Origin: Solirubrobacterales bacterium
GTDB taxonomy: Bacteria; Actinomycetota; Thermoleophilia; Solirubrobacterales; 70-9
NCBI GenBank assembly: GCA_035693065.1
Contig: DASSHE010000015.1
Coordinates: 18,814 to 82,813 of the forward strand
DNA: 64,000 bases
Direction: 5' to 3'
Shown: positions 1-64,000 of the stretch, piece after piece
How the letters are laid out: every line of letters begins with the position of its first letter
How positions within the stretch are numbered: position 1 is the stretch's first letter
The notes under the pieces: generated by a model
Told to the model about the DNA's origin: nothing
Databases searched by the model: none
What the model saw: only the letters and a program-made list of their open reading frames with translations
Position numbers and translations under genes: made by a program

Positions 1-1
1 G

Positions 2-337
2 CGCGCCTACGGCGTCCACGACCGCCGCATCCGCGGCTCCCACAGCGCCAAGCGGCGGCTGACCAGCTACCGCCTGGCCGGCGCCTCCTACTACGGGCCC
101 GGGCTCTACGGCAACGGCGTCGCCTGCGGCGGCACCCTGATGCCGGGGACGATGGGCGTCGCTCACAAGACGCTGCCCTGCGGCACCATGGTCAAGCTCC
201 GCTACCACGGCCGCACGGTGACGGTGCCGGTGATCGACCGCGGCCCCTACGTCGCCGGCCGCGACTACGACCTCACCGAGGCCGTGAAGGAAAAGCTTGG
301 CTTCCCCGGGGTTGGGACGGTGATGGCGACCCGGTAG
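2..337 (+). CDS. RlpA-like double-psi beta-barrel (DPBB) domain protein, 5' end outside window
   Basis: The frame of listed ORF 140..337 stays open back to nt 2. ...SYYGPGLYGNGVACGG...AHKTLPCGTMVKL...VPVIDRGPYVAGRDYDLT matches the RlpA/DPBB signature. Confidence 0.75.
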   Translation, partial: RAYGVHDRRIRGSHSAKRRLTSYRLAGASYYGPGLYGNGVACGGTLMPGTMGVAHKTLPCGTMVKLRYHGRTVTVPVIDRGPYVAGRDYDLTEAVKEKLGFPGVGTVMATR

Positions 338-389
338 AAAGTTCTGTGGTTCCTTTCGGACGAATGCCGTCCGTAAGGAACCACGGAAC

Positions 390-1484
390 TCAGCCGGCCA
401 GGCCGAGTCGGAGCTGGCCCGCCGTGGCCGGTTCCGCCTCGGCCGCCGCGCCGGCCTCGAAGCCGGCGACGCGGACGCCGAGGAGGCGGACCGGCCGCGG
501 CGGGTCGTAGGCGCGCAGGAGGTCGAGGGCGACCGGGCCGACGACGGCGGGGTCGTTGGTCGCGTGGTCGATGGTGTGGGAGCGGGTGACGTTGGTCCAG
601 TCGTCGAGGCGGACCTTGATCCCAATCGTGCGCCCCTCGAGCTCACGTTTGCGCAGCCGGCGGCAGAGCTCCTGGGAGAGCTCGCCGAGGTGGCGCTCCA
701 GCTCGCCGCGCTGGGCGACGTCGACGTCGAAGGTCGTCTCCGCCGACTGGCTCTTGGTCTCGTGTTCGGGCGTCACCGGCGTCTCGTCCCAGAGCCGGCC
801 GCGGGCGTGGAGCCAGGCCCCGGAGCGGGGACCGAAGGCCTCTTCCAGCCCTGCCTGGTCGCAGCGGCGCAGGTCGGCAAGAGTCTTGATCCCCCTCGCT
901 TCCAGGCGCGAGAGCGTCTTCGGGCCGATCCCGGGGATGAGGCCGGGGGAGTGGTCGGCGAACCGCTCCAGCGCCTGGTCGCGAGAGAGCACGACCATCC
1001 CCGCCGGCTTGCCGAGCTCGCTGGTGATCTTCGCCAGCATCCGACTCTCGGAGATCCCGACCGAGCAGGTGAGGCCGGTCTCGACCTTGATCTCGTTGGC
1101 GACCCGCCGCATCGTCGCCTTCGGCGAGAAGATCCCGGTCAGGTCGAGATATGCCTCGTCGAGACCGACCACCTCGACCACCTCGACGTTGCCGCGCAGG
1201 ACGTCCATCACCTGACCCGACGCCTCCCGGTAGGCGGGGAAGTCCGGGGTCAGATAGATCGCGTCGGGCAGCCGCCGCCGCGCCACCGCCGCCGGCATCG
1301 CCGAGTGGATCCCGGCCAGCTTCCGCGCCTCATAGCTGGCCGTAGTCACCACCGCCCGCGGCCCCGACCCGCAAACGACCACCGGCTTCCCCCGCAGCTC
1401 CGGCCGCCGCCGCAGCTCGACCGACGCGTAGAAGGCGTCCATGTCAAGGTGCGCGACCGTTCGAGGCCAGTCTCCGAGCGACAC
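390..1484 (-). CDS. dinB: DNA polymerase IV (Y-family)
   Basis: N-terminal HLDMDAFYASVE...KPVVV, VEVVGLDEAYLD and the GIGPKT helix-hairpin-helix region are typical DinB motifs. Size is 364 aa. Confidence 0.9.
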   Translation of the reverse strand: MSLGDWPRTVAHLDMDAFYASVELRRRPELRGKPVVVCGSGPRAVVTTASYEARKLAGIHSAMPAAVARRRLPDAIYLTPDFPAYREASGQVMDVLRGNVEVVEVVGLDEAYLDLTGIFSPKATMRRVANEIKVETGLTCSVGISESRMLAKITSELGKPAGMVVLSRDQALERFADHSPGLIPGIGPKTLSRLEARGIKTLADLRRCDQAGLEEAFGPRSGAWLHARGRLWDETPVTPEHETKSQSAETTFDVDVAQRGELERHLGELSQELCRRLRKRELEGRTIGIKVRLDDWTNVTRSHTIDHATNDPAVVGPVALDLLRAYDPPRPVRLLGVRVAGFEAGAAAEAEPATAGQLRLGLAG

Positions 1485-1583
1485 AAGGACAAATTAGCCG
1501 TCCGGGCGGCGGAGCGAACAGACGTTCGACTCTTCGCATCGGAGCCGCATCTGTGGTCGAGTACGGGTGTTAGCGAGACTGAT

Positions 1584-2813
1584 TTGACCGGCGTACCGAA
1601 CATCTGCCGCCAGACCTTCGCGGTCCTGCTCTTTCTGATCGCGGTTGCCGCCACCAGCTCGCTGGCACTCGCGGCGGGGGCGCCGCTAGCGCTTGATCCC
1701 TCTTTTGGGGAAGCGGGAGTGGTCAGCGGCGGGACGGCGCGGTCGGACTACCGGGAAGCGGCCGGGTTGGCGATCGACGGGAGCGGGAAGATCCTCGTGG
1801 TCGGCGTCAGCGATTCGGGAGCGGCCATCGCGCGTTACCTGCCCGACGGGCAGCTCGACCCGACTTACGGTGAAGGCGGGATCGCGGCGCTTAAGTCCGT
1901 GCCGGTTACCTCGGGCCTCTCGATCGAAGCGGTGCGGGGGATCAACGGGCTGGCGGTCGACGGAGTGGGGGAGGCCCTGGTGCTTTGGCAGGGGACGAAG
2001 CTGACGCGGTTCACCTCCACCGGCGCGCTTGACACCAGCTACGGTGCCGGCGGCACGGCGACCGTCGCCGGCTTCCGCTTCAACGCCCTCACGACCCTCG
2101 CCAACGGCAGCGTCCTCCTCGCCGGCTACGGCTACGGCTCGCCGTACATGGTCGCGGCCAAGCTGCGGCCCGACGGTTCCCTCGACGACTCGTTCGGCAA
2201 GGGGGGCTTCGCCGCGGTGGCGATCGGTCCGCGGGAAACCAACGCCGCCGCTCGCCGTGTCGCCGTCCGGGGCAACGGCAAGATCGTCCTCGCCGGCTTC
2301 TCCCACGGACACCCGGCGCTGGTCCAATTGCTCGCCGACGGCAGGCCGGATCCCGGTTTCGGCCACCGCGGCCGCGTCGTCGCCCCCGGCTGGCTGCGGG
2401 GCGAAGCGACCGCGCTCGGGCTTGCCGGGGGAGGGCGGACCCTGGTTAGCTGCCGCTGCTCACGCTCCGGGAGTAAATCGACCCTGCTGCCGCTGCTTCG
2501 GTACACGGCCGCGGGGCGCCTTGACTCCAGCTTCTCGAAGCCGACCCTCGATCACCCGGTGCGCCAGCAGCTTCGCCCCAACTTCCTGCTCCAGAGCGCC
2601 GGCAAGATCGTCCTCGTCGGCACCGGCAGCGGCCCCTCGATCCGCCTCTTCGACGGCCAGGGGAGGCCAGCCACCTCGACCCCGGGCGCCCCGCGCGACC
2701 GCGCCTTCGGCGTCTTCGCCGCCCTCCAAGGCACCAAGCCGCTGGTCGCCTGGACGCCGGAGCACCGGGTCGGGCAAGCGGAGCTGAAAATCGAGCGCTT
2801 TCGCCTTCGCTGA
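1584..2813 (+). CDS. secreted delta-60-type repeat (beta-propeller-like) protein
   Basis: This is the C-terminal part of listed ORF 564..2813. TTG at 1584 precedes signal peptide FAVLLFLIAVAATSSLALAAG. Modules LDPSFG / LDPTYG / LDTSYG / LDDSFG / PDPGFG / LDSSFS recur, each followed by G(K)I(L)VxG strands. The upstream part of the ORF is antisense to dinB. Confidence 0.7.
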   Translation: MTGVPNICRQTFAVLLFLIAVAATSSLALAAGAPLALDPSFGEAGVVSGGTARSDYREAAGLAIDGSGKILVVGVSDSGAAIARYLPDGQLDPTYGEGGIAALKSVPVTSGLSIEAVRGINGLAVDGVGEALVLWQGTKLTRFTSTGALDTSYGAGGTATVAGFRFNALTTLANGSVLLAGYGYGSPYMVAAKLRPDGSLDDSFGKGGFAAVAIGPRETNAAARRVAVRGNGKIVLAGFSHGHPALVQLLADGRPDPGFGHRGRVVAPGWLRGEATALGLAGGGRTLVSCRCSRSGSKSTLLPLLRYTAAGRLDSSFSKPTLDHPVRQQLRPNFLLQSAGKIVLVGTGSGPSIRLFDGQGRPATSTPGAPRDRAFGVFAALQGTKPLVAWTPEHRVGQAELKIERFRLR

Positions 2814-2854
2814 ACGTAGGATGCCGGCAACGTCCAGCGCAAAGGGGAGGCCCA

Positions 2855-3493
2855 GTGAAAAAGCTCGAGGGGAAGCTCACTTTTTCGAACGTAATCGCCT
2901 GCATCGCGCTCTTCGTCGCGCTCGGAGGCGCGGCGGTGGCCGCGACGAGTCTGCCGAAGAACAGCGTCGGCACCAGGCAACTGAAGAAGGCCGCGGTGAC
3001 GAGCGCCAAAGTCAAGGACGGCTCCCTGAAGGGCGTCGACTTTGCTCCTGGCCAGCTTCCAGCCGGAAAGGCGGGCGAGCGCGGCCTGCCCGGATCACCG
3101 GGTGAACGCGGGCCCAGCGACGCCTATTACGTGCTCGACAACAACGCCGGCAGCAACTCCAAGACCATCTCGGTCTCGGTGCCGGCCGGGGATTACGCCG
3201 TCTCGGCGTCGGTGATGGTCGCCAACTCCGACATGGCCAACTGGGCCCGGGTCAACTGCGTCCTCGAAAGCCCACAGGACGAAACTCTCGGCCACTACGG
3301 CGTCGCGAATCTCTTCGCCGGCCTGGCGCAGGGTCCAGCCGATGCCTTCTACGGGATGAACGCGACCGAAGCCGGGCTTTCGCTCCCGGTTGACGGCACG
3401 ATCAAGTACGAATGCACTCGGCCCTCGGGCACCGCTTCGGTCTCCATCTACCAGGCCCGGATCGTCGCGATCCGCGTCGGGACTCTGCACTGA
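2855..3493 (+). CDS. hypothetical exported/membrane-anchored protein with a short collagen-like stretch
   Basis: GTG start is preceded by GGGGAGG. N-terminal hydrophobic segment is IACIALFVALGGAAVAA. GERGLPGSPGERGP triplets are followed by a beta-rich C-terminus. Confidence 0.6.
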   Translation: MKKLEGKLTFSNVIACIALFVALGGAAVAATSLPKNSVGTRQLKKAAVTSAKVKDGSLKGVDFAPGQLPAGKAGERGLPGSPGERGPSDAYYVLDNNAGSNSKTISVSVPAGDYAVSASVMVANSDMANWARVNCVLESPQDETLGHYGVANLFAGLAQGPADAFYGMNATEAGLSLPVDGTIKYECTRPSGTASVSIYQARIVAIRVGTLH

Positions 3494-3546
3494 CATTTGG
3501 ACGAATATTTGGTAATATCTGTCCAAATATTGGGTAGGTCCTAAAG
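3494..3546. promoter_or_regulatory. AT-rich intergenic segment with 9-bp inverted repeat AATATTTGG-N10-CCAAATATT (candidate promoter/operator)
   Basis: Arms lie at 3504-3512 and 3523-3531, nested with ATTTGGAC/GTCCAAAT at 3495-3502 and 3521-3528. The segment is strikingly AT-rich compared with its surroundings and sits just upstream of CDS 3547. Confidence 0.4.
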
Positions 3547-4314
3547 GTGTTTGCATCAGTCGAATTCCAACAGCAGCGATGGGTTCAGATTGTTTTTCTT
3601 GCTGGTGCGTTCCTGATCAGCTCGGCCTTTAGCGCGCCCTCCGCGCCAGCCACGCTCGTGGGGGAAGTGACGGGTGGTGTCGGCGCGACCGTGGAAGCGG
3701 TCGAGGCCGCCCCGACCACCGCACCCTCGCTCCCGAGCGCGATTCCTGCCGCCGCGCCGCCGGCACCGACCGCGACTCCGACTACCCCTCAGGCCCCGGT
3801 CAAGTTGCAGACCGAAGCCGCGCCGACGACTTCACCATCACCTCCCAGCTCCAGCTCCAATCCGCCTTCCGTCAACGAGATGGCCGGCACTACGGAGGAT
3901 TCGGTCGACCCGGCGACGAGCATTGACAAGGAAGTGACGCAGGAGGTGAGTGCTCCTGATCGCGATGAAGGCAGGCGATTCTCAACCCGCCTCGATCGCC
4001 CTGATGTGGGCGCAAACGACGGGGCCACCCGCGCAACGACTACTGCCGCCAGCGCTCCGCGCTCGCTCACGACGGCAGCCATCGCTCGGTTGCTGGTATT
4101 GGCTCCGTCGGTCCTCCGAGGGGCCAGCGGTTCCCCGGTCGTCGGGCATGCTGAGGCCAAGACCGCTCCGCGGCTCACCGTCCCCGGAGCCCCGACGGTT
4201 GCCGAGGTCGAGAGAATTTCCTACCTCGTCGTTCTCGCCGCGCTGCTGGCGCTCCTGGCGTTGACGGTCTGGAGGGAGTTCCGTCCCGCGCATCGAGCCC
4301 GCGTGCGCTGGTGA
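3547..4314 (+). CDS. hypothetical Pro/Ala/Thr/Ser-rich protein with N- and C-terminal hydrophobic segments
   Basis: N-terminal segment is IVFLAGAFLISSAF, followed by a long low-complexity PAPT-rich region. C-terminal TM is YLVVLAALLALLALTVW. Confidence 0.5.
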   Translation: MFASVEFQQQRWVQIVFLAGAFLISSAFSAPSAPATLVGEVTGGVGATVEAVEAAPTTAPSLPSAIPAAAPPAPTATPTTPQAPVKLQTEAAPTTSPSPPSSSSNPPSVNEMAGTTEDSVDPATSIDKEVTQEVSAPDRDEGRRFSTRLDRPDVGANDGATRATTTAASAPRSLTTAAIARLLVLAPSVLRGASGSPVVGHAEAKTAPRLTVPGAPTVAEVERISYLVVLAALLALLALTVWREFRPAHRARVRW

Positions 4315-4362
4315 TCTTCGCCCCCCACGCGGGTATCGCCAATCCCTCCTAGACTGCGGGCG

Positions 4363-4641
4363 ATGGCTTCCCCGGAGGCGAAGAACCTCGAGGCGATCTC
4401 CAAGGCGATCGACCAGCACAACATGAACTGCCCCTTCCCGGCCGCGGAGGTGCGGATGAACCCGTTCGAGGTCGAGCGGCTCGGCTGGGACACGATTCGC
4501 GGCCTGCCGGTGGTCCCCGACGGCGAGATCGGCACCGGCCGCTTCCGCATCGTCTGTTCCCGCGACCTCGAGGACGACGGCCTCGAGATCGTCGAGGCGG
4601 TGGGCCAGGAGCTGGAAACCGTCGCCCCGAGTCAGAACTGA
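4363..4641 (+). CDS. hypothetical protein (92 aa)
   Basis: ATG ORF with non-shadow-like composition. I recognise no motif. Confidence 0.5.
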   Translation: MASPEAKNLEAISKAIDQHNMNCPFPAAEVRMNPFEVERLGWDTIRGLPVVPDGEIGTGRFRIVCSRDLEDDGLEIVEAVGQELETVAPSQN

Positions 4642-4667
4642 GAGGCCCTAGCCGGCCATCCGGCCTC

Positions 4668-5429
4668 TCAGACGCTGTTGAAGAAGTCGACGCCGGACTG
4701 TTCCAGCCAGTTCTGGGCTTCGACGTTGAGCTGCTTCATTTCGCCGCTGAGGATGAGGAAACCCATCGCGATCAGGATCACGCCCCCGGCGGCGACGATC
4801 AGCCGGTAGTGACGCTTGACCACGGCGAAGGCAGTGGTCATGCGGGAGAAGGCGAGGGCGGTGAGGAGGAAGGGGATCGCGAGGCCGGCCGAGTAGACGG
4901 CGAGCAGGAAGGCGCCGTGGCCGGCGGAGCCGGTGGCGCCGGCGGCCGAGAGGATCGCCCCCAGGGTGGGTCCGATGCAGGGGCTCCAGGCAATCGCGAA
5001 AGCGGCGCCGGCGACGATCGGCCCGCCCTTGCCGGCCCGCTCCATCAAGGCGTCGACCCGCCACTCGCGGTTCAGCCTGGTGATGAAGAGGGAGGCGACG
5101 AAGAGGACGCCCATGGCGATGATGAGGACGCCGGAGATCTTCGTCAGCAACGGTTTGTTGTCATCGAGGAAGGAGCCGAGCCCGGTCGCGGTCAGGCCGA
5201 GGAGGATGAAGATCGCCGAGAAGCTGGCGACGAAGATCAGGCTCGGGCCGAGGACCCGGCGCCAGTTCGCGTCCTCGAGCTCGCTCGCCGAGACGCCCGT
5301 CACCGCCGAGAGGTAGCCCGGCACCAGCGGCAGCACGCAGGGGGAGAGGAAGGAAACGACGCCGGCCGCGAGCGCGGCGAAGATCCCCACTCCCGAAGCG
5401 GGATCGGAGCTGATGGCGGCGTGGACCAC
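4668..5429 (-). CDS. ccdA: cytochrome c biogenesis / thiol-disulfide transporter CcdA (DsbD family)
   Basis: Polytopic membrane protein with FLSPCVLPLVPGY and AWSPCIGPTLG, the two conserved Cys motifs of the CcdA/DsbD core. Confidence 0.85.
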   Translation of the reverse strand: MVHAAISSDPASGVGIFAALAAGVVSFLSPCVLPLVPGYLSAVTGVSASELEDANWRRVLGPSLIFVASFSAIFILLGLTATGLGSFLDDNKPLLTKISGVLIIAMGVLFVASLFITRLNREWRVDALMERAGKGGPIVAGAAFAIAWSPCIGPTLGAILSAAGATGSAGHGAFLLAVYSAGLAIPFLLTALAFSRMTTAFAVVKRHYRLIVAAGGVILIAMGFLILSGEMKQLNVEAQNWLEQSGVDFFNSV

Positions 5430-5455
5430 GACCCCTCAGGATAGCCTCCTCGTCC

Positions 5456-6583
5456 GTGGGGTCCGGGGACGCGAAAGGCCGCCTCTTCAACGCCTCCGGC
5501 GCGGCGCGGCAACTGCGCGCCTCGCCGCTCTTCGCGATCGGCCCCAGCGCCCCCGGCCCGGCGCTGCGGCGCGGCTTCCTGCTCGCGGTCCCGATCGGCC
5601 TGGCGCTGATTCTCGAGCTCGGCTTCGACGCCCCGACCAAGGGGGCGATCGCCACCGGCGCCCTCGTCAACGGCTTCCCCGGGATGGATGCGCCGGCACG
5701 CCCGCGCGCCGCCTGGCAGACCGCGGCCGCCCCGCTGATCGGCCTCTTCGCCGCCTTTGGAGTCCTCACCAGCCAGGTCGGCGTCCTCGCCGTGCTCGGC
5801 CTCGGCCTGGTTGGACTTGCGGCCGGCTACTGCTTCGCGGTCTCCCTGCGGTTGGCGATCGTCGGCCTCACCGTCGCCCTCGCCACGCTGATCGCCCAGG
5901 GGCTCTTCCTGCCGGCCGGCGATGCCGCCCCGGCGCTCCTCTACGGGACTCTCGGCGGCCTCACCCAGGTCGCCTGGTCGCTGCTGGTCTGGGTCGCCAC
6001 CGACCGCGCCGCCGACGAGCCGGAAAAGGCCTGGAACGGGAGCGCCGCGATGGCGGCCCTGCGCGCCAACCTCAACCTCCGCTCCCACAGCGCCCGCCAC
6101 GCGATCCGCTTCGGCGCCTGCCTCGCCGCCGGCGTCGCCGTCTACCGGCTCCTCGGCATGCGTGAGCACGGCTTCTGGATCCCGCTGACGATCCTCTTCG
6201 TGATGCGGCCCGAGAGGGGGGAGACCGACCACCGGCTCGTCCTGCGCGCGATCGGGACGGCGATCGGGCTGGTCCTCGCCACCGCCGTCGCCGAGGCATT
6301 CGGTGGCGAGGACCTCGTCGTCGGCGCCGTCCTCACCGCCGCCGCGGCGCTCAGCTTCGGCCTCCTCACCGTCCAGTACGCGCTGTTCACCGCGGCGATC
6401 ACCACCTACGTGGTGCTGATGAGCTCGACCCTCGGTGAGGCCGCGTTCAAGGCGGCGGGACAGCGCGCCTCGGGCACGGCGATCGGCATCGTGATCGCCT
6501 TCCTCGCTTGGCGGCTATGGCCAAATCCGCGCGGCGCGCTAGATTTGGCCAGTCAGCCAAACATGGGAGGAGCAGGCAGTTGA
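5456..6583 (+). CDS. FUSC/aromatic-acid-exporter-like integral membrane protein
   Basis: Multi-TM protein. [17 protein letters not shown]...[17 protein letters not shown] resembles the FUSC family core. Its stop overlaps the next start (TTGA at 6580-6583). Confidence 0.55.
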
Positions 6584-7773
6584 GCAACCGTACGTTCGTG
6601 ATCGGGGTCGGGATGACCAAGTTCGAGAAGCCCGGCACCAAGGAGGGCGACTACCCGGACTGGGCCAAGGAGGCGGGGGAGAAGGCGCTCGCGGACGCCG
6701 GCATCCCGTACGAGGACGTCGAGCAGGCCTTCGCCGGCTACTGCTACGGCGACTCCACCTACGGCCAGCGGGCGCTTTACCAGCTCGGCCTCACCGGGAT
6801 TCCCGTCGTCAACGTCAACAACAACTGCTCGACCGGCTCCTCGGCGCTGTTCCTGGCCCGCCAGGCGGTCAAGGGCGGAATCGCCGAGTGCGCCCTGGCG
6901 CTGGGCTTCGAGAAGATGGAGCCGGGCAGCCTCGGGGTCAAGTACACCGACCGCACCAACGCCCTCGACAAGCACGCGATGCGGATGTTCGAGATCCGCG
7001 AGCCAGAGGCCTCGCCGCCGGCGCCGCAGATGTTCGGCAACGCGGGTCGCGACCACATGCAGAAGTACGGCTCCGAACCCGACCACTTCGCCTGGATCGG
7101 CTGGAAGAACCACAAGCACTCGGTCAACAACCCCTACGCCCAGTTCCAGGACGAGTACACGCTGGAGGACATCAAGGCGGCGAAGATGATCCACGACCCG
7201 CTGACCAAGCTGCAGTGCTCGCCGACCTCCGACGGCTCGGCCTGCGCGATCGTCGCCTCCGAGCGCTACGTCGACGCGCACGGCCTCTGGGAGCAGGCGA
7301 TCGAGATCGCCGGCCAGGCGATGGTCACCGACCTCAGCTCGACCTTCGACGAGGCCGCCGACTGCATGACGATCGTCGGCTCCGACATGTCCCGCACGGC
7401 GGCCAAGATCGCCTACGAGGAAGCCGGCGTCGGCGCCGAGGAAGTCGACGTCTGCGAGCTCCACGACTGCTTCAGCGCCAACGAGCTGATCACTTATGAA
7501 GCGCTGGGCTTCGCAGCCGAGGGCGAGGCGCACAAGCTGGTCGCCGAAGAAGCGACCACCTACGGCGGCAAGGTCGTCGTCAACCCCTCCGGCGGACTGA
7601 TCTCGAAGGGTCACCCGCTGGGGGCAACCGGGCTGGCGCAGTGCTCGGAGCTGACCTGGCAGCTCCGGGGCGAAGCGGACAAGCGCCAGGTGGAGGGCGC
7701 GAAGACCGCCCTGCAGCACAACATCGGCCTCGGCGGCGCCGCCGTGGTCACCGTCTACAAACCGGCGGCCTAG
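6580..7773 (+). CDS. SCP-x/lipid-transfer-protein-type thiolase (acetyl-CoA acyltransferase family)
   Basis: TTG start at 6580 follows GGGAGG. Motifs: [26 protein letters not shown] (nucleophilic Cys), [25 protein letters not shown]. Confidence 0.85.
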
Positions 7774-7804
7774 GGAGGTCGCCAGCACCGAGGAGGAGCA
7801 GCAG

Positions 7805-8692
7805 ATGGCGAAACAGCGGCGGTCACTCAGCGGCAAGGTGGTGGCGATCACGGGCGGCGCCCGTGGGATCGGCAAGGCCACGGCGAAAGCACTGGTCGCG
7901 AAGGGGTGCCGCGTCGCCATCGGCGACCTCGACCTCGAGCTGGCCGAGAAGTCGGCGGCCGAGCTCGGTGGGGGCACCGTGGCGCTCTCGCTCGACGTCA
8001 CCGATCGCTCATCCTTCGCCCACTTCCTCGACGAGGCCGAACGGCAGCTCGGCCCGATCGACGCGGTGATCAACAACGCCGGGATCATGCCGGTGACCCC
8101 GTTCGAGGACGAGAGCGAGGAGTCGATCCGTCGCCAGATCGACATCAACCTCCACGGCGTCATCACCGGCACCCAACTGGCGATCAAGCGCCTGCGGCCG
8201 CGCCGCAGCGGCTACATCGTCAACATCGCCTCCCAGGCGGGCAAATCGGGCGTGCCGGGGATCGCCACCTACTCGGGGACCAAGCACGCCGTCGTCGGGA
8301 TCAGCGAGGCGGTGCGGACCGAGCTGCGGGGGAGCGGGGTCGAGGTCCTCTGCGTGATGCCGACGGTTGTCAACACCGAGCTGACCAGCGGCGTCGGCCA
8401 GAAGTGGGTGAAAGCGGTCGAGGCTGCCGACGTCGCCAACGAGATCGTCGAGGCGATGGAAGTGCCGCGCTTCGACGTCTTCGTCCCGCGCGCCAACGGC
8501 GTCCTCTACAAGATCCTCTCGCCGCTGCCGCGGAGCTGGCGCGAGGGACTGGGCCGGGCGATGAAGGTCGACAAGCTGATGATCGAGGTCGACCACGGCG
8601 CCCGCCGCGCCTACGAGGAGCGGGCAGCGGCGAGCAAAGCCGACGCGGAGGCGCTCGACGACGAGGTCGCCCGCGAGCACGACGCGGCCTAA
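7805..8692 (+). CDS. short-chain dehydrogenase/reductase (SDR)
   Basis: ITGGARGIGKA (TGxxxGxG), NNAG and YSGTKHAV (YxxxK) are present. Confidence 0.85.
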   Translation: MAKQRRSLSGKVVAITGGARGIGKATAKALVAKGCRVAIGDLDLELAEKSAAELGGGTVALSLDVTDRSSFAHFLDEAERQLGPIDAVINNAGIMPVTPFEDESEESIRRQIDINLHGVITGTQLAIKRLRPRRSGYIVNIASQAGKSGVPGIATYSGTKHAVVGISEAVRTELRGSGVEVLCVMPTVVNTELTSGVGQKWVKAVEAADVANEIVEAMEVPRFDVFVPRANGVLYKILSPLPRSWREGLGRAMKVDKLMIEVDHGARRAYEERAAASKADAEALDDEVAREHDAA

Positions 8693-8750
8693 ATTCAGCG
8701 GACGCTGAACCTTGGCCGCTATAGGGACGTAGATTCAGCGAGCGCTGAAT

Positions 8751-9410
8751 ATGGGACGGATCTACGACGCCACCTGGGGCCGAGCTTTCTCGGCCCTCTA
8801 TGACCGGGCCTTCGAGGCGACCGAAGAGGCCGGGCTGCGCCAGATGCGTGCCGAGCTCCTGAAGCAGGCGCGGGGGAGGGTGCTGGAGCTGGGCTCGGGC
8901 ACCGGACTCAACCTCGAGCTCTATCCGCGGGAGGGCATCGACAGCCTGGTCCTGACCGAGCCCGACCCGCACATGGCCAAGCAGCTTCGCAAGCGGGTCG
9001 ACGAGATCTGCCCCGGGGCGGAAATGCTGGAAGTGGGTGCCGAACACCTTCCCTTCGAAGCAGACAGCTTCGACACCGTCGTCGTCACGCTGGTCCTCTG
9101 CACGGTCCCCGACCAGCCGGCGGCGCTGCGGGAGATCTCCCGCGTCCTCGCCCCCGGCGGCCGGTTGCTCTTCCTGGAGCACGTCCGCGCCGGGCACGCC
9201 GACCTCGCCAAGTGGCAGGACCGCCTGGAGAGGCCATGGCGCTTCCTCGGCGACGGCTGCCACTGCAACCGCGACACCCTTGCTGGGCTGGGGGCCGCCG
9301 GCTTCGAGGTGGACGAACTCGAGCACGATCAGCTGCCGAAGGCGCCGCCGATCGTGCGGCCGCTGATTCGCGGCGTCGCCCACCAGAAGGATCAGATATC
9401 CGCTCTATAA
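8751..9410 (+). CDS. class I SAM-dependent methyltransferase
   Basis: VLELGSGTGLN (motif I), FDTVVVTLVLC, LAPGGRLLFLEH. Confidence 0.8.
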   Translation: MGRIYDATWGRAFSALYDRAFEATEEAGLRQMRAELLKQARGRVLELGSGTGLNLELYPREGIDSLVLTEPDPHMAKQLRKRVDEICPGAEMLEVGAEHLPFEADSFDTVVVTLVLCTVPDQPAALREISRVLAPGGRLLFLEHVRAGHADLAKWQDRLERPWRFLGDGCHCNRDTLAGLGAAGFEVDELEHDQLPKAPPIVRPLIRGVAHQKDQISAL

Positions 9411-9475
9411 GCGGAGGCGAAGTCCCTGCATAATGGGCTGTTCTACCAGTCGAAGTTCCCCGGAAGGAGAAGCGC

Positions 9476-10153
9476 ATGAAGGCACGCAGCTTGATCCCGG
9501 CGGTGGTCGCCGTTGGACTCTGCCTACTGTTGACGCCGGCCTTGGCTGCGGCCGGAGCCATCAAGGGGAAGGTGACGGCGGAGGGCAGCTCGAAGCCGAT
9601 CAGCCGGGTCGTCGTCTGCGCGACGCCGTTCGGCGGCTCCAGCTCCTGCGCGAGCACCGGGAGCCGCGGCCGCTACGCGATCTCCGGCCTCGCGGCCGGG
9701 ACCTACAAGGTCGGGTTCGACGCGATCGCGGGCGGTCTCAATTACGTCACCGAGTACTACGACAACAAACCGACCTTCGAACTCGCCCAGAAAGTCACCG
9801 TCAAGCGCAACCAGACCACCAGCGGCATCGACGCCGCGCTCGCCGTCGGCGGCCAGATCACCGGCACCGTCACCGACGAAGCGACCGCCGCGCCGCTGCA
9901 GGGCATCAGGGTCTGCGGGTTCGTGATCGGCACCGACCTCGAATCCTGCGCCCGGACCGACGGCAGTGGCGCTTACGACGTGATCGGCCTGCCGAGCGGC
10001 GATTCCTACAAAGTCGAATTCTCCGCCGCGGGTTCCGGACTCGAATACGCGACCGAGTACTACGAAAACGCGGAATCGGCCCTAGAAGGCACTTCCGTCG
10101 CGGTCACGGCGGGGGCGGTGACCGCGGGAATCAACGCCGCGCTGGCGCCCTAA
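9476..10153 (+). CDS. secreted carboxypeptidase-regulatory-like (CarboxypepD_reg) repeat protein
   Basis: Signal peptide is present. Two repeats follow the pattern G.V....(R)V(V)CA...G.Y.I.GL..G.YKV.F......Y.TEYY.N. Confidence 0.65.
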   Translation: MKARSLIPAVVAVGLCLLLTPALAAAGAIKGKVTAEGSSKPISRVVVCATPFGGSSSCASTGSRGRYAISGLAAGTYKVGFDAIAGGLNYVTEYYDNKPTFELAQKVTVKRNQTTSGIDAALAVGGQITGTVTDEATAAPLQGIRVCGFVIGTDLESCARTDGSGAYDVIGLPSGDSYKVEFSAAGSGLEYATEYYENAESALEGTSVAVTAGAVTAGINAALAP

Positions 10154-10628
10154 GGGGCGGTTTGGCCAGGTCGCCCTCCAGACCCAACGCACGATAATGG
10201 TGGTTATGTGAACTCGTGGGGGATTCTGGGAGCGTCTCGGGCATGCACACCTCGATACAGCGCCATTGACCGTTCGGCCAAGTTATTCCGCCCCATTGAA
10301 GCAGGCCCGCCTCTTGCAGGTCGTCGAGGCAGCGCCGGACGCTCTTGGCGAAGCTGCTGAAGTCGCGCGCTTTGTCGCCAGTCACCGGGTACCCCAAGCC
10401 GGCGGCGGCCTGGGTCAGCGTGGCCCGAAAACGAGTGCCTTCGGCGAACGCCTTCCGGACACACCATCGGTACGCGCGGTCCCTGCTCTCCAAGCAGTCT
10501 CGCCGGAGCGTCCGGGGCTTGATCGCCTGTAGGGCCTCCGCGACTTCCTCCAGGCTCTGCGGTCGCCAATCGGCGCCGGTAGGGCTCTTACTATTAGTTA
10601 GCCGCTCGGGGGCTGATGCACCAGCCAT
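10131..10628 (-). CDS. hypothetical element-end protein (possible winged-helix-like DNA-binding protein); ORF reads through the attL repeat into host flank
   Basis: ATG at 10628. The last ~28 codons (..SSHNHHYRALG..) are encoded by the boundary repeat and host flank. No enzymatic motif recognised. Confidence 0.45.
   Translation of the reverse strand: MAGASAPERLTNSKSPTGADWRPQSLEEVAEALQAIKPRTLRRDCLESRDRAYRWCVRKAFAEGTRFRATLTQAAAGLGYPVTGDKARDFSSFAKSVRRCLDDLQEAGLLQWGGITWPNGQWRCIEVCMPETLPESPTSSHNHHYRALGLEGDLAKPPLRAPARR
10187..10214. repeat. left boundary repeat, dif-like (attL candidate): ACGCACGATAA-TGGTGG-TTATGTGAACT
   Basis: Shares the 12-nt core TGGTGGTTATGT plus GATAA and AACT with the copy at 26557-26585. 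The ATAA-N6-TTAT inner palindrome and TTATGTnAAcT arm resemble dif XerD-side arms. Confidence 0.6.
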
Positions 10629-10693
10629 CGGGCGGCATCTTTGTGTGACCGGCGGACGGAATCGCGCCAGGGGCGTTTAGGATCGCCCGCAGT

Positions 10694-11068
10694 ATGTGGA
10701 GGCTCTTCCAATTCGGGGTAGTCGCGGTGCTCGCGGGGGCATTAGGCGTAGCCGCGGGTTTTCACCTCCAAGACTCGCAAGGGTCCTCCGGGGCCACCAC
10801 CCGTGTCCTGAGCGGGAATAACGTTGCCCAGTACATCGACGATCGCCTGGGCCTCTCCTCTTTCTCGTCCCAGGACGGCGCGATCTGCCCCGAGCACATT
10901 CCCGCGATCAAGGGCAGGGTCGTCCACTGTCAGGTCGCTTACGAAGGCCACCAGGTGGGCGCCGAAGTGAAGGTCGTCAGCAAACTTGGCCTTGTGCGCC
11001 TTGTTGGCCTCTACGGGTGGACCGGGCCCGGGTGTTGGGAATACCTCCCGTGTTATGGCCGTCCCTGA
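10694..11068 (+). CDS. membrane-anchored DUF4333-like protein
   Basis: N-terminal TM is FGVVAVLAGALGVAAGF, followed by a Cys-containing beta domain (ICPEHIPAIKGRVVHCQV...EVKVV) resembling DUF4333. Confidence 0.5.
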   Translation: MWRLFQFGVVAVLAGALGVAAGFHLQDSQGSSGATTRVLSGNNVAQYIDDRLGLSSFSSQDGAICPEHIPAIKGRVVHCQVAYEGHQVGAEVKVVSKLGLVRLVGLYGWTGPGCWEYLPCYGRP

Positions 11069-11445
11069 AACCGCGCCGCCAGCTGCACCAACACCGGCTC
11101 CCGGCCGGCGCGTAGCTCGTCGATCGCCGCCATAGCGATCGCCTTCGCGAGCTCCTGGTCCGCGGTGTTCCACTGCTCGACCCGCTGCACCCCGCCGGGC
11201 ACCGGCTCGAACGCCTCCAGGCCGCGGCCGCGGAATTCGGCCCGGACCTCGAACGTCGCCCGCGGCGCTTCGCCGCCGCCGGTCAGCGGCCGCCCCACCG
11301 TCGTCGCCCCCTCCAGCGGCACGATCTCAACCTTCCACTGCGGGTCGCCCCCCGTGATCGAGAAGATCGCCTTGCCGCGGGTGACGCTGCCGCTGTAGCC
11401 GATCCGCGGGGTTGCCGCTGGATCAGCCCTTGGAATTGAGCCCAC
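11053..11445 (-). CDS. hypothetical protein (130 aa), last gene of the leftward operon
   Basis: GTG start overlaps the preceding small ORF. Composition looks coding. No motif recognised. Confidence 0.5.
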   Translation of the reverse strand: MGSIPRADPAATPRIGYSGSVTRGKAIFSITGGDPQWKVEIVPLEGATTVGRPLTGGGEAPRATFEVRAEFRGRGLEAFEPVPGGVQRVEQWNTADQELAKAIAMAAIDELRAGREPVLVQLAARFQGRP

Positions 11446-11602
11446 GTCGTCTCCCTCCCCAGGCGTCGAGGACGCCCCGGTTGTAGTCGTTCACCCGGCG
11501 ATAGGCCGCTTCGCGTCCCCGCCAGTAAGCGAGCAGCGGGATCACCATCAGCCACAGGAGCACCCGCAGGACCATCGATTTTTCGGCCGCCCCCGGGTTC
11601 AT
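11423..11602 (-). CDS. small membrane protein (59 aa, below the ORF-track cutoff)
   Basis: My own translation: MNPGAAEKSMVLRVLLWLMVIPLLAYWRGREAAYRRVNDYNRGVLDAWGG.... The ATG overlaps the upstream stop (ATGA at 11599-11602). One TM helix. Confidence 0.45.
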   Translation of the reverse strand: MNPGAAEKSMVLRVLLWLMVIPLLAYWRGREAAYRRVNDYNRGVLDAWGGRRRGLNSKG

Positions 11603-11844
11603 CGCTTCGCCGCTTCCTTCTCCTGTTCGCCGAGCTGCTGCAGCAGGTTCACCTCGGCGGCCGCCGCCGAGTAACCGATGTAGTGCAGCTCCTGGTAGCT
11701 ATTCCCCATGTACCAGCCGGGGCCTTGCCGGACGTGCCGCGGCGGTACGTGGTAGTAGGTGACGATCTCCGGCGGCTCCGCCAGCTGCTGGGCGAGGATG
11801 CGCAGCCGGGTGCCCCGTTCGCCTAGCCCCGGCACCGACCCCAC
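11599..11844 (-). CDS. hypothetical protein (81 aa) downstream of the ATPase
   Basis: Coding-like composition. Stop is coupled to the next ORF. Confidence 0.55.
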   Translation of the reverse strand: MGSVPGLGERGTRLRILAQQLAEPPEIVTYYHVPPRHVRQGPGWYMGNSYQELHYIGYSAAAAEVNLLQQLGEQEKEAAKR

Positions 11845-11879
11845 GTCCCTTTCCTGACTGGTGCTCCCACTGCCGACCT

Positions 11880-12560
11880 CTAGGCTGGCGTCTTTCGCTC
11901 AACGATGTTCTTCCGGCGCAGGTGCTCGGGAAGCGGCTTGCAGATGATCGGCTCCGAGTAGCCCTTGCGAAACCAGATGAAGGAGTGGGGTCCGTGCTCG
12001 GCCTGGGCCTGCTGCAGCATCTCCTGCAGCTGGCCCTTGGAGACCCCGATCCCGATCCTGGCGATCGCCAGGAGCTCGTCGTCGCCCTGCGGGGGCACGA
12101 CGACAAAGACGTGCTGGACCTCGGTCTTGCCGCGCACCGGCATTTCCACCGGCCGCTGGGATCCGCCCATGAACCCACACCCCCAGGCCCCGCCCTTGGA
12201 GATGTAGGCGGAGATGTTCGGCGGGGTCCGCTGCGCGCTGAAGTTGCACAGGTCCCCCATCTCGTGGGCGCAGATTGAGATCGGCCGTTTGCGTTCCCGC
12301 GCGATCGCGAAGACCGGCTCCATCTCCATCGGGTCGTCGGTCTGCGTGACGAGGTGGATGATCGGCGCGGTCCAGTCGATCGCCTCCACCGAATGCACGG
12401 GCTCGACCCCGGGGATCCCCCACTCCCCACCCTTGGTGTCGAGCAGGATGCGCTGACACCGAAGGGTGGAGAACAGGTGGTTCAACAGCTCGGACTTACC
12501 CGAGCGCGTTTCGCCCAGCACCAGCACCCGCTGGTGGTAGAGGATGCCGCCGCCGCTCAC
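11880..12560 (-). CDS. FtsK/HerA-superfamily P-loop ATPase (candidate genome-packaging ATPase, PRD1 P9 / A32-like)
   Basis: Size is 226 aa. Walker A is VLVLGETRSGKS and a Walker B-like motif is PISICAHEMGD. The GFMGGSQRPVEMP motif parallels LVLATQRPS in the host FtsK in this same window. Confidence 0.75.
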   Translation of the reverse strand: MSGGGILYHQRVLVLGETRSGKSELLNHLFSTLRCQRILLDTKGGEWGIPGVEPVHSVEAIDWTAPIIHLVTQTDDPMEMEPVFAIARERKRPISICAHEMGDLCNFSAQRTPPNISAYISKGGAWGCGFMGGSQRPVEMPVRGKTEVQHVFVVVPPQGDDELLAIARIGIGVSKGQLQEMLQQAQAEHGPHSFIWFRKGYSEPIICKPLPEHLRRKNIVERKTPA

Positions 12561-12688
12561 TCGGCACCCTCCACCTGGGACTCCCTAATCCGGGGTGCGG
12601 TCCCGGGCTGCCGACTGGCCGGCAATTTGCGGAGGGTGTTGATCCGGCTGAGCGGCCATCCCATTCTGGCAGGGTGCGTCGGCGACAT

Positions 12689-13033
12689 TCAGCCCTCCTG
12701 CTTCGGCGCCCGGCTCTCCGGGTCGATGGTCTCGGGTTCCAGGGCGATGAAGCTCTTCCCCGGGTCTTCCTCGAGCGCGGTCTTACCCGCGTCGAGGACG
12801 TCGCCGTCGAGCTCGAAGTGGAGCTCGTCGCGCTCGCGCTCGACCTCGGCCAGGTGCTCCAGTACCGCCTCCACCCTCTGGCCTTGGCGATCGCGGATCC
12901 GCTCGGCCCGCTCCTCGGCCCGGCGGATCCTCTTCGCCGCGCGGCGTTCGCCGGCGAGGATCAGGATCCCCGCGACCGCGACCGCCAGGTAGGCCAGGGT
13001 GAACTCGCCGGGTGCCTCTCCCCCGGGCTTCAC
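12689..13033 (-). CDS. membrane-anchored coiled-coil protein (114 aa)
   Basis: GTG at 13033 overlaps the upstream stop (GTGA). TM is FTLAYLAVAVAGILILAG, followed by a charged helical region RRAEERAERIRDRQGQRVEAVLEHLAEVERERDEL. Confidence 0.5.
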   Translation of the reverse strand: MKPGGEAPGEFTLAYLAVAVAGILILAGERRAAKRIRRAEERAERIRDRQGQRVEAVLEHLAEVERERDELHFELDGDVLDAGKTALEEDPGKSFIALEPETIDPESRAPKQEG

Positions 13034-13317
13034 GCGACGCCCTCGACCTTGTACTCGTGGAGGATTTCGAGCTCGGCAAGGGCGCCCGAAAGGCAGTCGG
13101 TGATGGCTGGGTCGTCGGTGTCGCTGTAGAGGCTCAGCAGCCACCTGACGATCCCGAGCAGCTGCGCGTCGAGCTCCTCCGGCGTGTCGGGGATCAGCGC
13201 CGAGAGCATCGGCTTGGCCATCCCGAGCATCTGCAGCATCCGCGCCGTCTGCTCGTCCTCCGGCTGCACTCCCTCGGCGCCCGCGAGCGCCTGGTCCAGC
13301 TTCTCCAGTGAGTTCAT
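13030..13317 (-). CDS. acidic hypothetical protein (95 aa)
   Basis: Internal ATG (MNSLEKLDQ...) at 13317 follows an AAGGAC ribosome-binding site. The listed longer N-terminus is Arg/Pro-rich and overlaps the upstream gene. Confidence 0.55.
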   Translation of the reverse strand: MNSLEKLDQALAGAEGVQPEDEQTARMLQMLGMAKPMLSALIPDTPEELDAQLLGIVRWLLSLYSDTDDPAITDCLSGALAELEILHEYKVEGVA

Positions 13318-13330
13318 CGTGTCCTTTCGC

Positions 13331-13945
13331 TTAGCTGATCTGCCACTCGACGCCGCCCGGTTCCCCGTGGGGTCCGGGCTCCGGCGGTCCTGCGCCGGGC
13401 GGGGCCTTGACCCCGGTGATCGGCACCTCTTCCTCGGCTTGCGCTCGAAGCACTTCGGCCCGTTCCCGGGTGCTGCGCACCCCGTAGGCCCCAAGCCCCA
13501 GGGCGAGGGCTACCGGGTCGCCCATCGCCGCGGCCGCGGCCGTCGCCGGGTAGCGGTTCAAGATCCGCGTCAGCGGACCGCCGATCGCTTTGAGGTCAGC
13601 CTGCGTGTGCAGCCAGTCCTGGTCGGCGACGCCGATCGCGCCGTGGAGCAGCTGCCCCTGCACGTCCAGCAGGTCCTGCACGGTGCCCTCCTCCCAGGCG
13701 ATCTCGGGCGTAGGCAAAGCATGAATGTCAGCTTGAGGCTGAGGCTCGGGGCCTGGCGGCGCCTGCTCGGCGTCGAAGGCAGGCCCGGGCTCGGCGATGA
13801 ACGGGCTACCCAGCGGCGAGGGCGTCGCGGACGCCGTCCCAGAAGCCGCCACCGGCTCCTCCCCGGCGTTGATCGCCGCCGCCTCGCGCGGGCTCGGGGT
13901 TCCCGCCTCCGTCGTCGGCTGGTCCGGTTGGCTCGGGTCGTTCAT
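13331..13945 (-). CDS. hypothetical protein with Pro/Ala/Glu-rich N-terminus (204 aa)
   Basis: ATG (MNDPSQ...) at 13945 is preceded by GAGGAAG. The C-terminal half looks globular (VQDLLDVQGQLLHGAIGVADQDWLH...). Confidence 0.55.
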   Translation of the reverse strand: MNDPSQPDQPTTEAGTPSPREAAAINAGEEPVAASGTASATPSPLGSPFIAEPGPAFDAEQAPPGPEPQPQADIHALPTPEIAWEEGTVQDLLDVQGQLLHGAIGVADQDWLHTQADLKAIGGPLTRILNRYPATAAAAAMGDPVALALGLGAYGVRSTRERAEVLRAQAEEEVPITGVKAPPGAGPPEPGPHGEPGGVEWQIS

Positions 13946-14183
13946 CGGCTTCCTCTCGCGTCGGGGTCGGGGCGGGCGGCTCAGGCGCATCGCCGTAATC
14001 GAGAACGGTGGGTCCCTGCCCGGGCACATGCCCTGGCTCGGCCCCGCTGTGCCCGGGCACGTGCCCGGGCTCGGGGGCGGCTTTGCCAGGGCTCAGCAGT
14101 TGCTCGGCCTGCTTGCGGCGCCCGGCTGCCAGGGCTTCAAGCTGGCGCTGGCGCTTCTCGGGGTCGTTGCTGAGCCCTGGCAT
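13806..14183 (-). CDS. hypothetical first ORF of the leftward operon (125 aa), overlapping the next gene in another frame
   Basis: MPGLSNDPEKRQRQLEALAAGRRKQAEQLL... contains an EPGHVPG duplication. Its last ~140 nt overlap CDS 13331..13945, so the true extent is uncertain. Confidence 0.35.
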   Translation of the reverse strand: MPGLSNDPEKRQRQLEALAAGRRKQAEQLLSPGKAAPEPGHVPGHSGAEPGHVPGQGPTVLDYGDAPEPPAPTPTREEADERPEPTGPADDGGGNPEPARGGGDQRRGGAGGGFWDGVRDALAAG

Positions 14184-14438
14184 TGCCGGGGCATCCTGCT
14201 GTGCCCGGGTGGTCCTGGGAACCCGGGGAGACCCCTACCCACCCCTCCCCTGGTCCGGGGCCTCCCCCCGCCTCCCCATCTTCCGATACGGCCGCGCCGC
14301 CCCCAGGCTTGCCCTCTCCTCCCGGGGCGCCGCGAACCGCGACACAGCGAAAGCAGGCGCCCCGGGCACCCAACTTCCCCCCGTCGGCTCGGAAAGGACC
14401 ACGTTTTGAAGCTCGCAGGCGTCACCGCCACCCAGTTC

Positions 14439-14540
14439 ATGAAGACGGGGCTGATCGCCCTCCTCTTCATCCTCCTGTTCAAGTTCGTGGCGGCGAAGTC
14501 GAACATCGCCGGCCTGCAGAGCGTGGCGGGGGCGGTCTGA
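14439..14540 (+). CDS. small membrane protein (33 aa) immediately upstream of the capsid-protein candidate
   Basis: MKTGLIALLFILLFKFVAAKSNIAGLQSVAGAV. The stop overlaps the next ATG (TGATG at 14538-14542). Confidence 0.45.
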   Translation: MKTGLIALLFILLFKFVAAKSNIAGLQSVAGAV

Positions 14541-15823
14541 TGCGCGCCGAGCTCCTCGACAACCCCGTCAAGCGGATGCCCCAGAGCTTCCGCTTCACCG
14601 GCGAGCTCCGTGAGGCGTTCCGCGCCCGCGGCATCGACCTGGCCGACAGCGAGGCCGTCGCCGGCCTGATCGATCGCGGCCTCGGCCCGATCTCCGGCGG
14701 CGCGACCGGCATGGACGGCGCCGCCTTCATGCACAACCTCCCGCCCGAGGGCACCTTCGAAATGAACTCCGATCTGTTCTTCGCGCAGACGGAGCGAAAC
14801 GACGTGCCCCAGGGTCAGGTGGCCTTCCCCGGCCTCGGCGGTGCGCCATTCGACGTGCGGCTCTCCAACGTCGGCGTCCTGGCGAGCATCAAGATCATCT
14901 TCGAAGGCTCGCTCGTCGTCGCCGGCGGCGGCACCTGCACGGCCACCTACCAGTGGCCGTGGAACACGATGAAGCGCTTCTCGCTGTCGGCCAACGGGCA
15001 GACCTCCCTGCTCTCGGCCGAGGGCATGGACCTGCGGGCGCGCAACCAGCGGATCTACCGCAACCCGCGCGACCCCATGACCACGGCCACCCAGACCGAC
15101 GGCGTCTTCGGCGACCCCCAGGCCGGGGTGATCGCCAACGGCACCTACCCGATCCAGCTGATCTACGAGGTGCCGATCATCCACGACTGGTACACCCTGA
15201 CCGGCGCCCTGTTCGCACAGTCCGACCAGATCTACCTGGGCTGGCGCTTCACGCCGGCGGCGACCGCCGAACTGTTCACCCTCACCGGCGGCTCGACGGC
15301 GACGCTGACCGGGACGGTCAAGAGCACGACCACGTTCTTCGACGTCCCCTACGCCGACGTCCAGGGCGGGCGCAAAGTGCTGATCCCCGACCTGCAGTGG
15401 CTGCACGGGTTCGTCGGCTCGGATCTGCCTTTCGCCAACACCGGCGACGTCAAAGCGCCGTTCATCCGCACCAGCGGCGAGCTCCTGGCCTACTACTCCT
15501 ACCTCGACAACGGCGGCGCCGCGGTGATCGACCCCACGGCGCTCTCCGAGATCCGCTTCGAGTACGGAGGCAACCGCAAGCCGAGGGTCCACAACCCGCC
15601 GACCACGCTCCTCGACAAGAACGTCAAGGACTACAACGGCCGCATCCTGCCCAAAGCCGGCTACTCGGTCTTCGACTTCGAGTCCGACAACCCGAGCCGC
15701 GACCTGGTCTTCCCGAAGGGGGTGACGGAGCTGCAGACGGTGTTCGGGATCCCCGCGGGGACGACGATCAACGCCAACGCTCACGTCCACTTCGTGGAGG
15801 AGGCCCTGTTCGCAGGGCGCTGA
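14540..15823 (+). CDS. candidate double jelly-roll major capsid protein (PRD1 P3-like), 427 aa
   Basis: Internal ATG of listed ORF 14183..15823. No TM segments and beta-rich. Motifs FDVRLSNVGV, YEVPIIHDWYTLTGALFAQ, YSYLDNGGAAV and LPKAGYSVFDFESDNP run collinear (offset of roughly 40-50 residues) with PRD1 P3 FDVTPANVGI, YWVPLAYSETDLTGAVLAN, FDNGGS and FPKGVYYCDNRDKP, as recalled from memory. Confidence 0.65.
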   Translation: MRAELLDNPVKRMPQSFRFTGELREAFRARGIDLADSEAVAGLIDRGLGPISGGATGMDGAAFMHNLPPEGTFEMNSDLFFAQTERNDVPQGQVAFPGLGGAPFDVRLSNVGVLASIKIIFEGSLVVAGGGTCTATYQWPWNTMKRFSLSANGQTSLLSAEGMDLRARNQRIYRNPRDPMTTATQTDGVFGDPQAGVIANGTYPIQLIYEVPIIHDWYTLTGALFAQSDQIYLGWRFTPAATAELFTLTGGSTATLTGTVKSTTTFFDVPYADVQGGRKVLIPDLQWLHGFVGSDLPFANTGDVKAPFIRTSGELLAYYSYLDNGGAAVIDPTALSEIRFEYGGNRKPRVHNPPTTLLDKNVKDYNGRILPKAGYSVFDFESDNPSRDLVFPKGVTELQTVFGIPAGTTINANAHVHFVEEALFAGR

Positions 15824-15824
15824 G

Positions 15825-16232
15825 ATGGCGACCGGCAGAGCAACGGGTCGCGGCGGCGGCGTCCTCTCAGAGGCCGACGTCCGCGGCGGCGGCGAAATGG
15901 AGTGGGGCAACCTGATCGGCATCCACCCCGACCACCCGCTGGTAGCGGGCTCGGGGCCGGGCTCCTACTCGGGGGCGATCGTCAACGAGAACAGCCGGAT
16001 CGTCACCACCCCGGCCGGGCTGGCCGGGCCGGCGGGCGGCGTGATCGCGACGCCCGAAGGGGTCAGCCTGCGTCACCTCGACGACTGGCGCGACGTCTTC
16101 AACTTCAAAGGAAGCCCGGCGCCCTGGCTGCTGCTGGTGATCCTCGGCGTCGTCTTCTTCGCCCACGCCTCGGTGCGGGCTCGAGCCGGCGCCTTCGGCA
16201 AGAGCGCGAGCGCCCGCGCGGCCTTCGGCTAG
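15825..16232 (+). CDS. virion-module protein with C-terminal TM anchor (135 aa)
   Basis: Starts 2 nt after the capsid-candidate stop. C-terminal TM is PWLLLVILGVVFFAHA. Confidence 0.6.
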   Translation: MATGRATGRGGGVLSEADVRGGGEMEWGNLIGIHPDHPLVAGSGPGSYSGAIVNENSRIVTTPAGLAGPAGGVIATPEGVSLRHLDDWRDVFNFKGSPAPWLLLVILGVVFFAHASVRARAGAFGKSASARAAFG

Positions 16233-16240
16233 GGGGTCGC

Positions 16241-16366
16241 GTGGAAGCGCTCGCCCAGCTGCTGATCGGGATCGGGTTCATCGCGATCTTCATCAACTAC
16301 ATGAAGAACGGCCCCGAGGGCGTCAAGACCTGGTGGCGCGCGAAGTTCAAGGGGCAGACGGCCTGA
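16241..16366 (+). CDS. small membrane protein (41 aa)
   Basis: GTG follows AGGGGG. VEALAQLLIGIGFIAIFINYMKNGPEGVKTWWRAKFKGQTA. The stop overlaps the next ATG. Confidence 0.5.
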   Translation: MEALAQLLIGIGFIAIFINYMKNGPEGVKTWWRAKFKGQTA

Positions 16367-16473
16367 TGGCGGTCGGGATACTCCTCGCGCTGGTCGGCTT
16401 CTGGGTCGTCATGCGCACGGTCAACCGCGACTCCAGCGGCAGGACGCTGGTGAATCGGATTCTGCCCGCATGA
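16366..16473 (+). CDS. small membrane protein (35 aa)
   Basis: MAVGILLALVGFWVVMRTVNRDSSGRTLVNRILPA. Overlapping stop/start codons on both sides (TGATG upstream at 16364-16368, ATGA downstream at 16470-16473). Confidence 0.5.
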   Translation: MAVGILLALVGFWVVMRTVNRDSSGRTLVNRILPA

Positions 16474-17258
16474 CCGTCGTCGACCAGGCGGAGAACGTGG
16501 GCGGCGTCGTCTCGGCCGCGCGCCTGCGCGAGAGCTTCATGCGCCGCCGGGCGAACGCCTCCAACGAGGAGGAGCGCGAGGCCCTGGGCGACGCGATCGG
16601 CACGATCGAGGTCCGCTTCCCCGAGCTCGAGGACCTGCCCGCCGGCGGCGCCGAGCGCTTCGCCCGCGAGCGCGGCCACGGCAAAGGCGCCCGCAGCCCC
16701 AGCCACGAGGGCCGACAGCGCCACCGCCCGCCGGTCAAGCAGAAGCCGAAAGCGAAAGCCAAACCGCGGCCCAAGGCCGGGGGCGGTAAGACCGCGAGCT
16801 CGACGAAGCGCAGCCAGAGCTCCCGCACCAGTGCCCGCCGCTCCACGCGGGTCGAAGACCGGATCCGCAGCCGCGGCCGCCGCGCCTACACCGAAACCGG
16901 GATCCCCGCCGCCGGCGCCTCGGTCTCGCGGATCGCGATGAGCGCCCTCGGCGCCACCGTCGGCCTCGCGGCGGTCTACCTGCTGCTGACCTCGGCCGAG
17001 CGCCACGCCGGCAAGGAACCACCGCTGCTCGGTCTCCTGGTCGCCGTGACCGGCTTCCTGCGGCGGATCGTCGCGCCCGTTGACTTCTTCGGCCCCCAGA
17101 TGACGCAGCTGAACTACGCCAAGGCGATCGCCAACCCGACCGAAGCGGCCGCGATCGCCGTCAAGCACCCCACCAAGCTCCAGCCGCTTGGGGTGAAGCC
17201 GGCCGAGATCGGCATCTCCCCCACCCCCCGCCCCCGCGTCACTCACAAGAGGAGGTGA
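16470..17258 (+). CDS. membrane protein with Lys/Arg-rich central region (262 aa)
   Basis: Basic tract is KQKPKAKAKPRPKAGGGK. Two TM helices: IAMSALGATVGLAAVYLLL and LLGLLVAVTGFL. Confidence 0.65.
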   Translation: MTVVDQAENVGGVVSAARLRESFMRRRANASNEEEREALGDAIGTIEVRFPELEDLPAGGAERFARERGHGKGARSPSHEGRQRHRPPVKQKPKAKAKPRPKAGGGKTASSTKRSQSSRTSARRSTRVEDRIRSRGRRAYTETGIPAAGASVSRIAMSALGATVGLAAVYLLLTSAERHAGKEPPLLGLLVAVTGFLRRIVAPVDFFGPQMTQLNYAKAIANPTEAAAIAVKHPTKLQPLGVKPAEIGISPTPRPRVTHKRR

Positions 17259-17262
17259 CACC

Positions 17263-17414
17263 TTGAAGACCATCACCAAAGAGCTCGTCGGCATGACCGT
17301 GCTGCTCGTCCTGGCCTACCTGGTGCTCGTTCACTTCACGGGCTTTTCCCGTGATGTCGGAGCGCTCGGCTCGGCCTGGGTCAACGTCACGAAGACTTTC
17401 CAGGGCCGCGGGTA
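17263..17414 (+). CDS. small membrane protein (50 aa)
   Basis: TTG start follows AGGAGG. LKTITKELVGMTVLLVLAYLVLVHFTGFSRDVG.... Confidence 0.5.
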
Positions 17415-17421
17415 GGAATCG

Positions 17422-17823
17422 ATGCCCCCGCTCCAGCACCGCCATCCCTCGCGCGGCAGCCTCGCCCGCCGGCCGGCCTCTGCCCGGCAGGCCCAGGCGA
17501 TGCTGCCGCCGCCCCCTCCGGGGCCGAACCTCGGCGCCTTCGCCCAGCTCGGCGAGCTCCCGCAGGACGTCGTCGGGGCGGTCGTCGGGCAGCTGCGCAC
17601 CTCGCTGCTAGACGGGGCGACGGCGCTGCGCCTCGCCGGCCGCGGCCGCCAGCGCTACTTCGGCACCGAGATGCCGAGCCCGCAGCGGTTCACCGCACCC
17701 GCCAACGCCAACGACGAGGACTCGATCCGCGCCGGCGTCCGCTTCGCCGGCAACGCGCGGCGCACGGAGGGCAAGAACGCGAGCCGCGGCCTGCGCAGGG
17801 TCTCCCCGGGAGTGATGATCTAG
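17422..17823 (+). CDS. hypothetical virion-module protein (133 aa)
   Basis: ATG ORF abutting the next gene (stop 17821-17823, next ATG at 17824). No TM and no recognised motif. Confidence 0.5.
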   Translation: MPPLQHRHPSRGSLARRPASARQAQAMLPPPPPGPNLGAFAQLGELPQDVVGAVVGQLRTSLLDGATALRLAGRGRQRYFGTEMPSPQRFTAPANANDEDSIRAGVRFAGNARRTEGKNASRGLRRVSPGVMI

Positions 17824-18462
17824 ATGGCTGAGGCACCCGCCACCGGCAAGGGCCCGCTGAAGAAGCTGACGCCCAAACAGAAGCGCTACGCGATGGTCCT
17901 CGGCGCCGCCGCGGTCCTCGCGCTGATCTACCTGCTGCAGCGCCGCTCGGCGGCCCCCGCAGAAGGACAGAGCCCCAGCACCGCCGAAAGCGCCGGCGCC
18001 GGCTCCCCTTCCTACCCGGTCAGCGGTGGCGGCGGGACCGACCCCAGCGCCTTCATCGGCGCCCAGAGCGAACAGATCGGCAGCGCCCTGGGCGAAGTCA
18101 GCAGCGGGCTCGGTGAAGTCAGCGGCGGCCTCGGCGAAGTGATCGGCAGCAACGACCGGCTCGGCGTCCAGGTGGAAACCAACCTCGACGAAATCGGCGA
18201 AGCCCAGGCCCGGACGCTCGCGGCGCTCGGCAAGCAGGGCAAGAACATCACCGCTATCCGCAAAAAGCTCGCGAAGCCGCCGCGGCCGGTCAAAGGCAAG
18301 CCGGGGTCCGGCAAGCCCCATTCCAAGGCGCAGCCTCCCAAGCCGACGAAGGGCAAGCCGGGCTCCGGCAAGCCCCATTCAAAGCCTCAGCCTCCCAAGC
18401 CACAGCCGAGACCCAACCCCAGACCGCCGGCGCCAAAGGCGCCCAAGAAGAAAGGCAAGTAG
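17824..18462 (+). CDS. membrane-anchored repeat protein (212 aa)
   Basis: N-terminal TM is AMVLGAAAVLALIYLL. GEVS mini-repeats are followed by two 19-aa repeats KGKPGSGKPHSK(A/P)QPPKP and a Pro/Lys-rich tail. Confidence 0.65.
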   Translation: MAEAPATGKGPLKKLTPKQKRYAMVLGAAAVLALIYLLQRRSAAPAEGQSPSTAESAGAGSPSYPVSGGGGTDPSAFIGAQSEQIGSALGEVSSGLGEVSGGLGEVIGSNDRLGVQVETNLDEIGEAQARTLAALGKQGKNITAIRKKLAKPPRPVKGKPGSGKPHSKAQPPKPTKGKPGSGKPHSKPQPPKPQPRPNPRPPAPKAPKKKGK

Positions 18463-18963
18463 ATGAGTGAGGAAGCACAGATTTTCAACCAGGCGACCCA
18501 GCCGGCCGCCCCCGCACAGCAGACGGTGACGGCGACGCCGCCGGTGCAGCCGCCGGTCCAGATGCCGGCCGAGATCACTCCGCAGGCACCATCCGCGGCC
18601 GCCGAGGAAATGCCCGAGGAGTGGCCGGTCAAGGGCTACGCGGGTCCCCAGCCCTGGGAGGTCTCGCGGCCGCCGGCGCTCGCGCATGACCGCCGTCTCC
18701 TGATCTCCGGCTCCGCCGGCGACGAGGTCTTGGAGCTCTGCGCCTGCCTCGGCCGGCTCGGCTACGAAACCTCGGTCTCCCGCGGCGAGAACGCCCTCGC
18801 GGTATTCGGCGCCGCCGAGCGCACCGCGGTCGAGCGCTTCCGCGCCGACTACGGCGTGCAGGAGGACCCGGCGATCATCAGCGCCACGACCCCCGACGCC
18901 GTCGGGCCGTGGACCTGGGAGGCGCTTTTCCGCCTCGTCAACCGGGTCGAAGGAGGCGAGTAG
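18463..18963 (+). CDS. protein with C-terminal peptidoglycan-binding-like domain
   Basis: GDEVLELCACLGRLGY...FGAAERTAVERFRADYGVQEDPAI...VGPWTWEAL follows the PG_binding_1 pattern (G..V..LQ..L..LGY...FG..T..AV..FQ...G...DG.VG..T...L). Confidence 0.55.
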   Translation: MSEEAQIFNQATQPAAPAQQTVTATPPVQPPVQMPAEITPQAPSAAAEEMPEEWPVKGYAGPQPWEVSRPPALAHDRRLLISGSAGDEVLELCACLGRLGYETSVSRGENALAVFGAAERTAVERFRADYGVQEDPAIISATTPDAVGPWTWEALFRLVNRVEGGE

Positions 18964-18967
18964 GCGG

Positions 18968-19240
18968 ATGGACCGGCTGCCCGGGCCTCAGTTCAGCCCC
19001 CACGACCTCGCGCCGTGGTGGGCTGAGCCGAGCATGGACACCGACCGGCCGGTAGCGGTCGGTCGGGCCATGCCCGCATCGCACTTCCCCCTGCCCGGGT
19101 GGCCGGCCGCCTCGACCGTCGACTACCTGACCAAACTGATCCTGCTGGGGCTGCTGCTGCTGGCGCTGCCCTACCTGATCGGCAAGGCCCTGACCAGCCC
19201 CGGCACGGTGCTGGCGGTCGCTGGACGGGCGGCCAAGTGA
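18968..19240 (+). CDS. small membrane protein (90 aa)
   Basis: TM is LILLGLLLLALPYLI. The stop overlaps the next GTG (GTGA). Confidence 0.55.
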   Translation: MDRLPGPQFSPHDLAPWWAEPSMDTDRPVAVGRAMPASHFPLPGWPAASTVDYLTKLILLGLLLLALPYLIGKALTSPGTVLAVAGRAAK

Positions 19241-19809
19241 GCGTCCTCAGCGACGTCCAAATCGCCTGGTACATGCTCCGCGCGGGCTTCCCCGCGGACC
19301 CGCGGGTCCTGGCCGAAGGGATCGGCGTTGTGCGCGCCGAGAGCGGCGGCAACCCCAAGTCAGAGGTCCCCGGCAACGAACACATCGGGATGTGGGCTGA
19401 GTCCTCGGCCTTCGGGACCCGCGGCGAGCGCCTGGACCCGCTCGCCGCGACCAAAGCCGCCTACAAGCAGTGGCTCGCCGACGGCAAGAGCTTCTGGTCG
19501 GCCTGGGGCCGCTGGGAGTCCGAACAGGCCGGCCGCGACGGCGCGACCACCTGGCACGCCCACCTGGGAGCGGCGCGGCAGGCGCTCGCCGGATTCGGCT
19601 CCGCGCCGGGCTCGGGCGCCAGCACTCCCAAGAGCGCCTTCCGGCGGCCGGCGGCCGGCGAAGAAGGCAGCGGCGGACCCTCGGGATTCCTCGTCTTCCT
19701 GGTGAACGGCGTCCTGATCCTCGGTGGCGTCGCCCTGATGGCGTTCGGCGGTATGCGCGCGGTCGGCGCCGGCGGCGGTAAGACCGGGCTCGAGGGAGCG
19801 GCCGCGTGA
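19237..19809 (+). CDS. lytic-transglycosylase-like protein with C-terminal TM anchor
   Basis: GTG at 19237. GIGVVRAESGGNPKSEV...GMWAES resembles the lysozyme-like/SLT catalytic Glu-Ser region. C-terminal TM is FLVFLVNGVLILGGVALMAF. The architecture parallels PRD1 P7. Confidence 0.6.
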   Translation: MSVLSDVQIAWYMLRAGFPADPRVLAEGIGVVRAESGGNPKSEVPGNEHIGMWAESSAFGTRGERLDPLAATKAAYKQWLADGKSFWSAWGRWESEQAGRDGATTWHAHLGAARQALAGFGSAPGSGASTPKSAFRRPAAGEEGSGGPSGFLVFLVNGVLILGGVALMAFGGMRAVGAGGGKTGLEGAAA

Positions 19810-20558
19810 CTAGCTACGTCTACCCATTCGCATCCGGTGCTACTACGGGGCGCATTGATCAGGGTCAGGACTTCGGCGGCACTGGTCCGATCTACGCGAT
19901 CGGTAACGCGAGGATCACCAGCCTCGGTGCCCCGGGTTGGCCAGGCGGTCGCGGCATCCTCTACCAGCTGCTCGATGGCTCGCGTCGGGGTCAGTACGTC
20001 TTCGTCTACGAGGGGGTGCGCCCAAGCGTGCGGGTTGGACAGGTGGTGGGGGCCGGCCAGAGGATCGGATCGCTGATCCCGGGTAGCTCCACCGGAATCG
20101 AGATTGGCTTTGCCGACGCCAACGGCGTTCCCCTCTCCCACAGCGAATACACCGAGGGCAAGGAAACCGTCCGCGGTAAGGAAATGGCGCGATTTCTGGC
20201 TCACCTGAAGGCTGGTGGCGGAAAGACCGACTATGGCGGTGGTCCGATCGGATTCGCCAAGCAGTTCGTATTCGGTGATCCCCTCGAAGCCCTAGGGATC
20301 GGGTCGGGTCAGGGCCTCAAGCAGGACATCCTTGGGGTGGGGGGCCAAGCTGCGTCCACGGTCGGCGCCCAGGTGGTCGAATACATCGGAGGTCTCCTCG
20401 GCGAGAAGGCCGCGCCGATCCTCCTGACCATCGCCCTGGTCGTCGGCGGGGCCTTCCTCATCTACTTCGGCCTGGCCCGGGCAGTGGGGGTAGCGCAGCC
20501 CGTCGCCACCCCGCTCCGCGCCGTCCGCGCGGGCGCAATCGCGGGAGCCGCGGCATGA
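19806..20558 (+). CDS. M23/LytM-like beta-domain protein with C-terminal TM segments
   Basis: GRIDQGQDFGG..PIYAIGNARI...VRVGQVVGAGQRIGSL...GIEIGFA follows the M23 fold pattern. I could not see the canonical HxxxD/HxH zinc ligands. TM is ILLTIALVVGGAFLIYF. Confidence 0.55.
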   Translation: MTSYVYPFASGATTGRIDQGQDFGGTGPIYAIGNARITSLGAPGWPGGRGILYQLLDGSRRGQYVFVYEGVRPSVRVGQVVGAGQRIGSLIPGSSTGIEIGFADANGVPLSHSEYTEGKETVRGKEMARFLAHLKAGGGKTDYGGGPIGFAKQFVFGDPLEALGIGSGQGLKQDILGVGGQAASTVGAQVVEYIGGLLGEKAAPILLTIALVVGGAFLIYFGLARAVGVAQPVATPLRAVRAGAIAGAAA

Positions 20559-20977
20559 ACGATCGCCTGCCCCAACACCCCGACGACCCGACCGCAGCCA
20601 AGCTCGCCCGCATCGAGCAGCTGCTCGCCGACATGCGAGCCGAGCAGTGCCGCGGCAACGCGCCAGCGCAGCTGCACGCGATCACCTTCGAAGGCGCCGC
20701 CAAGAAGTACATCCGCCGCAGCGAGCACCCGCCCGCGGCGCTGTCGATCGGGATCGTCAACCCCGTCGAACTGAGCATCTACGTCGGCCTCTCCGGCGAG
20801 CGGGCCGCGCCGAACAGCCGCGCCTTCGTCGTGCCGCCGAAGTCGGCGATGGTCGTCCCGGTCGCCGTGGACAAGTTCGAGCTCGGCGTGGATCCCACCG
20901 TCCTGGGCGAAGAATCGGCGACGATCTTCCTGCTGCGCTTCGACACGGTGCAGCCGTTCTTCCTGGGGTCGATGTGA
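20555..20977 (+). CDS. small beta-rich protein (140 aa), penton/vertex candidate
   Basis: N-terminal helix followed by ~100 aa of alternating hydrophobic strands (ALSIGIVNPVELSIYVGL...MVVPVAVDKFELGV...IFLLRF). Size fits single jelly-roll penton proteins. Weak inference. Confidence 0.4.
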   Translation: MNDRLPQHPDDPTAAKLARIEQLLADMRAEQCRGNAPAQLHAITFEGAAKKYIRRSEHPPAALSIGIVNPVELSIYVGLSGERAAPNSRAFVVPPKSAMVVPVAVDKFELGVDPTVLGEESATIFLLRFDTVQPFFLGSM

Positions 20978-21672
20978 GCGATCTCGCGAGCTGGAGCTCG
21001 GCGCCGGCGGCTCCCACCCTCGCCACGATCTTCGTCGGCGACGGCAGCACCAACAACGTCAAACAGTTCGTCGAAGAACAGGCGCCGGCCGAACGGATCA
21101 AAGTCGTTGAGGAAGTCGTCGGCAAAGGCGCCCTGGTGCTGCAGTTCGAAGTGCGCGAAGGCGACCCCGAAATCGCCGCCGGCCACCGCTCCGAGCTCGT
21201 CTCCGGAAAGACCTTCCGCCACGGCGACCACCTCTTCTTCGGCTTCGGCGTCAAGCGCGAAGAAGGCGACAACACCCCGGGGCACTGGCAGATGTTCTTC
21301 CAGTTGCACGACCAGAGCGGGGGCTCGCCGCCGCTGTGCCTGCAGTACTTCAAATCCGGCGGCAAGGTCTGGGCGTGGCTCGGCTCGGGCGACGGCACCA
21401 AGGAATACTGGGAAGGCGAAGTCGGCGAAGAAGGCAAAGCCTGGGTCGACCTGCTGATCCGCCTCAAGGTTGGCACCACCGACGGTGAAATCGAAGTGTG
21501 GCGGGACAAGGTCCTGCAGAAGCTGATCGGCGGGGGCACGGTCAAGCGCGGCCAGAACACCGAGGGCGTCGCGCCGCTCTACGACAAGATCGGCATCTAC
21601 CGCACCGGCGCCTCGGTCGGCACCACCAAAACCCGGATGCGTAACTACTTCATCGCCAGGGTGCTGCCGTGA
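20974..21672 (+). CDS. polysaccharide-lyase-like / ConA-like jelly-roll protein (spike or receptor-binding/depolymerase candidate)
   Basis: GTG at 20974 (GTGA overlap). HRSELVSGKTF..GDHLFFGF...WQMFFQLHD...PPLCLQY...WVDLLIRLKVGTTDGEIEVWRD...LYDKIGIYR matches the Polysacc_lyase (PF14099-type) pattern. Confidence 0.55.
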   Translation: MSDLASWSSAPAAPTLATIFVGDGSTNNVKQFVEEQAPAERIKVVEEVVGKGALVLQFEVREGDPEIAAGHRSELVSGKTFRHGDHLFFGFGVKREEGDNTPGHWQMFFQLHDQSGGSPPLCLQYFKSGGKVWAWLGSGDGTKEYWEGEVGEEGKAWVDLLIRLKVGTTDGEIEVWRDKVLQKLIGGGTVKRGQNTEGVAPLYDKIGIYRTGASVGTTKTRMRNYFIARVLP

Positions 21673-21992
21673 GCGCCGCCATGAACAACGTCCAGGCGCC
21701 GGACACCTACACCACCGCGGCGACCCTCACCTGCCCCGGCACCGCCCGGGTGCGGCTGCAGATCAACAACCAGGCGATCTACTGGCAGCGCGGCTACAGC
21801 TCCCCCGGCGGCGGCGGGATCGAATGGCAGCCCGAAGAGATGCTGCTGCCGATCACCGCGAGCCTCGACGAGCGCTGCGACGCGATCCGCATCCGCGCCG
21901 CGGTGCCGTTGGCCAAACTCCCGGCCGGCTCCGAACAGGCCCGGGTGACTATCGGCACCCGTACCGCCGCCGAGATCGGCGAAGCGGCATGA
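21669..21992 (+). CDS. small beta-rich hypothetical protein (107 aa)
   Basis: GTGA-coupled start and ATGA-coupled stop. No recognised motif. Confidence 0.5.
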   Translation: MSAAMNNVQAPDTYTTAATLTCPGTARVRLQINNQAIYWQRGYSSPGGGGIEWQPEEMLLPITASLDERCDAIRIRAAVPLAKLPAGSEQARVTIGTRTAAEIGEAA

Positions 21993-22690
21993 GCGACGCG
22001 CTGACCCCCAGCTTCATCACGGTCGACGCCGCCGGCAACGTCGGCGCGATCTTCCCGGGGACGATCGTCGCGGGCAACATCAAAGTCGGCGACCTCTCCG
22101 AGATATCCCCGGCGCTGGGCGAAATCACCAGCGGCCTGATCGAAGGAACCACGATCCGCGGTTCGGTGTTTGAAACCAACGCCGAATCCGGCAACAACCT
22201 GGTGATCAACAACAACGGGATCACGCTGCAGGCATCCGGCGAAGCCGTCCCCAAAATCCTCAGCACGATCAAGTGGGAAAAGTCGGGGTCGATCACCGGG
22301 CAAGTCTGGACCTCTGCGCAGGCTTCCAACGACCTGCGGGTGAAGGTGAAGGGCGCCAAAGAAGGCCCCGACGTCGAACGGACGATCATCAACAACCTCG
22401 GCTGGTCGAGCTTCCTGCAGCTGGCCAAACTCCAGGCGGCAAAGGTCGAATTCGGCGCGGGTAACTGCGGCTGGAACGCCGGCGCCCACCTCAGCAACAC
22501 CACGGTCGTCGAACACGGCCTTGGCGCGGTTCCGCGCCTGGTCCTCGTGTCCCCCTATCAGTCCGAAGGCGAAACCCACATCGCGATCTTCAACGCCTTC
22601 GCCTACACCGAAACCACCTTTAGCGTCAACGGCTACTGGCCCGGCATCGGGCCTGGAAATAACGGGTTCAAATGGATGGCGATCGTCTAG
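21989..22690 (+). CDS. spike/fibre-like protein (233 aa)
   Basis: ATG at 21989 (internal to listed ORF 21824..22690). Gly/Asn/Thr/Ser-rich beta-type sequence (GNNLVINNNGITLQASG..). Its position follows the lyase-like protein. Confidence 0.5.
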   Translation: MSDALTPSFITVDAAGNVGAIFPGTIVAGNIKVGDLSEISPALGEITSGLIEGTTIRGSVFETNAESGNNLVINNNGITLQASGEAVPKILSTIKWEKSGSITGQVWTSAQASNDLRVKVKGAKEGPDVERTIINNLGWSSFLQLAKLQAAKVEFGAGNCGWNAGAHLSNTTVVEHGLGAVPRLVLVSPYQSEGETHIAIFNAFAYTETTFSVNGYWPGIGPGNNGFKWMAIV

Positions 22691-22872
22691 CCGGGCAGCC
22701 ACCGGCCGAGCCCGCCGCGGCCGACGGGATCCTGATCAGCCTCCAGCGCGACGGCGACCAGGTGCAGCTTGACGTCACCAGCCTGGGCGACGTCCGCGTC
22801 ACCGAGCTCCCAGCGCTCCTCGGCCTCGCCCGCAAGCTCTCCGAAGACCGCCTCGGCATCGGGAGGGGGTGA
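22672..22872 (+). CDS. hypothetical protein (66 aa)
   Basis: ORF overlaps the previous stop by 19 nt. Acidic. Confidence 0.4.
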   Translation: MDGDRLAGQPPAEPAAADGILISLQRDGDQVQLDVTSLGDVRVTELPALLGLARKLSEDRLGIGRG

Positions 22873-22877
22873 GTCAA

Positions 22878-22970
22878 GTGAAGCCCAAGGGCCACAAGAA
22901 GTCCTGCCCCTGCCCCGTCTGCCGCAAGAGCCGGCGCCGCCGCAAGAGCCGTCGTCGCCGCAAGCGCTGA
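22878..22970 (+). CDS. 30-aa Arg/Lys-rich peptide with CPCPVC motif
   Basis: GTG follows GGGAGGGGG. VKPKGHKKSCPCPVCRKSRRRRKSRRRRKR. Below the ORF-track cutoff, my own translation. Confidence 0.35.
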   Translation: MKPKGHKKSCPCPVCRKSRRRRKSRRRRKR

Positions 22971-23025
22971 CCCCGTACTCGAGTCGAGTCTTACCGCCGT
23001 CGACCACGGCGCCGAAAGGAAGCAA

Positions 23026-23370
23026 ATGAACCCCTATCCGCCCAAGCGCCTCGCCGTCGTCCTGGTCGGCCTGCTCGCGCCTTTGATCATGGCCTTCTCG
23101 ACCGTCGTCGCCAACGAGGCCCAGACGCTCCTGCACCTGCACCTCGCCGGCGATGCCCTGGCCGCCTATCTCTCCACCTTCCTGATCGCGGTCGGCGCCG
23201 TCCTCTTCCGCCTTCTGGAGCACGAGGCGTCGCGGTTCCTGCACGGCCTGGTGCAGCTGCTCCTCAAGTCCTCGGCGTCCATGCCGATCCCCCAAGCCTC
23301 GCCCGGTCCTCCCCCACCGCCACCGCCCGGGCCGACCGCCGTGGTCCCGCCGACCCCGCCGAGCGCATGA
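23026..23370 (+). CDS. holin-like membrane protein (114 aa)
   Basis: AAAGGAAG ribosome-binding site. Two TM helices (LAVVLVGLLAPLIMAFSTVV, AAYLSTFLIAVGAVLFRLL) and a Pro-rich tail. Immediately precedes the hydrolase-like gene with an ATGA overlap. Confidence 0.55.
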   Translation: MNPYPPKRLAVVLVGLLAPLIMAFSTVVANEAQTLLHLHLAGDALAAYLSTFLIAVGAVLFRLLEHEASRFLHGLVQLLLKSSASMPIPQASPGPPPPPPPGPTAVVPPTPPSA

Positions 23371-23984
23371 GCGTCCGCGAGCGGATCAAGAAGCTGCGCT
23401 ACCACCTGGCGCTGGGCAGGAAGCGGATCGCGCGGATCGTCGGCTTCAACACCCGCCGCCGCCGTGCGATCAAGCGGCTGCGCGACGAGCTCGGCTCCCG
23501 GGTGATGTTCGACTCGGTGACGATCGAGGAGATCCCCAAGAACGCCGACGCCGTCGCCGGCTACACCGGCGGCAACTGGCCGACCTACTGGGAGCTGGTC
23601 AAGAGGTTCCCCCACGCCTCGGTGCTCGACATCGCGATCGCGGCCTCCTACGACGCCACCTGTCTCGATATCGAGTCCGGCGACGCCTCCCCGGAGGAGG
23701 CTCCGTCCTGGGTGCGGCGCCAGCAGGCCCGCGGGGTCAAGCGCCCGGTCGTCTACACCAGCGCCTCGCAGATGGACGAGCTCCTGGCCCTGCTCCGGCG
23801 AGCCGGGATCGGCCGCCACGAGGTGCGGGTCTGGACGGCCCACTACACCTTCGCGCCGCACCTCTGCGGTCCACACACCTGTGGGGAAGTCCAGAGCACC
23901 ACGGCCGACGCCACCCAGTGGACCGACCAGGCGCTGGGGCGTAACCTCGACCAGAGCCTCTTGCATGAGGGCTTCTTCGGCTGA
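23367..23984 (+). CDS. endolysin candidate, Rv2525c-like/DUF1906 (GH25-related TIM-barrel-like) domain
   Basis: AVAGYTGGNWPTY...ASVLDIAI...CLDIESGDA...PVVYTSASQ...VWTAHY...ATQWTD resembles the glycoside-hydrolase-like DUF1906 family. Confidence 0.5.
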   Translation: MSVRERIKKLRYHLALGRKRIARIVGFNTRRRRAIKRLRDELGSRVMFDSVTIEEIPKNADAVAGYTGGNWPTYWELVKRFPHASVLDIAIAASYDATCLDIESGDASPEEAPSWVRRQQARGVKRPVVYTSASQMDELLALLRRAGIGRHEVRVWTAHYTFAPHLCGPHTCGEVQSTTADATQWTDQALGRNLDQSLLHEGFFG

Positions 23985-23988
23985 GCCG

Positions 23989-24228
23989 GTGGGAGGCGAA
24001 GGAATCATTGCCGCCGCCGTCGGCGCGCTCGCCGGCGGCGGCGGCGTGCGCGCCCTGGGGCGCTTCATCGGCCCCCAGCACCGCGCCGACGTCGCCGAGT
24101 ACTACCGGGAGGTGATCGAAGGTCTCGTCGAGGAAAACCGCGAACTGCGGGCCGAGCTCGCGGGCATCCGCCGGCGGATCACCGACCTGGAGCTGGCCCA
24201 GGACGACCCCCCGCCCCACCTCGGCTGA
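23989..24228 (+). CDS. small TM plus coiled-coil protein (79 aa), lysis accessory candidate
   Basis: GTG at 23989. Hydrophobic N-terminus is GIIAAAVGALAGGGGV, followed by the heptad-like EVIEGLVEENRELRAELAGIRRRITDLELA. Confidence 0.45.
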   Translation: MGGEGIIAAAVGALAGGGGVRALGRFIGPQHRADVAEYYREVIEGLVEENRELRAELAGIRRRITDLELAQDDPPPHLG

Positions 24229-24254
24229 GAAACGGCCCTCTGAGAGCCGTTCTC
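24227..24254 (+). terminator. stem-loop at the end of the rightward late operon
   Basis: GAGAAACGGC-cctctgaga-GCCGTTCTC forms a 9-bp stem with one bulge and overlaps the stop codon. No T-tract follows. Confidence 0.4.
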
Positions 24255-24293
24255 GCGGCCTTCGAGCGGTGCCCGCTGGTGATCCGTCGCGGG

Positions 24294-24415
24294 CTTCTGG
24301 CCAGAAGTAAGACGCCGACGTCGGCGGGGCGCCCTCGGCCGAAAGCACCCCGCCGACGTCGGCGGTCTTACCTGGATCCGGGTCTTACCGCGCCGACGTC
24401 GACGCGGTAAGACCC
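24294..24415. promoter_or_regulatory. cluster of nested palindromes carrying four GTAAGAC half-sites (operator/iteron/bidirectional-terminator candidate)
   Basis: CTTCTGGCCAGAAG lies at 24294-24307. GTAAGACgCCGACGTCGGCGGGG (24307-24329) pairs with CCCCGCCGACGTCGGCgGTCTTAC (24348-24371). A 36-nt near-perfect palindrome GGGTCTTACCGCG...CGCGGTAAGACCC lies at 24380-24415. Confidence 0.6.
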
Positions 24416-24428
24416 GGAGATCCCCCAC

Positions 24429-24635
24429 CTACTTCTTCTTCGGCACCTTGGCGTCGCGGATTGCCTGGCGCAACACTTCGCTGCGCTTTCGCGGCGTGCC
24501 GCGGTAGTGGTAGTGGTAACCCATTGGCACCCCGTATTCGGCTTCGGCGAGTTCGTCGAGCTTCGCCAGGTCCTCGTCGCTGAGCTTGACCGAGATCGTC
24601 GTGCGCCGGCCGTTCCAGGTCTCCTGCGGCATCAC
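24429..24635 (-). CDS. ribbon-helix-helix (CopG/Arc/MetJ-type) DNA-binding protein
   Basis: 68 aa. RRTTISVKLSDEDLAKLDELAEAE...RSEVLRQAIRDA fits a beta-strand plus two helices. Flanked on both sides by GTAAGAC palindromes. Confidence 0.6.
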   Translation of the reverse strand: MMPQETWNGRRTTISVKLSDEDLAKLDELAEAEYGVPMGYHYHYRGTPRKRSEVLRQAIRDAKVPKKK

Positions 24636-25000
24636 CGACCTCCAGCTGCAGACTGGTAAGACCCGTCGCGATCGCGACGGGTCTTACTCGCCGCCGGCGG
24701 GCGGTAAGACCCGCCTCGACGAGCAGGGCACGGCACCACCCGCGGCGGCGAGCCCAGGACGTGGAGGACGACGTAGCAGCGGTGCCGCGACCACAGGGTC
24801 CCGGCCTGCGTGCTCGGCGCCCGGACGCCGACGATGAGCACCACGGCGAGGACGATCGCCGCGGCGCGGCGCTCCAGCTGCTTGCGCGCCTTCGTGGCTT
24901 GCACAATTTCGGCGCGACGGCCCTGCCCTCGCTCCCGTTGCTTCTTGTGGAAGTACTGCACGAGGAAGGGCCTCGGGTATCCCTGCGGTGCATCAGCCAT
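24632..25000 (-). CDS. hypothetical small membrane protein (122 aa as ORF; C-terminal third doubtful)
   Basis: ATG at 25000 (MADAPQGYP...) with TM AAAIVLAVVLIVGV. The distal part is Arg-rich and is encoded by the palindrome region, so the real product may be shorter or the region non-coding. Confidence 0.4.
   Translation of the reverse strand: MADAPQGYPRPFLVQYFHKKQRERGQGRRAEIVQATKARKQLERRAAAIVLAVVLIVGVRAPSTQAGTLWSRHRCYVVLHVLGSPPRVVPCPARRGGSYRPPAASKTRRDRDGSYQSAAGGR
24656..24712. promoter_or_regulatory. perfect 32-nt palindrome GTAAGACCCGTCGCGATCGCGACGGGTCTTAC plus one more GGTAAGACC copy, just upstream of the RHH gene
   Basis: Palindrome at 24656-24687 and extra half-site at 24704-24710. Located 21 nt upstream of the RHH start codon. 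Confidence 0.6.
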
Positions 25001-25322
25001 TGACAACTACCTCCCGTCTGTCTCGCTTCTTCAACCAAGGGTTGGCCGCGAGCGCAGCGGCGTGTCGCCGTTCGCGCTCGCGGCGGCTCCGCCGCAGCTG
25101 CTCGGTGTGTCGCGCCCAGGCGATTTCGGAGATCCCGTCCACCGCAAGGACGAAGTTGGCGACCTGGTCGAGGCCGATACCGACGCCCTCGACCAAACCG
25201 CCGCGCTTGCCGACGATCGCCAGATGCACACCTTCACCGTGCAGGGCCGGCCGCACCAGCACGGCCCTGCCCTCGGTTGTGGGGATGCGCTCGGCGACCG
25301 GCCCCTGCCGGCCGGCGATCAC
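24993..25322 (-). CDS. hypothetical protein (109 aa) with basic C-terminus
   Basis: Coupled to neighbours by short overlaps on both sides (25319-25322 upstream, 8 nt downstream). Basic tail is RRSRRERERRHAAALAANPWLKKRDRR. Confidence 0.5.
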   Translation of the reverse strand: MIAGRQGPVAERIPTTEGRAVLVRPALHGEGVHLAIVGKRGGLVEGVGIGLDQVANFVLAVDGISEIAWARHTEQLRRSRRERERRHAAALAANPWLKKRDRREVVVNG

Positions 25323-25780
25323 GCGACACGCCTGGGGTCAAACGCCGGGGCCATCAGCGCCTCAAGGCGCTGGCGCTCGCCGCCTGACAAGCAGGCGTCG
25401 TGAAGGCCGACTGGCGCCGGCGCCATTGGGTTCAGCGCCTGGCCGATCGCGTCGATCGCGACGTCGATCGCGCTCTCATGCAGGCGCATCACCTTCTCCG
25501 GCGTGGTCTCGCCGTAGGCGTAGAACCAGATGCAGGCGAGCTCGCCGGTGAAGGCAATCCGCGCGGTGCCGTTGAACGTGCGGATCAGCGCCGGCAGGCG
25601 CCGCTCCAGGGCATCCTGCAGCTGCTCGGCCTGCTTGTGGCCGAGCATGATTCCGTAGGCACCCTTTGAACCGCGCTGCCCTTCGGCGTAATACCAGGCG
25701 TGTAGCACGCCGTCGATCGGCGGGCCGCCCCCGATTACGAGGTCTCCGCCGCCGTGGGTGGCGATCGTCCTTCCGTCCAT
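25319..25780 (-). CDS. hypothetical protein (153 aa)
   Basis: Internal ATG (MDGRTIATHGG...) at 25780 follows AAGGAG. The listed longer ORF upstream is Arg/Ser-rich and overlaps the next gene. Confidence 0.55.
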   Translation of the reverse strand: MDGRTIATHGGGDLVIGGGPPIDGVLHAWYYAEGQRGSKGAYGIMLGHKQAEQLQDALERRLPALIRTFNGTARIAFTGELACIWFYAYGETTPEKVMRLHESAIDVAIDAIGQALNPMAPAPVGLHDACLSGGERQRLEALMAPAFDPRRVA

Positions 25781-25784
25781 GCGA

Positions 25785-26345
25785 TCATGCTCCTTCGGTT
25801 GATCGTTCGCCGGCGCCGTGGTTACCGCCGCGGCGCCGGCCTTTCTTTCGCTTGGGGGGAGCCCAGCTAGACCGCCAACCCGGCGGCGCCGTCTCCTCCC
25901 GCTCGGCGCTCTTGCGGCGCCAAGATTTCGACACTTCCTCCAGCAGGGGGATGAAGTACGCAGCCGATCGCGGTCGCTGGACCCGGCCCCAGCGACACTC
26001 CTCGATGTGGGCATCGACCATCGCGGTCGCGAACTCCAGCCCCGCTCCCTCCCGGCCGCGGCCGAAGTCGGCGTAGTGGTCCATTCGAGCGAAGACCCGC
26101 TCCAACCGCTTGTGGGCGAAAAAGGGCTCCTCGGGCTGCAACCGCTCCTCGACGTGGCGCAGGAAGGCCGCCACGGCCGGTGAGACGCGCCGTGGTCGCG
26201 ATCCCGGACCGGCCCGACCCCCGCCCCTACCCAGCTGCGGTTGGCCCGGCTCGCTGCCGGGGCTGGCACCCTCGGGTGATCCTGGGCGCGGCAACGCCGC
26301 GCTGGCCCCTGGGCAGTTAGTCGGCGGGGCGCAGCCCCGCTGCAT
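25785..26345 (-). CDS. hypothetical early protein (186 aa), first gene of the leftward early module next to attR
   Basis: ATG at 26345 (MQRGCAPP...). Globular core is FLRHVEERL...FAHKRLERVFARMDHYADFGRG...MVDAHIEECRWGRVQRPRSAAYFIPLLEEV with a basic tail. Function unknown. Confidence 0.5.
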   Translation of the reverse strand: MQRGCAPPTNCPGASAALPRPGSPEGASPGSEPGQPQLGRGGGRAGPGSRPRRVSPAVAAFLRHVEERLQPEEPFFAHKRLERVFARMDHYADFGRGREGAGLEFATAMVDAHIEECRWGRVQRPRSAAYFIPLLEEVSKSWRRKSAEREETAPPGWRSSWAPPKRKKGRRRGGNHGAGERSTEGA

Positions 26346-26351
26346 GGTCGC

Positions 26352-26411
26352 CTCGTCGCGCGCGCGCGACGAGCCCTTTAAGGGTTTAGGCCCCCCTAGG
26401 GGGCTAAACCC
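26352..26411. promoter_or_regulatory. perfect 22-nt palindrome CTCGTCGCGCGCGCGCGACGAG plus adjacent hairpin GGTTTAGgCCCCC-CTAG-GGGGGCTAAACC
   Basis: Located at 26352-26373 and ~26383-26410, directly upstream of the 26345 start. An A8 tract follows at 26442-26449. Confidence 0.45.
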
Positions 26412-26556
26412 CCCTTCAGGACTGGGCACTTCGCCCGAACCAAAAAAAATGCGCCGGGCCGTAGAGGCGGCCCTGTGGGGGCGCCGACGATCGTCCTCCT
26501 GAGCCCCCAGGGGGCGCCTGGACGGCAGGCGTCGGTGCGTTCCACGCGTTCCACGG

Positions 26557-26585
26557 CGCGCAGATAACTGGTGGTTATGTCAACT
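26557..26585. repeat. right boundary repeat, degenerate dif-like (attR candidate): GCGCAGATAAC-TGGTGG-TTATGTCAACT
   Basis: Direct repeat of 10187-10214 with one extra C after ATAA and a G-to-C change in the right arm. It lies 4 nt from the stop of host gene 26590..27300. Confidence 0.6.
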
Positions 26586-26589
26586 CAGC

Positions 26590-27300
26590 TCAGGAGGCGC
26601 TGGAAATCGCCGCTTCCAGCGTCTCCCTCGATGGCACCGGGCCGAGGCTTTCCAGCCCCTCCGTCCCCGGGCCTTCGACCGCGAACGACGGCGTGCCGGT
26701 GAAGCCGATCGCTTCGGCCTCGCCGGTCGACTTCGCGACCTCTTCGCGCAGCCGGTTCGAGTTGCGGGCTTTGTTCCAGGCCGCGAGGTCCTTGACTCCC
26801 GCGGCCTTGGCGACGGCTTCGAGGAATTCGTCGGTGACGTAGCCGGAACGCTCCTTGCCCTGGTTTCGGTAGAAGATCTCGAGGAAGTTCCAGCCGCGCC
26901 CCTGTTCGCCCGCCGCCAGCATCGCCGTCCCGGCGTCAACCGATTCGGGGCCGATGATCACGAAGTTGCGGAAGGTCAGCGACGCTTCGCCATTCTTGAC
27001 CTGCTTTTCGATAATCGGCGGCACGACTTCTTCTGAGAACGCCTTGCAGACCGGGCACTGCAGGTCGCCGAACTCGAACAGCTTCACCGGAGCACTGGGA
27101 TCGCCGAGAACCGTCTCCCGCTGCGGAATCCCGGCGAATACCGCATTTGCCGCGGCCACTTCCTCGAGTTCGGTGTCGCCGCTATTGCCGTTGCTCGCGG
27201 CGTTGACGACGATCAGGACGACCACCACCGCGAGCGCCAGGAAAGCCGCTCCCGCTGCCGCCCGCAGCAGCTTCGCGCGGCGCTCAGCGTCCGCCGGCAA
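26590..27300 (-). CDS. DsbA-family thiol:disulfide oxidoreductase (membrane-anchored)
   Basis: N-terminal TM. Thioredoxin-fold active site is FGDLQCPVCKAF. Confidence 0.85.
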   Translation of the reverse strand: MPADAERRAKLLRAAAGAAFLALAVVVVLIVVNAASNGNSGDTELEEVAAANAVFAGIPQRETVLGDPSAPVKLFEFGDLQCPVCKAFSEEVVPPIIEKQVKNGEASLTFRNFVIIGPESVDAGTAMLAAGEQGRGWNFLEIFYRNQGKERSGYVTDEFLEAVAKAAGVKDLAAWNKARNSNRLREEVAKSTGEAEAIGFTGTPSFAVEGPGTEGLESLGPVPSRETLEAAISSAS

Positions 27301-27736
27301 GGGCAGCCTCGTTGGTGCCGGCGTAGCCGATCAAGCGCGTCGCGTTGAGCAGGAGCAGGATCGTCATCAGCACCGCGCTGGCGACGCACCACTGGCAGAT
27401 CGCTTCGATCTTGAAAATCTCCAGGTAGGTGAGGAAGACGCTGTAGCCGAAGCCACCGAGAGCGAGCGCGAAGCCGGCGAAGCGGGCGGCGTCGCTGGCG
27501 AAGAACGCAGTCGCCAGCAGCAGCACGTAGCCGACGATCCCGAAGACGGCGATGTTGACGCCGGCGACGTGCGAGTAGGTGCTGTCGGCGACGGTCTGAC
27601 AGCCGGTGCTGCCGGCGATGCAGGCCGGCGCCCCGCCGCCGGAGTCAGCGATCGTGATGTAGGTGGCGACGCCGACGCCGAGGGCGGCGACGAAGGCGAT
27701 CGCCCGCCTCAGGTTGTCCTCGCTGGGAAAGCTCAT
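27284..27736 (-). CDS. vitamin K epoxide reductase (VKOR) family protein
   Basis: Internal ATG (MSFPSEDNL..) of listed ORF 27284..28870. Four TM helices, loop cysteines APACIAGSTGC and the CQWC active-site motif. Overlaps the dsbA-like gene by 17 nt. Confidence 0.8.
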   Translation of the reverse strand: MSFPSEDNLRRAIAFVAALGVGVATYITIADSGGGAPACIAGSTGCQTVADSTYSHVAGVNIAVFGIVGYVLLLATAFFASDAARFAGFALALGGFGYSVFLTYLEIFKIEAICQWCVASAVLMTILLLLNATRLIGYAGTNEAALAGGR

Positions 27737-28584
27737 CGCGCCGAGGGCTCGACCTCGAGCTCGGCGGCAAAGGCGGCGATCTCCCGCGAGAGCTTGCCCC
27801 CCTGCCACGCCAGCGGCGATTCGTCCTCCGCCTCGACCACCATCCGCGCCCGCGGCAGCGCCTCGGCGTAGGCGGCGGCGGCCTCGAACGGGTGGCCGGG
27901 GTCGGCGTCGTCGTTGCTGGCGACGACCAGGGTCGGGACCTCGAGTGCCTCCAGCTCCGCCATCGACTCGAACGGCCGCGAGCGCGGAACCTCGCGCAGC
28001 GCCTGCGCCAGCGCCTGCGGGTGGCGCTGCAGCAGCATCCGCTCGCGGGTGAACCGCAGCACCGAGTCGCGCCATCGGTGATCGATCCCCTGGTTGGCGC
28101 CGATGTAGGCGACGAAGCCGTCGACGCCGCCTTCCTCCAGCGCCGTCGCCAGCCCGTCCCAGTAGGCCAGGGTCGAGTCCTTGATCTCCCCGGTGTAGAC
28201 CGGCCCGACGACGACCAGCCCGGCCAGCCGCTCGGGGTTGCGCAGCGCGTAGCCGACCGCGGTGTGCGAGCCCATCGAGTGGCCGCCGAGGATGAAGCGC
28301 CCCTCGCCGACCTGATCCTCGACCACCCGTTCCAGGTCGTCGACCAGCCGCAGGTATCCATAACCCTCCTCCGCCGGGGCGGGGTCGGACTCGCCGTGAC
28401 CGCGGGCGTCGTAGGTGACGAGGGCGTGGCCGGCGCGCAGCAGCGACTTCGAGCCGTGGACGACATAGCGGCGGGTCGCCGTGATCCCGTGGCAAAGGAC
28501 GATCGGGGCTCCCTCCCCCCCGCGCTCGCCATGCAGCCGCGGCTCGGGGCCGACCACGAAGGCGCCCTGCGCGTCCGCTTGCAT
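27733..28584 (-). CDS. alpha/beta-fold hydrolase
   Basis: HG oxyanion motif is VLCHGI. Nucleophile elbow is GGHSMGS. Confidence 0.8.
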   Translation of the reverse strand: MQADAQGAFVVGPEPRLHGERGGEGAPIVLCHGITATRRYVVHGSKSLLRAGHALVTYDARGHGESDPAPAEEGYGYLRLVDDLERVVEDQVGEGRFILGGHSMGSHTAVGYALRNPERLAGLVVVGPVYTGEIKDSTLAYWDGLATALEEGGVDGFVAYIGANQGIDHRWRDSVLRFTRERMLLQRHPQALAQALREVPRSRPFESMAELEALEVPTLVVASNDDADPGHPFEAAAAYAEALPRARMVVEAEDESPLAWQGGKLSREIAAFAAELEVEPSAR

Positions 28585-29036
28585 CAGGCAACCGCCTCCA
28601 GCGCGGCCTCGAGGTCGGCGACGCTGTCGTAGCCGAGGCTGGTGAGGCTGACCTTGGCGTGGCGGACGATGCCCTCCTCGTCGACGATGAAGGTCGAGCG
28701 GCGCACCACCGGCCCGACGAGGACGCCGTAGGCGCGGGCGACCGCCTTGTCCTCGTCGGCCAGCAGCGGCACGTTGAGGCTCTTCTCCTTGACGAAGCGC
28801 TCGTGCGAGTCGACCGACTGCGCGGAGATCCCCAGCACCTCGGCGTCGAGCCCGTCGAGGCGCTCGCCATCGTCGCGGTAGGAGCAGAACTGCCGGGTGC
28901 AGACGGTGGTGAAGTCGCCGGGGTAGAAGACGAGGATCAGCTTGCGGCCGCGGTAGTCGCTGAGCCGATAGTCCTTCCCGCCGGTTCCCGGGAGCTCGAA
29001 ATCGGGCGCCGGGTCACCCACCTTCAGCTTGGCCAC
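28584..29036 (-). CDS. bcp: thioredoxin-dependent thiol peroxidase (Bcp-type peroxiredoxin)
   Basis: [17 protein letters not shown] carries the peroxidatic Cys and a resolving Cys five residues later. 150 aa. Confidence 0.85.
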
Positions 29037-29070
29037 CGTTTGAGCTTAGCCGGGCCGAGGATCCGGACCG

Positions 29071-29820
29071 TTACCCCTTTTCGATCGTGACCGATTCGAT
29101 CAGGACCGTCTGCTTCGGTTTTTCTTCCGGGTTGCCGAGCTTTTCGATCCGCGCCACGGTCGCGTAGCCGTTGCTGACCTTGCCGACCAGGGCGTATTCG
29201 GGCGGCAGGCCGGCGTCGGCGGCGGTGACGACGAAGAACTGGCTGCCGGAGCGCCCCGGGGGCTCGGCGGAGCTCTTGGCCATCGCCACCGTGCCTTTCG
29301 TGTAGGCGAGGTTGGCGGGTGGCTTCTCGTCGACGCTGTAGCCGGGGCCGCCGGTTCCCGTCCCTTCGGGGTCGCCGCCCTGGATCACGAACCCCGGGGC
29401 GATGCGGTGGAAGGTGAGGTCGTCGTAGAACCCTTCTTCGGCGAGGAAGGCGAATGAGTTGGCGGTCTTCGGCGCCTGCTTGGTGTCGAGCTCGATCTCG
29501 AAGCTTCCGCAGCTAGTCGCGACCACGGCGGTCGCCTGCTCGCCCGGCTTCAGGACCTGCTTCGGCGCCTTGAAGCTGACGCTCTTCGGCGCCGGCGTTT
29601 CGACCTTCTTGCAGCCGTCCGCACTGGCCGTCGTCGTGCTCGAGCTGGAATCGCCGGAGCCTCCGCGTGAGATCAGGATCGCGGCGACGACGCCGACCGC
29701 GACCACGGCGAAGACGCCGAGGATGATCCACCTGCGGTCCGGCTGGCCTTCCACGGGCCGGAACCCTAACCCAGCCTGCTGACGTTGTGCGCCTGGGTAC
29801 CTACGATTCCCCGATGGCAT
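29071..29820 (-). CDS. cyclophilin-type peptidyl-prolyl cis-trans isomerase with N-terminal membrane anchor
   Basis: FHRIAPGFVIQGGDP and SQFFVV motifs. TM is WIILGVFAVVAVGVVAAILI. The start may be a downstream GTG because the 5' end overlaps the divergent gene. Confidence 0.85.
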   Translation of the reverse strand: MPSGNRRYPGAQRQQAGLGFRPVEGQPDRRWIILGVFAVVAVGVVAAILISRGGSGDSSSSTTTASADGCKKVETPAPKSVSFKAPKQVLKPGEQATAVVATSCGSFEIELDTKQAPKTANSFAFLAEEGFYDDLTFHRIAPGFVIQGGDPEGTGTGGPGYSVDEKPPANLAYTKGTVAMAKSSAEPPGRSGSQFFVVTAADAGLPPEYALVGKVSNGYATVARIEKLGNPEEKPKQTVLIESVTIEKG

Positions 29821-30320
29821 CCCCCCGGCTCACCCCGCTTGCGGCGGCGGTCCTCCACGTCGGCTCGCCGGAGCGGATTCTCCAGATCGAGTGCGGCGAC
29901 GGCGAGGGGGCGCTCTTCCTCGCCCGCGAGTTCCCCAGCGCCCGGGTGCGCGGGGTCGACCGCTCCGAAGAGCGGATCCGGGCGGCGGCGGCCCGGGTCG
30001 GCCTCGACCCCGAGGGCAGGCTCGCCTTCAAGGTCGGCGCCCCGGGCCGGCTGCCCTTCCCGGACGACCACTTCGACCTCCTGGCCGCGCTCGACGCCGC
30101 CCCGGCGGCGGCCGAGTGCGCTCGGGTGCTGCGCCCGGGAGGGTTCCTCGCCGTCGCCCGCTCCGCGGCGAGCGAGCCGTTCTCCGGCGCTTCCGGCTGG
30201 CTGCTCCGCCGCCGCCTGCGCCACCGCCGCTTCGAGCCGATCTGGACCGAAGCGGCCGGCGAGGGCAGCTTCGCGATCGAGCGCCTGCGCGGGGCGGAAG
30301 CGATCCCCCCATCGCACTAG
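29787..30320 (+). CDS. class I SAM-dependent methyltransferase
   Basis: ILQIECGDGEGALFLA (motif I) and LRPGGFLAV. The start is uncertain (alternative ATG at 29814). Confidence 0.65.
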   Translation: MRLGTYDSPMASPRLTPLAAAVLHVGSPERILQIECGDGEGALFLAREFPSARVRGVDRSEERIRAAAARVGLDPEGRLAFKVGAPGRLPFPDDHFDLLAALDAAPAAAECARVLRPGGFLAVARSAASEPFSGASGWLLRRRLRHRRFEPIWTEAAGEGSFAIERLRGAEAIPPSH

Positions 30321-30331
30321 GCTGGGCCTCG

Positions 30332-31231
30332 ATGGACATCGCCGGAATGCCCTTGACGCTGCTCGTCAACCCCGTCGCCGCCTCGGGCAAGGGACTGAAG
30401 CTGCTGCCGCGGATCGAGGCCGCGCTCGACGCCAACCGCGCCGAGTTCCGGGTGCAGAAGACGAAGAGCCTCGAGCACGGCGCCGAACAGGCGCTGCTGG
30501 CAGCCGAGGCCGGCGAGGTACCGGTGGTCGTCAGCGGCGACGGGCTCCTCGGCGCCGTCGGCGGGGCGATGGCCGGATCGGACGTGCCCCTGGGCTTGGT
30601 CCCCGCCGGGCGCGGCAACGACCTCGCCCGCGCCCTCGGCATCCCCGAGGACCCGGAGGCGGCGGTCGCGGTCCTCCTCGCCGGCAAGAGCCGGCGCATC
30701 GACGTCGGCGAGGCCAACGGCAAGCGCTTCCTCGGCATCGTCAGCGTCGGCTTCGACTCCGAATGCAACCGCCTCGCCAACGAGATCCACTGGCTCCACG
30801 GCAACGCGGTCTACGCCTACTCGATGCCGCGCACGCTGCTCGGCTGGCGACCGGCCCGGTTCACGATCACGGCCGGCGGGGAGCGCAAACGGATCAGCGG
30901 CTACTTCGTCGCGGTCGCCAACAACAGCGTCTACGGAGGCGGCATGTACATCGCCCCCGAGGCCAGCCTCGAAGATGGCGAATTCGACGTCGTCTCAATC
31001 GGCGAGGTTGGCAAGCTGCGCTTCCTCTGGGGGTTGCGCGAAGTCCTCAAGGGGACCCACCTGGAGCGCGAGGAGGTCAGCGTCTTCCGGGCGCCGCGGC
31101 TCAAGCTCGACGCGAGCCGCTCCTTCCCCGTCTACGCCGACGGCGACCACCTCACCGACCTGCCGGTCTCGCTGCGGGTGCTGCCGAGCAGCCTCTCGAT
31201 CATCGCCCCCGCCGGGGACGCGGCGGCGTGA
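30332..31231 (+). CDS. diacylglycerol/lipid kinase family protein (YegS/BmrU-like)
   Basis: Internal ATG of listed ORF 29891..31231. Motifs: LLVNPVAASGKG, VVVSGDGLLGAV, VPAGRGNDLARALG. Confidence 0.8.
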   Translation: MDIAGMPLTLLVNPVAASGKGLKLLPRIEAALDANRAEFRVQKTKSLEHGAEQALLAAEAGEVPVVVSGDGLLGAVGGAMAGSDVPLGLVPAGRGNDLARALGIPEDPEAAVAVLLAGKSRRIDVGEANGKRFLGIVSVGFDSECNRLANEIHWLHGNAVYAYSMPRTLLGWRPARFTITAGGERKRISGYFVAVANNSVYGGGMYIAPEASLEDGEFDVVSIGEVGKLRFLWGLREVLKGTHLEREEVSVFRAPRLKLDASRSFPVYADGDHLTDLPVSLRVLPSSLSIIAPAGDAAA

Positions 31232-32628
31232 GCGGCGACGGCCGCCCCGGGGCCCTCTTCGGCGCCAAGGTCGCGGTCTCGCGGGCGCTCGGGGCCGCCA
31301 GCCGGGCGAGCGGGCGCGGCGGCGGCACGACGCTGCCGGGGCGGGTGTTGCTGCGCCTCGAGCCGGAGGCGATCGCCCGCCTCGGCCGCGGGCTCGAGCG
31401 TGGCACGACCATCGTCAGCGCCACCAACGGGAAGACGACCACGGCCTCGATGATCGCGGCGATCCTCGCCGCCGACGGCCGCCATCCGGTCCACAACCGG
31501 GCCGGCTCCAACATGACCTGGGGAGTGGCCACCGCCCTGCTCGAGCAGCGCGGGCAGGAGGGCCTCTTCGAGGTCGACGAGGCCTGGCTGCCGCGGGTCA
31601 GCGAACAGCTCGACCCCTCGCTGATCGTCCTCGGCAACCTCTTCCGCGACCAGCTCGACCGCTACGGCGAGATGGAGGCGCTGGCCGACGAGTGGGCACG
31701 GACCGCGGCGGCGCGGGCCGGGCGCACCGAGCTCGTCCTCAACGCCGACGATCCGCTGATCGCCGACCTCGGCCGCGACGGCGCCGGCGAGCCCCGCCCC
31801 GGCGTCCTCTACTTCGGGATCGAGGACGCCGCGCAGGCGCTGCCGGAGCTGCAGCACGCCTTCGACGCCAAGCACTGCCGCCGCTGCGGCCATCCCTACG
31901 CCTACGAGCGCGCCTTCGTCGGCCACCTCGGCCACTACTCCTGCCCCAACTGCGGGGCGCGGCGGCCGCGGCCCGAGGTCGCCGCGACGGCGATCGAGTT
32001 GCGGGGGATGGACGGCTCCCGCTCAACGGTCCGCACGCCGCAGGGCGAGATCGCCCTGGAGCTGCCGCTACCCGGCCTCTACAACGTCTACAACGCCCTC
32101 GGCGCGATCGCCGCCGGCCTCCAGCTCGGGGTCGCGCCGGCGCGGATCGCCGCCGCGCTGGCGGAGACGCGGGCGGCCTTCGGCCGGGTCGAGGGCTTCG
32201 AGATCGACGGGGTGCCGGTCTGGCTGCTGCTGATCAAGAACCCGACCGGGGCCAACGAGGTCCTGCGCACGGTCCGCGACTCGGTCGAGGGCCCCGGCGG
32301 CGCCGACTTCTGGATCGGCCTCAACGACCGCATCGCCGACGGCCGCGACGTCTCCTGGATCTGGGACGCCGACTTCGAGCTCCTGGCGGGAGCGGTGCGG
32401 CGGGTGGTCTGCGGCGGCACCAGGGCGCCGGAGATGGCGCTGCGGCTGAAGTACGCCGGCTGGCCCGAGGAGGCGATCGAGGTCGTGCCCGGGATCGAGC
32501 CCTCCTTCGACGCGGCCCGTGCGGGTGCCGGCGGCCGCACGCTCTTCGCCCTGCCGACCTACACGGCGCTGATGGAGCTGCGCAAGCTGCTCGCCGACCG
32601 CGGCCTCGCGAAGGAGTTCTGGCGATGA
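31228..32628 (+). CDS. murT: lipid II isoglutaminyl synthase, Mur-ligase-like subunit MurT
   Basis: GTG at 31228 (GTGA overlap). SATNGKTTT P-loop, Cys4 ribbon CRRCG...YSCPNCG and a DUF1727-like C-terminus. gatD lies downstream. Confidence 0.8.
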   Translation: MSGDGRPGALFGAKVAVSRALGAASRASGRGGGTTLPGRVLLRLEPEAIARLGRGLERGTTIVSATNGKTTTASMIAAILAADGRHPVHNRAGSNMTWGVATALLEQRGQEGLFEVDEAWLPRVSEQLDPSLIVLGNLFRDQLDRYGEMEALADEWARTAAARAGRTELVLNADDPLIADLGRDGAGEPRPGVLYFGIEDAAQALPELQHAFDAKHCRRCGHPYAYERAFVGHLGHYSCPNCGARRPRPEVAATAIELRGMDGSRSTVRTPQGEIALELPLPGLYNVYNALGAIAAGLQLGVAPARIAAALAETRAAFGRVEGFEIDGVPVWLLLIKNPTGANEVLRTVRDSVEGPGGADFWIGLNDRIADGRDVSWIWDADFELLAGAVRRVVCGGTRAPEMALRLKYAGWPEEAIEVVPGIEPSFDAARAGAGGRTLFALPTYTALMELRKLLADRGLAKEFWR

Positions 32629-33353
32629 GCGCGGCGCCAGCGACGGTGGCGATCTGGCACGACGTCGAGTGCGGCTCCTACGCCGCCGACCTGCCGCTCT
32701 GGGAGGAGCTGGCCGACCGTCGCGGGGGCCCGGTGCTGGAGCTCGGCTGCGGGACCGGCCGGGTCGTCCTGCACCTCGCCCGGCGCGGGCACGAGCTGGT
32801 CGGGCTGGACGCCGAGGCGGAGCTGCTGGCCGCCCTGCGGGAGCGCGCCGAGGGCCTCCCCGTCACCACCCACCTGGCCGACGCGCGCGAGTTCGAGCTG
32901 CCCGGGCAAGTCGACCTGGTTCTTGCCCCCACCCACCTCCTCCAGCTCCTGGAAGGCCCCGAAGAGCGGATCGCCTGCCTGCGCAGCGTCGCCGCCGCCC
33001 TGCGCCCCGGCGGCCTGCTGGCGGCGGCGATCATCGAGGAGATGCCCGAGCCCGACGGCGCTCCCCCTCCCCTCCCCGACGTCCGCGAGCTCGAGGGCTG
33101 GGTCTACTCCAGCCTCGCGGTCGAGGCCGCGATCGGGCCGGGCGAGATCGTCGTCCGCCGGCTCCGCCACACGGTCTCCCCCGACGGCGAGCTGAGCGAG
33201 GAACCGAACGAGATCCGGATCGCGACCTTCAGCGCCGCCACGCTCGAGGCCGAGGCCGCCATGGTCGGGCTGGCGCCGGTCGAACGGCGCGAGATCCCCG
33301 CCACCGACCTCCACGTCGGCTCCCTCGTCGTCGTCCTCGGGAAAGGGGTCTAG
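32625..33353 (+). CDS. class I SAM-dependent methyltransferase inserted between murT and gatD
   Basis: ATG at 32625 overlaps the murT stop (ATGA). VLELGCGTGRVVLHLA, LRPGGLLAAA. Confidence 0.75.
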   Translation: MSAAPATVAIWHDVECGSYAADLPLWEELADRRGGPVLELGCGTGRVVLHLARRGHELVGLDAEAELLAALRERAEGLPVTTHLADAREFELPGQVDLVLAPTHLLQLLEGPEERIACLRSVAAALRPGGLLAAAIIEEMPEPDGAPPPLPDVRELEGWVYSSLAVEAAIGPGEIVVRRLRHTVSPDGELSEEPNEIRIATFSAATLEAEAAMVGLAPVERREIPATDLHVGSLVVVLGKGV

Positions 33354-34091
33354 ATGGAGCTGCGCGTCCTCAGCCTCTATCCCGAGCAGATGAACATCTA
33401 CGCCGACCGCGGCAACATCATCTTCCTGCGGCGGCGCTGCGAGTGGCGCGGGGTCGGCTTCTCACACGCCGGCGTCGGGCCCGGCGAGCGCTTCGACCCG
33501 GCAGACCACGACCTCCTCTACATCGGCGGCGGTCAGGACCGCGACCAGCGGATGGTCGCGGCCGACATGGTCGCCAGCAAGCGCGAGGCGATCGCCGCCG
33601 CGGTCGACGACGGCGCCGCCCTGCTGGCCGTCTGCGGCGGCTACCAGCTACTCGGCCACAGCTACCAGCTCGGCGAGGAGAAGCTGCCGGGCCTGGGGAT
33701 CGCCGACCTGGAGACGGTGCGAGAGCCCGGCGAGCGGCTGATCGGCAACGTCGCGATCGAGGTCGACCTCGGCGCTGGCCCCCGCGTCCTCGCCGGCTTC
33801 GAGAACCACGGCGGCCGCACCTACCTCGGCCCGGGGGCCGAGGCGCTGGGGCGAGTCGTCTCCGGCCACGGCAACAACGACCGCGACGGGCTCGAGGGCG
33901 TCAAACGCGACCGCCTGATCGGCACCTACCTGCACGGCCCGCTGCTGCCGAAGAACGCCTGGCTCGCCGACCACCTGATCGCCGGCGCCCTCGAGCGCCG
34001 CTACGGCACCAAGCCCGAGCTGGAGCCCCTGGACGACGAGCTGGAGGCCGCGGCGCACGAGTCCGCCCGCCAGGCCGCAGCCCGGGAGTAG
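33354..34091 (+). CDS. gatD: lipid II isoglutaminyl synthase, glutaminase subunit GatD (CobB/CobQ-like GATase)
   Basis: LLAVCGGYQLLG carries the catalytic Cys. GTYLHGPLLPKN is also present. Starts 1 nt after the preceding stop. Confidence 0.8.
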   Translation: MELRVLSLYPEQMNIYADRGNIIFLRRRCEWRGVGFSHAGVGPGERFDPADHDLLYIGGGQDRDQRMVAADMVASKREAIAAAVDDGAALLAVCGGYQLLGHSYQLGEEKLPGLGIADLETVREPGERLIGNVAIEVDLGAGPRVLAGFENHGGRTYLGPGAEALGRVVSGHGNNDRDGLEGVKRDRLIGTYLHGPLLPKNAWLADHLIAGALERRYGTKPELEPLDDELEAAAHESARQAAARE

Positions 34092-34098
34092 CGACGGA

Positions 34099-34530
34099 CT
34101 AGCGGCCGCTGGAGCCGAAGCCGCCCTCGCCGCGGGCCGAGTCGCTCAGCGCCCCGGACTCGACCGGGTCGGCGAGCGAGATCGGCGACAGGACCAGTTG
34201 GGCGATGCGGTCGCCCGGCTCGACCCGGAAGGTCTCAGCGGGGTCCGTGTTCAGCAACAGCACCCGGACTTCGCCGCGGTAGCCGGAGTCGATCAGGCCC
34301 GGGGCGTTGACGAGCGAGATCCCGTGCTCGCGGGCGATCCCGGAGCGCGGCAGGACCAGCCCGGCGTGTCCGGCCGGGATCTCTAGGGCAACTCCGGTGC
34401 CGACGCTCCAGCGCTCTCCCGGCCCGATGTGGGCGGACTCGCAGGCGTAGAGATCGAGCCCGGCATCGCCCTCGTGCGCCCGCGAAGGCAGCACCGCCTC
34501 GTCTTTCAGCTTGAGAACCGGAAGCTCCAC
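34099..34530 (-). CDS. dut: dUTP diphosphatase
   Basis: C-terminal part of listed ORF 34099..35946, GTG at 34530. Motifs: AGLDLYA, LPRSG, GLIDSGYRGEV, RIAQLV, GGFGSSG. Confidence 0.85.
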   Translation of the reverse strand: MELPVLKLKDEAVLPSRAHEGDAGLDLYACESAHIGPGERWSVGTGVALEIPAGHAGLVLPRSGIAREHGISLVNAPGLIDSGYRGEVRVLLLNTDPAETFRVEPGDRIAQLVLSPISLADPVESGALSDSARGEGGFGSSGR

Positions 34531-34550
34531 GCGCGGCAGCCTATCGGGGC

Positions 34551-35882
34551 TCAGGCAACGGCGAGATCGCTGAAGCGGTGGAGCTCGGCCGAGGGCACCC
34601 GGGCGTGGACGAGGACGCCGTCCTCGCGCTCGGTCCGCTCGAGGTCGCCCGCCACCTCGTGCAGCTCGTGCAGGCGGGCGCCCTGGCTGTAGGGGATCAG
34701 CAGCTCGACCTCGGTCAGGGTCTCCTCGAAGGCCGCCTCGATCCGCTCCCGCAGCCCGTCCAGGCCCTCCCCCTCGAGGGCGGAGACCAGCACCGCCTCC
34801 GGGTGGTCGAGCTCGACTTCGCGCCGTGCCTCCTCGCTCAGCAGGTCGGCCTTGTTGAAGACCAGCAGGCGCGGCTTCTCGCCGGCGCCGATCCCCTCGA
34901 GGACCTCGTCGACCGCCCGAATGTCCCCCTCCCGCCGCTGCTCGGAGGCGGAGGCGTCGACCACGTGCAGGATCAGGTCGGCGAGGACGGTCTCTTCGAG
35001 CGTGGCCTTGAAGGCCTCGACTAGCTGATGCGGCAGCTTCTCGATGAAGCCGACGGTGTCGGTCAGCAGGTAGTCGCGCCCGGAGAGCTCGAAGGTGCGG
35101 GTGGTTGGGTCGAGGGTGTGGAAGAGGCGGTCGCGGACCTCGACCTCGGCCCCGGTGAGGGCGTTCAGCAGGGTCGACTTGCCGGCGTTGGTGTAGCCGG
35201 CGAGGGCGACCCGCGGCAGCGAGGAGCTCTCGCGCCGGGCCCGCATGACGCCGCGGTTGCGCTCGAGGTCGGTGAGTCGGCGCCGCAGCGCCGCGATCCG
35301 GTTGCGGGCGAGGCGGCGGTCGGTCTCGATCTGGCTCTCGCCGGGGCCCCTGGTGCCGATGCCGCCGTCCATACGGCCGGCGCCGAGGCGCTCGAGGTGG
35401 GTCCAGAGCCCCCGCATGCGGGCCATGTTGTATTCGAGCTGGGCCAGCTCGACCTGGAGCTTGCCCTCGGCCGAGTGGGCGTGGTCGGCGAAGATGTCGA
35501 GGATGATCGCGGTGCGGTCGATCACCGGCACCCCCAGCGCGCTCTCCAGGTTGCGCTCCTGCCGCGGCGCGAGTTCGTCGTCGCAGGCGACCAGGTTTGC
35601 CCCGGCCGCGGCGATTTCCTCTTTCAGCTCGACCAGGCGGCCGCGGCCGAAGTAGCGATCGGGGTCGGCCTGCGGCCGCTGCTGGGTCGCTTCGCCGGCG
35701 GTCGCGACCCCCGCCGTGCGCAGCAGCTCCTTCAGCTCGGCCAGCGGGTCGCCCTCCTCGCGGCCGCTGATCACCGCGATCGCCATCGCCCGCTGCCGGG
35801 CGCGCGGGTTCGAGACGCCGGCACCGTTGGCGGACGCCGCGAGGCGGGTCTCTGCCTTCCTGCCGTTTCTCGAAGTTTGCAC
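34551..35882 (-). CDS. hflX: GTPase HflX
   Basis: G1 is LAGYTNAGKST, G3 is DTVGF and G4 is NKAD. An HflX N-terminal domain is present. Confidence 0.9.
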   Translation of the reverse strand: MQTSRNGRKAETRLAASANGAGVSNPRARQRAMAIAVISGREEGDPLAELKELLRTAGVATAGEATQQRPQADPDRYFGRGRLVELKEEIAAAGANLVACDDELAPRQERNLESALGVPVIDRTAIILDIFADHAHSAEGKLQVELAQLEYNMARMRGLWTHLERLGAGRMDGGIGTRGPGESQIETDRRLARNRIAALRRRLTDLERNRGVMRARRESSSLPRVALAGYTNAGKSTLLNALTGAEVEVRDRLFHTLDPTTRTFELSGRDYLLTDTVGFIEKLPHQLVEAFKATLEETVLADLILHVVDASASEQRREGDIRAVDEVLEGIGAGEKPRLLVFNKADLLSEEARREVELDHPEAVLVSALEGEGLDGLRERIEAAFEETLTEVELLIPYSQGARLHELHEVAGDLERTEREDGVLVHARVPSAELHRFSDLAVA

Positions 35883-35961
35883 TCAGGCAAATTGTATGGG
35901 TTGGCCCGGGCCGACCAGATGACTGGCTACGCGGCCAGGCAATCATCTAGGGTTTGGGATC

Positions 35962-36957
35962 GTGAAGGTTTTCGTCACGGGAGGCACGGGTTTCATCGGC
36001 GGCGAGGTCGTGCGCCAGTTGCGCGCCCGGGGCGACGAGGTCGTCTGCCTCGTCCGCAACCCCGAGAAGGGCGCCGCCCTGGCCGCGCTCGGCTGCCAGT
36101 CGGTCAGCGGCGAGCTCGGCAATGAAGTGGCCATCCGAACCGGAATGGAGGGCTGCGACGCGGTGATCCACGCCGCCGCCGTCTACGAGGTCGGAATTCC
36201 AGCTTCGCAGCGGCCGGCGATGCGTGATGCCAACGTTGGCGGCACCGAACGCGTCCTCGGCGCGGCGCTGGCGCTGGGGATCCCCAAGGTCGTCTACGTC
36301 TCCACCGTCGGCGTCTTCGGCAACACCAACGGCCAGGTCGTCGACGAGTCCTACGAGCACCCCGCCCAGAGCTTCACCTCCGCCTACGAGGAAACGAAGT
36401 GGGAGGCACACCAGGTGGCGAAGCGGCTGATCGGCGAAGGCCTGCCCTGCGTGATCGTCCAGCCCGGGGGCGTCTACGGCCCCGGCGATACCTCCTCGAT
36501 CGGCCAACTGCTGGATCAGTTCCTCGCCGGCAAGATGCCGCTGATGCCGTTCCCCGAGCTCGGCATCTGCCTCACCCACGTCGAGGACATCGGCGGCGGG
36601 ATCCTCCTCGCCCTCGACCGAGGGAGGACCGGCGAGGCCTACGTGATCAGCGGCCCGGCGACGACGATGCGGGAGGCGATCGGGGTCGTCGCCAGCCTCA
36701 CCGACCGCAAGCCGCCGCGCGGCGCGATCCCAACCCCGCTGATGAAGGCGATGATCCCGATCGGGCCGCTGGTCGGCAAGGTGATGGGTCAGCCGCCGAA
36801 CCTCCGCGAGCTGATCTCCTCCGCTGACGGCGTCACCTTCTGGGCCAGCTACGAGAAGGCGAAGAACGAGCTCGGCTACGAGCCCAGGGGACTCGAGGAC
36901 GGCTTCCGCGCCTACCTCGCCGCCGAAGGCCAGCTCCCAGGCGCCACGCCCGATTAG
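35962..36957 (+). CDS. NAD-dependent epimerase/dehydratase (extended SDR)
   Basis: VFVTGGTGFIGGEVV Rossmann motif and YEETK (YxxxK). Confidence 0.8.
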   Translation: MKVFVTGGTGFIGGEVVRQLRARGDEVVCLVRNPEKGAALAALGCQSVSGELGNEVAIRTGMEGCDAVIHAAAVYEVGIPASQRPAMRDANVGGTERVLGAALALGIPKVVYVSTVGVFGNTNGQVVDESYEHPAQSFTSAYEETKWEAHQVAKRLIGEGLPCVIVQPGGVYGPGDTSSIGQLLDQFLAGKMPLMPFPELGICLTHVEDIGGGILLALDRGRTGEAYVISGPATTMREAIGVVASLTDRKPPRGAIPTPLMKAMIPIGPLVGKVMGQPPNLRELISSADGVTFWASYEKAKNELGYEPRGLEDGFRAYLAAEGQLPGATPD

Positions 36958-36979
36958 CCCCACCACATAAGCTGCCCGC

Positions 36980-37810
36980 GTGCGCGTAATCGACGTCGAG
37001 CATCTCGGCCGCCCCCACGTGATCGGCTGCTGGGAGGTGGACGGGGTCCTTGTCGACCCCGGTCCCGAGTCCTCCCTCCCCACCCTGCTGGAGGCGATCA
37101 GCGACGAGCAGCCGCGGGCGCTGCTGCTCACCCACATCCACCTCGACCACGCCGCCGCGACCGGGGCGATGGTCGAGCGCTGGCCCGACCTCGAGGTCTA
37201 CGTCCACGAGCGCGGCGCTCCGCACCTGGTCGACCCCTCGAAGCTGCTGGCCAGCGCCGAGCGCCTCTACGGCGACCAGATGGAGTACCTCTGGGGCAAG
37301 ATCAAGCCGGTCCCCGAGGCCAACGTCCACGTCCTCACCGGCGAGGAGACCGTGCTGGGGATGCGCGTCGCCTACACCCCCGGCCACGCCTCCCACCACG
37401 TCTGTTACCTGCACGAGGCGAGCGGCACCGCCTTCGTCGGCGACGTCGCCGCGGTGCGGATCCCCCCGACCGACCTGGTCGTGCCCCCGACGCCGCCGCC
37501 CGACATCGACATCGAGCTCTGGGAAAGGTCGCTGGCGACCGTCGAGGCCTGGCAGCCGCAGCGGCTGGCCCTCACCCACTTCGGCGCCGTCGAGGACCCC
37601 GCCGAGCACCTCGACGCGGTCCGCACCCGCCTGCGCCAGGAGGCCGAAGCGGCGCGGGAGCTCGACGCCGAGGCCTACGAAGCCGACCTGAGGCAGCGGA
37701 TCGAAGCCGAGATCGAGGACCGCGAGGTGCTCGAGGAGCTGCTGCAGGCGGTCCCCCTCGCCTACCAGTACGGCGGCCTCGAGCGCTACTGGAGCAAGCG
37801 CCCGGGCTAG
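36980..37810 (+). CDS. MBL-fold metallo-hydrolase
   Basis: THIHLDH (HxHxDH) and TPGHASHH. Confidence 0.8.
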   Translation: MRVIDVEHLGRPHVIGCWEVDGVLVDPGPESSLPTLLEAISDEQPRALLLTHIHLDHAAATGAMVERWPDLEVYVHERGAPHLVDPSKLLASAERLYGDQMEYLWGKIKPVPEANVHVLTGEETVLGMRVAYTPGHASHHVCYLHEASGTAFVGDVAAVRIPPTDLVVPPTPPPDIDIELWERSLATVEAWQPQRLALTHFGAVEDPAEHLDAVRTRLRQEAEAARELDAEAYEADLRQRIEAEIEDREVLEELLQAVPLAYQYGGLERYWSKRPG

Positions 37811-37825
37811 GGCGGGCGCCCGACG

Positions 37826-38995
37826 CTAGCTGAGGTGCTCGCGCATCCGCTCGACGGCCTCTTCGATGCGCTCGTCGGGCGTGGTCAGGGAGATGCGGAA
37901 GAAGCCCTCGCCGCTGGGCCCGTACATCGAGCCCGGTGAGATCACCACGGCGGCCTCCTCGAGCACGAGCTCGCAGAACGAGGTCGAGGTGTGGCTCTCG
38001 GGGACGGGGGCCCAGACGTAGATCGTCCCCTTCGGGGCGTTGACCTCGACCCCGATCTCGCGTAGCGCCGAGACGACCAGGTCGCGGCGGCGGGCGTAGG
38101 TTTGGTTCATGCGCTCCAGCGGCCCGGAGGGGCCCTGCAGGGCGGCGACGCCGGCCATCTGCACGGCCTCGAAAAGACCCGAGTCGACGTTGGTCTTGAG
38201 CCGCCAGTAGGTCTGGATCGCCTCGGCGTTGCCGAGGATCGCGGCGCAGCGCCAGCCGGTCATGTTGTAGCCCTTGGAGAGCGAGAAGACCTCGACCCCG
38301 ACCTCCTTGGCCCCGGGTGTGGCGAGGAAGCTGGGCGCGACGTAGCCGTCGTAGGTGGTCTCCGAGTAGGCGTTGTCGTGGACGACGAGGATCTCGTACT
38401 CGCGGGCAAAGGAGACGACGGTGTCGAAGAACCCCTCGGGGACGACTGCCCCGGTCGGGTTGTTGGGGTAGTTGAGGAACATCAACCGCGCCTGCTCCGC
38501 CACCTCGCCCGGGATCGCGGCGAGGTCTGGGACGAAGCCCAGCTCGGGGACCAGCGGCAGCACCTCGGCCCGGGCGCCGGCGAGGATCGGGCCGCCGGTG
38601 TAGACCGGGTAGCCGGGGTCGGAGGCGAGGGCGACGTCGCCGGGATCGAGGAAGGCGAAGCAGAGGTTGTAGATGCACTCCTTGGCGCCGATCGCCGGGA
38701 TCACCTCGCCGGCAGGGTCGATCTCGACCCCGAAGCGGCGGTCGTAGAAATCGGCGCAGGCCTGGCGGAACTCCTCGCGCCCGCGGTTGCTCGGGTACTG
38801 GTGATTGGCCGGGTCGGCAACCGCCTCCTGCATCGCCTTGACAACGTGCGGGTAGGTCGGTTCGTCCGGATCGCCGATTCCGAGGCTGATCACGTCGATG
38901 CCGGCGGCCCGCTTGTCGGCGATCTGCTGCTCGAGTTCCTGGAACTTGTACGGCGGGATGGCCTCGAGGCGCTTGGAGGGGTCGGCGATGCCCAT
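37826..38995 (-). CDS. class I/II PLP-dependent aminotransferase (LL-diaminopimelate aminotransferase-like)
   Basis: NYPNNPTGAV and SLSKGYNMTGWR (PLP lysine) are present, adjacent to the dapF homolog. Substrate assignment is inference. Confidence 0.7.
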   Translation of the reverse strand: MGIADPSKRLEAIPPYKFQELEQQIADKRAAGIDVISLGIGDPDEPTYPHVVKAMQEAVADPANHQYPSNRGREEFRQACADFYDRRFGVEIDPAGEVIPAIGAKECIYNLCFAFLDPGDVALASDPGYPVYTGGPILAGARAEVLPLVPELGFVPDLAAIPGEVAEQARLMFLNYPNNPTGAVVPEGFFDTVVSFAREYEILVVHDNAYSETTYDGYVAPSFLATPGAKEVGVEVFSLSKGYNMTGWRCAAILGNAEAIQTYWRLKTNVDSGLFEAVQMAGVAALQGPSGPLERMNQTYARRRDLVVSALREIGVEVNAPKGTIYVWAPVPESHTSTSFCELVLEEAAVVISPGSMYGPSGEGFFRISLTTPDERIEEAVERMREHLS

Positions 38996-39024
38996 GGGCG
39001 CGGGAATCTATGCGATCCGGTGGG

Positions 39025-39876
39025 TTACTCGCCGTCCAGCTCGGCCAGCGCCTGCAGCAGCTCGGGCGAGAGCTCCCCGGCGAAGACCGGCTCGGCCCAA
39101 CCGTCGAGCCGAACCGCGAGGTCGTCGCCGATCTCGACCTGCAGCTCGCCGCCTTCGAGCTCGACGACCAGCGGGCTGGGAGCGCCGCGGAGGAAGGCGG
39201 TGACGGCGGCCCCGCTGGCGCCGGTTCCCGAAGAGAGCGTCTCCCCCACCCCGCGCTCGAAGATCCGCGCCCGCACCCGGTCGCCGTCGACCGCGAGGAA
39301 GGAGACGTTGGTCCGGTTGGGGAAAAGCTCGTGGCCTTCGATCCCGGGCCCGATCTCACCGAGGTCGAGCTCGTCGAGCTCGGTGGCGTCGACGAGGATC
39401 GCGCACTGCGGGTTGCCGATCGAGACGTGCTGGAACTCCCAGGTCCGACCGGCGGACTCGAGCGTGCCCCTCCCGTCCTCACCGCCGGAGGGGAAGTCCT
39501 TGGAGGTGGTCGCGGCCCGGCCCATGTCGACCGAGCAGGTCAGCTCGCCGGTGATCGTCGGCCGGATCGGCCCGGCGACCGTCTTGATCGCGAACTCGTC
39601 CTCCTCCGTCCAGCCGTGCCGGCGCAGGTAGAGGATCGCCTCCCGCGCCCCGTTCCCGGACAGCTCGGCCTCGGAGCCGTCGGGGTTGAAGATCCGCAGC
39701 TCGGCGACGAACTCCGGCTCGTCGCTACGCGAGAGCAGCAGGATCCCGTCGGCGCCGACGCCGAAGTGCTGGTCGCAGAGCCACTCGACCCGCGCCTCGG
39801 TCAGCTCCCAGGGCAACCGCTCCTGCTCGAGGATCAGGTAGTCGTTGCCGAGCGCTTGCCACTTCTCGAATTTCAC
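39025..39876 (-). CDS. dapF: diaminopimelate epimerase homolog with Ser at both catalytic Cys positions
   Basis: GTG at 39876. WQALGNDY, IFNPDGSEAELSGNGAR and ERGVGETLSSGTGA align to DapF FNADGSE..CGNGAR and ERGAGET.ACGSGA. Codons at 39658-39660 (TCC) and 39229-39231 (TCG) encode Ser where Cys is expected. Confidence 0.75.
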   Translation of the reverse strand: MKFEKWQALGNDYLILEQERLPWELTEARVEWLCDQHFGVGADGILLLSRSDEPEFVAELRIFNPDGSEAELSGNGAREAILYLRRHGWTEEDEFAIKTVAGPIRPTITGELTCSVDMGRAATTSKDFPSGGEDGRGTLESAGRTWEFQHVSIGNPQCAILVDATELDELDLGEIGPGIEGHELFPNRTNVSFLAVDGDRVRARIFERGVGETLSSGTGASGAAVTAFLRGAPSPLVVELEGGELQVEIGDDLAVRLDGWAEPVFAGELSPELLQALAELDGE

Positions 39877-39910
39877 GGCGCGCAGCCTAGACGACCGCGC
39901 CTCCCGGCTC

Positions 39911-41143
39911 CTATTGAACGACCCAGATCGGGCTCGGTTGGAGCAGATTGAAATTTCCCTGGAATTCGGCGGTCGTGTGTGAGTCGCAGGTAGTGGTTTC
40001 GCCTGGCGCACCGGCTTCCCGGGACAGAACGGCTGGCCCCATGCTCATCGAGCCTGACGCCCCGCTGGTGATGGGAGCTCGTACCGGCCCCGAGAAATCG
40101 CAGACCAAGGGCCAGGAATTACAGGTGACTCGCAGCCTGCTGGCGCCAAAACGGTACACCCCATTGGCGCCACCCCCGTAGATACGACCATTCCACCAAT
40201 TCACGGCGCCGACGGTACAGGCGTTGGTCCCGACGGTGCAGGTGCCGAAAATGAAATTCTGGATGACGGAGGAAAGACCTGGATTCCCCCAGCGATGCAG
40301 GGTGACGGACTTGAAAACTGCATTGGCACAGCCGACGGTCATGCTCCAGGCGCCATTATTTGACTCTCCGTTCACCTTGACCGTGGCGTTGGTCGACTTC
40401 CCTTCTATCAGGGTGCTCGCCGCGTACTGGTTAGCGAGCACGCACGGAGATTCGTTCAGCTTGCAGAGCATCGTCGATCGCCCGACGCCGACGCCGACTT
40501 TTTCCGCGCCCACCGTGCCTTTGGTCAGCATTTGGCCATTGAGATAGGCAGTAGTCGCACCTACGCCAAAGAAGGGACATGCGAATCCGTCGACATTTTT
40601 CGTAGCGGCAACGGGGGAGCTAACGAACCTGATGTTGAAAGGAGTCGGTTCCGCTTCGATGGAATTCTGGTAGGTGATCCCATTGATCCCAGTCTGACTC
40701 CCGATCGTGGCGACACAGAGGCCGCCCCCGGCATTGAGACTTATTTTGCTGCTCGATTCGCAGGCGACGTCTGCCGTTCCTCGGTATTCGCCTTCTTCGC
40801 TTTTCGCCACTTCTTCCCCCGCGTGGAAGACGAAGTTGCAGCCGGTGGTGGTCACATTTGCGCCGACAAAGCCAAAGGCGGTGCAGCCTGAGAAAGTCGG
40901 ATGGAGGGTGACCTGTTCAGAGGCTTCGGGGAGCGTGCCGTTGAAATTCACATTCGAGCATTCGAACCCACTGCCGTCGATCGTCCCAACCATCCTCGTT
41001 CCCGGCGCCTGTTCCGCGGTGAAAGTGGTGCTTCCTTCCGCGGTGGAGAGAAACTTCGAGGCGGCGGCAGATGGGGCGAATGCGAGCAGGAGCACCGAGC
41101 CAACCAGGACCGACGCGCTCCAACTACCCCAACTTCGCTTCAT
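39911..41143 (-). CDS. secreted Cys-rich beta-type hypothetical protein in a lower-GC island
   Basis: Signal peptide is SASVLVGSVLLLAFAPSAAAS. Many Cys residues occur in recurring contexts (GFECSNVNFNG, SGCTAFGF, TTGCNFVF, VGCANAVF, GTCTVGTNACTV). GC is visibly lower than in the flanks. Confidence 0.7.
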   Translation of the reverse strand: MKRSWGSWSASVLVGSVLLLAFAPSAAASKFLSTAEGSTTFTAEQAPGTRMVGTIDGSGFECSNVNFNGTLPEASEQVTLHPTFSGCTAFGFVGANVTTTGCNFVFHAGEEVAKSEEGEYRGTADVACESSSKISLNAGGGLCVATIGSQTGINGITYQNSIEAEPTPFNIRFVSSPVAATKNVDGFACPFFGVGATTAYLNGQMLTKGTVGAEKVGVGVGRSTMLCKLNESPCVLANQYAASTLIEGKSTNATVKVNGESNNGAWSMTVGCANAVFKSVTLHRWGNPGLSSVIQNFIFGTCTVGTNACTVGAVNWWNGRIYGGGANGVYRFGASRLRVTCNSWPLVCDFSGPVRAPITSGASGSMSMGPAVLSREAGAPGETTTCDSHTTAEFQGNFNLLQPSPIWVVQ

Positions 41144-41278
41144 TTCATCAGCGTAATCAGCGACCCCTAAGCGGAAGGAGATTTGCCTTCGCGACGCAGG
41201 GGAAGCGGTGTCGTCGTCCCGAATAGCAGGGCTTTTCGATTAGGCCAGCTTGGCGAGGCGCATATCTGCGCGAGCGAT

Positions 41279-42004
41279 TTAGCACTGCCCGAGCAGTTCA
41301 CCGGCGACCGCGGCGTCATTCAGCGAAGTTCGATCTACCCAGCGGAGGCCGGGGATTTTCCTCATCCAGGTGAGTTGTCGGCGCGCATAGTTTCGCGAGC
41401 GCTTCTTCATCGCATCGACGTCGCCGGCTAGGAGCTCGTCGAAGCCGAGGGCTTTGCGGGCGGTGCGGCCGGGGCCGAGGGCGTCGGCGCGGCGGGCCTC
41501 CTCGGCGGCGCCCGCGGCCACTATCGCCTCGGTGCGGGCGTCGATCCGCTCGTAGAGCTGGGCTCTGTCCATGTCGAGGCCGAAGATCGTCGTCGGGTGG
41601 CGGGTCTCGGGCGACCAGAGCTCTGAGTCCTCCGAGTCCGGCGGCACTTTCCGCAAGGAGAGGTCGGCGAGCGCGGCGCGCAGGTACAAGCCCGTCCCTC
41701 CCACGACGATCGGCCGCCGCCCCGCCGCCAGGGCAGCGTCGATCTCGGCGTGGGCAAGGGGCATGTAGTCGCCGATCGAGAAGTCGGAGGTGATCGGGAC
41801 GAAGCTGAGCAGGCGGTGCTCGAGCCGGGCCTGCTCCTCGGCCGTGGCGGCTCCCGTCAGCGTCTCCAGTCCCTCGTAGACCTGGAGGGCATCGCAGTTA
41901 ACCGCCACCGGGTCCTCGCCCCGCTCACGCAGCAGCTTGGCCAGCGCGATCGCCACCCCGGTCTTCCCGACCCCCGTCGGACCGAAGATCGCGACGACGT
42001 TCAA
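41279..42004 (-). CDS. miaA: tRNA dimethylallyltransferase
   Basis: C-terminal part of listed ORF 41279..43303, TTG at 42004. Motifs: IFGPTGVGKT, DALQVYEGL, VGGTGLYL, YARRQLTW. Confidence 0.85.
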   Translation of the reverse strand: MNVVAIFGPTGVGKTGVAIALAKLLRERGEDPVAVNCDALQVYEGLETLTGAATAEEQARLEHRLLSFVPITSDFSIGDYMPLAHAEIDAALAAGRRPIVVGGTGLYLRAALADLSLRKVPPDSEDSELWSPETRHPTTIFGLDMDRAQLYERIDARTEAIVAAGAAEEARRADALGPGRTARKALGFDELLAGDVDAMKKRSRNYARRQLTWMRKIPGLRWVDRTSLNDAAVAGELLGQC

Positions 42005-42009
42005 AGCCC

Positions 42010-43335
42010 TTAGAGGAGCGGCGTCAGCGGACGCGCCGCGACGCCGCTCAGCGTCTGCGAGGTCGCCGCTTCGATCTCGACCGGGACGAACTCGCCGGCC
42101 GCGGCGACGCCGTCGAAGTTGACCGCCTTGCCGTGGCGGGTGCGTCCCCGCAGCTTCGTCTCGTCGGTGCGGCTGGTGCCTTCGACGAGGACGTCCAGAG
42201 TCCGCCCGACAAAGCGCTGAGCCTGCTCGGCGGCGCGCCGCTGGACCACCTCGACCAGCCGTTCCATCCGCTCGACCTTGACCGGGTGCGGCAACTGCCC
42301 GTCCATCGCCGCCGCCGCCGTTTCGCGCCGCGGCGAGAAGACGAAGGTGAAGGCGCCGTCGTAGCCGACCTCCTCGACCACCTCGAGGGTCTCGCGGAAG
42401 TCGTCCTCGGTCTCGCCGGGGAAGCCGACGATGATGTCGGTCGTGATCGCGCAGTCGGGGACGTGCTCGCGGATCAGGGCGACCCGGTCCATGTAGCGGC
42501 CGCGGTCGTAGGTGCGGCGCATCCGTTTCAGCACCGCGCTCGAGCCCGACTGCAGCGGCAGGTGGATCTGCTCGCAGAGCGCCGGCAGCTCGGCGTGGGC
42601 GCGGATCACGTCCTCCTTCATGTCCTTCGGGTGGGGGCTGGTGTAGCGGATCCGCTTGATCCCCGCGACCGCGTCGACGCGGCGCAGCAGCTCGGAGAAG
42701 CCGATCCGGCGGTCGGCCGGCAGGTCGCGCCCGTAGCTGTTGACGTTCTGGCCCAGCAAGGTCACCTCGACGACGCCGTCGGCCGCCAGCGCCTCGGCCT
42801 CGGTGACGAGCTCGAAGGGGTCGCGGCTGACCTCGCGGCCGCGGGTCGAAGGCACGATGCAGTAGGAGCAGACGCAGTTGCAGCCCTGGGAGATCTGCAG
42901 CCAGCCCTGGAACTCGCGCTCGCGCCGCGTCGGCAGGTGGCCGGAGAAATCCTCGAACTCGAAGTAGCCCTGCGCGGTGAGGGAGTCGGAGTTGAGGAAC
43001 TCCGCCAGCTTGTGGATCTGCCCGGGACCGAAGGCGACGTCGACGAAGGGGAAGCGCTCGAAGACCTCCTCCTTGACCGACTGCGCCCAGCAGCCGCCGA
43101 CGCCGACCACCCGCTCGGGGTCTTCGCTCTTCAGCTTCTTCGCCTGCCCGAGATGGGCGATGAAGCGGCTGTCGGCGGACTCGCGAATCGAGCAGGTGTT
43201 GAAGAGGATCAGGTCCGCTTCCTCCCGCTCGCCGGCCTCCTCGTAGCCGAGCGAGGACAGCATCCCCCGCATCCGCTCGGAGTCGTGCACGTTCATCTGA
43301 CACCCGAAGGTGGTGACGTGGAACAGCTTGGCCAT
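42010..43335 (-). CDS. miaB: tRNA-2-methylthio-N6-dimethylallyladenosine synthase (radical SAM methylthiotransferase)
   Basis: FGCQMN N-terminal domain, radical-SAM CNCVCSYC motif and a TRAM-like C-terminus. Confidence 0.9.
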   Translation of the reverse strand: MAKLFHVTTFGCQMNVHDSERMRGMLSSLGYEEAGEREEADLILFNTCSIRESADSRFIAHLGQAKKLKSEDPERVVGVGGCWAQSVKEEVFERFPFVDVAFGPGQIHKLAEFLNSDSLTAQGYFEFEDFSGHLPTRREREFQGWLQISQGCNCVCSYCIVPSTRGREVSRDPFELVTEAEALAADGVVEVTLLGQNVNSYGRDLPADRRIGFSELLRRVDAVAGIKRIRYTSPHPKDMKEDVIRAHAELPALCEQIHLPLQSGSSAVLKRMRRTYDRGRYMDRVALIREHVPDCAITTDIIVGFPGETEDDFRETLEVVEEVGYDGAFTFVFSPRRETAAAAMDGQLPHPVKVERMERLVEVVQRRAAEQAQRFVGRTLDVLVEGTSRTDETKLRGRTRHGKAVNFDGVAAAGEFVPVEIEAATSQTLSGVAARPLTPLL

Positions 43336-43391
43336 GGCCCGTCAGGGTACCGACAGCAAAAACTGGCGACGGGCCGCCGGAGGGACCAAGC

Positions 43392-43612
43392 GCTCCGGCG
43401 GGCGGGTCCTGTCACGGCAGGGGCCCACCGTCCCCTTCCGGTAGCTAAAGCTTCCTCAGGGGACGGTCCCCCCTACCGTGCCACCCGCCCGAGCGGCGGG
43501 CGTGGACGCTGCTGCCGGGGGGTGGCGCCGTAGGGGGACCCATGTCTGAGGAAGCTTTAGCTACCGGAGGACATGGGGGTTCCTGCGGCGACAGGACCCG
43601 CCGGCCCGGAGC
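43392..43612. repeat. ~221-nt long imperfect palindrome with a perfect 22-nt AT-richer core (MITE-like element or structured RNA)
   Basis: CCGGTAGCTAAAGCTTCCTCAG (43438-43459) is the exact reverse complement of 43546-43567. Outer arms GCTCCGGCGGGCGGGTCCTGTCaCgGCAGG (43392-43421) and CCTGCgGcGACAGGACCCGCCGGcCCGGAGC (43582-43612) also pair. Confidence 0.6.
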
Positions 43613-43653
43613 ACCTCCGTCCCTTGGCCCGGAGCCCCGAGCCCGGGAGACGG

Positions 43654-44193
43654 CTACTTGACCGTCAGGGTTCCTTCCATCCCGGCCTCGCGATGGCCTG
43701 GGACGGAGCAGTAGAAGGTGTAGGTGCCGGGCTCGAGTTCGGCGGTCTCGGATTCTTCGCCTTCGGCGAGAGGTTCGAAGCTCGCCAGTTCTTTGCCGCC
43801 TTCTTCTTCGATCACCACGTTGTGCGGGATCGGGGCGGGGTTGGTGAAGTCGATCGTCACCTCACCGGCCTTGGCGCTCAGTTCCGTGGTGTCGTAGGCG
43901 AGCGCCGATTCGCTGGCTTCCAGTTCCAGCGTCGTAGCGGCGCCACCGCCGGCTTTCTCGCCGCCTTCGTTTGCGAAGAACTCCTTGTACTCGGCAGCCT
44001 TCACTTCGTGCTCTTCTCCTGAATAGCGCGTGGCGAAGGTGGTGGCGCCAACAACAAAGACGGCAAACCAGAGGATGACCGCCGGCAGCATTTTCCCGGG
44101 GAAGCCCTTGATTCTCAGACCGGCGAAAGTGATGCCCACCGCCGAGACCGCGAGGACGATCCCACAGATGTAGAAGAGAGTTTCGTTGCTCAT
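43654..44193 (-). CDS. membrane-anchored cupredoxin (plastocyanin/azurin-like blue copper protein)
   Basis: N-terminal TM. Type-1 Cu ligands are PHNVV...YCSVPGHREAGMEG (His...Cys-x2-His-x4-Met). Confidence 0.8.
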   Translation of the reverse strand: MSNETLFYICGIVLAVSAVGITFAGLRIKGFPGKMLPAVILWFAVFVVGATTFATRYSGEEHEVKAAEYKEFFANEGGEKAGGGAATTLELEASESALAYDTTELSAKAGEVTIDFTNPAPIPHNVVIEEEGGKELASFEPLAEGEESETAELEPGTYTFYCSVPGHREAGMEGTLTVK

Positions 44194-44237
44194 GTCGATG
44201 CGGGGCGGATCCTATAGAGGAACCAGGGAGAGCGGCT

Positions 44238-45341
44238 CTAGGCCGCCCTCACCTCCGCCACCGGCTCGGCGTCTCCGCCCTCGCCCTCCGCCGACGCTGC
44301 CGGGGGGCTGCTTTCGCCGTCGATCCCAAGTGCCGTCCGGACCTTGGTTTCGATCTCCAGCGCCAGCTCCGGGTTGTCAACCAGGAACTGCTTGGCGTTG
44401 TTGCGACCCTGGCCGAGGCGGGTCTCGCCGTAGGAGAAGAAGGAACCCGATTTCTGGACCAGGTCCTGCTCCATGCCGAAGTCGAGCAGGCCACCCTCGC
44501 GGGAGATGCCGACGCCGTACTCGATGTCGAATTCGGCCTGGCGGAACGGCGCCGCGACCTTGTTCTTGACGACTTTGACGCGGACGCGGTTGCCGACCGC
44601 CTCGGTCCCTTCCTTGAGGGTCTCGATGCGGCGGATGTCGAGCCGCTGCGAGGAGTAGAACTTCAGCGCCCGGCCGCCCGGCTGGGTCTCCGGGGAGCCG
44701 AACTGGACCCCGATCTTTTCGCGGATCTGGTTGGTGAAGAGGCAGACGGTCTTGGTCCGGTTGAGGCTGCCGGCGAGTTTCCGCAGCGCCTGCGACATCA
44801 GCCGCGCCTGCAGGCCGACGGTGGTGTCGCCGATCTGCCCGTCGAGCTCGGCTTTCGGGGTCAGCGCCGCGACCGAGTCGATCGCGACCACGTCGACAGC
44901 CGCCGAGGCGATCAGCCGGTCGGCGATCTGCAGCGCCTGCTCCCCGTAGTGGGGCTGGGAGACGAGCAGCTCGTCGGTGTCGACGCCGATTGCCCGCGCG
45001 TAGACCGGGTCGATCGCGTGCTCGGTGTCGATGAAGGCGCAGACGCCGCCCTGGGCCTGAGCCTGGGCGATGATGTGGTTGATCAGCGTCGTCTTACCCG
45101 AGGACTCCGGCCCGAAGATCTCGACGATGCGGCCGCGCGGCACGCCGCCGATCCCAAGGGCCAGGTCGAGCGCCAGGGACCCGGTCGGGATCGCGTCGAC
45201 CTTGACCGTCCCTTTGTCGCCGAGGCGCATCAGGGCACCCTCGCCGAACTCCTTTTTGATGCCGGTGACGGCGCTCTCGAGCGCCGCGTCCTTGGCCCGC
45301 GCCTCTTTCGCCGAGGCCTCTTTCAAGTTCACTTTTGCCAT
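44238..45341 (-). CDS. recA: recombinase RecA
   Basis: [12 protein letters not shown] Walker A and the full-length RecA pattern. 367 aa. Confidence 0.95.
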
Positions 45342-45353
45342 CTCACGATCACC

Positions 45354-45962
45354 TCACTGCTGCCCGCCGGGCAGCTCGACTAGGGCCAGCGGCACATAGC
45401 GCGCACCGGTCGGCTTGAGTTCAGAACGGTAGAGAGCGAGCCGGACGCCAAGGAAGGCCTCCGACAGCTCTTCCGGCAGCTTCGCCGGGGGATCGGCGAC
45501 GACCGCGGGCCGCCTCGATCCGCGTGCCTCGGGCCGCACCCGAGCCACGGTCACGTGCGGCCAAAAGGGCCGCTTCTCGGGCTCGTAGAAGCCCCCTGCG
45601 ACAAGCCTTTGCTCCAGCCCCTCCTGTAGCGCCTCGGTTCCCGGCGAGAGCGCCGGCAGCGCAAACATCCGCGGTCGCCCCCGCGGCGGGATCGGTACCG
45701 GGTCGCCCAGCTCGATCCAGGGCGCCGGGCCGACGCTCTCGGCCACGACCTCGGCGATCCGCGGCACCTCCTTCTCGGCCCGGTAACCGAGGAAGGCGAG
45801 GGTGATGTGAAGGGACTGCGGCGGCACCGGCCGCAGCGCCGGGTCGGCCAGCGCTCCCTCCTCCCAGGCGAGGAGCCCTTCCCGAACCCGGTCCGGGAGG
45901 TCGACGGCGACGAAGAGCCGCGCCCGCGGGCTTTTCAGTCGTTCCTTGGCCACGACCGCCAA
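45354..45962 (-). CDS. thpR: RNA 2',3'-cyclic phosphodiesterase (2'-5' RNA ligase family)
   Basis: Two HxT motifs: HITLAFLG and HVTVAR. Confidence 0.8.
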   Translation of the reverse strand: MAVVAKERLKSPRARLFVAVDLPDRVREGLLAWEEGALADPALRPVPPQSLHITLAFLGYRAEKEVPRIAEVVAESVGPAPWIELGDPVPIPPRGRPRMFALPALSPGTEALQEGLEQRLVAGGFYEPEKRPFWPHVTVARVRPEARGSRRPAVVADPPAKLPEELSEAFLGVRLALYRSELKPTGARYVPLALVELPGGQQ

Positions 45963-46010
45963 GCTACGCGGCCCCTACAGACAGAACAACACCTCAAAGC
46001 CAATTCTTGG

Positions 46011-47288
46011 TCACGGCTTCGTCCCTTCCTTCTCACCGAGGAGCTGGCGCAGCAGGTGCATGCCGACCAGGGCCGAGCGTTCGCGAATGTCGGCGCGCCC
46101 GCCGGGGATCACCGGATCGCGGGCGATGCTCGTGCCGTCGGCGAGCCGGGCGTTGAAGCAGACGTAGCCGACCGGCTTCTCCTCGCTGCCGCCACCGGGC
46201 CCGGCCACACCCGTGACGGAGACGGCGACGTCGGCGTCGAAACGCTCCAGGGCGCCGATCGCCATCGCCGCGGCGACCTCGGGCGAGACCGCCCCCTTCG
46301 CGTCGATCAGGCCCGGATCGACTCCCAGCAACTGCGCCTTGGCCTCGTTCGAGTAGGCGACGACGCCGCCGCCGAAGTACTCCGAAGCGCCCGCCAGGTC
46401 GGTGATCCGCGCCGCCAGCAGTCCGCCGCTGCACGACTCCGCCAGACCCAGGCGGTGTCCCAGCAACAGCGTCGCCACCTGGGCGTCGATCGTCTCACCG
46501 TCGAGGCTGAAGGTCTCCCGCGGGTGGCGCCGCACCAGCCCCTGCCGCACCGCCTCCGCGGCCTCGAGCGCCTCGTCGCGGTAGCGGACGTCGATCTCGA
46601 TCTCGCCGCGACGCAGGCAGGTCGTCACCTCGACGCTGCCCAGCTCGACGCCATCGTCCTCGATCTCCCGCAGGCTCTTGGCGATTTCCGACTCGGGCAC
46701 CCCGAACATCCGCATCGTGTAGGCCCGCAGCGGCGTCGCCCGCTCCAACACCGCGCGAACCTGAGGGGTCGACACCGCCGCCTCCCACATCGGCTGCAGC
46801 TCCCGCGGCGGCCCTGGAAGCACGACCACGACCCGCTCTCCCGCCGGCACGACCAGCCCCGGAGCGGTCCCGACCGGATCCAGCGCCACCGCCCCCTCCG
46901 GCACCATCGCCTGCTTGCGGTTTGCCTCCATCACCGCCGCCGAGTCGAGCCGGAAGCGCTGCGCGAAGCCCCGCAGGATCTCCGCGATCTTCGCCTCCAT
47001 CGCCTCGTCGAGGACCAGCTCGCGTCCGGCGAAGCGGCCGACGATCTCGGCGGTGAGGTCGTCGGCGGTGGGCCCGAGGCCGCCGCTGGTGACGATCAGG
47101 TCCATGCCCTCGTCGGCCATGAACCGCAGTGCCGCTTCGAGGTCGGCCGGGCGATCGCCGACGACGAGGATGTGGGCGACCTCGACCCCGCGCTCGGCCA
47201 GCCGCTCGGAGACCCAGGGGCCGTTGCTATCCGAGATCCGCCCGGTCAGCACCTCGGTGCCGGTGACGACGATGCCGGCGCGAATCAC
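46011..47288 (-). CDS. cinA: competence/damage-inducible protein CinA (MoCF-binding plus PncC deamidase domains)
   Basis: IVVTGTEVLTGRISDSNGPW, LIVTSGGLGPT and C-terminal ESCSGGLLA, VVAYSNEAK. The cinA-thpR-recA order is conserved. Confidence 0.9.
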   Translation of the reverse strand: MIRAGIVVTGTEVLTGRISDSNGPWVSERLAERGVEVAHILVVGDRPADLEAALRFMADEGMDLIVTSGGLGPTADDLTAEIVGRFAGRELVLDEAMEAKIAEILRGFAQRFRLDSAAVMEANRKQAMVPEGAVALDPVGTAPGLVVPAGERVVVVLPGPPRELQPMWEAAVSTPQVRAVLERATPLRAYTMRMFGVPESEIAKSLREIEDDGVELGSVEVTTCLRRGEIEIDVRYRDEALEAAEAVRQGLVRRHPRETFSLDGETIDAQVATLLLGHRLGLAESCSGGLLAARITDLAGASEYFGGGVVAYSNEAKAQLLGVDPGLIDAKGAVSPEVAAAMAIGALERFDADVAVSVTGVAGPGGGSEEKPVGYVCFNARLADGTSIARDPVIPGGRADIRERSALVGMHLLRQLLGEKEGTKP

Positions 47289-48097
47289 GTGCAGGTCGGC
47301 CGTTCGCCTTCGGGGATTTCGCTGACCTTGCCGTCGGCGCCGATCCGGAAGCCGATCGGGCTCGCCGGTTCGGGGAGGTTCTGCTGCTTTCCGTCAACGG
47401 TCATGGTCACGGCGCCGTTGCCGAGCGCCAGGGTGAAGCTACCGGACCGGAATGGCCCTTCTGCTTCGCCCGGGGCAAGAATCAGCCCGTTGACGAGCGG
47501 TCGGTCCTTGCCGTCGAGCAGGCAGACCCAGACTTCGGCCTTGGCGGCGAGCTCCAGCGAGTGACCGGCCGGCACCGGCTTGGTCTTGCGGGGAACAGAG
47601 GTCCCCGGCTTTCCCTGCGCCTTGCCCGCCGGGTTGGCGGCGGTGCCCGGTTCCCTCGAGTCGCCCCCGCTGGAGAGCCCAATCACCAGCAGCGCCGCGA
47701 CCACGAGGGCGACGACGAGCGCCGTGACCAGCCCCGGTGAGATCCGCGGCCCGCCCCGTCGAGGGCGGCCCGTCGCCGGCCGCGGAAGCGGATCCACCCG
47801 CGGCAGTCGCTCGCCCGGCCGGGCGGCGCCGCGCCCGCGGCGGTGTTCCTCGGCCAGGCGCTCGCCGTCGAGACCGAGGTAGTTCCCGTAGGTGCGGATG
47901 AAGGCGCGGGTGTAGGTGTCGCCGGGAAGCTGATCCCAGTCTTCGCTCTCGATCGCCCGCAGGAAGCGCCCGCGGATCTTGATCGCGGCTTCGACCTCGG
48001 GCAAACCTACCCGGCGGCGGGAGCGTGCCTCCCGGAGTCTTGCGCCTACTCCTTCGTCCATTCCCCCATTTTGGCCCGCAAATGGGCCTGTATGCAA
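47285..48097 (-). CDS. RodZ-like HTH/DUF4115 membrane protein
   Basis: GARLREARSRRRVGL...IKIRGRFLRAIE..DWDQLPGDTYTRAFIRTYGNYLGLD, a central TM and a C-terminal beta domain. Confidence 0.75.
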   Translation of the reverse strand: MHTGPFAGQNGGMDEGVGARLREARSRRRVGLPEVEAAIKIRGRFLRAIESEDWDQLPGDTYTRAFIRTYGNYLGLDGERLAEEHRRGRGAARPGERLPRVDPLPRPATGRPRRGGPRISPGLVTALVVALVVAALLVIGLSSGGDSREPGTAANPAGKAQGKPGTSVPRKTKPVPAGHSLELAAKAEVWVCLLDGKDRPLVNGLILAPGEAEGPFRSGSFTLALGNGAVTMTVDGKQQNLPEPASPIGFRIGADGKVSEIPEGERPTCT

Positions 48098-48106
48098 AGG
48101 AATTGC

Positions 48107-50350
48107 CTAGGCGTCTGACTCGGAGTCGACCGCGACCGGCGCCGGAGCGCCCTCGCCGCCGCCGCTCAGCACCCGCGACAGGTCCGCCTGGGTGATCAGT
48201 ACCTGGCGCGGTTTCGAGCCCTCGTAGCCGGAGATCACGCCGCGGCGCTCGAGCATGTCGATCAGGCGGCCGGCGCGGGTGTAGCCGACCCGGAGGCGGC
48301 GCTGGATCATCGAGACCGAGGCCGTCTCGGTCTGGACCACGAGCCGGATCGCCTCGTCGAGCAGATCGTCGCTGTCGGGGTCGAAATCGTCGTCGCGGCC
48401 CTCCTCGGCGACCTCCGCGGGAGCCTCCAGCAGCTCGTCCTCGAACTCGGGTTCGCCCTGCTTGGCCCAATGGCCGGTGATCCGGGCGATCTCGTCCTCG
48501 GTGATGAAGGCCCCCTGGACGCGGGCCAGCTTCGAAGTCCCGGCGCCGCGGAAGAGCATGTCCCCCTGACCCAGCAGGGCCTCCGCCCCACCCTGGTCGA
48601 GGATCACCCGGGAATCGGTCTGGGAGGAGACGGCGAAGGCGATGCGCGAGGGGATGTTGACCTTGATCGTGCCGGTGATGATGTCGGTCGAGGGTCGCTG
48701 GGTGGCGAGCACGAGGTGGATCCCGGTGGCGCGCGACTTCTGCGCCAGGCGGATGATCGAGTCCTCGACTTCGGCCGGGGCCACCATCATCAGGTCCGCG
48801 AGCTCGTCGATCACGCAGAGGATGTGCGGCAGCGGCGCTTCTCCCTGCTTGCGGCGAACCCGGTTGAGCTCCGCCAGGTTGCGGGCGCGGGCCTGGCTCA
48901 TGATCCCGTAGCGGCTCTCCATCTCGCCGATCAGGTTCTGCAGCACGTTGGCGGCGAGCCGCGGCGAGGTCACCACCGGCGTCAGCAGGTGCGGGACGTG
49001 CTCGTAGTGGTTGAGCTCGACCTGCTTGGGGTCGACGAGGACGAGGCGGACCTCGTTGGGCGAGGCCTGCATCAGGATCGAGGAGAGGATCGCGTTGACG
49101 CAGCCGCTCTTACCGGAGCCGGTGGTGCCGGCGACGAGGACGTGCGGCATCTTCGCGATGTCGGTCCAGACCGCGTTGCCGTCGATCCCCTTGCCGAGCC
49201 AGGCGACCAGGGGCGAGGTCTTCTCCGGGCGCCCGGCGTAGATGTCGCCGAGGCGGACCATCTTGCGGGTCCGGTTGGGGACCTCCACTCCCACCGCCTG
49301 CTTACCTGGGATTGGCGCCAGGATGCGGATGTCGGTCGAGGCCAGCGCATAGGCGATGTCGTTGGCGAGCTCGGTGACTTTCTTGACTTTGGTCCCCGGC
49401 GCCAGGCGCAGCTCGAAGCGGGAGACGTGCGGGCCGCTGACGACGCCGACGATCTTTGCCTCGACCCCGAAATGCCCCAGCGTCTCGACCAGCTTGCGAC
49501 CGACCGCTTCCTGGTCGCGCGGATCCGGGCCTTTGTCCCCTTTGCCGCGCTCGAGCAGCTTCAGCGAGGGCGGCCGGTAGTCGATCTCCTCCGACATCGT
49601 GACGCCGCGCTTGGAGCCCATCGGGGTGAGGCCGGCGTGGGCCCGGTCGCCGGGATCGACGACGGCGACCGCGTCGTCGGAGTCGTAGTTCTGCAGCTCC
49701 AGTTGGGGAGCCTCCTCCTCGTCCTCGTCCCGCACGGCCTCCTCGTCGGCGGCCAGGACGTGCGTCTCGGTCTCGGCGTCGGCCGCGGCGTCGAAGATCT
49801 CGGCGTCGAAGGGGTCCTCCTCGGCCAGGGCGACGGTTGGTTCGAAGTCGTCGTCGTTCTCCGGGTAGGAGCTCATCACGTCGGTCGGGCCGGCGAGGGT
49901 CGCCGCCTCCGCCCGGGCGTCGCGGTGCTGGCGCCAGTCGGCGTGGGTCTTCGCGACCGTGCGCGCCGCCGCGTCTCCGCCGCTGAAGATGGCGCGGAAG
50001 ACGGCTCGGATCGAGCGCCCAATTCCGCGCGCCAGGGTCGAGACCGAGGTCCCGGTCAGCAGCATCCCGCCGACGACGAGCAGCAGGACGGTGAAGATCC
50101 GGGCGCCGACCTCGCCGAACAGGTAGGTCAGCGCCGTTTCGGTCCCATAGCCGACCTTGCCCCCCTCCCAACCGAGGAAAAGAACGAAGACCAGGTAGAC
50201 GCCGAAGGCGACGAGGAAGAGGGCGATCAGGTCGATGTGGCGCTGCTCGAGGGCCGCCGGTAGCCGCAGCCCGCCGCCGCCTTTCGGCTTGCGCTTGAAG
50301 GCAGCTTTACCCCGGCGCGCGGACGAGGCGCGCTTCTTACGCACGAACAT
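48107..50350 (-). CDS. ftsK: DNA translocase FtsK
   Basis: ATG at 50350 (the part of listed ORF 48107..51100 upstream of 50350 is antisense to the response regulator). N-terminal TMs, GTTGSGKS, LVLATQRPS and a gamma winged helix (QRRLRVGYTRAGRLIDMLERRGVISG). Confidence 0.9.
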   Translation of the reverse strand: MFVRKKRASSARRGKAAFKRKPKGGGGLRLPAALEQRHIDLIALFLVAFGVYLVFVLFLGWEGGKVGYGTETALTYLFGEVGARIFTVLLLVVGGMLLTGTSVSTLARGIGRSIRAVFRAIFSGGDAAARTVAKTHADWRQHRDARAEAATLAGPTDVMSSYPENDDDFEPTVALAEEDPFDAEIFDAAADAETETHVLAADEEAVRDEDEEEAPQLELQNYDSDDAVAVVDPGDRAHAGLTPMGSKRGVTMSEEIDYRPPSLKLLERGKGDKGPDPRDQEAVGRKLVETLGHFGVEAKIVGVVSGPHVSRFELRLAPGTKVKKVTELANDIAYALASTDIRILAPIPGKQAVGVEVPNRTRKMVRLGDIYAGRPEKTSPLVAWLGKGIDGNAVWTDIAKMPHVLVAGTTGSGKSGCVNAILSSILMQASPNEVRLVLVDPKQVELNHYEHVPHLLTPVVTSPRLAANVLQNLIGEMESRYGIMSQARARNLAELNRVRRKQGEAPLPHILCVIDELADLMMVAPAEVEDSIIRLAQKSRATGIHLVLATQRPSTDIITGTIKVNIPSRIAFAVSSQTDSRVILDQGGAEALLGQGDMLFRGAGTSKLARVQGAFITEDEIARITGHWAKQGEPEFEDELLEAPAEVAEEGRDDDFDPDSDDLLDEAIRLVVQTETASVSMIQRRLRVGYTRAGRLIDMLERRGVISGYEGSKPRQVLITQADLSRVLSGGGEGAPAPVAVDSESDA

Positions 50351-50443
50351 GGTTCCCGGTTCGACGCCGAGCCCTTCTCCCCTGCGGGTAAATTCGCGAT
50401 AAATCTCGCAGGGAGCGGCGGTTTCGCGGGCTAACATCGGCTC

Positions 50444-51136
50444 GTGCTCACGGATTACGACCAGACAGGCGGCCGCGTCCTGATCGTCGAGGACGACGTC
50501 GACATCGCCGACGTCCTGCGGCGCTCGCTGCGCAACGAGGGCTACGAGGTGAAAACCTCGGCCGACGGCGCCGAGGCGCTCGACGTCGCCGCCGGCTTCG
50601 TCCCCGACCTGGTGATCCTCGACCTCGGCCTTCCCGGCCTCGACGGGGTCGAGGTCTGCCGACGCCTGCGCAGCGACGGCGACGTGCCGATCCTGATGCT
50701 GACCGCCCGGGCCGAGACCGAGGACCGCGTCGTCGGTCTCGACAGCGGCGCCGACGACTATCTGGTGAAGCCGTTCGAGCGCAAGGAGCTGCTGGCGCGG
50801 ATCCGCGCCCTGCTGCGGCGACGGCCGCCGCGCGGAGCCGCCTCGCTGCAGGTCGGCGACCTCACGCTCAACCCCGATACGCGCGAGGTGAAGCGCGGCG
50901 AGCGCGAGATCGAGCTGACCAACCGCGAGTTCGAGCTGCTCGAGTTCCTGATGCGCAACGAGCGGCTCGTCGTCTCCCGCGAGCGCCTGCTCGACGAAGT
51001 CTGGGGCTATGACCCGATGGCGGCCACCAACACGATCGACGTCTTCATCTCCAACCTCCGGCGCAAGCTCGAGGCCGGCGACGAGGGGCGCCTGCTGCAC
51101 ACCAAACGCGGCGCCGGCTACGTCCTCAAGGCGTGA
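50444..51136 (+). CDS. OmpR/PhoB-family response regulator
   Basis: Receiver domain is VLIVEDD...DLVILDLGLPGLDG. Winged-helix region is LTNREFELLEFLM...RGAGYVL. Confidence 0.9.
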   Translation: MLTDYDQTGGRVLIVEDDVDIADVLRRSLRNEGYEVKTSADGAEALDVAAGFVPDLVILDLGLPGLDGVEVCRRLRSDGDVPILMLTARAETEDRVVGLDSGADDYLVKPFERKELLARIRALLRRRPPRGAASLQVGDLTLNPDTREVKRGEREIELTNREFELLEFLMRNERLVVSRERLLDEVWGYDPMAATNTIDVFISNLRRKLEAGDEGRLLHTKRGAGYVLKA

Positions 51137-52605
51137 TGAGGGACCTGCCGACGCGCTCTCGGCACTTTGCCCGGCGCCTGCTGCACCCCCGATCCTGGCC
51201 GGTGCGCTGGCGACTGGCCGCGGTCTCCTCGGGGCTGACCCTCGCGATCCTGGTCCTGTTCGGCGGTGCGATCGGCAAGATCGCCACCCAGCGCATCCGC
51301 GATGACTTCAACAACGAGGTTCGCAGCGCGGTCCAGATCCTCGCCAGCGAAACGAAGATCGAATACGGCCTCGTCGGCCCTGGCAACATCACCCGTGGAC
51401 CGCAGCTGGATACCTTCGCCCTCCCCGACGACGCGGTGGTTCGGGTCTACGACGTCCGCGGCAACCTGATCGCCCAGACCGAAGGCGCGCCCTGGATGGG
51501 GCGCGTCCAGGCCGGGGTCAGGGACTTCCACGGCTTGAGGGTCGCAACCGAACGGATCCCCGGCGAAAACGGGGAAACCCGAGGTGTGGTCCAGTACGGG
51601 CGGAGCCTGCGCCGGGTGGAGGACACGGTCGACCGCGTCTGGCTGCTGATCGCCGCCGGCATCTTCGGCGGCACCCTGCTCGCCGTCTTTGCCGGGGTCG
51701 CGATCGCCGGGCGGGCGATGCGGCCGATCGGCTCGCTGACCGCGACCGCGCGGGAGATCGCCACCACCCGCGACCCTTCGCTGAAGATGCCTAAGCCGGT
51801 CGCCGACGACGAGGTCGGCGAACTGACCCAGACCCTGGAAGAGATGCTCCGTTCGCTCGACGCCGCCCGGACCGAACGCGAGGGCGTGATGCAGAAGCAG
51901 CGCGAGTTCGTCGCCGACGCCTCGCACGAGCTGCGGACGCCGCTGACCAGCGTCCTCGCCAACCTCGAGCTGCTGCAAGCGGCGCTGAAGGGCGCCGAGC
52001 AGGCCGAGGACCGCGAAGTCGTCGATTCGGCCCTGCGCTCCTCGCGCCGGATGGGCCGCCTGATCGGCGACCTGCTGTTGCTGGCCAAGGCCGACGCCGG
52101 GCGGCTGTCGGCGCACCACCGCTGCGACCTGGCCGAGATCGCCGGCGAGGCCGCCGCCGAGGCGGCGCCGCTGATGGGCGAGCGCGAGCTCGTGATCGAG
52201 AACGACCGGCCGCTGTGGGTCGAGGGCAGCCGCGACGAGCTGCACCGGATGGTCCTCAACCTGCTCGACAACGCGATCCGCCATACGCCGAGCGACGCCT
52301 GCATCGAACTCGTCACGCGCGAAGAGAGGGGCGACGCCGTGGTCGAAGTCGGCGACAACGGCCCCGGCATCCCGGCGCCGATGCGGAAGCAGGTCTTCGA
52401 CCGTTTCGTCCGCGGTCAGGGTCCCGCCGACACCGCCCGCGGCACCGGCACCGGCCTCGGCTTGGCGATCGTCAGCGCCGTCGCCGAATCCCACGGCGGC
52501 AGTGTCGTCGCCGACGAATCGAACTCCGGCGGCGCCCTCTTCGTCGCCCGCATCCCCCTCGCCAGCGGCTCGAAACCGACCGGAAAACCTTTAGAGGCGC
52601 TTTAG
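51133..52605 (+). CDS. sensor histidine kinase (HAMP-HisKA-HATPase_c)
   Basis: Two TMs. H-box is SHELRTPLT. N/G boxes are LLDNAIRHT, DNGPGI and GTGLGLAIV. The GTG overlaps the regulator stop. Confidence 0.9.
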   Translation: MMRDLPTRSRHFARRLLHPRSWPVRWRLAAVSSGLTLAILVLFGGAIGKIATQRIRDDFNNEVRSAVQILASETKIEYGLVGPGNITRGPQLDTFALPDDAVVRVYDVRGNLIAQTEGAPWMGRVQAGVRDFHGLRVATERIPGENGETRGVVQYGRSLRRVEDTVDRVWLLIAAGIFGGTLLAVFAGVAIAGRAMRPIGSLTATAREIATTRDPSLKMPKPVADDEVGELTQTLEEMLRSLDAARTEREGVMQKQREFVADASHELRTPLTSVLANLELLQAALKGAEQAEDREVVDSALRSSRRMGRLIGDLLLLAKADAGRLSAHHRCDLAEIAGEAAAEAAPLMGERELVIENDRPLWVEGSRDELHRMVLNLLDNAIRHTPSDACIELVTREERGDAVVEVGDNGPGIPAPMRKQVFDRFVRGQGPADTARGTGTGLGLAIVSAVAESHGGSVVADESNSGGALFVARIPLASGSKPTGKPLEAL

Positions 52606-52643
52606 GACCCAGTCCTAGATTTGCCCGTGGACGAGACACACTG

Positions 52644-52686
52644 GCCCGCCCGGGTTCTCCCCAGACACTACCCGGGCGGGCTTTTT
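52644..52686 (+). terminator. intrinsic terminator of the two-component operon
   Basis: GCCCGCCCGGG (52644-52654) pairs with CCCGGGCGGGC (52671-52681). TTTTT follows at 52682-52686. Confidence 0.7.
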
Positions 52687-52696
52687 CTATTGGCTC

Positions 52697-52879
52697 GTAT
52701 TTCGGGGCGTTGAGGGGAGGGTGTCTATACCCCTCCTCCGGAATTGACCTCCCCTTCGCTTCGCTTCGGGGAGAGTCTGGAGCGCGGGCTGCGCCCGCGC
52801 AAGAACCAGATTGCATATCGCCGAACATTCCTGCGGAGGGGTATAGACACCCTCCCACCAGGCGAGCTCCGAAATACGC
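52697..52879. repeat. ~183-bp element with ~45-nt imperfect terminal inverted repeats (MITE-like or small structured RNA)
   Basis: Left arm CGTATTTCGG...GGAGGGTGTCTATACCCCTCC (52697-52736) pairs with right arm GGAGGGGTATAGACACCCTCC...CCGAAATACG (52836-52879). The interior has hairpins CTCCCCttcgcttcgcttcGGGGAG and GCGCGGGctGCGCCCGCGC. GC is lower than the surroundings. Confidence 0.55.
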
Positions 52880-52998
52880 CCAAGGCACGAAAGCTCTCCC
52901 CCCACAAGGTGCGAAAGCTTCAACCGCCAAGGGCCGAGTGGCTCTTGGGCTAGTAGCTCCCGCACCGTGGTCGGAGCTGGAGGCGCAAGCCGTCTCTC

Positions 52999-53157
52999 GG
53001 CGTAGTTCGCTGACTGTCGTGGGGGAGCCGGGGGACGCTCTTCACGTTTTGCGCCGCTGGCCCAACCCCAATCTCGGGAGGCCGTGACCGATCCAGCCAG
53101 GTAGGCGAGTGAAGAGCGTCCACCGACTCCCGTACCGACAACCGCCCGAACTACGCC
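52999..53157. repeat. ~159-nt long imperfect hairpin abutting the rnj stop codon
   Basis: GGCGTAGTTCG (52999-53009) pairs with CGAACTACGCC (53147-53157). GGACGCTCTTCAC (53033-53045) pairs with GTGAAGAGCGTCC (53109-53121). The intervening arm segments pair imperfectly. Confidence 0.5.
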
Positions 53158-53159
53158 CC

Positions 53160-54815
53160 TCAGACCTCGATCACGACCGGCAGCACCATCGGCCGGCGCC
53201 GCAGACGCTGCCAGACGAATTTGCCGATCGCCTCATGCAAATCTTCCTCGATCAAATGCGTCTCCCGGTTCTTGACGCCGTCGAGCTCGTCTTCGACCAG
53301 GTCCTTGAGGTCCTCGACCACGCCGTCGGCCTCCTCGACGAAGGCGACGCCGCGGAAGATCACCTCCGGGTCGGCGACCAGAGTGCCATCGTCGCCGGAA
53401 ACCGTGACGACGACGATGAAGATGCCGTCGGCGGAGATTTCGCGGCGGTCGCGTAGGGCCGCCTCGTCGGGCTCGCCGATGTTGACCCCGTCGACGTAGA
53501 TGACGCCGGCGTGGATGTCCTCGCCGAAACGAGCGCCCTTCGCGTCGATCTCCAGCGGCAGCCCGTTGCGGCCCTGGAAGATGTGGTCGGAGTCGACGCC
53601 GACCGCTTCCGCCAGCTCGGCATGGAGCCGCAGCCGCTTGTGGTCGCCGTGGACCGGCAGCACGTAGCGGGGTTTGGTCAGGTTCAGCATCAGCTTCAGC
53701 TCCTCCTGCCAGCCGTGGCCGGAGGCGTGGATCGGCGCGTCTTTGGCGGTGATCACGCTTGCCCCGATCTCGTAGATGCGGTCGATCGTCTCGTTGACGG
53801 CGCGCTCGTTGCCAGGCACCGGGGTCGCCGAGAAGACGACGGTGTCGCCCGAGTGAAGCTGCACGTCGCGGTGGTCGTTGTTGGCCATCCGCCGCAGCGC
53901 CGAGAGCGGCTCGCCCTGGCTGCCGGTCGAGATCACCACGACCTTCTCGTCGGGAAAGTCCTCGATCTCGCGCGGCTGGATGAAGATTCCCTGCGGCGCT
54001 TTCGCGATCCCCAGGTTGGAGGCGATGTTGAAGTTCTTCCGCATCGAACGGCCGACCAGCGCCACTTTGCGGTCGAGCCGCTCGGCGGCGTCGATCACCT
54101 GCTGGACGCGGTGGATGTTGGAGGCAAAGGAGGTGACGATAATCCGCCCCTTGCAGCGGGAGAACTGCTCCAGCAGCGCCGGGCCGACCGCCGACTCCGA
54201 GGGAGCCACTCCCGGCCGGTCGGCGTTGGTCGAGTCGCCGCAGAGCAGGGTCAGGCCTTCCTGGCCAAGTGCGGCCAGGCGCGAGACGTCGGCTGGGCGG
54301 CCGTCGACCGGGGTCTGGTCGAACTTGTAGTCGCCGGTCATCAGCACCGAGCCGACCTCGGTGGTGAGGAGGACGCCGCGCATGTCGGGGATCGAGTGGG
54401 CGAGGTGGATCAGCTCGATCTCAAAGGGACCGTGCTTGACCTTCTCTCCCGGCGGCAGCTCCTGCAGCGGCGCCGACTCGCCGAGCTTGTGCTCGTCGAG
54501 CTTGGAGCGGACCATCCCGATCGTCAACAGGCCGCCGTAGATCTTCGGCGGCATGCCGATCTCTTTGAGGACGTAGGGCAGGGCGCCGACATGGTCCTCG
54601 TGCCCGTGGGTGAGGACGATCGCCTCGATGTCGTCGGCGCGGTCGCGCAGGTAGGTGAAGTCGGGCAGGACGAGGTCGACCCCGTGCATCTCGGCGGTCG
54701 GGAACATCAGGCCGGTGTCGACGACGATGATGCGACCGTCGCACTCGATCACGGTCATGTTCTTGCCGATCTCGCCGAGACCGCCCAGGGGCAGCACTCG
54801 CAGTTTGCTTGGCAC
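53160..54815 (-). CDS. rnj: ribonuclease J
   Basis: Beta-CASP metallo-beta-lactamase with THGHEDHVGALP. Full length is 551 aa. Confidence 0.9.
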   Translation of the reverse strand: MPSKLRVLPLGGLGEIGKNMTVIECDGRIIVVDTGLMFPTAEMHGVDLVLPDFTYLRDRADDIEAIVLTHGHEDHVGALPYVLKEIGMPPKIYGGLLTIGMVRSKLDEHKLGESAPLQELPPGEKVKHGPFEIELIHLAHSIPDMRGVLLTTEVGSVLMTGDYKFDQTPVDGRPADVSRLAALGQEGLTLLCGDSTNADRPGVAPSESAVGPALLEQFSRCKGRIIVTSFASNIHRVQQVIDAAERLDRKVALVGRSMRKNFNIASNLGIAKAPQGIFIQPREIEDFPDEKVVVISTGSQGEPLSALRRMANNDHRDVQLHSGDTVVFSATPVPGNERAVNETIDRIYEIGASVITAKDAPIHASGHGWQEELKLMLNLTKPRYVLPVHGDHKRLRLHAELAEAVGVDSDHIFQGRNGLPLEIDAKGARFGEDIHAGVIYVDGVNIGEPDEAALRDRREISADGIFIVVVTVSGDDGTLVADPEVIFRGVAFVEEADGVVEDLKDLVEDELDGVKNRETHLIEEDLHEAIGKFVWQRLRRRPMVLPVVIEV

Positions 54816-54846
54816 TTAGTTACTCACTCTCTTCGAAGTTGGGTGT

Positions 54847-55740
54847 TTAGCTGGGGACCGCGACGCCGGCGGCATCGAGTCCCGCCCTGATGGCGGCTCG
54901 TTGCTCGGCGTCGGCGGATACCAGGGGAAGTCTCAGTCGGTCCGCGCAAAGGCCGAGCATCTCCAGGGCGGCCTTCAAGGGAATCGGGTTGGTGGTGACG
55001 GCCAGGGCCTTGTAGACCGGCTGCAGCTTGGCGTCGATCTCGCGGGCGCGATCGAGGTCGGCCGCCTGGGCGGCCTCCCACATCTCGCGCATGCCGTCGC
55101 CGACCACGTGGGAGGCAACGAGAACGCCACCGGCACCGCCGAATTCAAGCGTGCGCAGGTACGTCTCGTTGTCGCCGGCGAGGACGTCCAAGCCATCGAT
55201 CGGCCCCAGTTCATCGGGGTTGGCCTGCTTGACGGCAACGATGTTGTCGATCTCGCCGAGCTCGCGCAGCAGCTCGGGGTCGGCGTTGACGATCACTCGC
55301 GAGGGGATGTTGTACATCACCATCGGCAGCTCCGGCTCGGCTGCGGCGACGGCTTCGAAGTGGGCCTTGATCCCCGCCCGGTTGGGCTTGTTGTAGTACG
55401 GGACGACGACCAGCGACGCGTCGGCTCCGGCCTCGGCGGCCATCTTGGTCAGCTCGCAGGAATGGCGGGTGTCGTTGGTCCCGGTGCCGCAGATCAGCAA
55501 GGCGCTCTCCCCCGCCTCCTTGCGCACCGCTTCCAGCAGCTCGATCTCCTCGCCGTCGGTCAGGGTCGGGCACTCACCGGTGGTCCCGGCGATCACCAGT
55601 CCATGCGAGCCGTGTTCGAGCAGATACGCGGCAAGCCGCCGCGCCCCGTCGAGGTCGACCGCCCCGCTCTCGCCGAACGGGGTCGCCATGGCCGTCAGCA
55701 CGCCCTTGATCTCCTTCATTGCTCCAGGGTATCCCGTCAT
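54847..55740 (-). CDS. dapA: 4-hydroxy-tetrahydrodipicolinate synthase
   Basis: TAMATPF, GTTGE, YNIPSR and VAVKQA motifs are present. The start may be the internal MKEIKG. Confidence 0.9.
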   Translation of the reverse strand: MTGYPGAMKEIKGVLTAMATPFGESGAVDLDGARRLAAYLLEHGSHGLVIAGTTGECPTLTDGEEIELLEAVRKEAGESALLICGTGTNDTRHSCELTKMAAEAGADASLVVVPYYNKPNRAGIKAHFEAVAAAEPELPMVMYNIPSRVIVNADPELLRELGEIDNIVAVKQANPDELGPIDGLDVLAGDNETYLRTLEFGGAGGVLVASHVVGDGMREMWEAAQAADLDRAREIDAKLQPVYKALAVTTNPIPLKAALEMLGLCADRLRLPLVSADAEQRAAIRAGLDAAGVAVPS

Positions 55741-55755
55741 GCGGCAGCTCGGTTG

Positions 55756-56421
55756 CTAAAGCAGCTTCTCGAGGCCGACGGTGAAGCGATCGGGCAGATC
55801 TGCCACGCGGCGGCAGGCCAGGACCACGCCGGGCATGAAGGAGTGGCGGTCGATCGAGTCGTGGCGGATCGAGAGGGTCTGGCCGACGCCGCCGAAGATC
55901 ACTTCCTGATGGGCGACGAGGCCGGGCAGGCGGACCGAGTGGATCGGCTGGTGGACGTTGCCCCCAGCGGCGTCGATCAGCTCCTGGGTCCGCTTCGCCG
56001 TCCCCGAGGGGGCGTCGAGCTTGCGGTCGTGGTGGAGCTCGACGATCTCGCACTCGGGCATGTGCCTGGCGATCGTCTGCGAGACCTCCATCAGCAGCAC
56101 CGCCCCGATCGCGAAGTTGGGCGCGACGAAGCAGTTCGCCCGCGAGGCCTCGGCCGCCGCGCGGGCGGCCTCGAGATCGAAGCCGGTGGTGCCGACCACG
56201 GCGTGGACGCCGGCGGCGAGGCAGGCTTCGACGTTCGCCAGGGCCGTGTCGGGAACGGTGAAGTCGACGACCACGTCGGCCCCGGGCAGCACCTCGGCGA
56301 GCTCCACCCCGAGGGCGGGGTCGGCCCGGCCGGTCAGCTCCAGGCCCTCGGCCCCCTCGACCGCCTCGCAGACGGCCTGCCCCATTTTCCCGGCGGCGCC
56401 GGCGACGGCGACGCGGGTCAT
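55756..56421 (-). CDS. dapB: 4-hydroxy-tetrahydrodipicolinate reductase
   Basis: ATG at 56421 (ATGA overlap with the upstream stop). VAVAGAAGKMG, VVGTTGF, ELHHDRKLDAPSGTA. Confidence 0.85.
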   Translation of the reverse strand: MTRVAVAGAAGKMGQAVCEAVEGAEGLELTGRADPALGVELAEVLPGADVVVDFTVPDTALANVEACLAAGVHAVVGTTGFDLEAARAAAEASRANCFVAPNFAIGAVLLMEVSQTIARHMPECEIVELHHDRKLDAPSGTAKRTQELIDAAGGNVHQPIHSVRLPGLVAHQEVIFGGVGQTLSIRHDSIDRHSFMPGVVLACRRVADLPDRFTVGLEKLL

Positions 56422-57689
56422 GCGGCGACCAGGGCCTCGGAGACCGGGCTCAGCGCCTCGCGGAAGCGGCTCTCCTCGGCGCCGACGCAGGCGGCCGAGA
56501 GCCGGTCCGCCGCGTAGAGCTCGGCGGCCAGGCGGGTCAGGTCGTCGACCTCGACGGCGTCGACCTTCGCCAGCATCTCGTCGAGGCTTTCGATCGGCAG
56601 CCCGAAGAGGGTCGCGCGGGAGATCCGCGTCATCCGCGCCGCGGTCGACTCCGAGGAGAGGACGAGGCGCCCCTTGACGCTCTCCTTGGCCCGGGTCAGC
56701 TCCTCCGCGGAGACCGGCTCGGAGCGCAGCCGCGCCATCTCGGCGCCGATGATCGAGCACGCCTCCTCGACGTTCTCGGCGCGGGTGCCGACGTAGGTGG
56801 CAACCAGCCCCTGGTCGGTGAACTGCTCGTTGTAGGAGCCGACCGAGTAGGCGAGGCCGCGCTTCTCACGAACCTCGCGGAAGAGCCGCGAGGAGGTCGA
56901 GCCGCCGAAGATCGCGTCGAGGACGGCCAGCGCGTAGCGGCGCTCGTCCTCGCGGCGCAGGCCCGGCGCCCCGAAGCAGATGTGGTACTGCTCGGTCTCC
57001 TTGGGAAGGAAGCAGAGGCGGGCGCCGCCATCGAGCTCGGTAGCCGGCGCCACTCCCCCGCCCTCCGTCGGCGGGCTGACCAGCCGCTGCGCCATCTCGA
57101 CGATGCGGTCGTGGTCGAGGTGGCCGGCGGCGCCGACGACGATCTCCGGGGCCGCGTAGCGGCCGCTGCGGTATGCCTCGATGTCGGGCACCGGAATCGA
57201 GGCGATGACCTCCGGTTCGCCGAGGACCCGGCGCCCCAGCGGGTGCTCGCCGAACACGGCCTCCGCGAGGACGTCGTGGACCCGGTCCTGGGGCTCGTCG
57301 TCGTACATCGCGATCTCCTCCAGCACCACCTGGCGCTCGGAGTCGATTTCGGGATAGGTCGGCGCCAGCAACATTTCCGCCAGCAGGGCGAAGACGTCCT
57401 CGGTGTGCTCGTCGAGGAAGCGGGCGTGCAGGTGGGTGGTCTCCTTGCCGGTGGCGGCGTTGACCGAGGCACCGAGCCCGTCGAAGCGCTCGGAGATCTC
57501 GATCGCCGAGTACTTCGCGGTGCCCTTGAAGAGCAGGTGCTCGAGGAAATGGGAGACCCCGGCCTGTGCCGGGGTCTCGTTCCTGGATCCGGTCCGGACC
57601 CAGAGGCCGAGCGCGACGGACCGGACCGAGGGAACCTCCTCGGTCACGACCCGCACGCCCGAGTCCAGGGTGGTGAGCCTGGCGCTCAA
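56418..57689 (-). CDS. M16-family zinc peptidase (pitrilysin-like)
   Basis: TTG at 57689, 1 nt after the pnp stop. The inverted zinc motif is HFLEHLLFKGT. The conserved pnp-M16-dapB order is present. Confidence 0.8.
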   Translation of the reverse strand: MSARLTTLDSGVRVVTEEVPSVRSVALGLWVRTGSRNETPAQAGVSHFLEHLLFKGTAKYSAIEISERFDGLGASVNAATGKETTHLHARFLDEHTEDVFALLAEMLLAPTYPEIDSERQVVLEEIAMYDDEPQDRVHDVLAEAVFGEHPLGRRVLGEPEVIASIPVPDIEAYRSGRYAAPEIVVGAAGHLDHDRIVEMAQRLVSPPTEGGGVAPATELDGGARLCFLPKETEQYHICFGAPGLRREDERRYALAVLDAIFGGSTSSRLFREVREKRGLAYSVGSYNEQFTDQGLVATYVGTRAENVEEACSIIGAEMARLRSEPVSAEELTRAKESVKGRLVLSSESTAARMTRISRATLFGLPIESLDEMLAKVDAVEVDDLTRLAAELYAADRLSAACVGAEESRFREALSPVSEALVAA

Positions 57690-57690
57690 C

Positions 57691-59928
57691 CTAGCCGCGC
57701 CGCTCGCGTTCACGGCCACGCCCGCGGTCGCGTCCACCGCGACCGCCGCGGTCGCCGCCGTTGCGGCGGCCACCGTCGCCCGAGCCGACCGAGGCCAGCT
57801 CCTCAGGCGATTTACCGGCGACCGAGGGGTCGTCGGAGAGGCGCAGGCCGATCCGGCCGCGCTCCTTGTCGACCTCGACCACGGTGACGTCGATCTGGTC
57901 ACCGGCGCTGAGGACGTCGTCGACCGAGTCGACCCGCTCGCCCGGCTTCACGTTGGAGATGTGAAGCAGGCCGTCGGTGCCCTTGACCAGCTCGACGAAG
58001 GCGCCGAAGGTCGTCGTCTTGACGACTTTGGCGGCGTCGTAGCGATCGCCGATTTCGGCCTCCTTGGTCATCGAGTTGATGCGGGCGACGCAGCCGTCGA
58101 CGAGATCGCCGGTCGGCGCGTAGATCCGCACCGTGCCGTCGTCCTCGACGTCGATTTCGGCTTCGAACTCCTCGCACAGGGCGCGGATCGTTTCGCCGCC
58201 TTTGCCGATGACCGCCCCGATCTTCTCCGGGTCGATCTTGATCGACTCGATCGCCGGCGCGTGCTGGGAGAGCTTCTCCCGCGGCCCGTCGATCGCCTCG
58301 GCCATCTTGCCGAGGATGAACTGGCGGCCCTTCAGCGCCTGCTCCAGCGCGTCCTCGAGGATCTCGAAGGTGACGCCGGTGATCTTGATGTCCATCTGCA
58401 GGGCGGTGATCCCGTCCTTGGTGCCGGCAACCTTGAAGTCCATGTCGCCGAGGTGGTCCTCGACGCCGGCGATGTCGGTGAGGACGATGTAGTCGTCGCC
58501 CTCCTTGATCAGCCCCATCGCGACGCCGGCGACCGGTGCGGTGACCGGGACGCCCGCGGCCTGCAGGGCCATCGAGGAGGCGCAGACCGAGCCCATCGAG
58601 GAGGACCCGTTCGACTCGAGCGTCTCGGAGACCGCGCGGATCACGTACGGGAAGGACTCTTCGTCGGGGATCGTCGCGACCAGGGCGCGCTCGGCGAGGG
58701 CGCCGTGACCGATGTCACGCCGCTTCGGGCCGCGCATGAAGCCCGCCTCCCCGACCGAGAAGGGCGGGAAGTTGTAGTGGTGGAAGAACCGTTTGGTCGT
58801 CTGCAGCCCGAGCGTGTCGAGGCGCATGTCCATCCGCGTCGTCCCGAGGGCGACGTTGGAGAGGATCTGCGTCTCGCCGCGGGTGAAGAGCGCCGAGCCG
58901 TGGACGCGCGGGGAGATGTCGACCTCGCACTCGATCGGCCGGATCTCGTCCTGGGCGCGGCCGTCGGGGCGCTTCTTGTCAACGGCGATCGCCTTGCGGA
59001 TCGTGTCCTTCTCGATCGAGGCGAAGGCGGCCTTGACTTCGGCCACGCGGGCGTCGTCGATCTCGCCCTCCTCGTGGGCCGCGGCGTAATGGCCGACGAC
59101 CTCGTCCTTGACCTTGTCGATCGCCTCGTAGCGCTCGAGCTTGCCCTCGGTGGCGATCGCGTCGACCAGCGCCTGGCCGTGGGAGCCGCGGATGTCGGCG
59201 ATCAGCTTCTCGTCGATCTTCGGCGCCTCGACCTCGATCTTCTCTTTGCCGGCCTTCTGCTGCAGTTCCTCCATCGCCGCGCAGAGCTTCTTGATCTCGC
59301 CGTGGGCGATGTCGAGCGCGTCGAGGATCTCGGCCTCGGTGACGCCGTCGGCGCCGGCCTCGACCATCAGGATCGCCTCGTCGGTGCCGGCGACGATCAG
59401 GTCGAGCTCCAGCTCCTCGTGGCGGTCCTCAGGCGGGTTGATGACGAAGTCGCCCTCGAGTTTGCCGATGCGGACAGCGCCGACGTGGGTGGCGACCGGG
59501 ACCTCGGAGATCGCCAGCGCCGCCGAGGCGCCGTTCATCGCGAGGATGTCGTAGGGGTGCTCGTGGTCGACCGACAGCGGCATCGCGACCAACTGGGTCT
59601 CGTAGTGCCAGCCCTTGGGGAAGAGCGGGCGGATCGGTCGGTCGATCATGCGCGCGGTCAGCGTCGCCTTCTCGCCCGATTTGCCCTCGCGACGGAAGAA
59701 CGAGCCCGGGATCTTGCCCGCGGCGTACATCCGCTCCTCGACGTCGACGGTGAGGGGAAGGAAATCCACGTCGCGCAGGCTGCCGACGGTGGCGGTGCAA
59801 AGGACCATGGTGTCGCCGGCCTGGACTACGACCGCGCCACCCGCCTGCTTCGCGAGTTTTCCGGTCTCGAAGGAAATCTGGCTGTCGCCGATATCCGCCG
59901 AGACGCGGGTTACGTCAAACATGCTCAT
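57691..59928 (-). CDS. pnp: polyribonucleotide nucleotidyltransferase (PNPase)
   Basis: Two RNase PH domains plus KH and S1 ([21 protein letters not shown]). An Arg/Gly-rich tail follows. 745 aa. Confidence 0.95.
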
Positions 59929-59970
59929 TTAGTTGTTACCTCCGGCCGTCCGGATGACGGCCCTCTCGTT

Positions 59971-60450
59971 TCAGAACTCTCGTTCTCTAACTGAGGAAAG
60001 GGTACAGGCATCGAAAACCGCTGGAGTGCCCGTGACCCCGGCGCGGATCCCGGATTGGAAATCCCGCCGCACCCGGGCCTCCACCTCAGGCGTGCGCCGG
60101 TCCGCCTCGAAACGGTCGAGATCGAGGCCGAGGCGCTCCACCCGCTCCCAGAGATGGGGGTCGTCGACGCGGCCGCGGTCGCCGTAGAGGGAGTCGACCA
60201 TCTCGAAGAAGCGGCCCTGGCGCCCGGCCGCCTCGGCGGCGGCGTGCAGGGCAGGTGCCCGGGGATGCTTGCTGGCGACCGGGAAGTGGCGGAAGGCAAC
60301 GCGCCGATGGCGCTCGTTGATCCGCCCCCACTCGCCGGCGCAGTGGGGGCAGCCGAGGTCGGCGTAGACGATCACGCCCCCCTCCCCCGCGCCGCGGACG
60401 TGGTCCTCGGGCCCCAGCGGCGGAATCGGGGCGCTGGTGAGGTCGCTCAC
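59971..60450 (-). CDS. DsbA-like thioredoxin-fold protein
   Basis: YADLGCPHCAGEW is the CxxC active site. The GTG start overlaps the peroxiredoxin stop (GTGA). Confidence 0.75.
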   Translation of the reverse strand: MSDLTSAPIPPLGPEDHVRGAGEGGVIVYADLGCPHCAGEWGRINERHRRVAFRHFPVASKHPRAPALHAAAEAAGRQGRFFEMVDSLYGDRGRVDDPHLWERVERLGLDLDRFEADRRTPEVEARVRRDFQSGIRAGVTGTPAVFDACTLSSVREREF

Positions 60451-60896
60451 GCCAGGGCGTCGAAGATCACGTTGGCGCCTGGGAACTCGCCCGGGTTGGG
60501 CGATTCGTAGGTCCAGGCGACGGTGCCGTCCTCGTCGACGAGGACGAGCGTGCGGTTGGCAAAGCCCATCTTCTCGACGTAGGAGCCGTAGGCCCGGGCC
60601 ACCGCGCCCTTCGGCTCGAAGTCCGAGAGCAGCGTGGTGTCGATGCCGAGCTTTTCCTGAAAGGCCTTGTGGGCGAAGAAGCCGTCGACGCTGACGCCGA
60701 CCAGCTCGACCCCGTTCGCGGTCAGCTCGGGCTTGACCTCCTGGTAGATCGAGAGCTGGTCCGAGCAGACCGGGCTGAAATCGCCGGGATAGAAGACGAG
60801 GAGGACCTTGCGGCCCCGGTAGTCGGAGAGGGCGGTCCGCTCACCGTCCTGGTTGAGGAGGGTGAAGTCGGGGGCTCGCTCCCCGACAGCGATCAT
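60447..60896 (-). CDS. peroxiredoxin (AhpC/TSA family, AhpE-like)
   Basis: [13 protein letters not shown] carries the peroxidatic Cys. The ATG overlaps the rpsO stop (ATGA at 60893-60896). Confidence 0.85.
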
Positions 60897-61162
60897 CGCC
60901 GCAGGCCGAGCTCTTTGACGAGAGCGCGGTAGCGCTCGAGGTCGGTCCGTTCGAGGTAGCGCAGCATCCGCCGCCGCTTGCCGACCAGCATCAGCAGCCC
61001 GCGGCGCGAATGGTGGTCTTTGGCGTGCTCGCGCAGGTGCCCCGTGAGCTCGTTGATCCGCTCGGTCAGCAGGGCGATCTGGACCTCGGCGGACCCGGTG
61101 TCCCCGTCGGCCCGGCCGTACTTGCCGATCAGCTCGTTCTTTTTCTCTTTGGTCAGGCTCAT
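60893..61162 (-). CDS. rpsO: 30S ribosomal protein S15
   Basis: Internal ATG at 61162: [17 protein letters not shown]...[43 protein letters not shown]. 89 aa. Confidence 0.9.
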
Positions 61163-61190
61163 CTCGTAAAAAAGCCGCGCACCCGGGGGG

Positions 61191-62078
61191 TCACGGCCGC
61201 TGGAAGCTAGCACAAACCCGCTTCGCCTCATCGACGTCGCGGTGCATCTGCTCGACCAGCTCCTCGACGTTGGGGTAGCGCTTCTCGCCGCGCAGGCGCT
61301 CGACGAAGGCGACGCGGAGGGTCTTCCCGTAGAGGTCCTCCTCGTGGTCGATCAGATAGGTCTCGATGAGGACGCCGCGGCCAGTCTCGAAGGTCGGCCG
61401 CACGCCGACGTTGACGGCGGCGGGAATCCCGTTGGCGAAGGCGGCGTAGACGCCGTGGCCGGGGATCACGAGCTGGTCGTCGGGGACCAGGTTCGCGGTC
61501 GGGAAGCCGAGCTGGCGGCCGCGCTGGTCTCCCCTGACCACGGTCCCCTCGACCATGAAGGGGGCGCCGAGGCAGCGCTGGGCGGAGGCGACGTCGCCGA
61601 CCGCGAGGAGGCCTCGGATCCGGGTCGAGGAGACCGTCTCGCCGTCGACCTCGACCAGCGGCACCACCCGGGTGCGGAACTCCGACCGCGCCTCCAGCAT
61701 CGCCGGGTCGCCCTTGGCCTTCGCCCCGAAGCGGAAGTTCTCGCCGACCGAGACCTGCTTGGCGTCGAGCTTCTCCAGCAGCACGCGCTCGACGAAGTCC
61801 TCGGCGTCGCGGTGGGCGAACTCCTCGTCGAACCGGATCACGACCACCTCCTCCACCCCGAGGCCGGCGATCACGTCGCGCTTCACCGCGAACGGCATGA
61901 TCAGCTTCGGCATCGCGGCCGGGTGCAGGACCTCGAGCGGGTGCGGGTCGAAGGTGAGGACGGTGTCGGCGCCCTCGATCACCGCGCGGTGGCCGAGGTG
62001 GACGCCGTCGAAGGTGCCGATGGCGACGTTGCGGGGGCGCCGCTCGACGTCGGGCAGCGAGGTCACGGCGATGCTCAA
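61191..62078 (-). CDS. ribF: bifunctional riboflavin kinase / FMN adenylyltransferase
   Basis: [22 protein letters not shown] and PTF...LIETYL motifs are present. Confidence 0.9.
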
Positions 62079-62728
62079 CGCAGCGCCTCCGCAACCGCTG
62101 GGACCAGCTCGGCAACCCGCTCCGCCGGCACCTCCTCGCCCGCGTCCTGCACCCGGAACGGTCCGATCGCGGTCCGGCGCAGCTCCGCGCAGTAGGCGTC
62201 ACCGAGGGTCTCGAGCAGGGTGCGGACGTAGGTCCCGGCCGAGCATTCGACCTCGTAGCGGGCCAGGTCACCCTCGTGGGAGAGGAGCTCGGCCCGGTAG
62301 ACCTCGACGTCGCGCTCGGGCGTCTCGACGACTTCGCCGCGGTGGGCCTTCTTGTAGAGGCGCTCGCCGCCGACGCGGACGGCCGAGGTCATCGGCACCC
62401 GCTGGCGCACGGTGCCGGTCGGCAGCTCCAGCGAGGCGGGGACCTCGCCGGTCTCGGTCAGCTCGCCGTCGGGGTCGCCGGTGCTGGAGCGCCAGCCCAA
62501 CCGGGCGGTCGCCAGGTAGGTCTTCGGCAGGCCGACGAGGAAGCGCTGCAGTCGCGTCGCCCGCCCCAGCAGCACCAGCAGCAGCCCCGTCGCGAAGGGG
62601 TCGAGGGTGCCGGCGTGGCCGGCTTTCTCGCCGCGCTCGCGGCGCACCCGCGCGACGACGTCATGCGAGGTGACGCCGGCGGGCTTGTCGCAGAGCAGAA
62701 CCGTGCCCGCGGTGGTCGCCGTCGCCAT
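62075..62728 (-). CDS. truB: tRNA pseudouridine(55) synthase (short form)
   Basis: KPAGVTSHD and GHAGTLDPFATGLL carry the catalytic Asp motif. 217 aa. Confidence 0.85.
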   Translation of the reverse strand: MATATTAGTVLLCDKPAGVTSHDVVARVRRERGEKAGHAGTLDPFATGLLLVLLGRATRLQRFLVGLPKTYLATARLGWRSSTGDPDGELTETGEVPASLELPTGTVRQRVPMTSAVRVGGERLYKKAHRGEVVETPERDVEVYRAELLSHEGDLARYEVECSAGTYVRTLLETLGDAYCAELRRTAIGPFRVQDAGEEVPAERVAELVPAVAEALR

Positions 62729-62731
62729 GCG

Positions 62732-63733
62732 TCAGCTGCCGAGCTGGGCGCGGACTTCGCGCTCGAGGAACTCGACCAGATCGGTGATCTCGAGGTCGGT
62801 CGAGAACCCGGCGGCGCGTTTGTGCCCGCCGCCGCCGCTCGCGCGGGCGACCGCGGAGACGTCGACGTCACCCTCGCTGGAGCGCAGGCTGACCTTGCGC
62901 GCGGCCCGGCCGCGGTTGCCGAGGTCGCGGATCACGGCGGCGACCTTGGTCCCTTCGATCGAGCGCAGATGGTCGATCAAGCCCTCGGTCATCTCCTCCC
63001 CCGCCCCGGTCGCCTCGTAGTCGGCGGCGGTGATGTAGCTGAGGACGAGGCGTCCCTCGCAGTGCATCTCGATCTTTTCCAGGGCGCGGGAGAGCAGCCG
63101 CAGCTTCTCCAGCGGCACGTGCTCGTAGAGGCGGCGATAGGTCTCGTCGACGTTGACGCCGGCGTCGATCAGGTCGGCGGCGACGCGGTGGGTGTGGGCG
63201 TTGGTGTTCTCGTACATGAACTTGCCCGTGTCGGTGATCAGGCCGACGTAGAGCGCCGAGGCGATGTCGGGCGTGATCCTCGCCCCCAGCAGCAGGGCGA
63301 TGTCGTAGACGATCTCGGCGGTGCAGGAGGCGTCGACCTCGACCAGGTTGAGATCGCCGAAGCGGGTGTTGTCGTGGTGGTGATCGATGTTGATCACTTC
63401 GTTGCCGCCGTCGGTCAGCCAGTCGACCGGCATCCGGTCGATGTTGCCGCAGTCGAGGAAGATCACGGTGCGGTCGGCCATGTCGGCCGGCGGCTCGTGG
63501 AAGACCTCTTCCAGCGGCAGGAAGCGGTACTCGACCGGCAGCGGGAACTCCTTCGCGGCGAGGAACATCAGCGAGTCCTTGCCGAGCTGGGTCAGCACTT
63601 TGTGCATGCCGAGCAGCGAGCCGAGGGCGTCGCCATCGGGCCCCTCGTGCGCGGTGAGGAGAAAGCGGTCGCGAGCGCGCAGCTCCTGGCTGACGCGCTC
63701 GAGGTCGGTGGCCATCTTCGGCAGAGAGCTCAT
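62732..63733 (-). CDS. nrnA: DHH/DHHA1 phosphoesterase (NrnA-like oligoribonuclease/pAp phosphatase)
   Basis: HEGPDGDALGS, INIDHHHDN, DTGKF and GGGHKRAAG motifs are present. Confidence 0.85.
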   Translation of the reverse strand: MSSLPKMATDLERVSQELRARDRFLLTAHEGPDGDALGSLLGMHKVLTQLGKDSLMFLAAKEFPLPVEYRFLPLEEVFHEPPADMADRTVIFLDCGNIDRMPVDWLTDGGNEVINIDHHHDNTRFGDLNLVEVDASCTAEIVYDIALLLGARITPDIASALYVGLITDTGKFMYENTNAHTHRVAADLIDAGVNVDETYRRLYEHVPLEKLRLLSRALEKIEMHCEGRLVLSYITAADYEATGAGEEMTEGLIDHLRSIEGTKVAAVIRDLGNRGRAARKVSLRSSEGDVDVSAVARASGGGGHKRAAGFSTDLEITDLVEFLEREVRAQLGS

Positions 63734-64000
63734 TCGTCGCCCTCCGCGGCGGCCTCGTCCTCGAGCAGGCGGGAGATCCGCACGCCCTGCTCGATCGTGT
63801 CGTCGTAGTGGAAGGTCAAGGTCGGGGTCCTCTTCATCCGCGTCTCGGCGGCGATCCGCTGCTGGATAACGCCGTGGGAAGAGCGTAGGCCGTTCAGCGT
63901 CGCCTCGCGCTCATCATCGTCGCCCAGCACGCTCACGTACACCTTCGCGGTCCGCAAATCGGGGCTAGTTTCTACCGAGGTCACGGTGACGAAACCGATC
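63730..64000 (-). CDS. rbfA: ribosome-binding factor A, 5' end outside window
   Basis: ...VTVTSVETSPDLRTAKVYVSVLG...L..........R.TP.L.F..D matches RbfA. The frame remains open to the window edge. Confidence 0.8.
   Translation of the reverse strand, partial: IGFVTVTSVETSPDLRTAKVYVSVLGDDDEREATLNGLRSSHGVIQQRIAAETRMKRTPTLTFHYDDTIEQGVRISRLLEDEAAAEGDE

Follow-up and report, generated by a model that had tools for sequence, protein, structure and literature searches.

GTAAGAC boxes and palindromes around the small RHH gene of a tailless actinobacterial prophage

Introduction

What reads a short sequence that is repeated, largely as palindromes, on both sides of a gene for a small ribbon-helix-helix (RHH) protein, and what does the arrangement do at a place where two operons converge? 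The question is raised by a locus of a Solirubrobacterales bacterium (GCA_035693065.1, contig DASSHE010000015.1), of which a stretch of 64,000 nt, here called the window, was analysed; all coordinates refer to it. The array of GTAAGAC boxes belongs to a 16.4-kb tailless prophage of this soil actinobacterium, whose assembly amounts to 2.88 Mb. The original prediction regarded the boxes as candidate operators for the RHH protein, serving as a lysogeny switch, and/or as iterons of a replication origin.

Results

The RHH gene and its neighbourhood

The candidate gene for a DNA-binding protein is located as follows:
24429-24632, minus strand: RHH gene, 67 amino acids from ATG, with an alternative GTG start one codon upstream at 24635

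Its product matches the Pfam model RHH_1 with 31.9 bits (cut-off 20.5, E = 1.1e-7), a score above the curated threshold that places the 67-aa protein in the RHH (CopG/Arc/MetJ) family, and PF01402 is the precomputed assignment on every homologue. The gene is preceded by a GGAGG ribosome-binding site, and an alignment shows the beta-strand GRRTTISV to be invariant in all seven family members. RHH is the sole Pfam model matched, and there is no additional C-terminal domain. The AlphaFold2 model of the monomer is poor (pLDDT 58); it contains helices at residues 19-32 and 50-60, an atypically long inter-helix loop of 17 residues and an extended N-terminus that forms no strand without a partner chain. 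A sequence search of the PDB with the protein gave no meaningful match.

The late module on the plus strand ends at 24228 and the early module on the minus strand ends with the RHH gene, so that the array lies at the junction of the two modules, as had been claimed. Pfam and PHROGs searches with 20 neighbouring proteins yielded almost nothing beyond RHH itself, the weak matches being to a PRD1-P3 capsid protein, an endolysin, a terminase family and a polysaccharide lyase; the terminase-family match (phrog_2666, E = 0.0034) is the only ATPase candidate of the element. None of the other element proteins tested scored significantly against DNA-binding families in Pfam or PHROGs, which leaves RHH as the only recognisable DNA binder, and no ParA-type partner, Rep protein or replication initiator was recognised among the scanned proteins. 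A possible RHH domain in the 165-aa end gene was rejected, as the tblastn match reached only E = 0.16.

Boxes and palindromes at the locus

All seven boxes that had been proposed between 24294 and 24712 are present, together with the palindromes that they delimit:
24307-24313, plus strand: box 1, aGTAAGACg, at the outer base of the long hairpin
24365-24371, minus strand: box 2, GGTAAGACC on the minus strand, at the inner base of the long hairpin
24382-24388, minus strand: box 3, GGTAAGACC on the minus strand, left arm of the 36-nt palindrome
24407-24413, plus strand: box 4, GGTAAGACC, right arm of the 36-nt palindrome, with the RHH stop codon 15 nt away
24656-24662, plus strand: box 5, GGTAAGACC, promoter-proximal, with the RHH start codons 20 nt (GTG) and 23 nt (ATG) downstream
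24681-24687, minus strand: box 6, aGTAAGACC on the minus strand, common to the 32-nt palindrome and the N16 dyad with box 7
24704-24710, plus strand: box 7, GGTAAGACC, distal upstream box, followed by CCGCCTCGA
24307-24371, minus strand: long hairpin, 30 bp in the RHH-sense RNA including three G·U pairs, with the tail GUCUUACUUCU, flagged in a terminator scan
24380-24415, no strand: 36-nt palindrome, GTCTTAC-N18-GTAAGAC, region fold z = -11.3
24656-24687, no strand: perfect 32-nt palindrome, GTAAGAC-N18-GTCTTAC, directly upstream of the RHH ribosome-binding site
24229-24290, minus strand: conserved non-coding element separating the last late gene (stop codon) from the box cluster

The symmetries hold up in detail. 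The arms of the proposed 23/24-nt inverted repeat (24307-24329 and 24348-24371) pair with one bulged base, the near-perfect 36-nt palindrome is symmetric at 34 of 36 positions, the 32-nt palindrome is indeed perfect, and the further copy listed at 24704-24710 is part of GGTAAGACC at 24703-24711. A fourth dyad, GTCTTAC-N16-GTAAGAC at 24681-24710, had not been listed before; it joins boxes 6 and 7, and the <N16>N18< layout of the upstream boxes recurs in a related locus (L008). Boxes 2 and 3 are 10 nt apart with GGATCC at their centre. The fuller form of the box is R-GTAAGAC-S, often GGTAAGACC, which amounts to the 9-bp pseudo-dyad GGT-AAG-ACC. The conserved non-coding element contains two small hairpins, whose loops GGATCAC and CUCUCAGAGG are conserved, and is found in the window and in the loci L002, L008, L025 and L026. 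An Rfam search returned only microRNA hairpin noise far below threshold.

Enrichment of the boxes and copies outside the cluster

The assertion that so many copies are unlikely to be chance is borne out by the window itself, which contains 12 GTAAGAC against 1.72 expected, a number reached in none of 100 shuffles. The genome-wide count that had been suggested as a check gave GGTAAGACC 13 times in the 2.88-Mb assembly, eight of them inside the 16.4-kb element and only five in the other 2.86 Mb. In an unbiased ranking of k-mers, GTAAGAC is the top 7-mer of the element (11 observed, 0.4 expected). A chance origin of the boxes is rejected on the shuffles, the genome count and the k-mer ranking. 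Four boxes are dispersed outside the cluster:
12780-12786, minus strand: within a coding region, reads D-A-G-K-T
16786-16792, plus strand: within a late gene, reads A-G-G-G-K-T, not kept in L006
19778-19784, plus strand: 3' end of a late gene, reads A-G-G-G-K-T, not kept in L006
22988-22994, minus strand: single intergenic box, located 32 nt ahead of the lysis cassette (gene 23026-23370)

Three of these boxes are in sense and one in antisense orientation, and the three located in coding sequence are unconserved in L006. The box at 22988 is orthologous to a box of L006 and to the variant GTAATAC of L002 and L003, and its distance to the cluster is 1312 nt in the window and L006 alike. Since this single box is unpaired, it cannot act by forming a stem. 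Two other candidate motif classes were considered and rejected: KOPS-like polar motifs because of the mixed box orientation, and dif/Xer sites, the dif-like repeats reading ACGCACGATAATGGTGGTTATGTGAAC and being unrelated to the boxes.

Conservation with the RHH family

Conservation in homologous elements, a further suggested check, was assessed in six other metagenomic loci that encode the same RHH family with 60-80% identity, giving seven distinct loci with the window. Exact GTAAGAC adjoins the RHH gene in all six. In each of the seven loci, 3-11 exact boxes lie no more than about 200 bp from the gene, compared to 0.06-0.75 expected per locus, and the flanks of the RHH genes contain 49 exact boxes versus two one-mismatch variants. 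The spacers and hairpin interiors vary between the loci, yet remain palindromic; the 7-mer is therefore held by its sequence and not by pairing alone. The boxes are real, specific to the element, under per-base selection and co-occur with the RHH family of the window.

The arrangement is conserved as well. Upstream of the gene, the pattern <N16-18>N15-19(> or <) recurs, with the start codon 20-33 nt further on. In L008 the box cluster is separated from RHH by an additional gene, so that the cluster tracks the start of the transcription or translation unit rather than that of RHH, and L026 is without any upstream cluster. A box overlaps the RHH stop codon (AAGTAAGAC) in five of the six relatives. 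The gaps between boxes measure 10-23 bp with modes of 18 and 16 (N18 occurs 11 times and N16 seven times among adjacent pairs), which sets the box centres mostly 23 or 25 bp apart. The spacers are dyad-symmetric at 69% versus a background of 28.5% (p = 1e-30), and those between directly repeated boxes still at 46%.

Wider searches produced little. The capsid protein of the window matched only the window's own genome among 401 genomes of the same class and had no relatives in IMG/VR viral contigs, and the RHH profile found nothing in JGI metagenome contigs. The pattern GGTAAGACC-N14-18-GGTCTTAC matched 15 times in viral contigs, all of them low-GC, unrelated and without RHH; a three-box pattern gave 96 matches in metagenome contigs, and among the 80 loci listed none encodes RHH, the repeats belonging to other families.

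A sister group with a different box

Two more distant relatives, L002 and L003, have a capsid protein that is 71% identical and are without the window-type RHH (RHH-A). They contain zero copies of GTAAGAC and carry GTAWTAC instead, one copy at the orthologous site upstream of the lysis genes in the same flanking context and further copies in a palindrome at the convergence point of the operons. L003 encodes a different RHH protein (RHH_1, 19.1 bits, beta-strand RRVVSVRL), whose gene ends 16 nt from the GTAWTAC palindrome and for which a homologue search returned only itself; in L002 the variant boxes are present and no RHH was found. The variant group has three boxes per element, and dense clusters of 7-11 boxes are confined to elements with RHH-A. 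The two groups may be regarded as a natural specificity experiment, in which GTAAGAC goes with RHH-A and GTAWTAC with the sister group. The groups also have different lysis and spike genes, and RHH is consequently not the sole group-specific protein.

The long hairpin as a putative terminator

The stem of the long inverted repeat (24307-24371) folds with -60.6 kcal/mol in the RHH sense versus -52.1 in antisense. As the MAFFT alignment of the long hairpins was structurally inconsistent, pairing was judged per sequence: in all four loci compared (the window, L006, L008 and L009), the RHH-sense strand contains two to three G·U pairs against zero to one on the other strand, and its fold is more stable by 6-11 kcal/mol. 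This bias in G·U pairs and stability indicates selection on the RNA of the transcribed strand, as for an intrinsic terminator. The repeat also forms a GC-rich stem-loop at the 3' end of the transcription unit, starting 58 nt past the RHH stop codon. The tail after the stem, CGUCUUACUU, is short and passes the scan rule of five T in eight bases; the corresponding tails are TTTCG in L006 and L009, but GC-rich in L008 and L025. As judged from these marks in the sequence, the long hairpin reads as an intrinsic terminator of the RHH/early-operon mRNA. Such a role of the inverted repeat had been overlooked in the original prediction.

Discussion

The reading that we favour, with a probability of roughly 0.55, is that the boxes are cognate sites of an RHH dimer which have become fused with terminator hairpins, and that they may serve to autoregulate and insulate the RHH gene and also touch the lysis cassette. 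One dimer would bind per GTAAGAC box, the boxes forming the feet of GC-rich palindromes of which at least that at 24307-24371 would work on the RNA level as a terminator. RHH would be produced from the final gene of the early operon on the minus strand and, by occupying the three boxes just upstream of its own ribosome-binding site, exert negative feedback as at an operator or a roadblock. In the 200-bp gap at the convergence of the early and late operons, binding to the four boxes would, together with the hairpins, seal the gene from converging late transcription, and the one conserved box before the lysis cassette would be a further target. RHH as the binder, and any effect of its binding, are what we infer.

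The part of the original prediction that takes the boxes as sites for RHH thus fits the comparison, with the exact 7-mer beside the gene in every locus of the RHH family and a different 7-mer at the corresponding places in relatives without it, whereas an operator at a promoter is unsupported, since a scan for sigma-70-type promoters gave zero sites and no TANNNT -10 element is seen by eye in the upstream cluster. The lysogeny switch does not find support either, because neither the consensus nor a one-mismatch box occurs at the main promoters, i.e., within 14030-14440 (divergent promoter region) or 26350-26585 (promoter region of the early operon). Iterons of an origin likewise lack support: the boxes are mostly inverted instead of direct, the region has about 70% G+C and no AT-rich unwinding region, and no initiator gene was recognised. 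Some features also count against the favoured reading. RHH dimers usually cooperate at about one helical turn, and centres 23 or 25 bp apart are too far for direct contacts between 67-aa dimers; the dyad symmetry of the spacers is left unexplained by protein binding to the boxes alone; and L026 has no upstream cluster, while L002 has variant boxes and no RHH.

These features lead to other explanations. RHH might bind the boxes with the array serving a DNA transaction, either as a packaging signal for an FtsK/HerA-type ATPase or as a centromere- or origin-like complex, which we consider unlikely. In tailed phages, the pac or cos site is found within or next to the small terminase gene, so that a small DNA-binding protein is encoded inside its own cluster of sites, and the boxes here likewise bracket the gene on both sides, away from the main promoters, in a cluster placed at the convergence of two operons and not at a start. 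The perfect palindromes could, as we infer, extrude as cruciforms in a supercoiled circular genome, the neighbouring conserved element has hairpins with conserved loops, and the element has no recognised replication initiator. RHH proteins are moreover known to act at centromeres, where they bind 7-bp repeats of either orientation (PMC9499535). Omega-type arrays, however, need at least four gapless heptads (PMC9499535), which the gaps of 10-23 bp do not provide; a ParA-type partner or Rep protein was not found among the proteins scanned, the gene of the candidate packaging ATPase is 12 kb off, the strand bias of G·U pairs in the long hairpin suggests a role in RNA, and the single box before the lysis genes looks regulatory. 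A bolder version, distinctly unlikely in our estimate, would regard the array plus RHH as the genome-recognition locus (packaging signal or origin) of an undescribed actinobacterial family of double jelly-roll viruses with circular, dif-integrating genomes, in which RHH would mark the viral DNA for the FtsK/HerA-type ATPase or for the start of replication and the palindromes would extrude as cruciforms.

Another factor might read the boxes instead, either another protein common to both groups of elements, whose specificity would have moved by one base, or a host protein, RHH being linked by position only. This would account for L002, which has a GTATTAC-N18-GTAATAC palindrome and a variant box upstream of the lysis genes and no RHH, and for motifs that differ by one base at homologous places in elements sharing several uncharacterised early proteins with 35-50% identity; the box spacing would also be easier to explain by a protein that is larger or forms bridges than by a 67-aa dimer. 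We regard it as very unlikely, as the shared early proteins match no DNA-binding family, the dense clusters of 7-11 boxes occur only with RHH-A while the other group has three boxes per element, and a host factor should have sites genome-wide, where only five GGTAAGACC exist outside the element in 2.86 Mb. Finally, the boxes might have no protein reader and merely be the relatively A/U-rich feet (GTAAGAC/GTCTTAC) of hairpins acting as bidirectional terminators or transcript stabilisers. All spacers are dyad-symmetric, the folds are extremely stable (z = -9.5 to -11.3), the long hairpin has a terminator-like tail, and the gap between convergent genes is the expected position of a terminator. 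Yet the stem interiors covary freely between the loci while the 7-mer is near-fixed at 49 exact copies versus two variants, the GTCTTAC...GTAAGAC order, the direct repeats and the conserved singleton give no hairpin with a U-rich tail, and the change to GTAWTAC in the other subgroup affects all boxes at once, which makes this the least probable of the explanations.

Small RHH autoregulators of mobile elements are represented by Arc and Mnt of phage P22, CopG of pMV158 and F55 of the archaeal virus SSV1, whose operators are located at promoters with a spacing of about one turn. The protein described here resembles them as a small virus- or plasmid-type RHH with repeated sites beside its own gene, to which binding is predicted, and differs in that no promoter is evident and the gene has boxes on either side, incorporated in hairpins, one of which is a putative terminator. 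The stoperators of cluster A mycobacteriophages are 13-bp sites that occur 20-30 times in one orientation relative to transcription; they share with the boxes the asymmetric sites scattered through a prophage, including between late genes, whereas only four dispersed boxes exist here, with mixed orientation and three of them coding and unconserved, so that they should not be regarded as stoperators. NikR spans the gap in its operator by means of a tetrameric C-terminal nickel-binding domain, and no such tetramerisation or metal domain is present in the 67-aa protein. The operator itself, GTATGA-N16-TCATAC (PMC7055735), is similar in having inverted half-sites about 16 bp apart, as in GTAAGAC-N16/N18-GTCTTAC. 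Omega, the ParB of pSM19035, is an RHH repressor and centromere binder of which one dimer binds per 7-bp heptad, at least four contiguous gapless heptads being needed (PMC9499535). It shares with the present system the small RHH protein, an asymmetric 7-bp unit in direct, converging and diverging orientation, arrays of 7-10 units and one dimer per unit, the last being proposed here (PMC9499535). Unlike the Omega heptads, neighbouring boxes have 10-23 bp of GC-rich palindrome between them, no ParA partner was recognised among the scanned element proteins, and there is no sequence similarity beyond the fold family. As for the type of element, the PM2-like Vibrio prophages that use dif contain a lysogeny module of a P16/RstR repressor and P15/XafT (PMC12715192). 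They correspond to the present prophage as tailless double jelly-roll elements with no integrase, a dif-like site and a small regulatory module near the attachment end, and differ in that their module (P16/RstR and P15/XafT) is not RHH, that no GTAAGAC-type array has been described in them and that their hosts belong to another phylum (PMC12715192).

The 67-aa RHH protein and its 7-9-bp box provide a testable pair of trans- and cis-acting components for a virus group that had no prior regulatory information, the tailless, membrane-containing Solirubrobacterales prophages with dif integration and no integrase. Compared to other RHH regulators, the layout is unusual with respect to the spacing of 23-25 bp, the position of the boxes at the feet of palindromes, their presence on both sides of the gene, the overlap with the stop codon and the merger with a putative terminator. 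If the predicted binding is true, this layout would represent a way for a minimal repressor to insulate its gene at the site of two colliding operons.

The GTAAGAC array and its genomic setting

The 67-aa ribbon-helix-helix protein (RHH), assigned to the RHH superfamily by passing the Pfam threshold for RHH_1 (31.9 bits; cut-off 20.5), is encoded by the final gene of a minus-strand early operon and is served by a GGAGG ribosome-binding site. The operon is part of a tailless, PRD1-like prophage between dif-like repeats, for which borders of 10187-26585 (16.4 kb) were used; in addition to these repeats, the element is marked by a weak match to the PRD1-P3 capsid and by a 226-aa protein, a candidate packaging ATPase, weakly matching terminase family phrog_2666. 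As judged from the operon organization, the array lies at the junction of the late and early modules, as originally noted, and because of this layout the boxes occur in two places, the 200-bp gap where the operons converge and ~85 bp directly upstream of the RHH start. All seven half-sites noted earlier and the associated palindromes were recovered:

24228, plus strand: end of the late operon
24307(+), 24365(-), 24382(-), 24407(+), 24656(+), 24681(-), 24704(+): GTAAGAC boxes 1 to 7
24307-24329 and 24348-24371: arms of the long inverted repeat, paired with one base bulged
24380-24415: palindrome, symmetrical at 34 of 36 positions
24656-24687: perfect palindrome of 32 nt
Boxes 6 and 7: extra dyad, GTCTTAC-N16-GTAAGAC
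26347 to 25785, about 25780 to 25319, 25322 to 24993, a short "MAD..." ORF, and RHH (24632 to 24429), all minus strand: early operon genes in the codon-usage profile

The window contains 12 copies of GTAAGAC versus 1.72 expected, a number reached by none of 100 shuffles, in line with the earlier view that the repeat is unlikely to be fortuitous. When all 7-mers of the element are ranked without bias, GTAAGAC comes first (11 observed, 0.4 expected), and the suggested genome-wide count places 8 of the 13 copies of GGTAAGACC in the 2.88-Mb assembly within the element. A chance origin of the array is excluded.

Some further features of the element were recorded. The "MAD..." ORF (24632-25006, minus strand), whose start overlaps the stop codon of the gene before it (ATGGCTGA), stays open through the upstream boxes, with its coding signal weakening near 24740; its N-terminus is kept in L004, L006, L008, L009, and L026, with the whole ORF varying from ~45 to 135 aa, and it may represent a small protein, a leader peptide or a mere open frame across the putative operator. 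Both subgroups strongly conserve the sequence preceding the early operon (26351-26454), which lacks GTAAGAC; GCTCGTCGCGCGCGCGCGACGAGG is at 26351-26374, the dyad GGGGGTTTAGCCCCCTAGGGGGGCCTAAACCC at 26382-26413, and a T8 run at 26440-26454. This sequence probably combines the early promoter with the operator of a different regulator, and the likely start of the first early gene is the ATG near 26347 rather than 26429. Three different late proteins share the peptide A-G-G-G-K-T (16776-16794, 19768-19786, and 20211-20229), encoded by near-identical DNA (GCCGGSGGCGGTAAGACCG; third copy, GGAAAGACC) and not conserved in the L006 orthologues, which could reflect selection for extra in-gene boxes, gene conversion or a peptide motif.

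Conservation with the RHH-A family

Searches covering 5.8 billion proteins yielded six further members of the RHH family (RHH-A) with 60-80% identity, encoded on metagenomic loci which, on contigs long enough, show the same synteny as the window locus (WIN), with RHH convergent to the late or lysis operon. Conservation in homologous elements, proposed as a check, is evident from exact GTAAGAC boxes beside the RHH gene in all six, numbering 5 (L004/5), 9 (L006/7), 9 (L008), 11 (L009), 6 (L025), and 5 (L026/27) versus 0.06-0.53 expected; in five of them the stop codon of RHH and a box overlap (AAGTAAGAC).

Box layouts, given in RHH sense (>, GTAAGAC; <, GTCTTAC; numbers, nt between)
WIN: upstream <16>18<, then 20 nt; downstream 15 nt, then <18>10>51<
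L008: upstream <16>18<, then 96-aa gene; downstream >10<20>16>49<18>
L009: upstream <18>15>18<, then 23 nt; downstream >10<14>51<23>12<18>
L006: upstream <16>19>16<, then 26 nt; downstream >17>55<18>
L004: upstream >18<, then 33 nt; downstream >16>18>, contig end reached
L025: upstream, contig begins 22 nt before gene; downstream >17<17>...<18>10>
L026: upstream none; downstream >15>16<

The flanks contain 49 exact boxes versus two one-mismatch variants, while spacers and hairpin interiors vary between loci; the 7-mer is thus held base by base, beyond the needs of pairing. The array is a real, conserved, element-specific cis-regulatory feature, which is under selection and linked to the RHH family. 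The β-strand, with which an RHH reads DNA, is identical in all seven proteins (GRRTTISV). The proposed function as RHH operators is supported insofar as the boxes accompany RHH-A at every locus found, from which we infer binding.

An accessory gene of 91-96 aa precedes RHH in L008 and L026. Intergenic arrays of 5-6 GTAAGAC/GTCTTAC at ~10-12 bp spacing also occur on unrelated metagenome contigs of 60-65% G+C (L049/L079, L068/L084, L038); no RHH-A homologue was found near them, and they are probably another regulator's operators sharing the 7-mer by coincidence.

A joint change of boxes in distant relatives

The more distant relatives L002 and L003 (capsid protein 71% identical) lack both RHH-A and GTAAGAC, but each contain three copies of GTAWTAC. 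The box preceding the lysis cassette is orthologous across the groups in a common context, CTCGAGCAAC-7mer-CGCCGTCGAC; WIN and L006 have GTCTTAC as the 7-mer, L002 and L003 GTAATAC. At the operon convergence point, L002 carries a perfect palindrome, GTATTAC-N18-GTAATAC, and L003 a GTATTAC central in a CTCGAG dyad, 16 nt after a gene for a different RHH (β-strand RRVVSVRL; RHH_1, 19.1 bits, E = 1e-3; DUF6290 and NikA-like models also matched). No RHH was found at the convergence point of L002, the sole counter-example. Co-evolution with a trans-acting reader would be expected to change all boxes of an element together, as seen here.

What occupies the 3' end of the early operon varies: L003 (6351-6742) has a CxxC zinc-finger-like 70-aa ORF followed by the second RHH type, and L002 (6329-6646) a Cys-rich ORF of ~100 aa. 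With the capsid/ATPase body as reference, the 165-aa end gene and the early module (10237-10669 and 24993-26429) exchange ends and orientation between this element and L002/L003, equivalent to an inverted dif-containing segment; the convergent partner of the early operon in L002/L003 is the ATPase arm, not the late operon. An Arg-rich CPCPVC mini-ORF (22878-22970), whose DNA sequence is conserved in L002, L003, L006, and L026, adjoins the conserved single lysis box on its upstream side.

Hairpins, a probable terminator, and alternative readings

Compared with shuffles, folding is strongly favored on both sides of RHH, downstream (z = -11.3 and -9.5) and upstream (-4.3). Dyad symmetry reaches 69% in spacers between inverted boxes versus a background of 28.5% (p = 1e-30), and 46% in those between direct boxes (p = 1e-3). 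The long hairpin (24307-24371) measures 28-31 bp in WIN, L006, L008, and L009, with stem sequences that differ among the four loci. Each of these hairpins has 2-3 G·U pairs in the RHH-sense orientation that turn into A·C mismatches on the opposite strand, and the RHH sense is favored by 6-11 kcal/mol. A terminator scan marks the WIN hairpin on the RHH strand with the tail CGTCTTACTT, and we interpret the hairpin as the intrinsic terminator for the RHH/early mRNA.

Another conserved element, non-coding and ~60 nt long (24229-24290; L002 ~6560-6640; L008 ~880-945; L025 ~440-500; L026 ~1520-1600), forms two small hairpins, whose conserved loops read GAGGGATCACAA and CTCTCAGAGG, and has GGGCCGTTTTC at its end. 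It lies between box cluster and last late gene in most loci, directly upstream of RHH in L026, and before the palindrome in L002, which has no RHH. Candidate roles are those of a terminator, a small RNA or an origin-like structure.

Judged from sequence, the array probably provides the binding sites of the RHH encoded within it, merged with terminator hairpins. The spacer symmetry is unexplained by box binding and is a weak point of this reading. Hairpins acting alone, with boxes read by no protein, are highly improbable, since the 7-mer is invariant, also occurs as a singleton, and some box orientations are non-terminator. Reading of the boxes by another viral or host factor appears quite improbable; the missing RHH of L002 and the missing upstream cluster of L026 weaken the assignment to RHH, as does the center-to-center spacing of 23-25 bp, which is long for a 67-aa protein. 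A promoter scan found no promoter in the cluster, a further weak point. An RHH-bound array serving packaging, partition or replication instead of transcription is conceivable, albeit unlikely.

Proposed function and known systems

If RHH reads the array, each 9-bp pseudo-dyad GGT-AAG-ACC would bind one dimer. Occupation of the boxes upstream of the ribosome-binding site would limit RHH synthesis, and RHH at the convergence gap would act with the proposed terminator and the remaining palindromes to shield the gene from late transcription arriving from the opposite direction. Binding to the single box (22988-22994, minus strand), 32 nt before gene 23026, may affect expression of the lysis cassette. 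The suggested term "lysogeny switch" is not justified, because neither the divergent promoter region nor the early promoter contains a consensus or near-consensus box.

Functionally, omega of pSM19035 comes closest, recognizing 7-bp units irrespective of their orientation and placing one dimer on each (PMC9499535). However, omega heptads must be contiguous and omega has a ParA partner, whereas the boxes are not contiguous and no such partner was found here. The inverted N16/N18 spacing resembles that of NikR (PMC7055735), whose bridging domain is absent in RHH. The dif-type PM2-like Vibrio prophages use the regulators P16/RstR and P15/XafT (PMC12715192) in place of RHH. No regulatory data were previously available for the virus group to which this system belongs.

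Follow-up and report, generated by a model that had tools for sequence, protein, structure and literature searches.

A diaminopimelate epimerase gene with serine at both catalytic positions

The 64,000-nucleotide stretch of Solirubrobacterales DNA analysed here (the window) carries an open reading frame for a homologue of diaminopimelate epimerase, DapF, among genes of the diaminopimelate (DAP) pathway. DapF is the textbook two-thiol, cofactor-independent epimerase, an enzyme of lysine and cell-wall synthesis and a target for antibiotics; the homologue encoded here has serine where both thiols are expected. The features of the locus are as follows.

39025..39876, minus strand: dapF, 283 aa, a Ser/Ser diaminopimelate epimerase with a GTG start (PF01678, TIGR00652, AlphaFold2 model, Foldseek)
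39658..39660, minus strand: TCC codon of Ser73, at the position of catalytic Cys73 in E. coli and H. influenzae numbering (ORF codons, phmmer, AlphaFold2)
39229..39231, minus strand: TCG codon of Ser216, at the position of catalytic Cys217 (ORF codons, phmmer, AlphaFold2)
39406-39408, within dapF: codon of Gln157 in the motif GNPQC (H157Q; ORF codons)
37826..38995, minus strand: dapL, LL-diaminopimelate aminotransferase, 29 bp downstream of dapF (NF006756, 544 bits, cut-off 507; TIGR03540, 522 bits; Aminotran_1_2)
39911-41143, minus strand: Cys-rich secreted ORF of 410 aa between miaA and dapF, with a signal-peptide-like N-terminus and no Pfam match
41279..42220, minus strand, start approximate: miaA, IPP transferase (PF01715)
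42010..43335, minus strand: miaB (UPF0004, radical SAM and TRAM domain matches)
36980-37810, plus strand: metallo-beta-lactamase-fold protein, between dapL and hflX-dut
35962-36957, plus strand: NAD-dependent epimerase/dehydratase, between dapL and hflX-dut
34551..35882, minus strand: hflX GTPase (TIGR03156, 425.7 bits; match at window positions 34734-35759, equivalent to G000:C15:53547-54572)
54880..55704, minus strand: dapA (TIGR00674, 255 bits; C15:73693-74517)
55762..56280, minus strand: dapB, matched part of the gene (TIGR00036, 181.7 bits summed; C15:74575-75093)

Assignment of the dapF product to its family is supported by both profile and sequence searches. Pfam finds two DAP_epimerase domains (PF01678, 138.3 bits) in two stretches, and the NCBIfam equivalog TIGR00652 covers residues 1–269 with 191.6 bits, against a curated cut-off of 114.65 bits. 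A phmmer search of PDB chains matched the product over its full length to the solved DapFs 9mro (8.9e-46), 5ha4 and 3ejx; in these alignments ‘elSGNGar’ faces ‘emCGNGir’ and ‘tlsSGTGA’ faces ‘tlaCGTGA’. The catalytic Cys/Cys pair is absent from the window DapF, which has Ser73 and Ser216 at these sites, the latter directly preceded by Ser215 (TCT). A preliminary description, made from the nucleotide sequence, had already reported a DapF homologue with Ser73 (TCC) and Ser216 (TCG) at the two catalytic cysteine positions, and both the phmmer alignment and the codon positions agree with it. Sequence searches of the PDB with the window DapF, and with one member of a multi-phylum Ser/Ser group described below, returned no native Ser/Ser chain, only Cys/Cys enzymes and C73S/C217S mutants.

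The serine pair is fixed throughout the Solirubrobacterales

All of the approximately 85 Solirubrobacterales orthologues checked carry serine at both sites, so that the Ser/Ser state, whose breadth the preliminary description had left to be established, proves to be order-wide among them. It occurs in 30 of 30 orthologues (61–90 % identity), drawn from 24 genomes that represent the same genus and other families of the order, in four orthologues from four further genera, and in some 50 named records of Solirubrobacterales, which include those of the cultured isolates Patulibacter americanus DSM 16676 and Patulibacter sp. NPDC049589. In a collection of 5.8 billion proteins, the best 120 relatives are Ser/Ser without exception (120/120); wherever the source supplies a name it is diaminopimelate epimerase, and NCBI entries among the 120 are labelled Solirubrobacterales or Actinomycetota. 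Across the order the two serines are encoded by TCC, TCG, TCA, TCT, AGC and AGT. Because codons of both the TCN and the AGY family are used at both sites, selection appears to act on the amino acid, and the pattern indicates long-standing selection for serine itself at each position.

Within one genus of the order (g4) we also noted a second, divergent DapF-like paralogue (L182, G032:C1:250625-251420; L183, G027:C3) of a type absent from the window’s genome. It is about 31–38 % identical over the aligned parts and is Cys/Cys (‘EMCGNGAR’, ‘LGCATGA’), with GAPH replacing GNPH, because of which it may act on a different substrate.

Predicted fold and active site

An AlphaFold2 model of the window DapF, computed from an alignment of 35 sequences (mean pLDDT 95.9, pTM 0.92), has the pseudo-symmetric two-domain fold typical of DapF, with a catalytic position at the N-terminus of each central helix: Ser73 immediately precedes helix 74–86 and Ser216 precedes helix 217–229, so that the two residues are predicted to cap the two central helices. 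The top Foldseek matches in the PDB are DapF crystal structures (8qzy, 9mro at TM 0.89, 4ijz and 5ha4; TM 0.82–0.89), followed by O-ureidoserine racemase and then by PhzF and hydroxyproline epimerases.

In the Anabaena DapF, helices 2 and 4 each carry a catalytic cysteine at the N-terminus, and the substrate is contacted by Asn13, Gly76, Asn77, Gly225 and Thr226 (PMC12039745). The counterparts of these contacts, N11, G74, N75, G217 and T218, vary little or not at all across all the Ser/Ser clades sampled, and the same is true of N64, N155, N190, E207 and R208; the DAP-binding set, in H. influenzae numbering, was taken as N11, N64, G74, N75, N157, N190, E208, R209, G218 and S/T219. An alignment of the sampled clades revealed no auxiliary substitution that recurs in every Ser/Ser clade, apart from the catalytic pair itself and the residues next to it. 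Judged from these comparisons, the active site appears to differ from that of thiol DapFs only in the two acid/base atoms.

Three residues were considered as possible aids to catalysis. Tyr13, a candidate for activating a serine, never varies in the Ser/Ser clades of Thermoleophilia, but 53 % of Cys/Cys enzymes have Tyr13 too. Two cysteines were rejected as substitute catalytic thiols: Cys34 is conserved to the same degree in Cys/Cys DapFs, and one Ser/Ser family (f9, below) has alanine in place of Cys158; the enzyme therefore appears to lack a substitute thiol.

A change peculiar to the order affects the GNPH motif, whose histidine is replaced by glutamine in 92 % of Solirubrobacterales sequences (Gln157 in the window) and shows 100 % conservation in each of the other clades sampled, Ser/Ser or Cys/Cys. 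Further Solirubrobacterales-specific changes near the pocket are Glu192 to Ser (E192S) and Trp206 to Phe (W206F). Because the catalytic sulfurs have no basic residue within 4 Å (PMC12039745), the GNPH histidine may not be directly catalytic.

Pathway and gene neighbourhood

On the minus strand the genes run in the order recA, miaB, miaA, the 410-aa Cys-rich ORF, dapF and dapL; hflX follows about 2 kb beyond dapL, past two opposite-strand genes, the hflX-dut region lying within window positions 34099-37810. The conserved miaA–dapF–hflX neighbourhood first ascribed to the locus is thus present in looser form: miaA and hflX are indeed nearby, but the 410-aa ORF separates miaA from dapF, and dapL and two plus-strand genes come before hflX. 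The adjoining gene that had been called DAP-aminotransferase-like is dapL itself, as judged by its NF006756 score.

The window dapF is the sole PF01678 gene of its genome (G000), a metagenome-assembled genome (MAG) of 2.88 Mb and 96.6 % completeness, and the second, canonical dapF for which the preliminary description had allowed was not found in it. The same genome encodes lysA (439 bits), a murE with the DNPR motif and, elsewhere, one PhzF-family gene; neither ddh (meso-DAP dehydrogenase) nor a proline-racemase family gene was found there. With dapL, dapA, dapB, lysA and a DNPR-type murE present and ddh not found, the organism is therefore expected to need meso-DAP and to have no other known route to it: by gene content, the window dapF is the only recognisable epimerase in a genome predicted to make LL-DAP and to need meso-DAP. 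That a gene was missed, or that a non-homologous epimerase exists, is formally possible in a MAG that is 96.6 % complete.

The chemistry of cultured relatives is in keeping with such a need. All members of the Solirubrobacterales are stated to have meso-DAP as their diagnostic wall amino acid (PMC3035278), and it has been found in Solirubrobacter (PMC10722151). The isolate genome of Patulibacter americanus, too, has the Ser/Ser gene as its single PF01678 gene and contains lysA, and ddh was not found in it.

Ser/Ser enzymes in other lineages

We sorted Thermoleophilia orthologues, under NCBI-style names, by family (f1–f13). Families f1–f6, which belong to the window’s order, are Ser/Ser, as are f9 (9/9) and f13; families f7, f8, f10 and f12 are Cys/Cys. 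Family f11 is likewise Cys/Cys except for genus g34, in which five of six genomes encode a Ser/Cys hybrid, ‘SGNG’ being combined with ‘ACGSGA’ or ‘ACGTGA’. These hybrids (L037, L039, L047, L049 and L054, from genomes G077, G083, G056, G095 and G071) are the only DapF homologues of their five genomes and form one supported clade (SH-aLRT 98–99), the homologue of the sixth genome (L043) being Cys/Cys. One further protein of the Ser/Cys type, P0247, branches apart from this clade.

A second, large Ser/Ser group came to light when 1.84 billion representative proteins were searched; it is marked by the motifs ‘AEKSGNGLRIF’ and ‘YTLASGSSSCA’, and its named members belong to Methylomirabilota, SAR324, Nitrospirota, Acidobacteriota, Aquificota (Sulfurihydrogenibium), Bacteroidales, Polyangiaceae and Planctomycetota (Sedimentisphaerales). 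Four genomes of this multi-phylum clade, from four phyla, have no PF01678 gene other than the Ser/Ser one; each has a lysA or lysA-like gene, and ddh was not found in any of the four. In the Bacteroidales MAG the Ser/Ser dapF adjoins lysA, 46 bp apart on the same strand (G158:C249:10022-12058); in the Polyangiaceae MAG it is accompanied, at a distance of about 1.4 kb and again on the same strand, by a lysA-like gene that scores below the cut-off (255 bits; G160:C3:188280-191705). Compared with the window DapF, to which they are 36–42 % identical, the multi-phylum enzymes share the serine pair and the single-copy setting but occupy a separate branch, keep the GNPH histidine that is glutamine in the window and have SGSS where the window has SGTG.

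On the maximum-likelihood tree, 4–5 changes are needed to account for the Ser/Ser state. Approximately unbiased (AU) tests on 56 rows (LG+G4, catalytic columns masked) rejected a constraint that placed all Ser/Ser rows in one clade (p-AU 0.003) and did not reject one that placed the three Thermoleophilia Ser/Ser groups together (p-AU 0.295). Because a single Ser/Ser clade is rejected, the switch from cysteine to serine would have occurred at least twice overall; a single Ser/Ser origin within Thermoleophilia is possible. Taken as phylogeny, the distribution suggests several independent Ser/Ser lineages, the window’s locus adding evidence for more than one such switch.

Comparison with known DapFs

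Natural DapFs that use two catalytic serines in the same fold were reported by Lamer et al. (2025, J Mol Biol 437:169375, PMID 40774471), as cited in PMC13728532; through that citing paper, this is the only report of a natural Ser/Ser DapF that we found. By the same account, replacement of serine by cysteine inactivates the Ser/Ser DapF of Anabaena sp. YBS01. The kind of enzyme has thus been known since 2025 and the catalytic cysteine pair no longer defines the family; as cited, the published enzymes mean that thiols are not obligatory. The window DapF is a further member, like them in having the DapF fold and serine at both catalytic positions, a likeness that is by the description given in the citing paper. 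In Anabaena sp. YBS01, as described there, the Ser/Ser enzyme is a second DapF beside a Cys/Cys DapF, whereas in the window genome and the Solirubrobacterales it is the only copy, and the Solirubrobacterales differ from the class as described in having glutamine for the GNPH histidine. Three things set the window gene apart: the sole copy, the possibly independent lineage and the missing GNPH histidine. A tblastn search of PLSDB for the Anabaena Ser/Ser copy gave ordinary dapF genes in the best 40 of 96 records, none of them cyanobacterial.

Canonical Cys/Cys DapFs (EC 5.1.1.7; 9mro, 5ha4, 3ejx, 4ijz, 1gqz) resemble the window enzyme in length, two-domain fold, placement of the catalytic positions at helix N-termini, all DAP-binding residues, pathway and gene neighbourhood; they differ in having two catalytic thiols where it has two hydroxyls. 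Serine has also been placed in the DapF fold by design, in the H. influenzae C73S and C217S mutants (2q9h, 2q9j), both of which are among the Foldseek matches of the window DapF. These are single changes in a site tuned for thiols, whereas in the window DapF both serines appear fixed under selection. The preliminary description held that single Cys-to-Ser mutants are strongly impaired; such mutants of thiol enzymes are, as a general statement, slowed and have been used for slower catalysis (PMC11602996), but this is not an argument that holds for natural enzymes of the Ser/Ser type, such as those cited in PMC13728532.

Proposed function and alternatives

We consider it probable, at about 0.85, that the window gene encodes the organism’s working LL- to meso-DAP epimerase, with serines as its acid/base pair; its activity and its alkoxide/hydroxyl two-base chemistry we infer from the active Ser/Ser DapFs published, as cited in PMC13728532. 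DapL, encoded next door, would supply LL-DAP. Within an ordinary DapF fold and DAP pocket, the hydroxyls of Ser73 and Ser216 would form the acid/base pair, each serine sitting at the N-terminus of a central helix aimed at the substrate α-carbon, and the epimerase would deliver meso-DAP to LysA for lysine and to MurE for peptidoglycan.

The preliminary description had offered a low-activity or mechanistically altered epimerase, a paralogue with a new function and a pseudo-enzyme as options; the single DapF, the retained DAP pocket, the order-wide serine pair and the meso-DAP walls favour a working, mechanistically altered epimerase over the other two. A DapF-fold enzyme turned to another substrate or chemistry, for example a one-way conversion or a dehydration of the kind known from Cys/Thr members of related racemase families, with an unrecognised enzyme making meso-DAP, has some precedent, since a Cys-to-Thr change in a related cofactor-independent racemase, Ecl-DER, alters the outcome of the reaction (PMC8142540), and the order-specific changes near the pocket (H157Q, E192S and W206F) and the PhzF-family protein elsewhere in the genome could be read in the same way. 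We nevertheless regard it as unlikely: every DAP-binding residue is kept, the gene is the genome’s sole DapF homologue and adjoins dapL (with lysA adjoining in one other Ser/Ser genome), neither ddh nor a proline-racemase family gene was found in the genome, and the published Ser/Ser DapFs are described, in the paper that cites them, as DAP epimerases (PMC13728532).

It is more doubtful still that the protein is catalytically dead and retained for a non-catalytic role, for instance as a partner protein. E. coli DapF does moonlight as an activator of RppH (PMC13728532), and serine is, on paper, a poor base; but a scaffold would not need invariant substrate-binding residues and an invariant serine pair across 35–90 % identity, and its adoption would leave the pathway without an epimerase despite lysA and meso-DAP walls. 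An artefact of sequencing or assembly, or a gene in decay, has nothing in its favour except that the genome is a metagenome-assembled draft, and its probability is negligible: the frame is intact, the scores exceed curated cut-offs, and the same two serines recur in all Solirubrobacterales orthologues checked, from independent assemblies and isolates, with synonymous codons varying. The ortholog survey leads us to reject both sequencing error, against which the preliminary description had already argued, and a pseudogene.

Possible evolution and consequences of the serine pair

The working serine-based epimerase can be placed in a wider account, which we put forward tentatively and at somewhat less than even odds. 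The Thermoleophilia Ser/Ser DapFs would represent an origin of serine catalysis independent of the multi-phylum clade, and possibly of the enzymes reported in 2025; their sole copy would carry the entire lysine and cell-wall flux; the Solirubrobacterales would manage this without the GNPH histidine; and the Ser/Cys hybrids would mark a stepwise path from thiol to hydroxyl. If this account is true, these lineages offer a natural series in which to trace the retuning of a DapF active site from thiol to hydroxyl chemistry.

The locus adds genomic evidence that an entire order, one of abundant soil actinobacteria with cultured members whose walls contain meso-DAP, can have a Ser/Ser enzyme as its sole DapF. 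Annotation rules that assume catalytic cysteines would fail for Ser/Ser lineages, and inhibitors with aziridine or other thiol-reactive warheads would not suit them.

As for what the serine pair might confer, crystals of the P. aeruginosa and C. glutamicum DapFs contain an inactivating Cys73–Cys217 disulfide (PMC13728532), which the window DapF would be unable to form because both thiols are hydroxyls. As disulfide formation inactivates thiol DapFs, we speculate that the advantage of a Ser/Ser enzyme could lie in immunity to this switch-off under oxidative stress.
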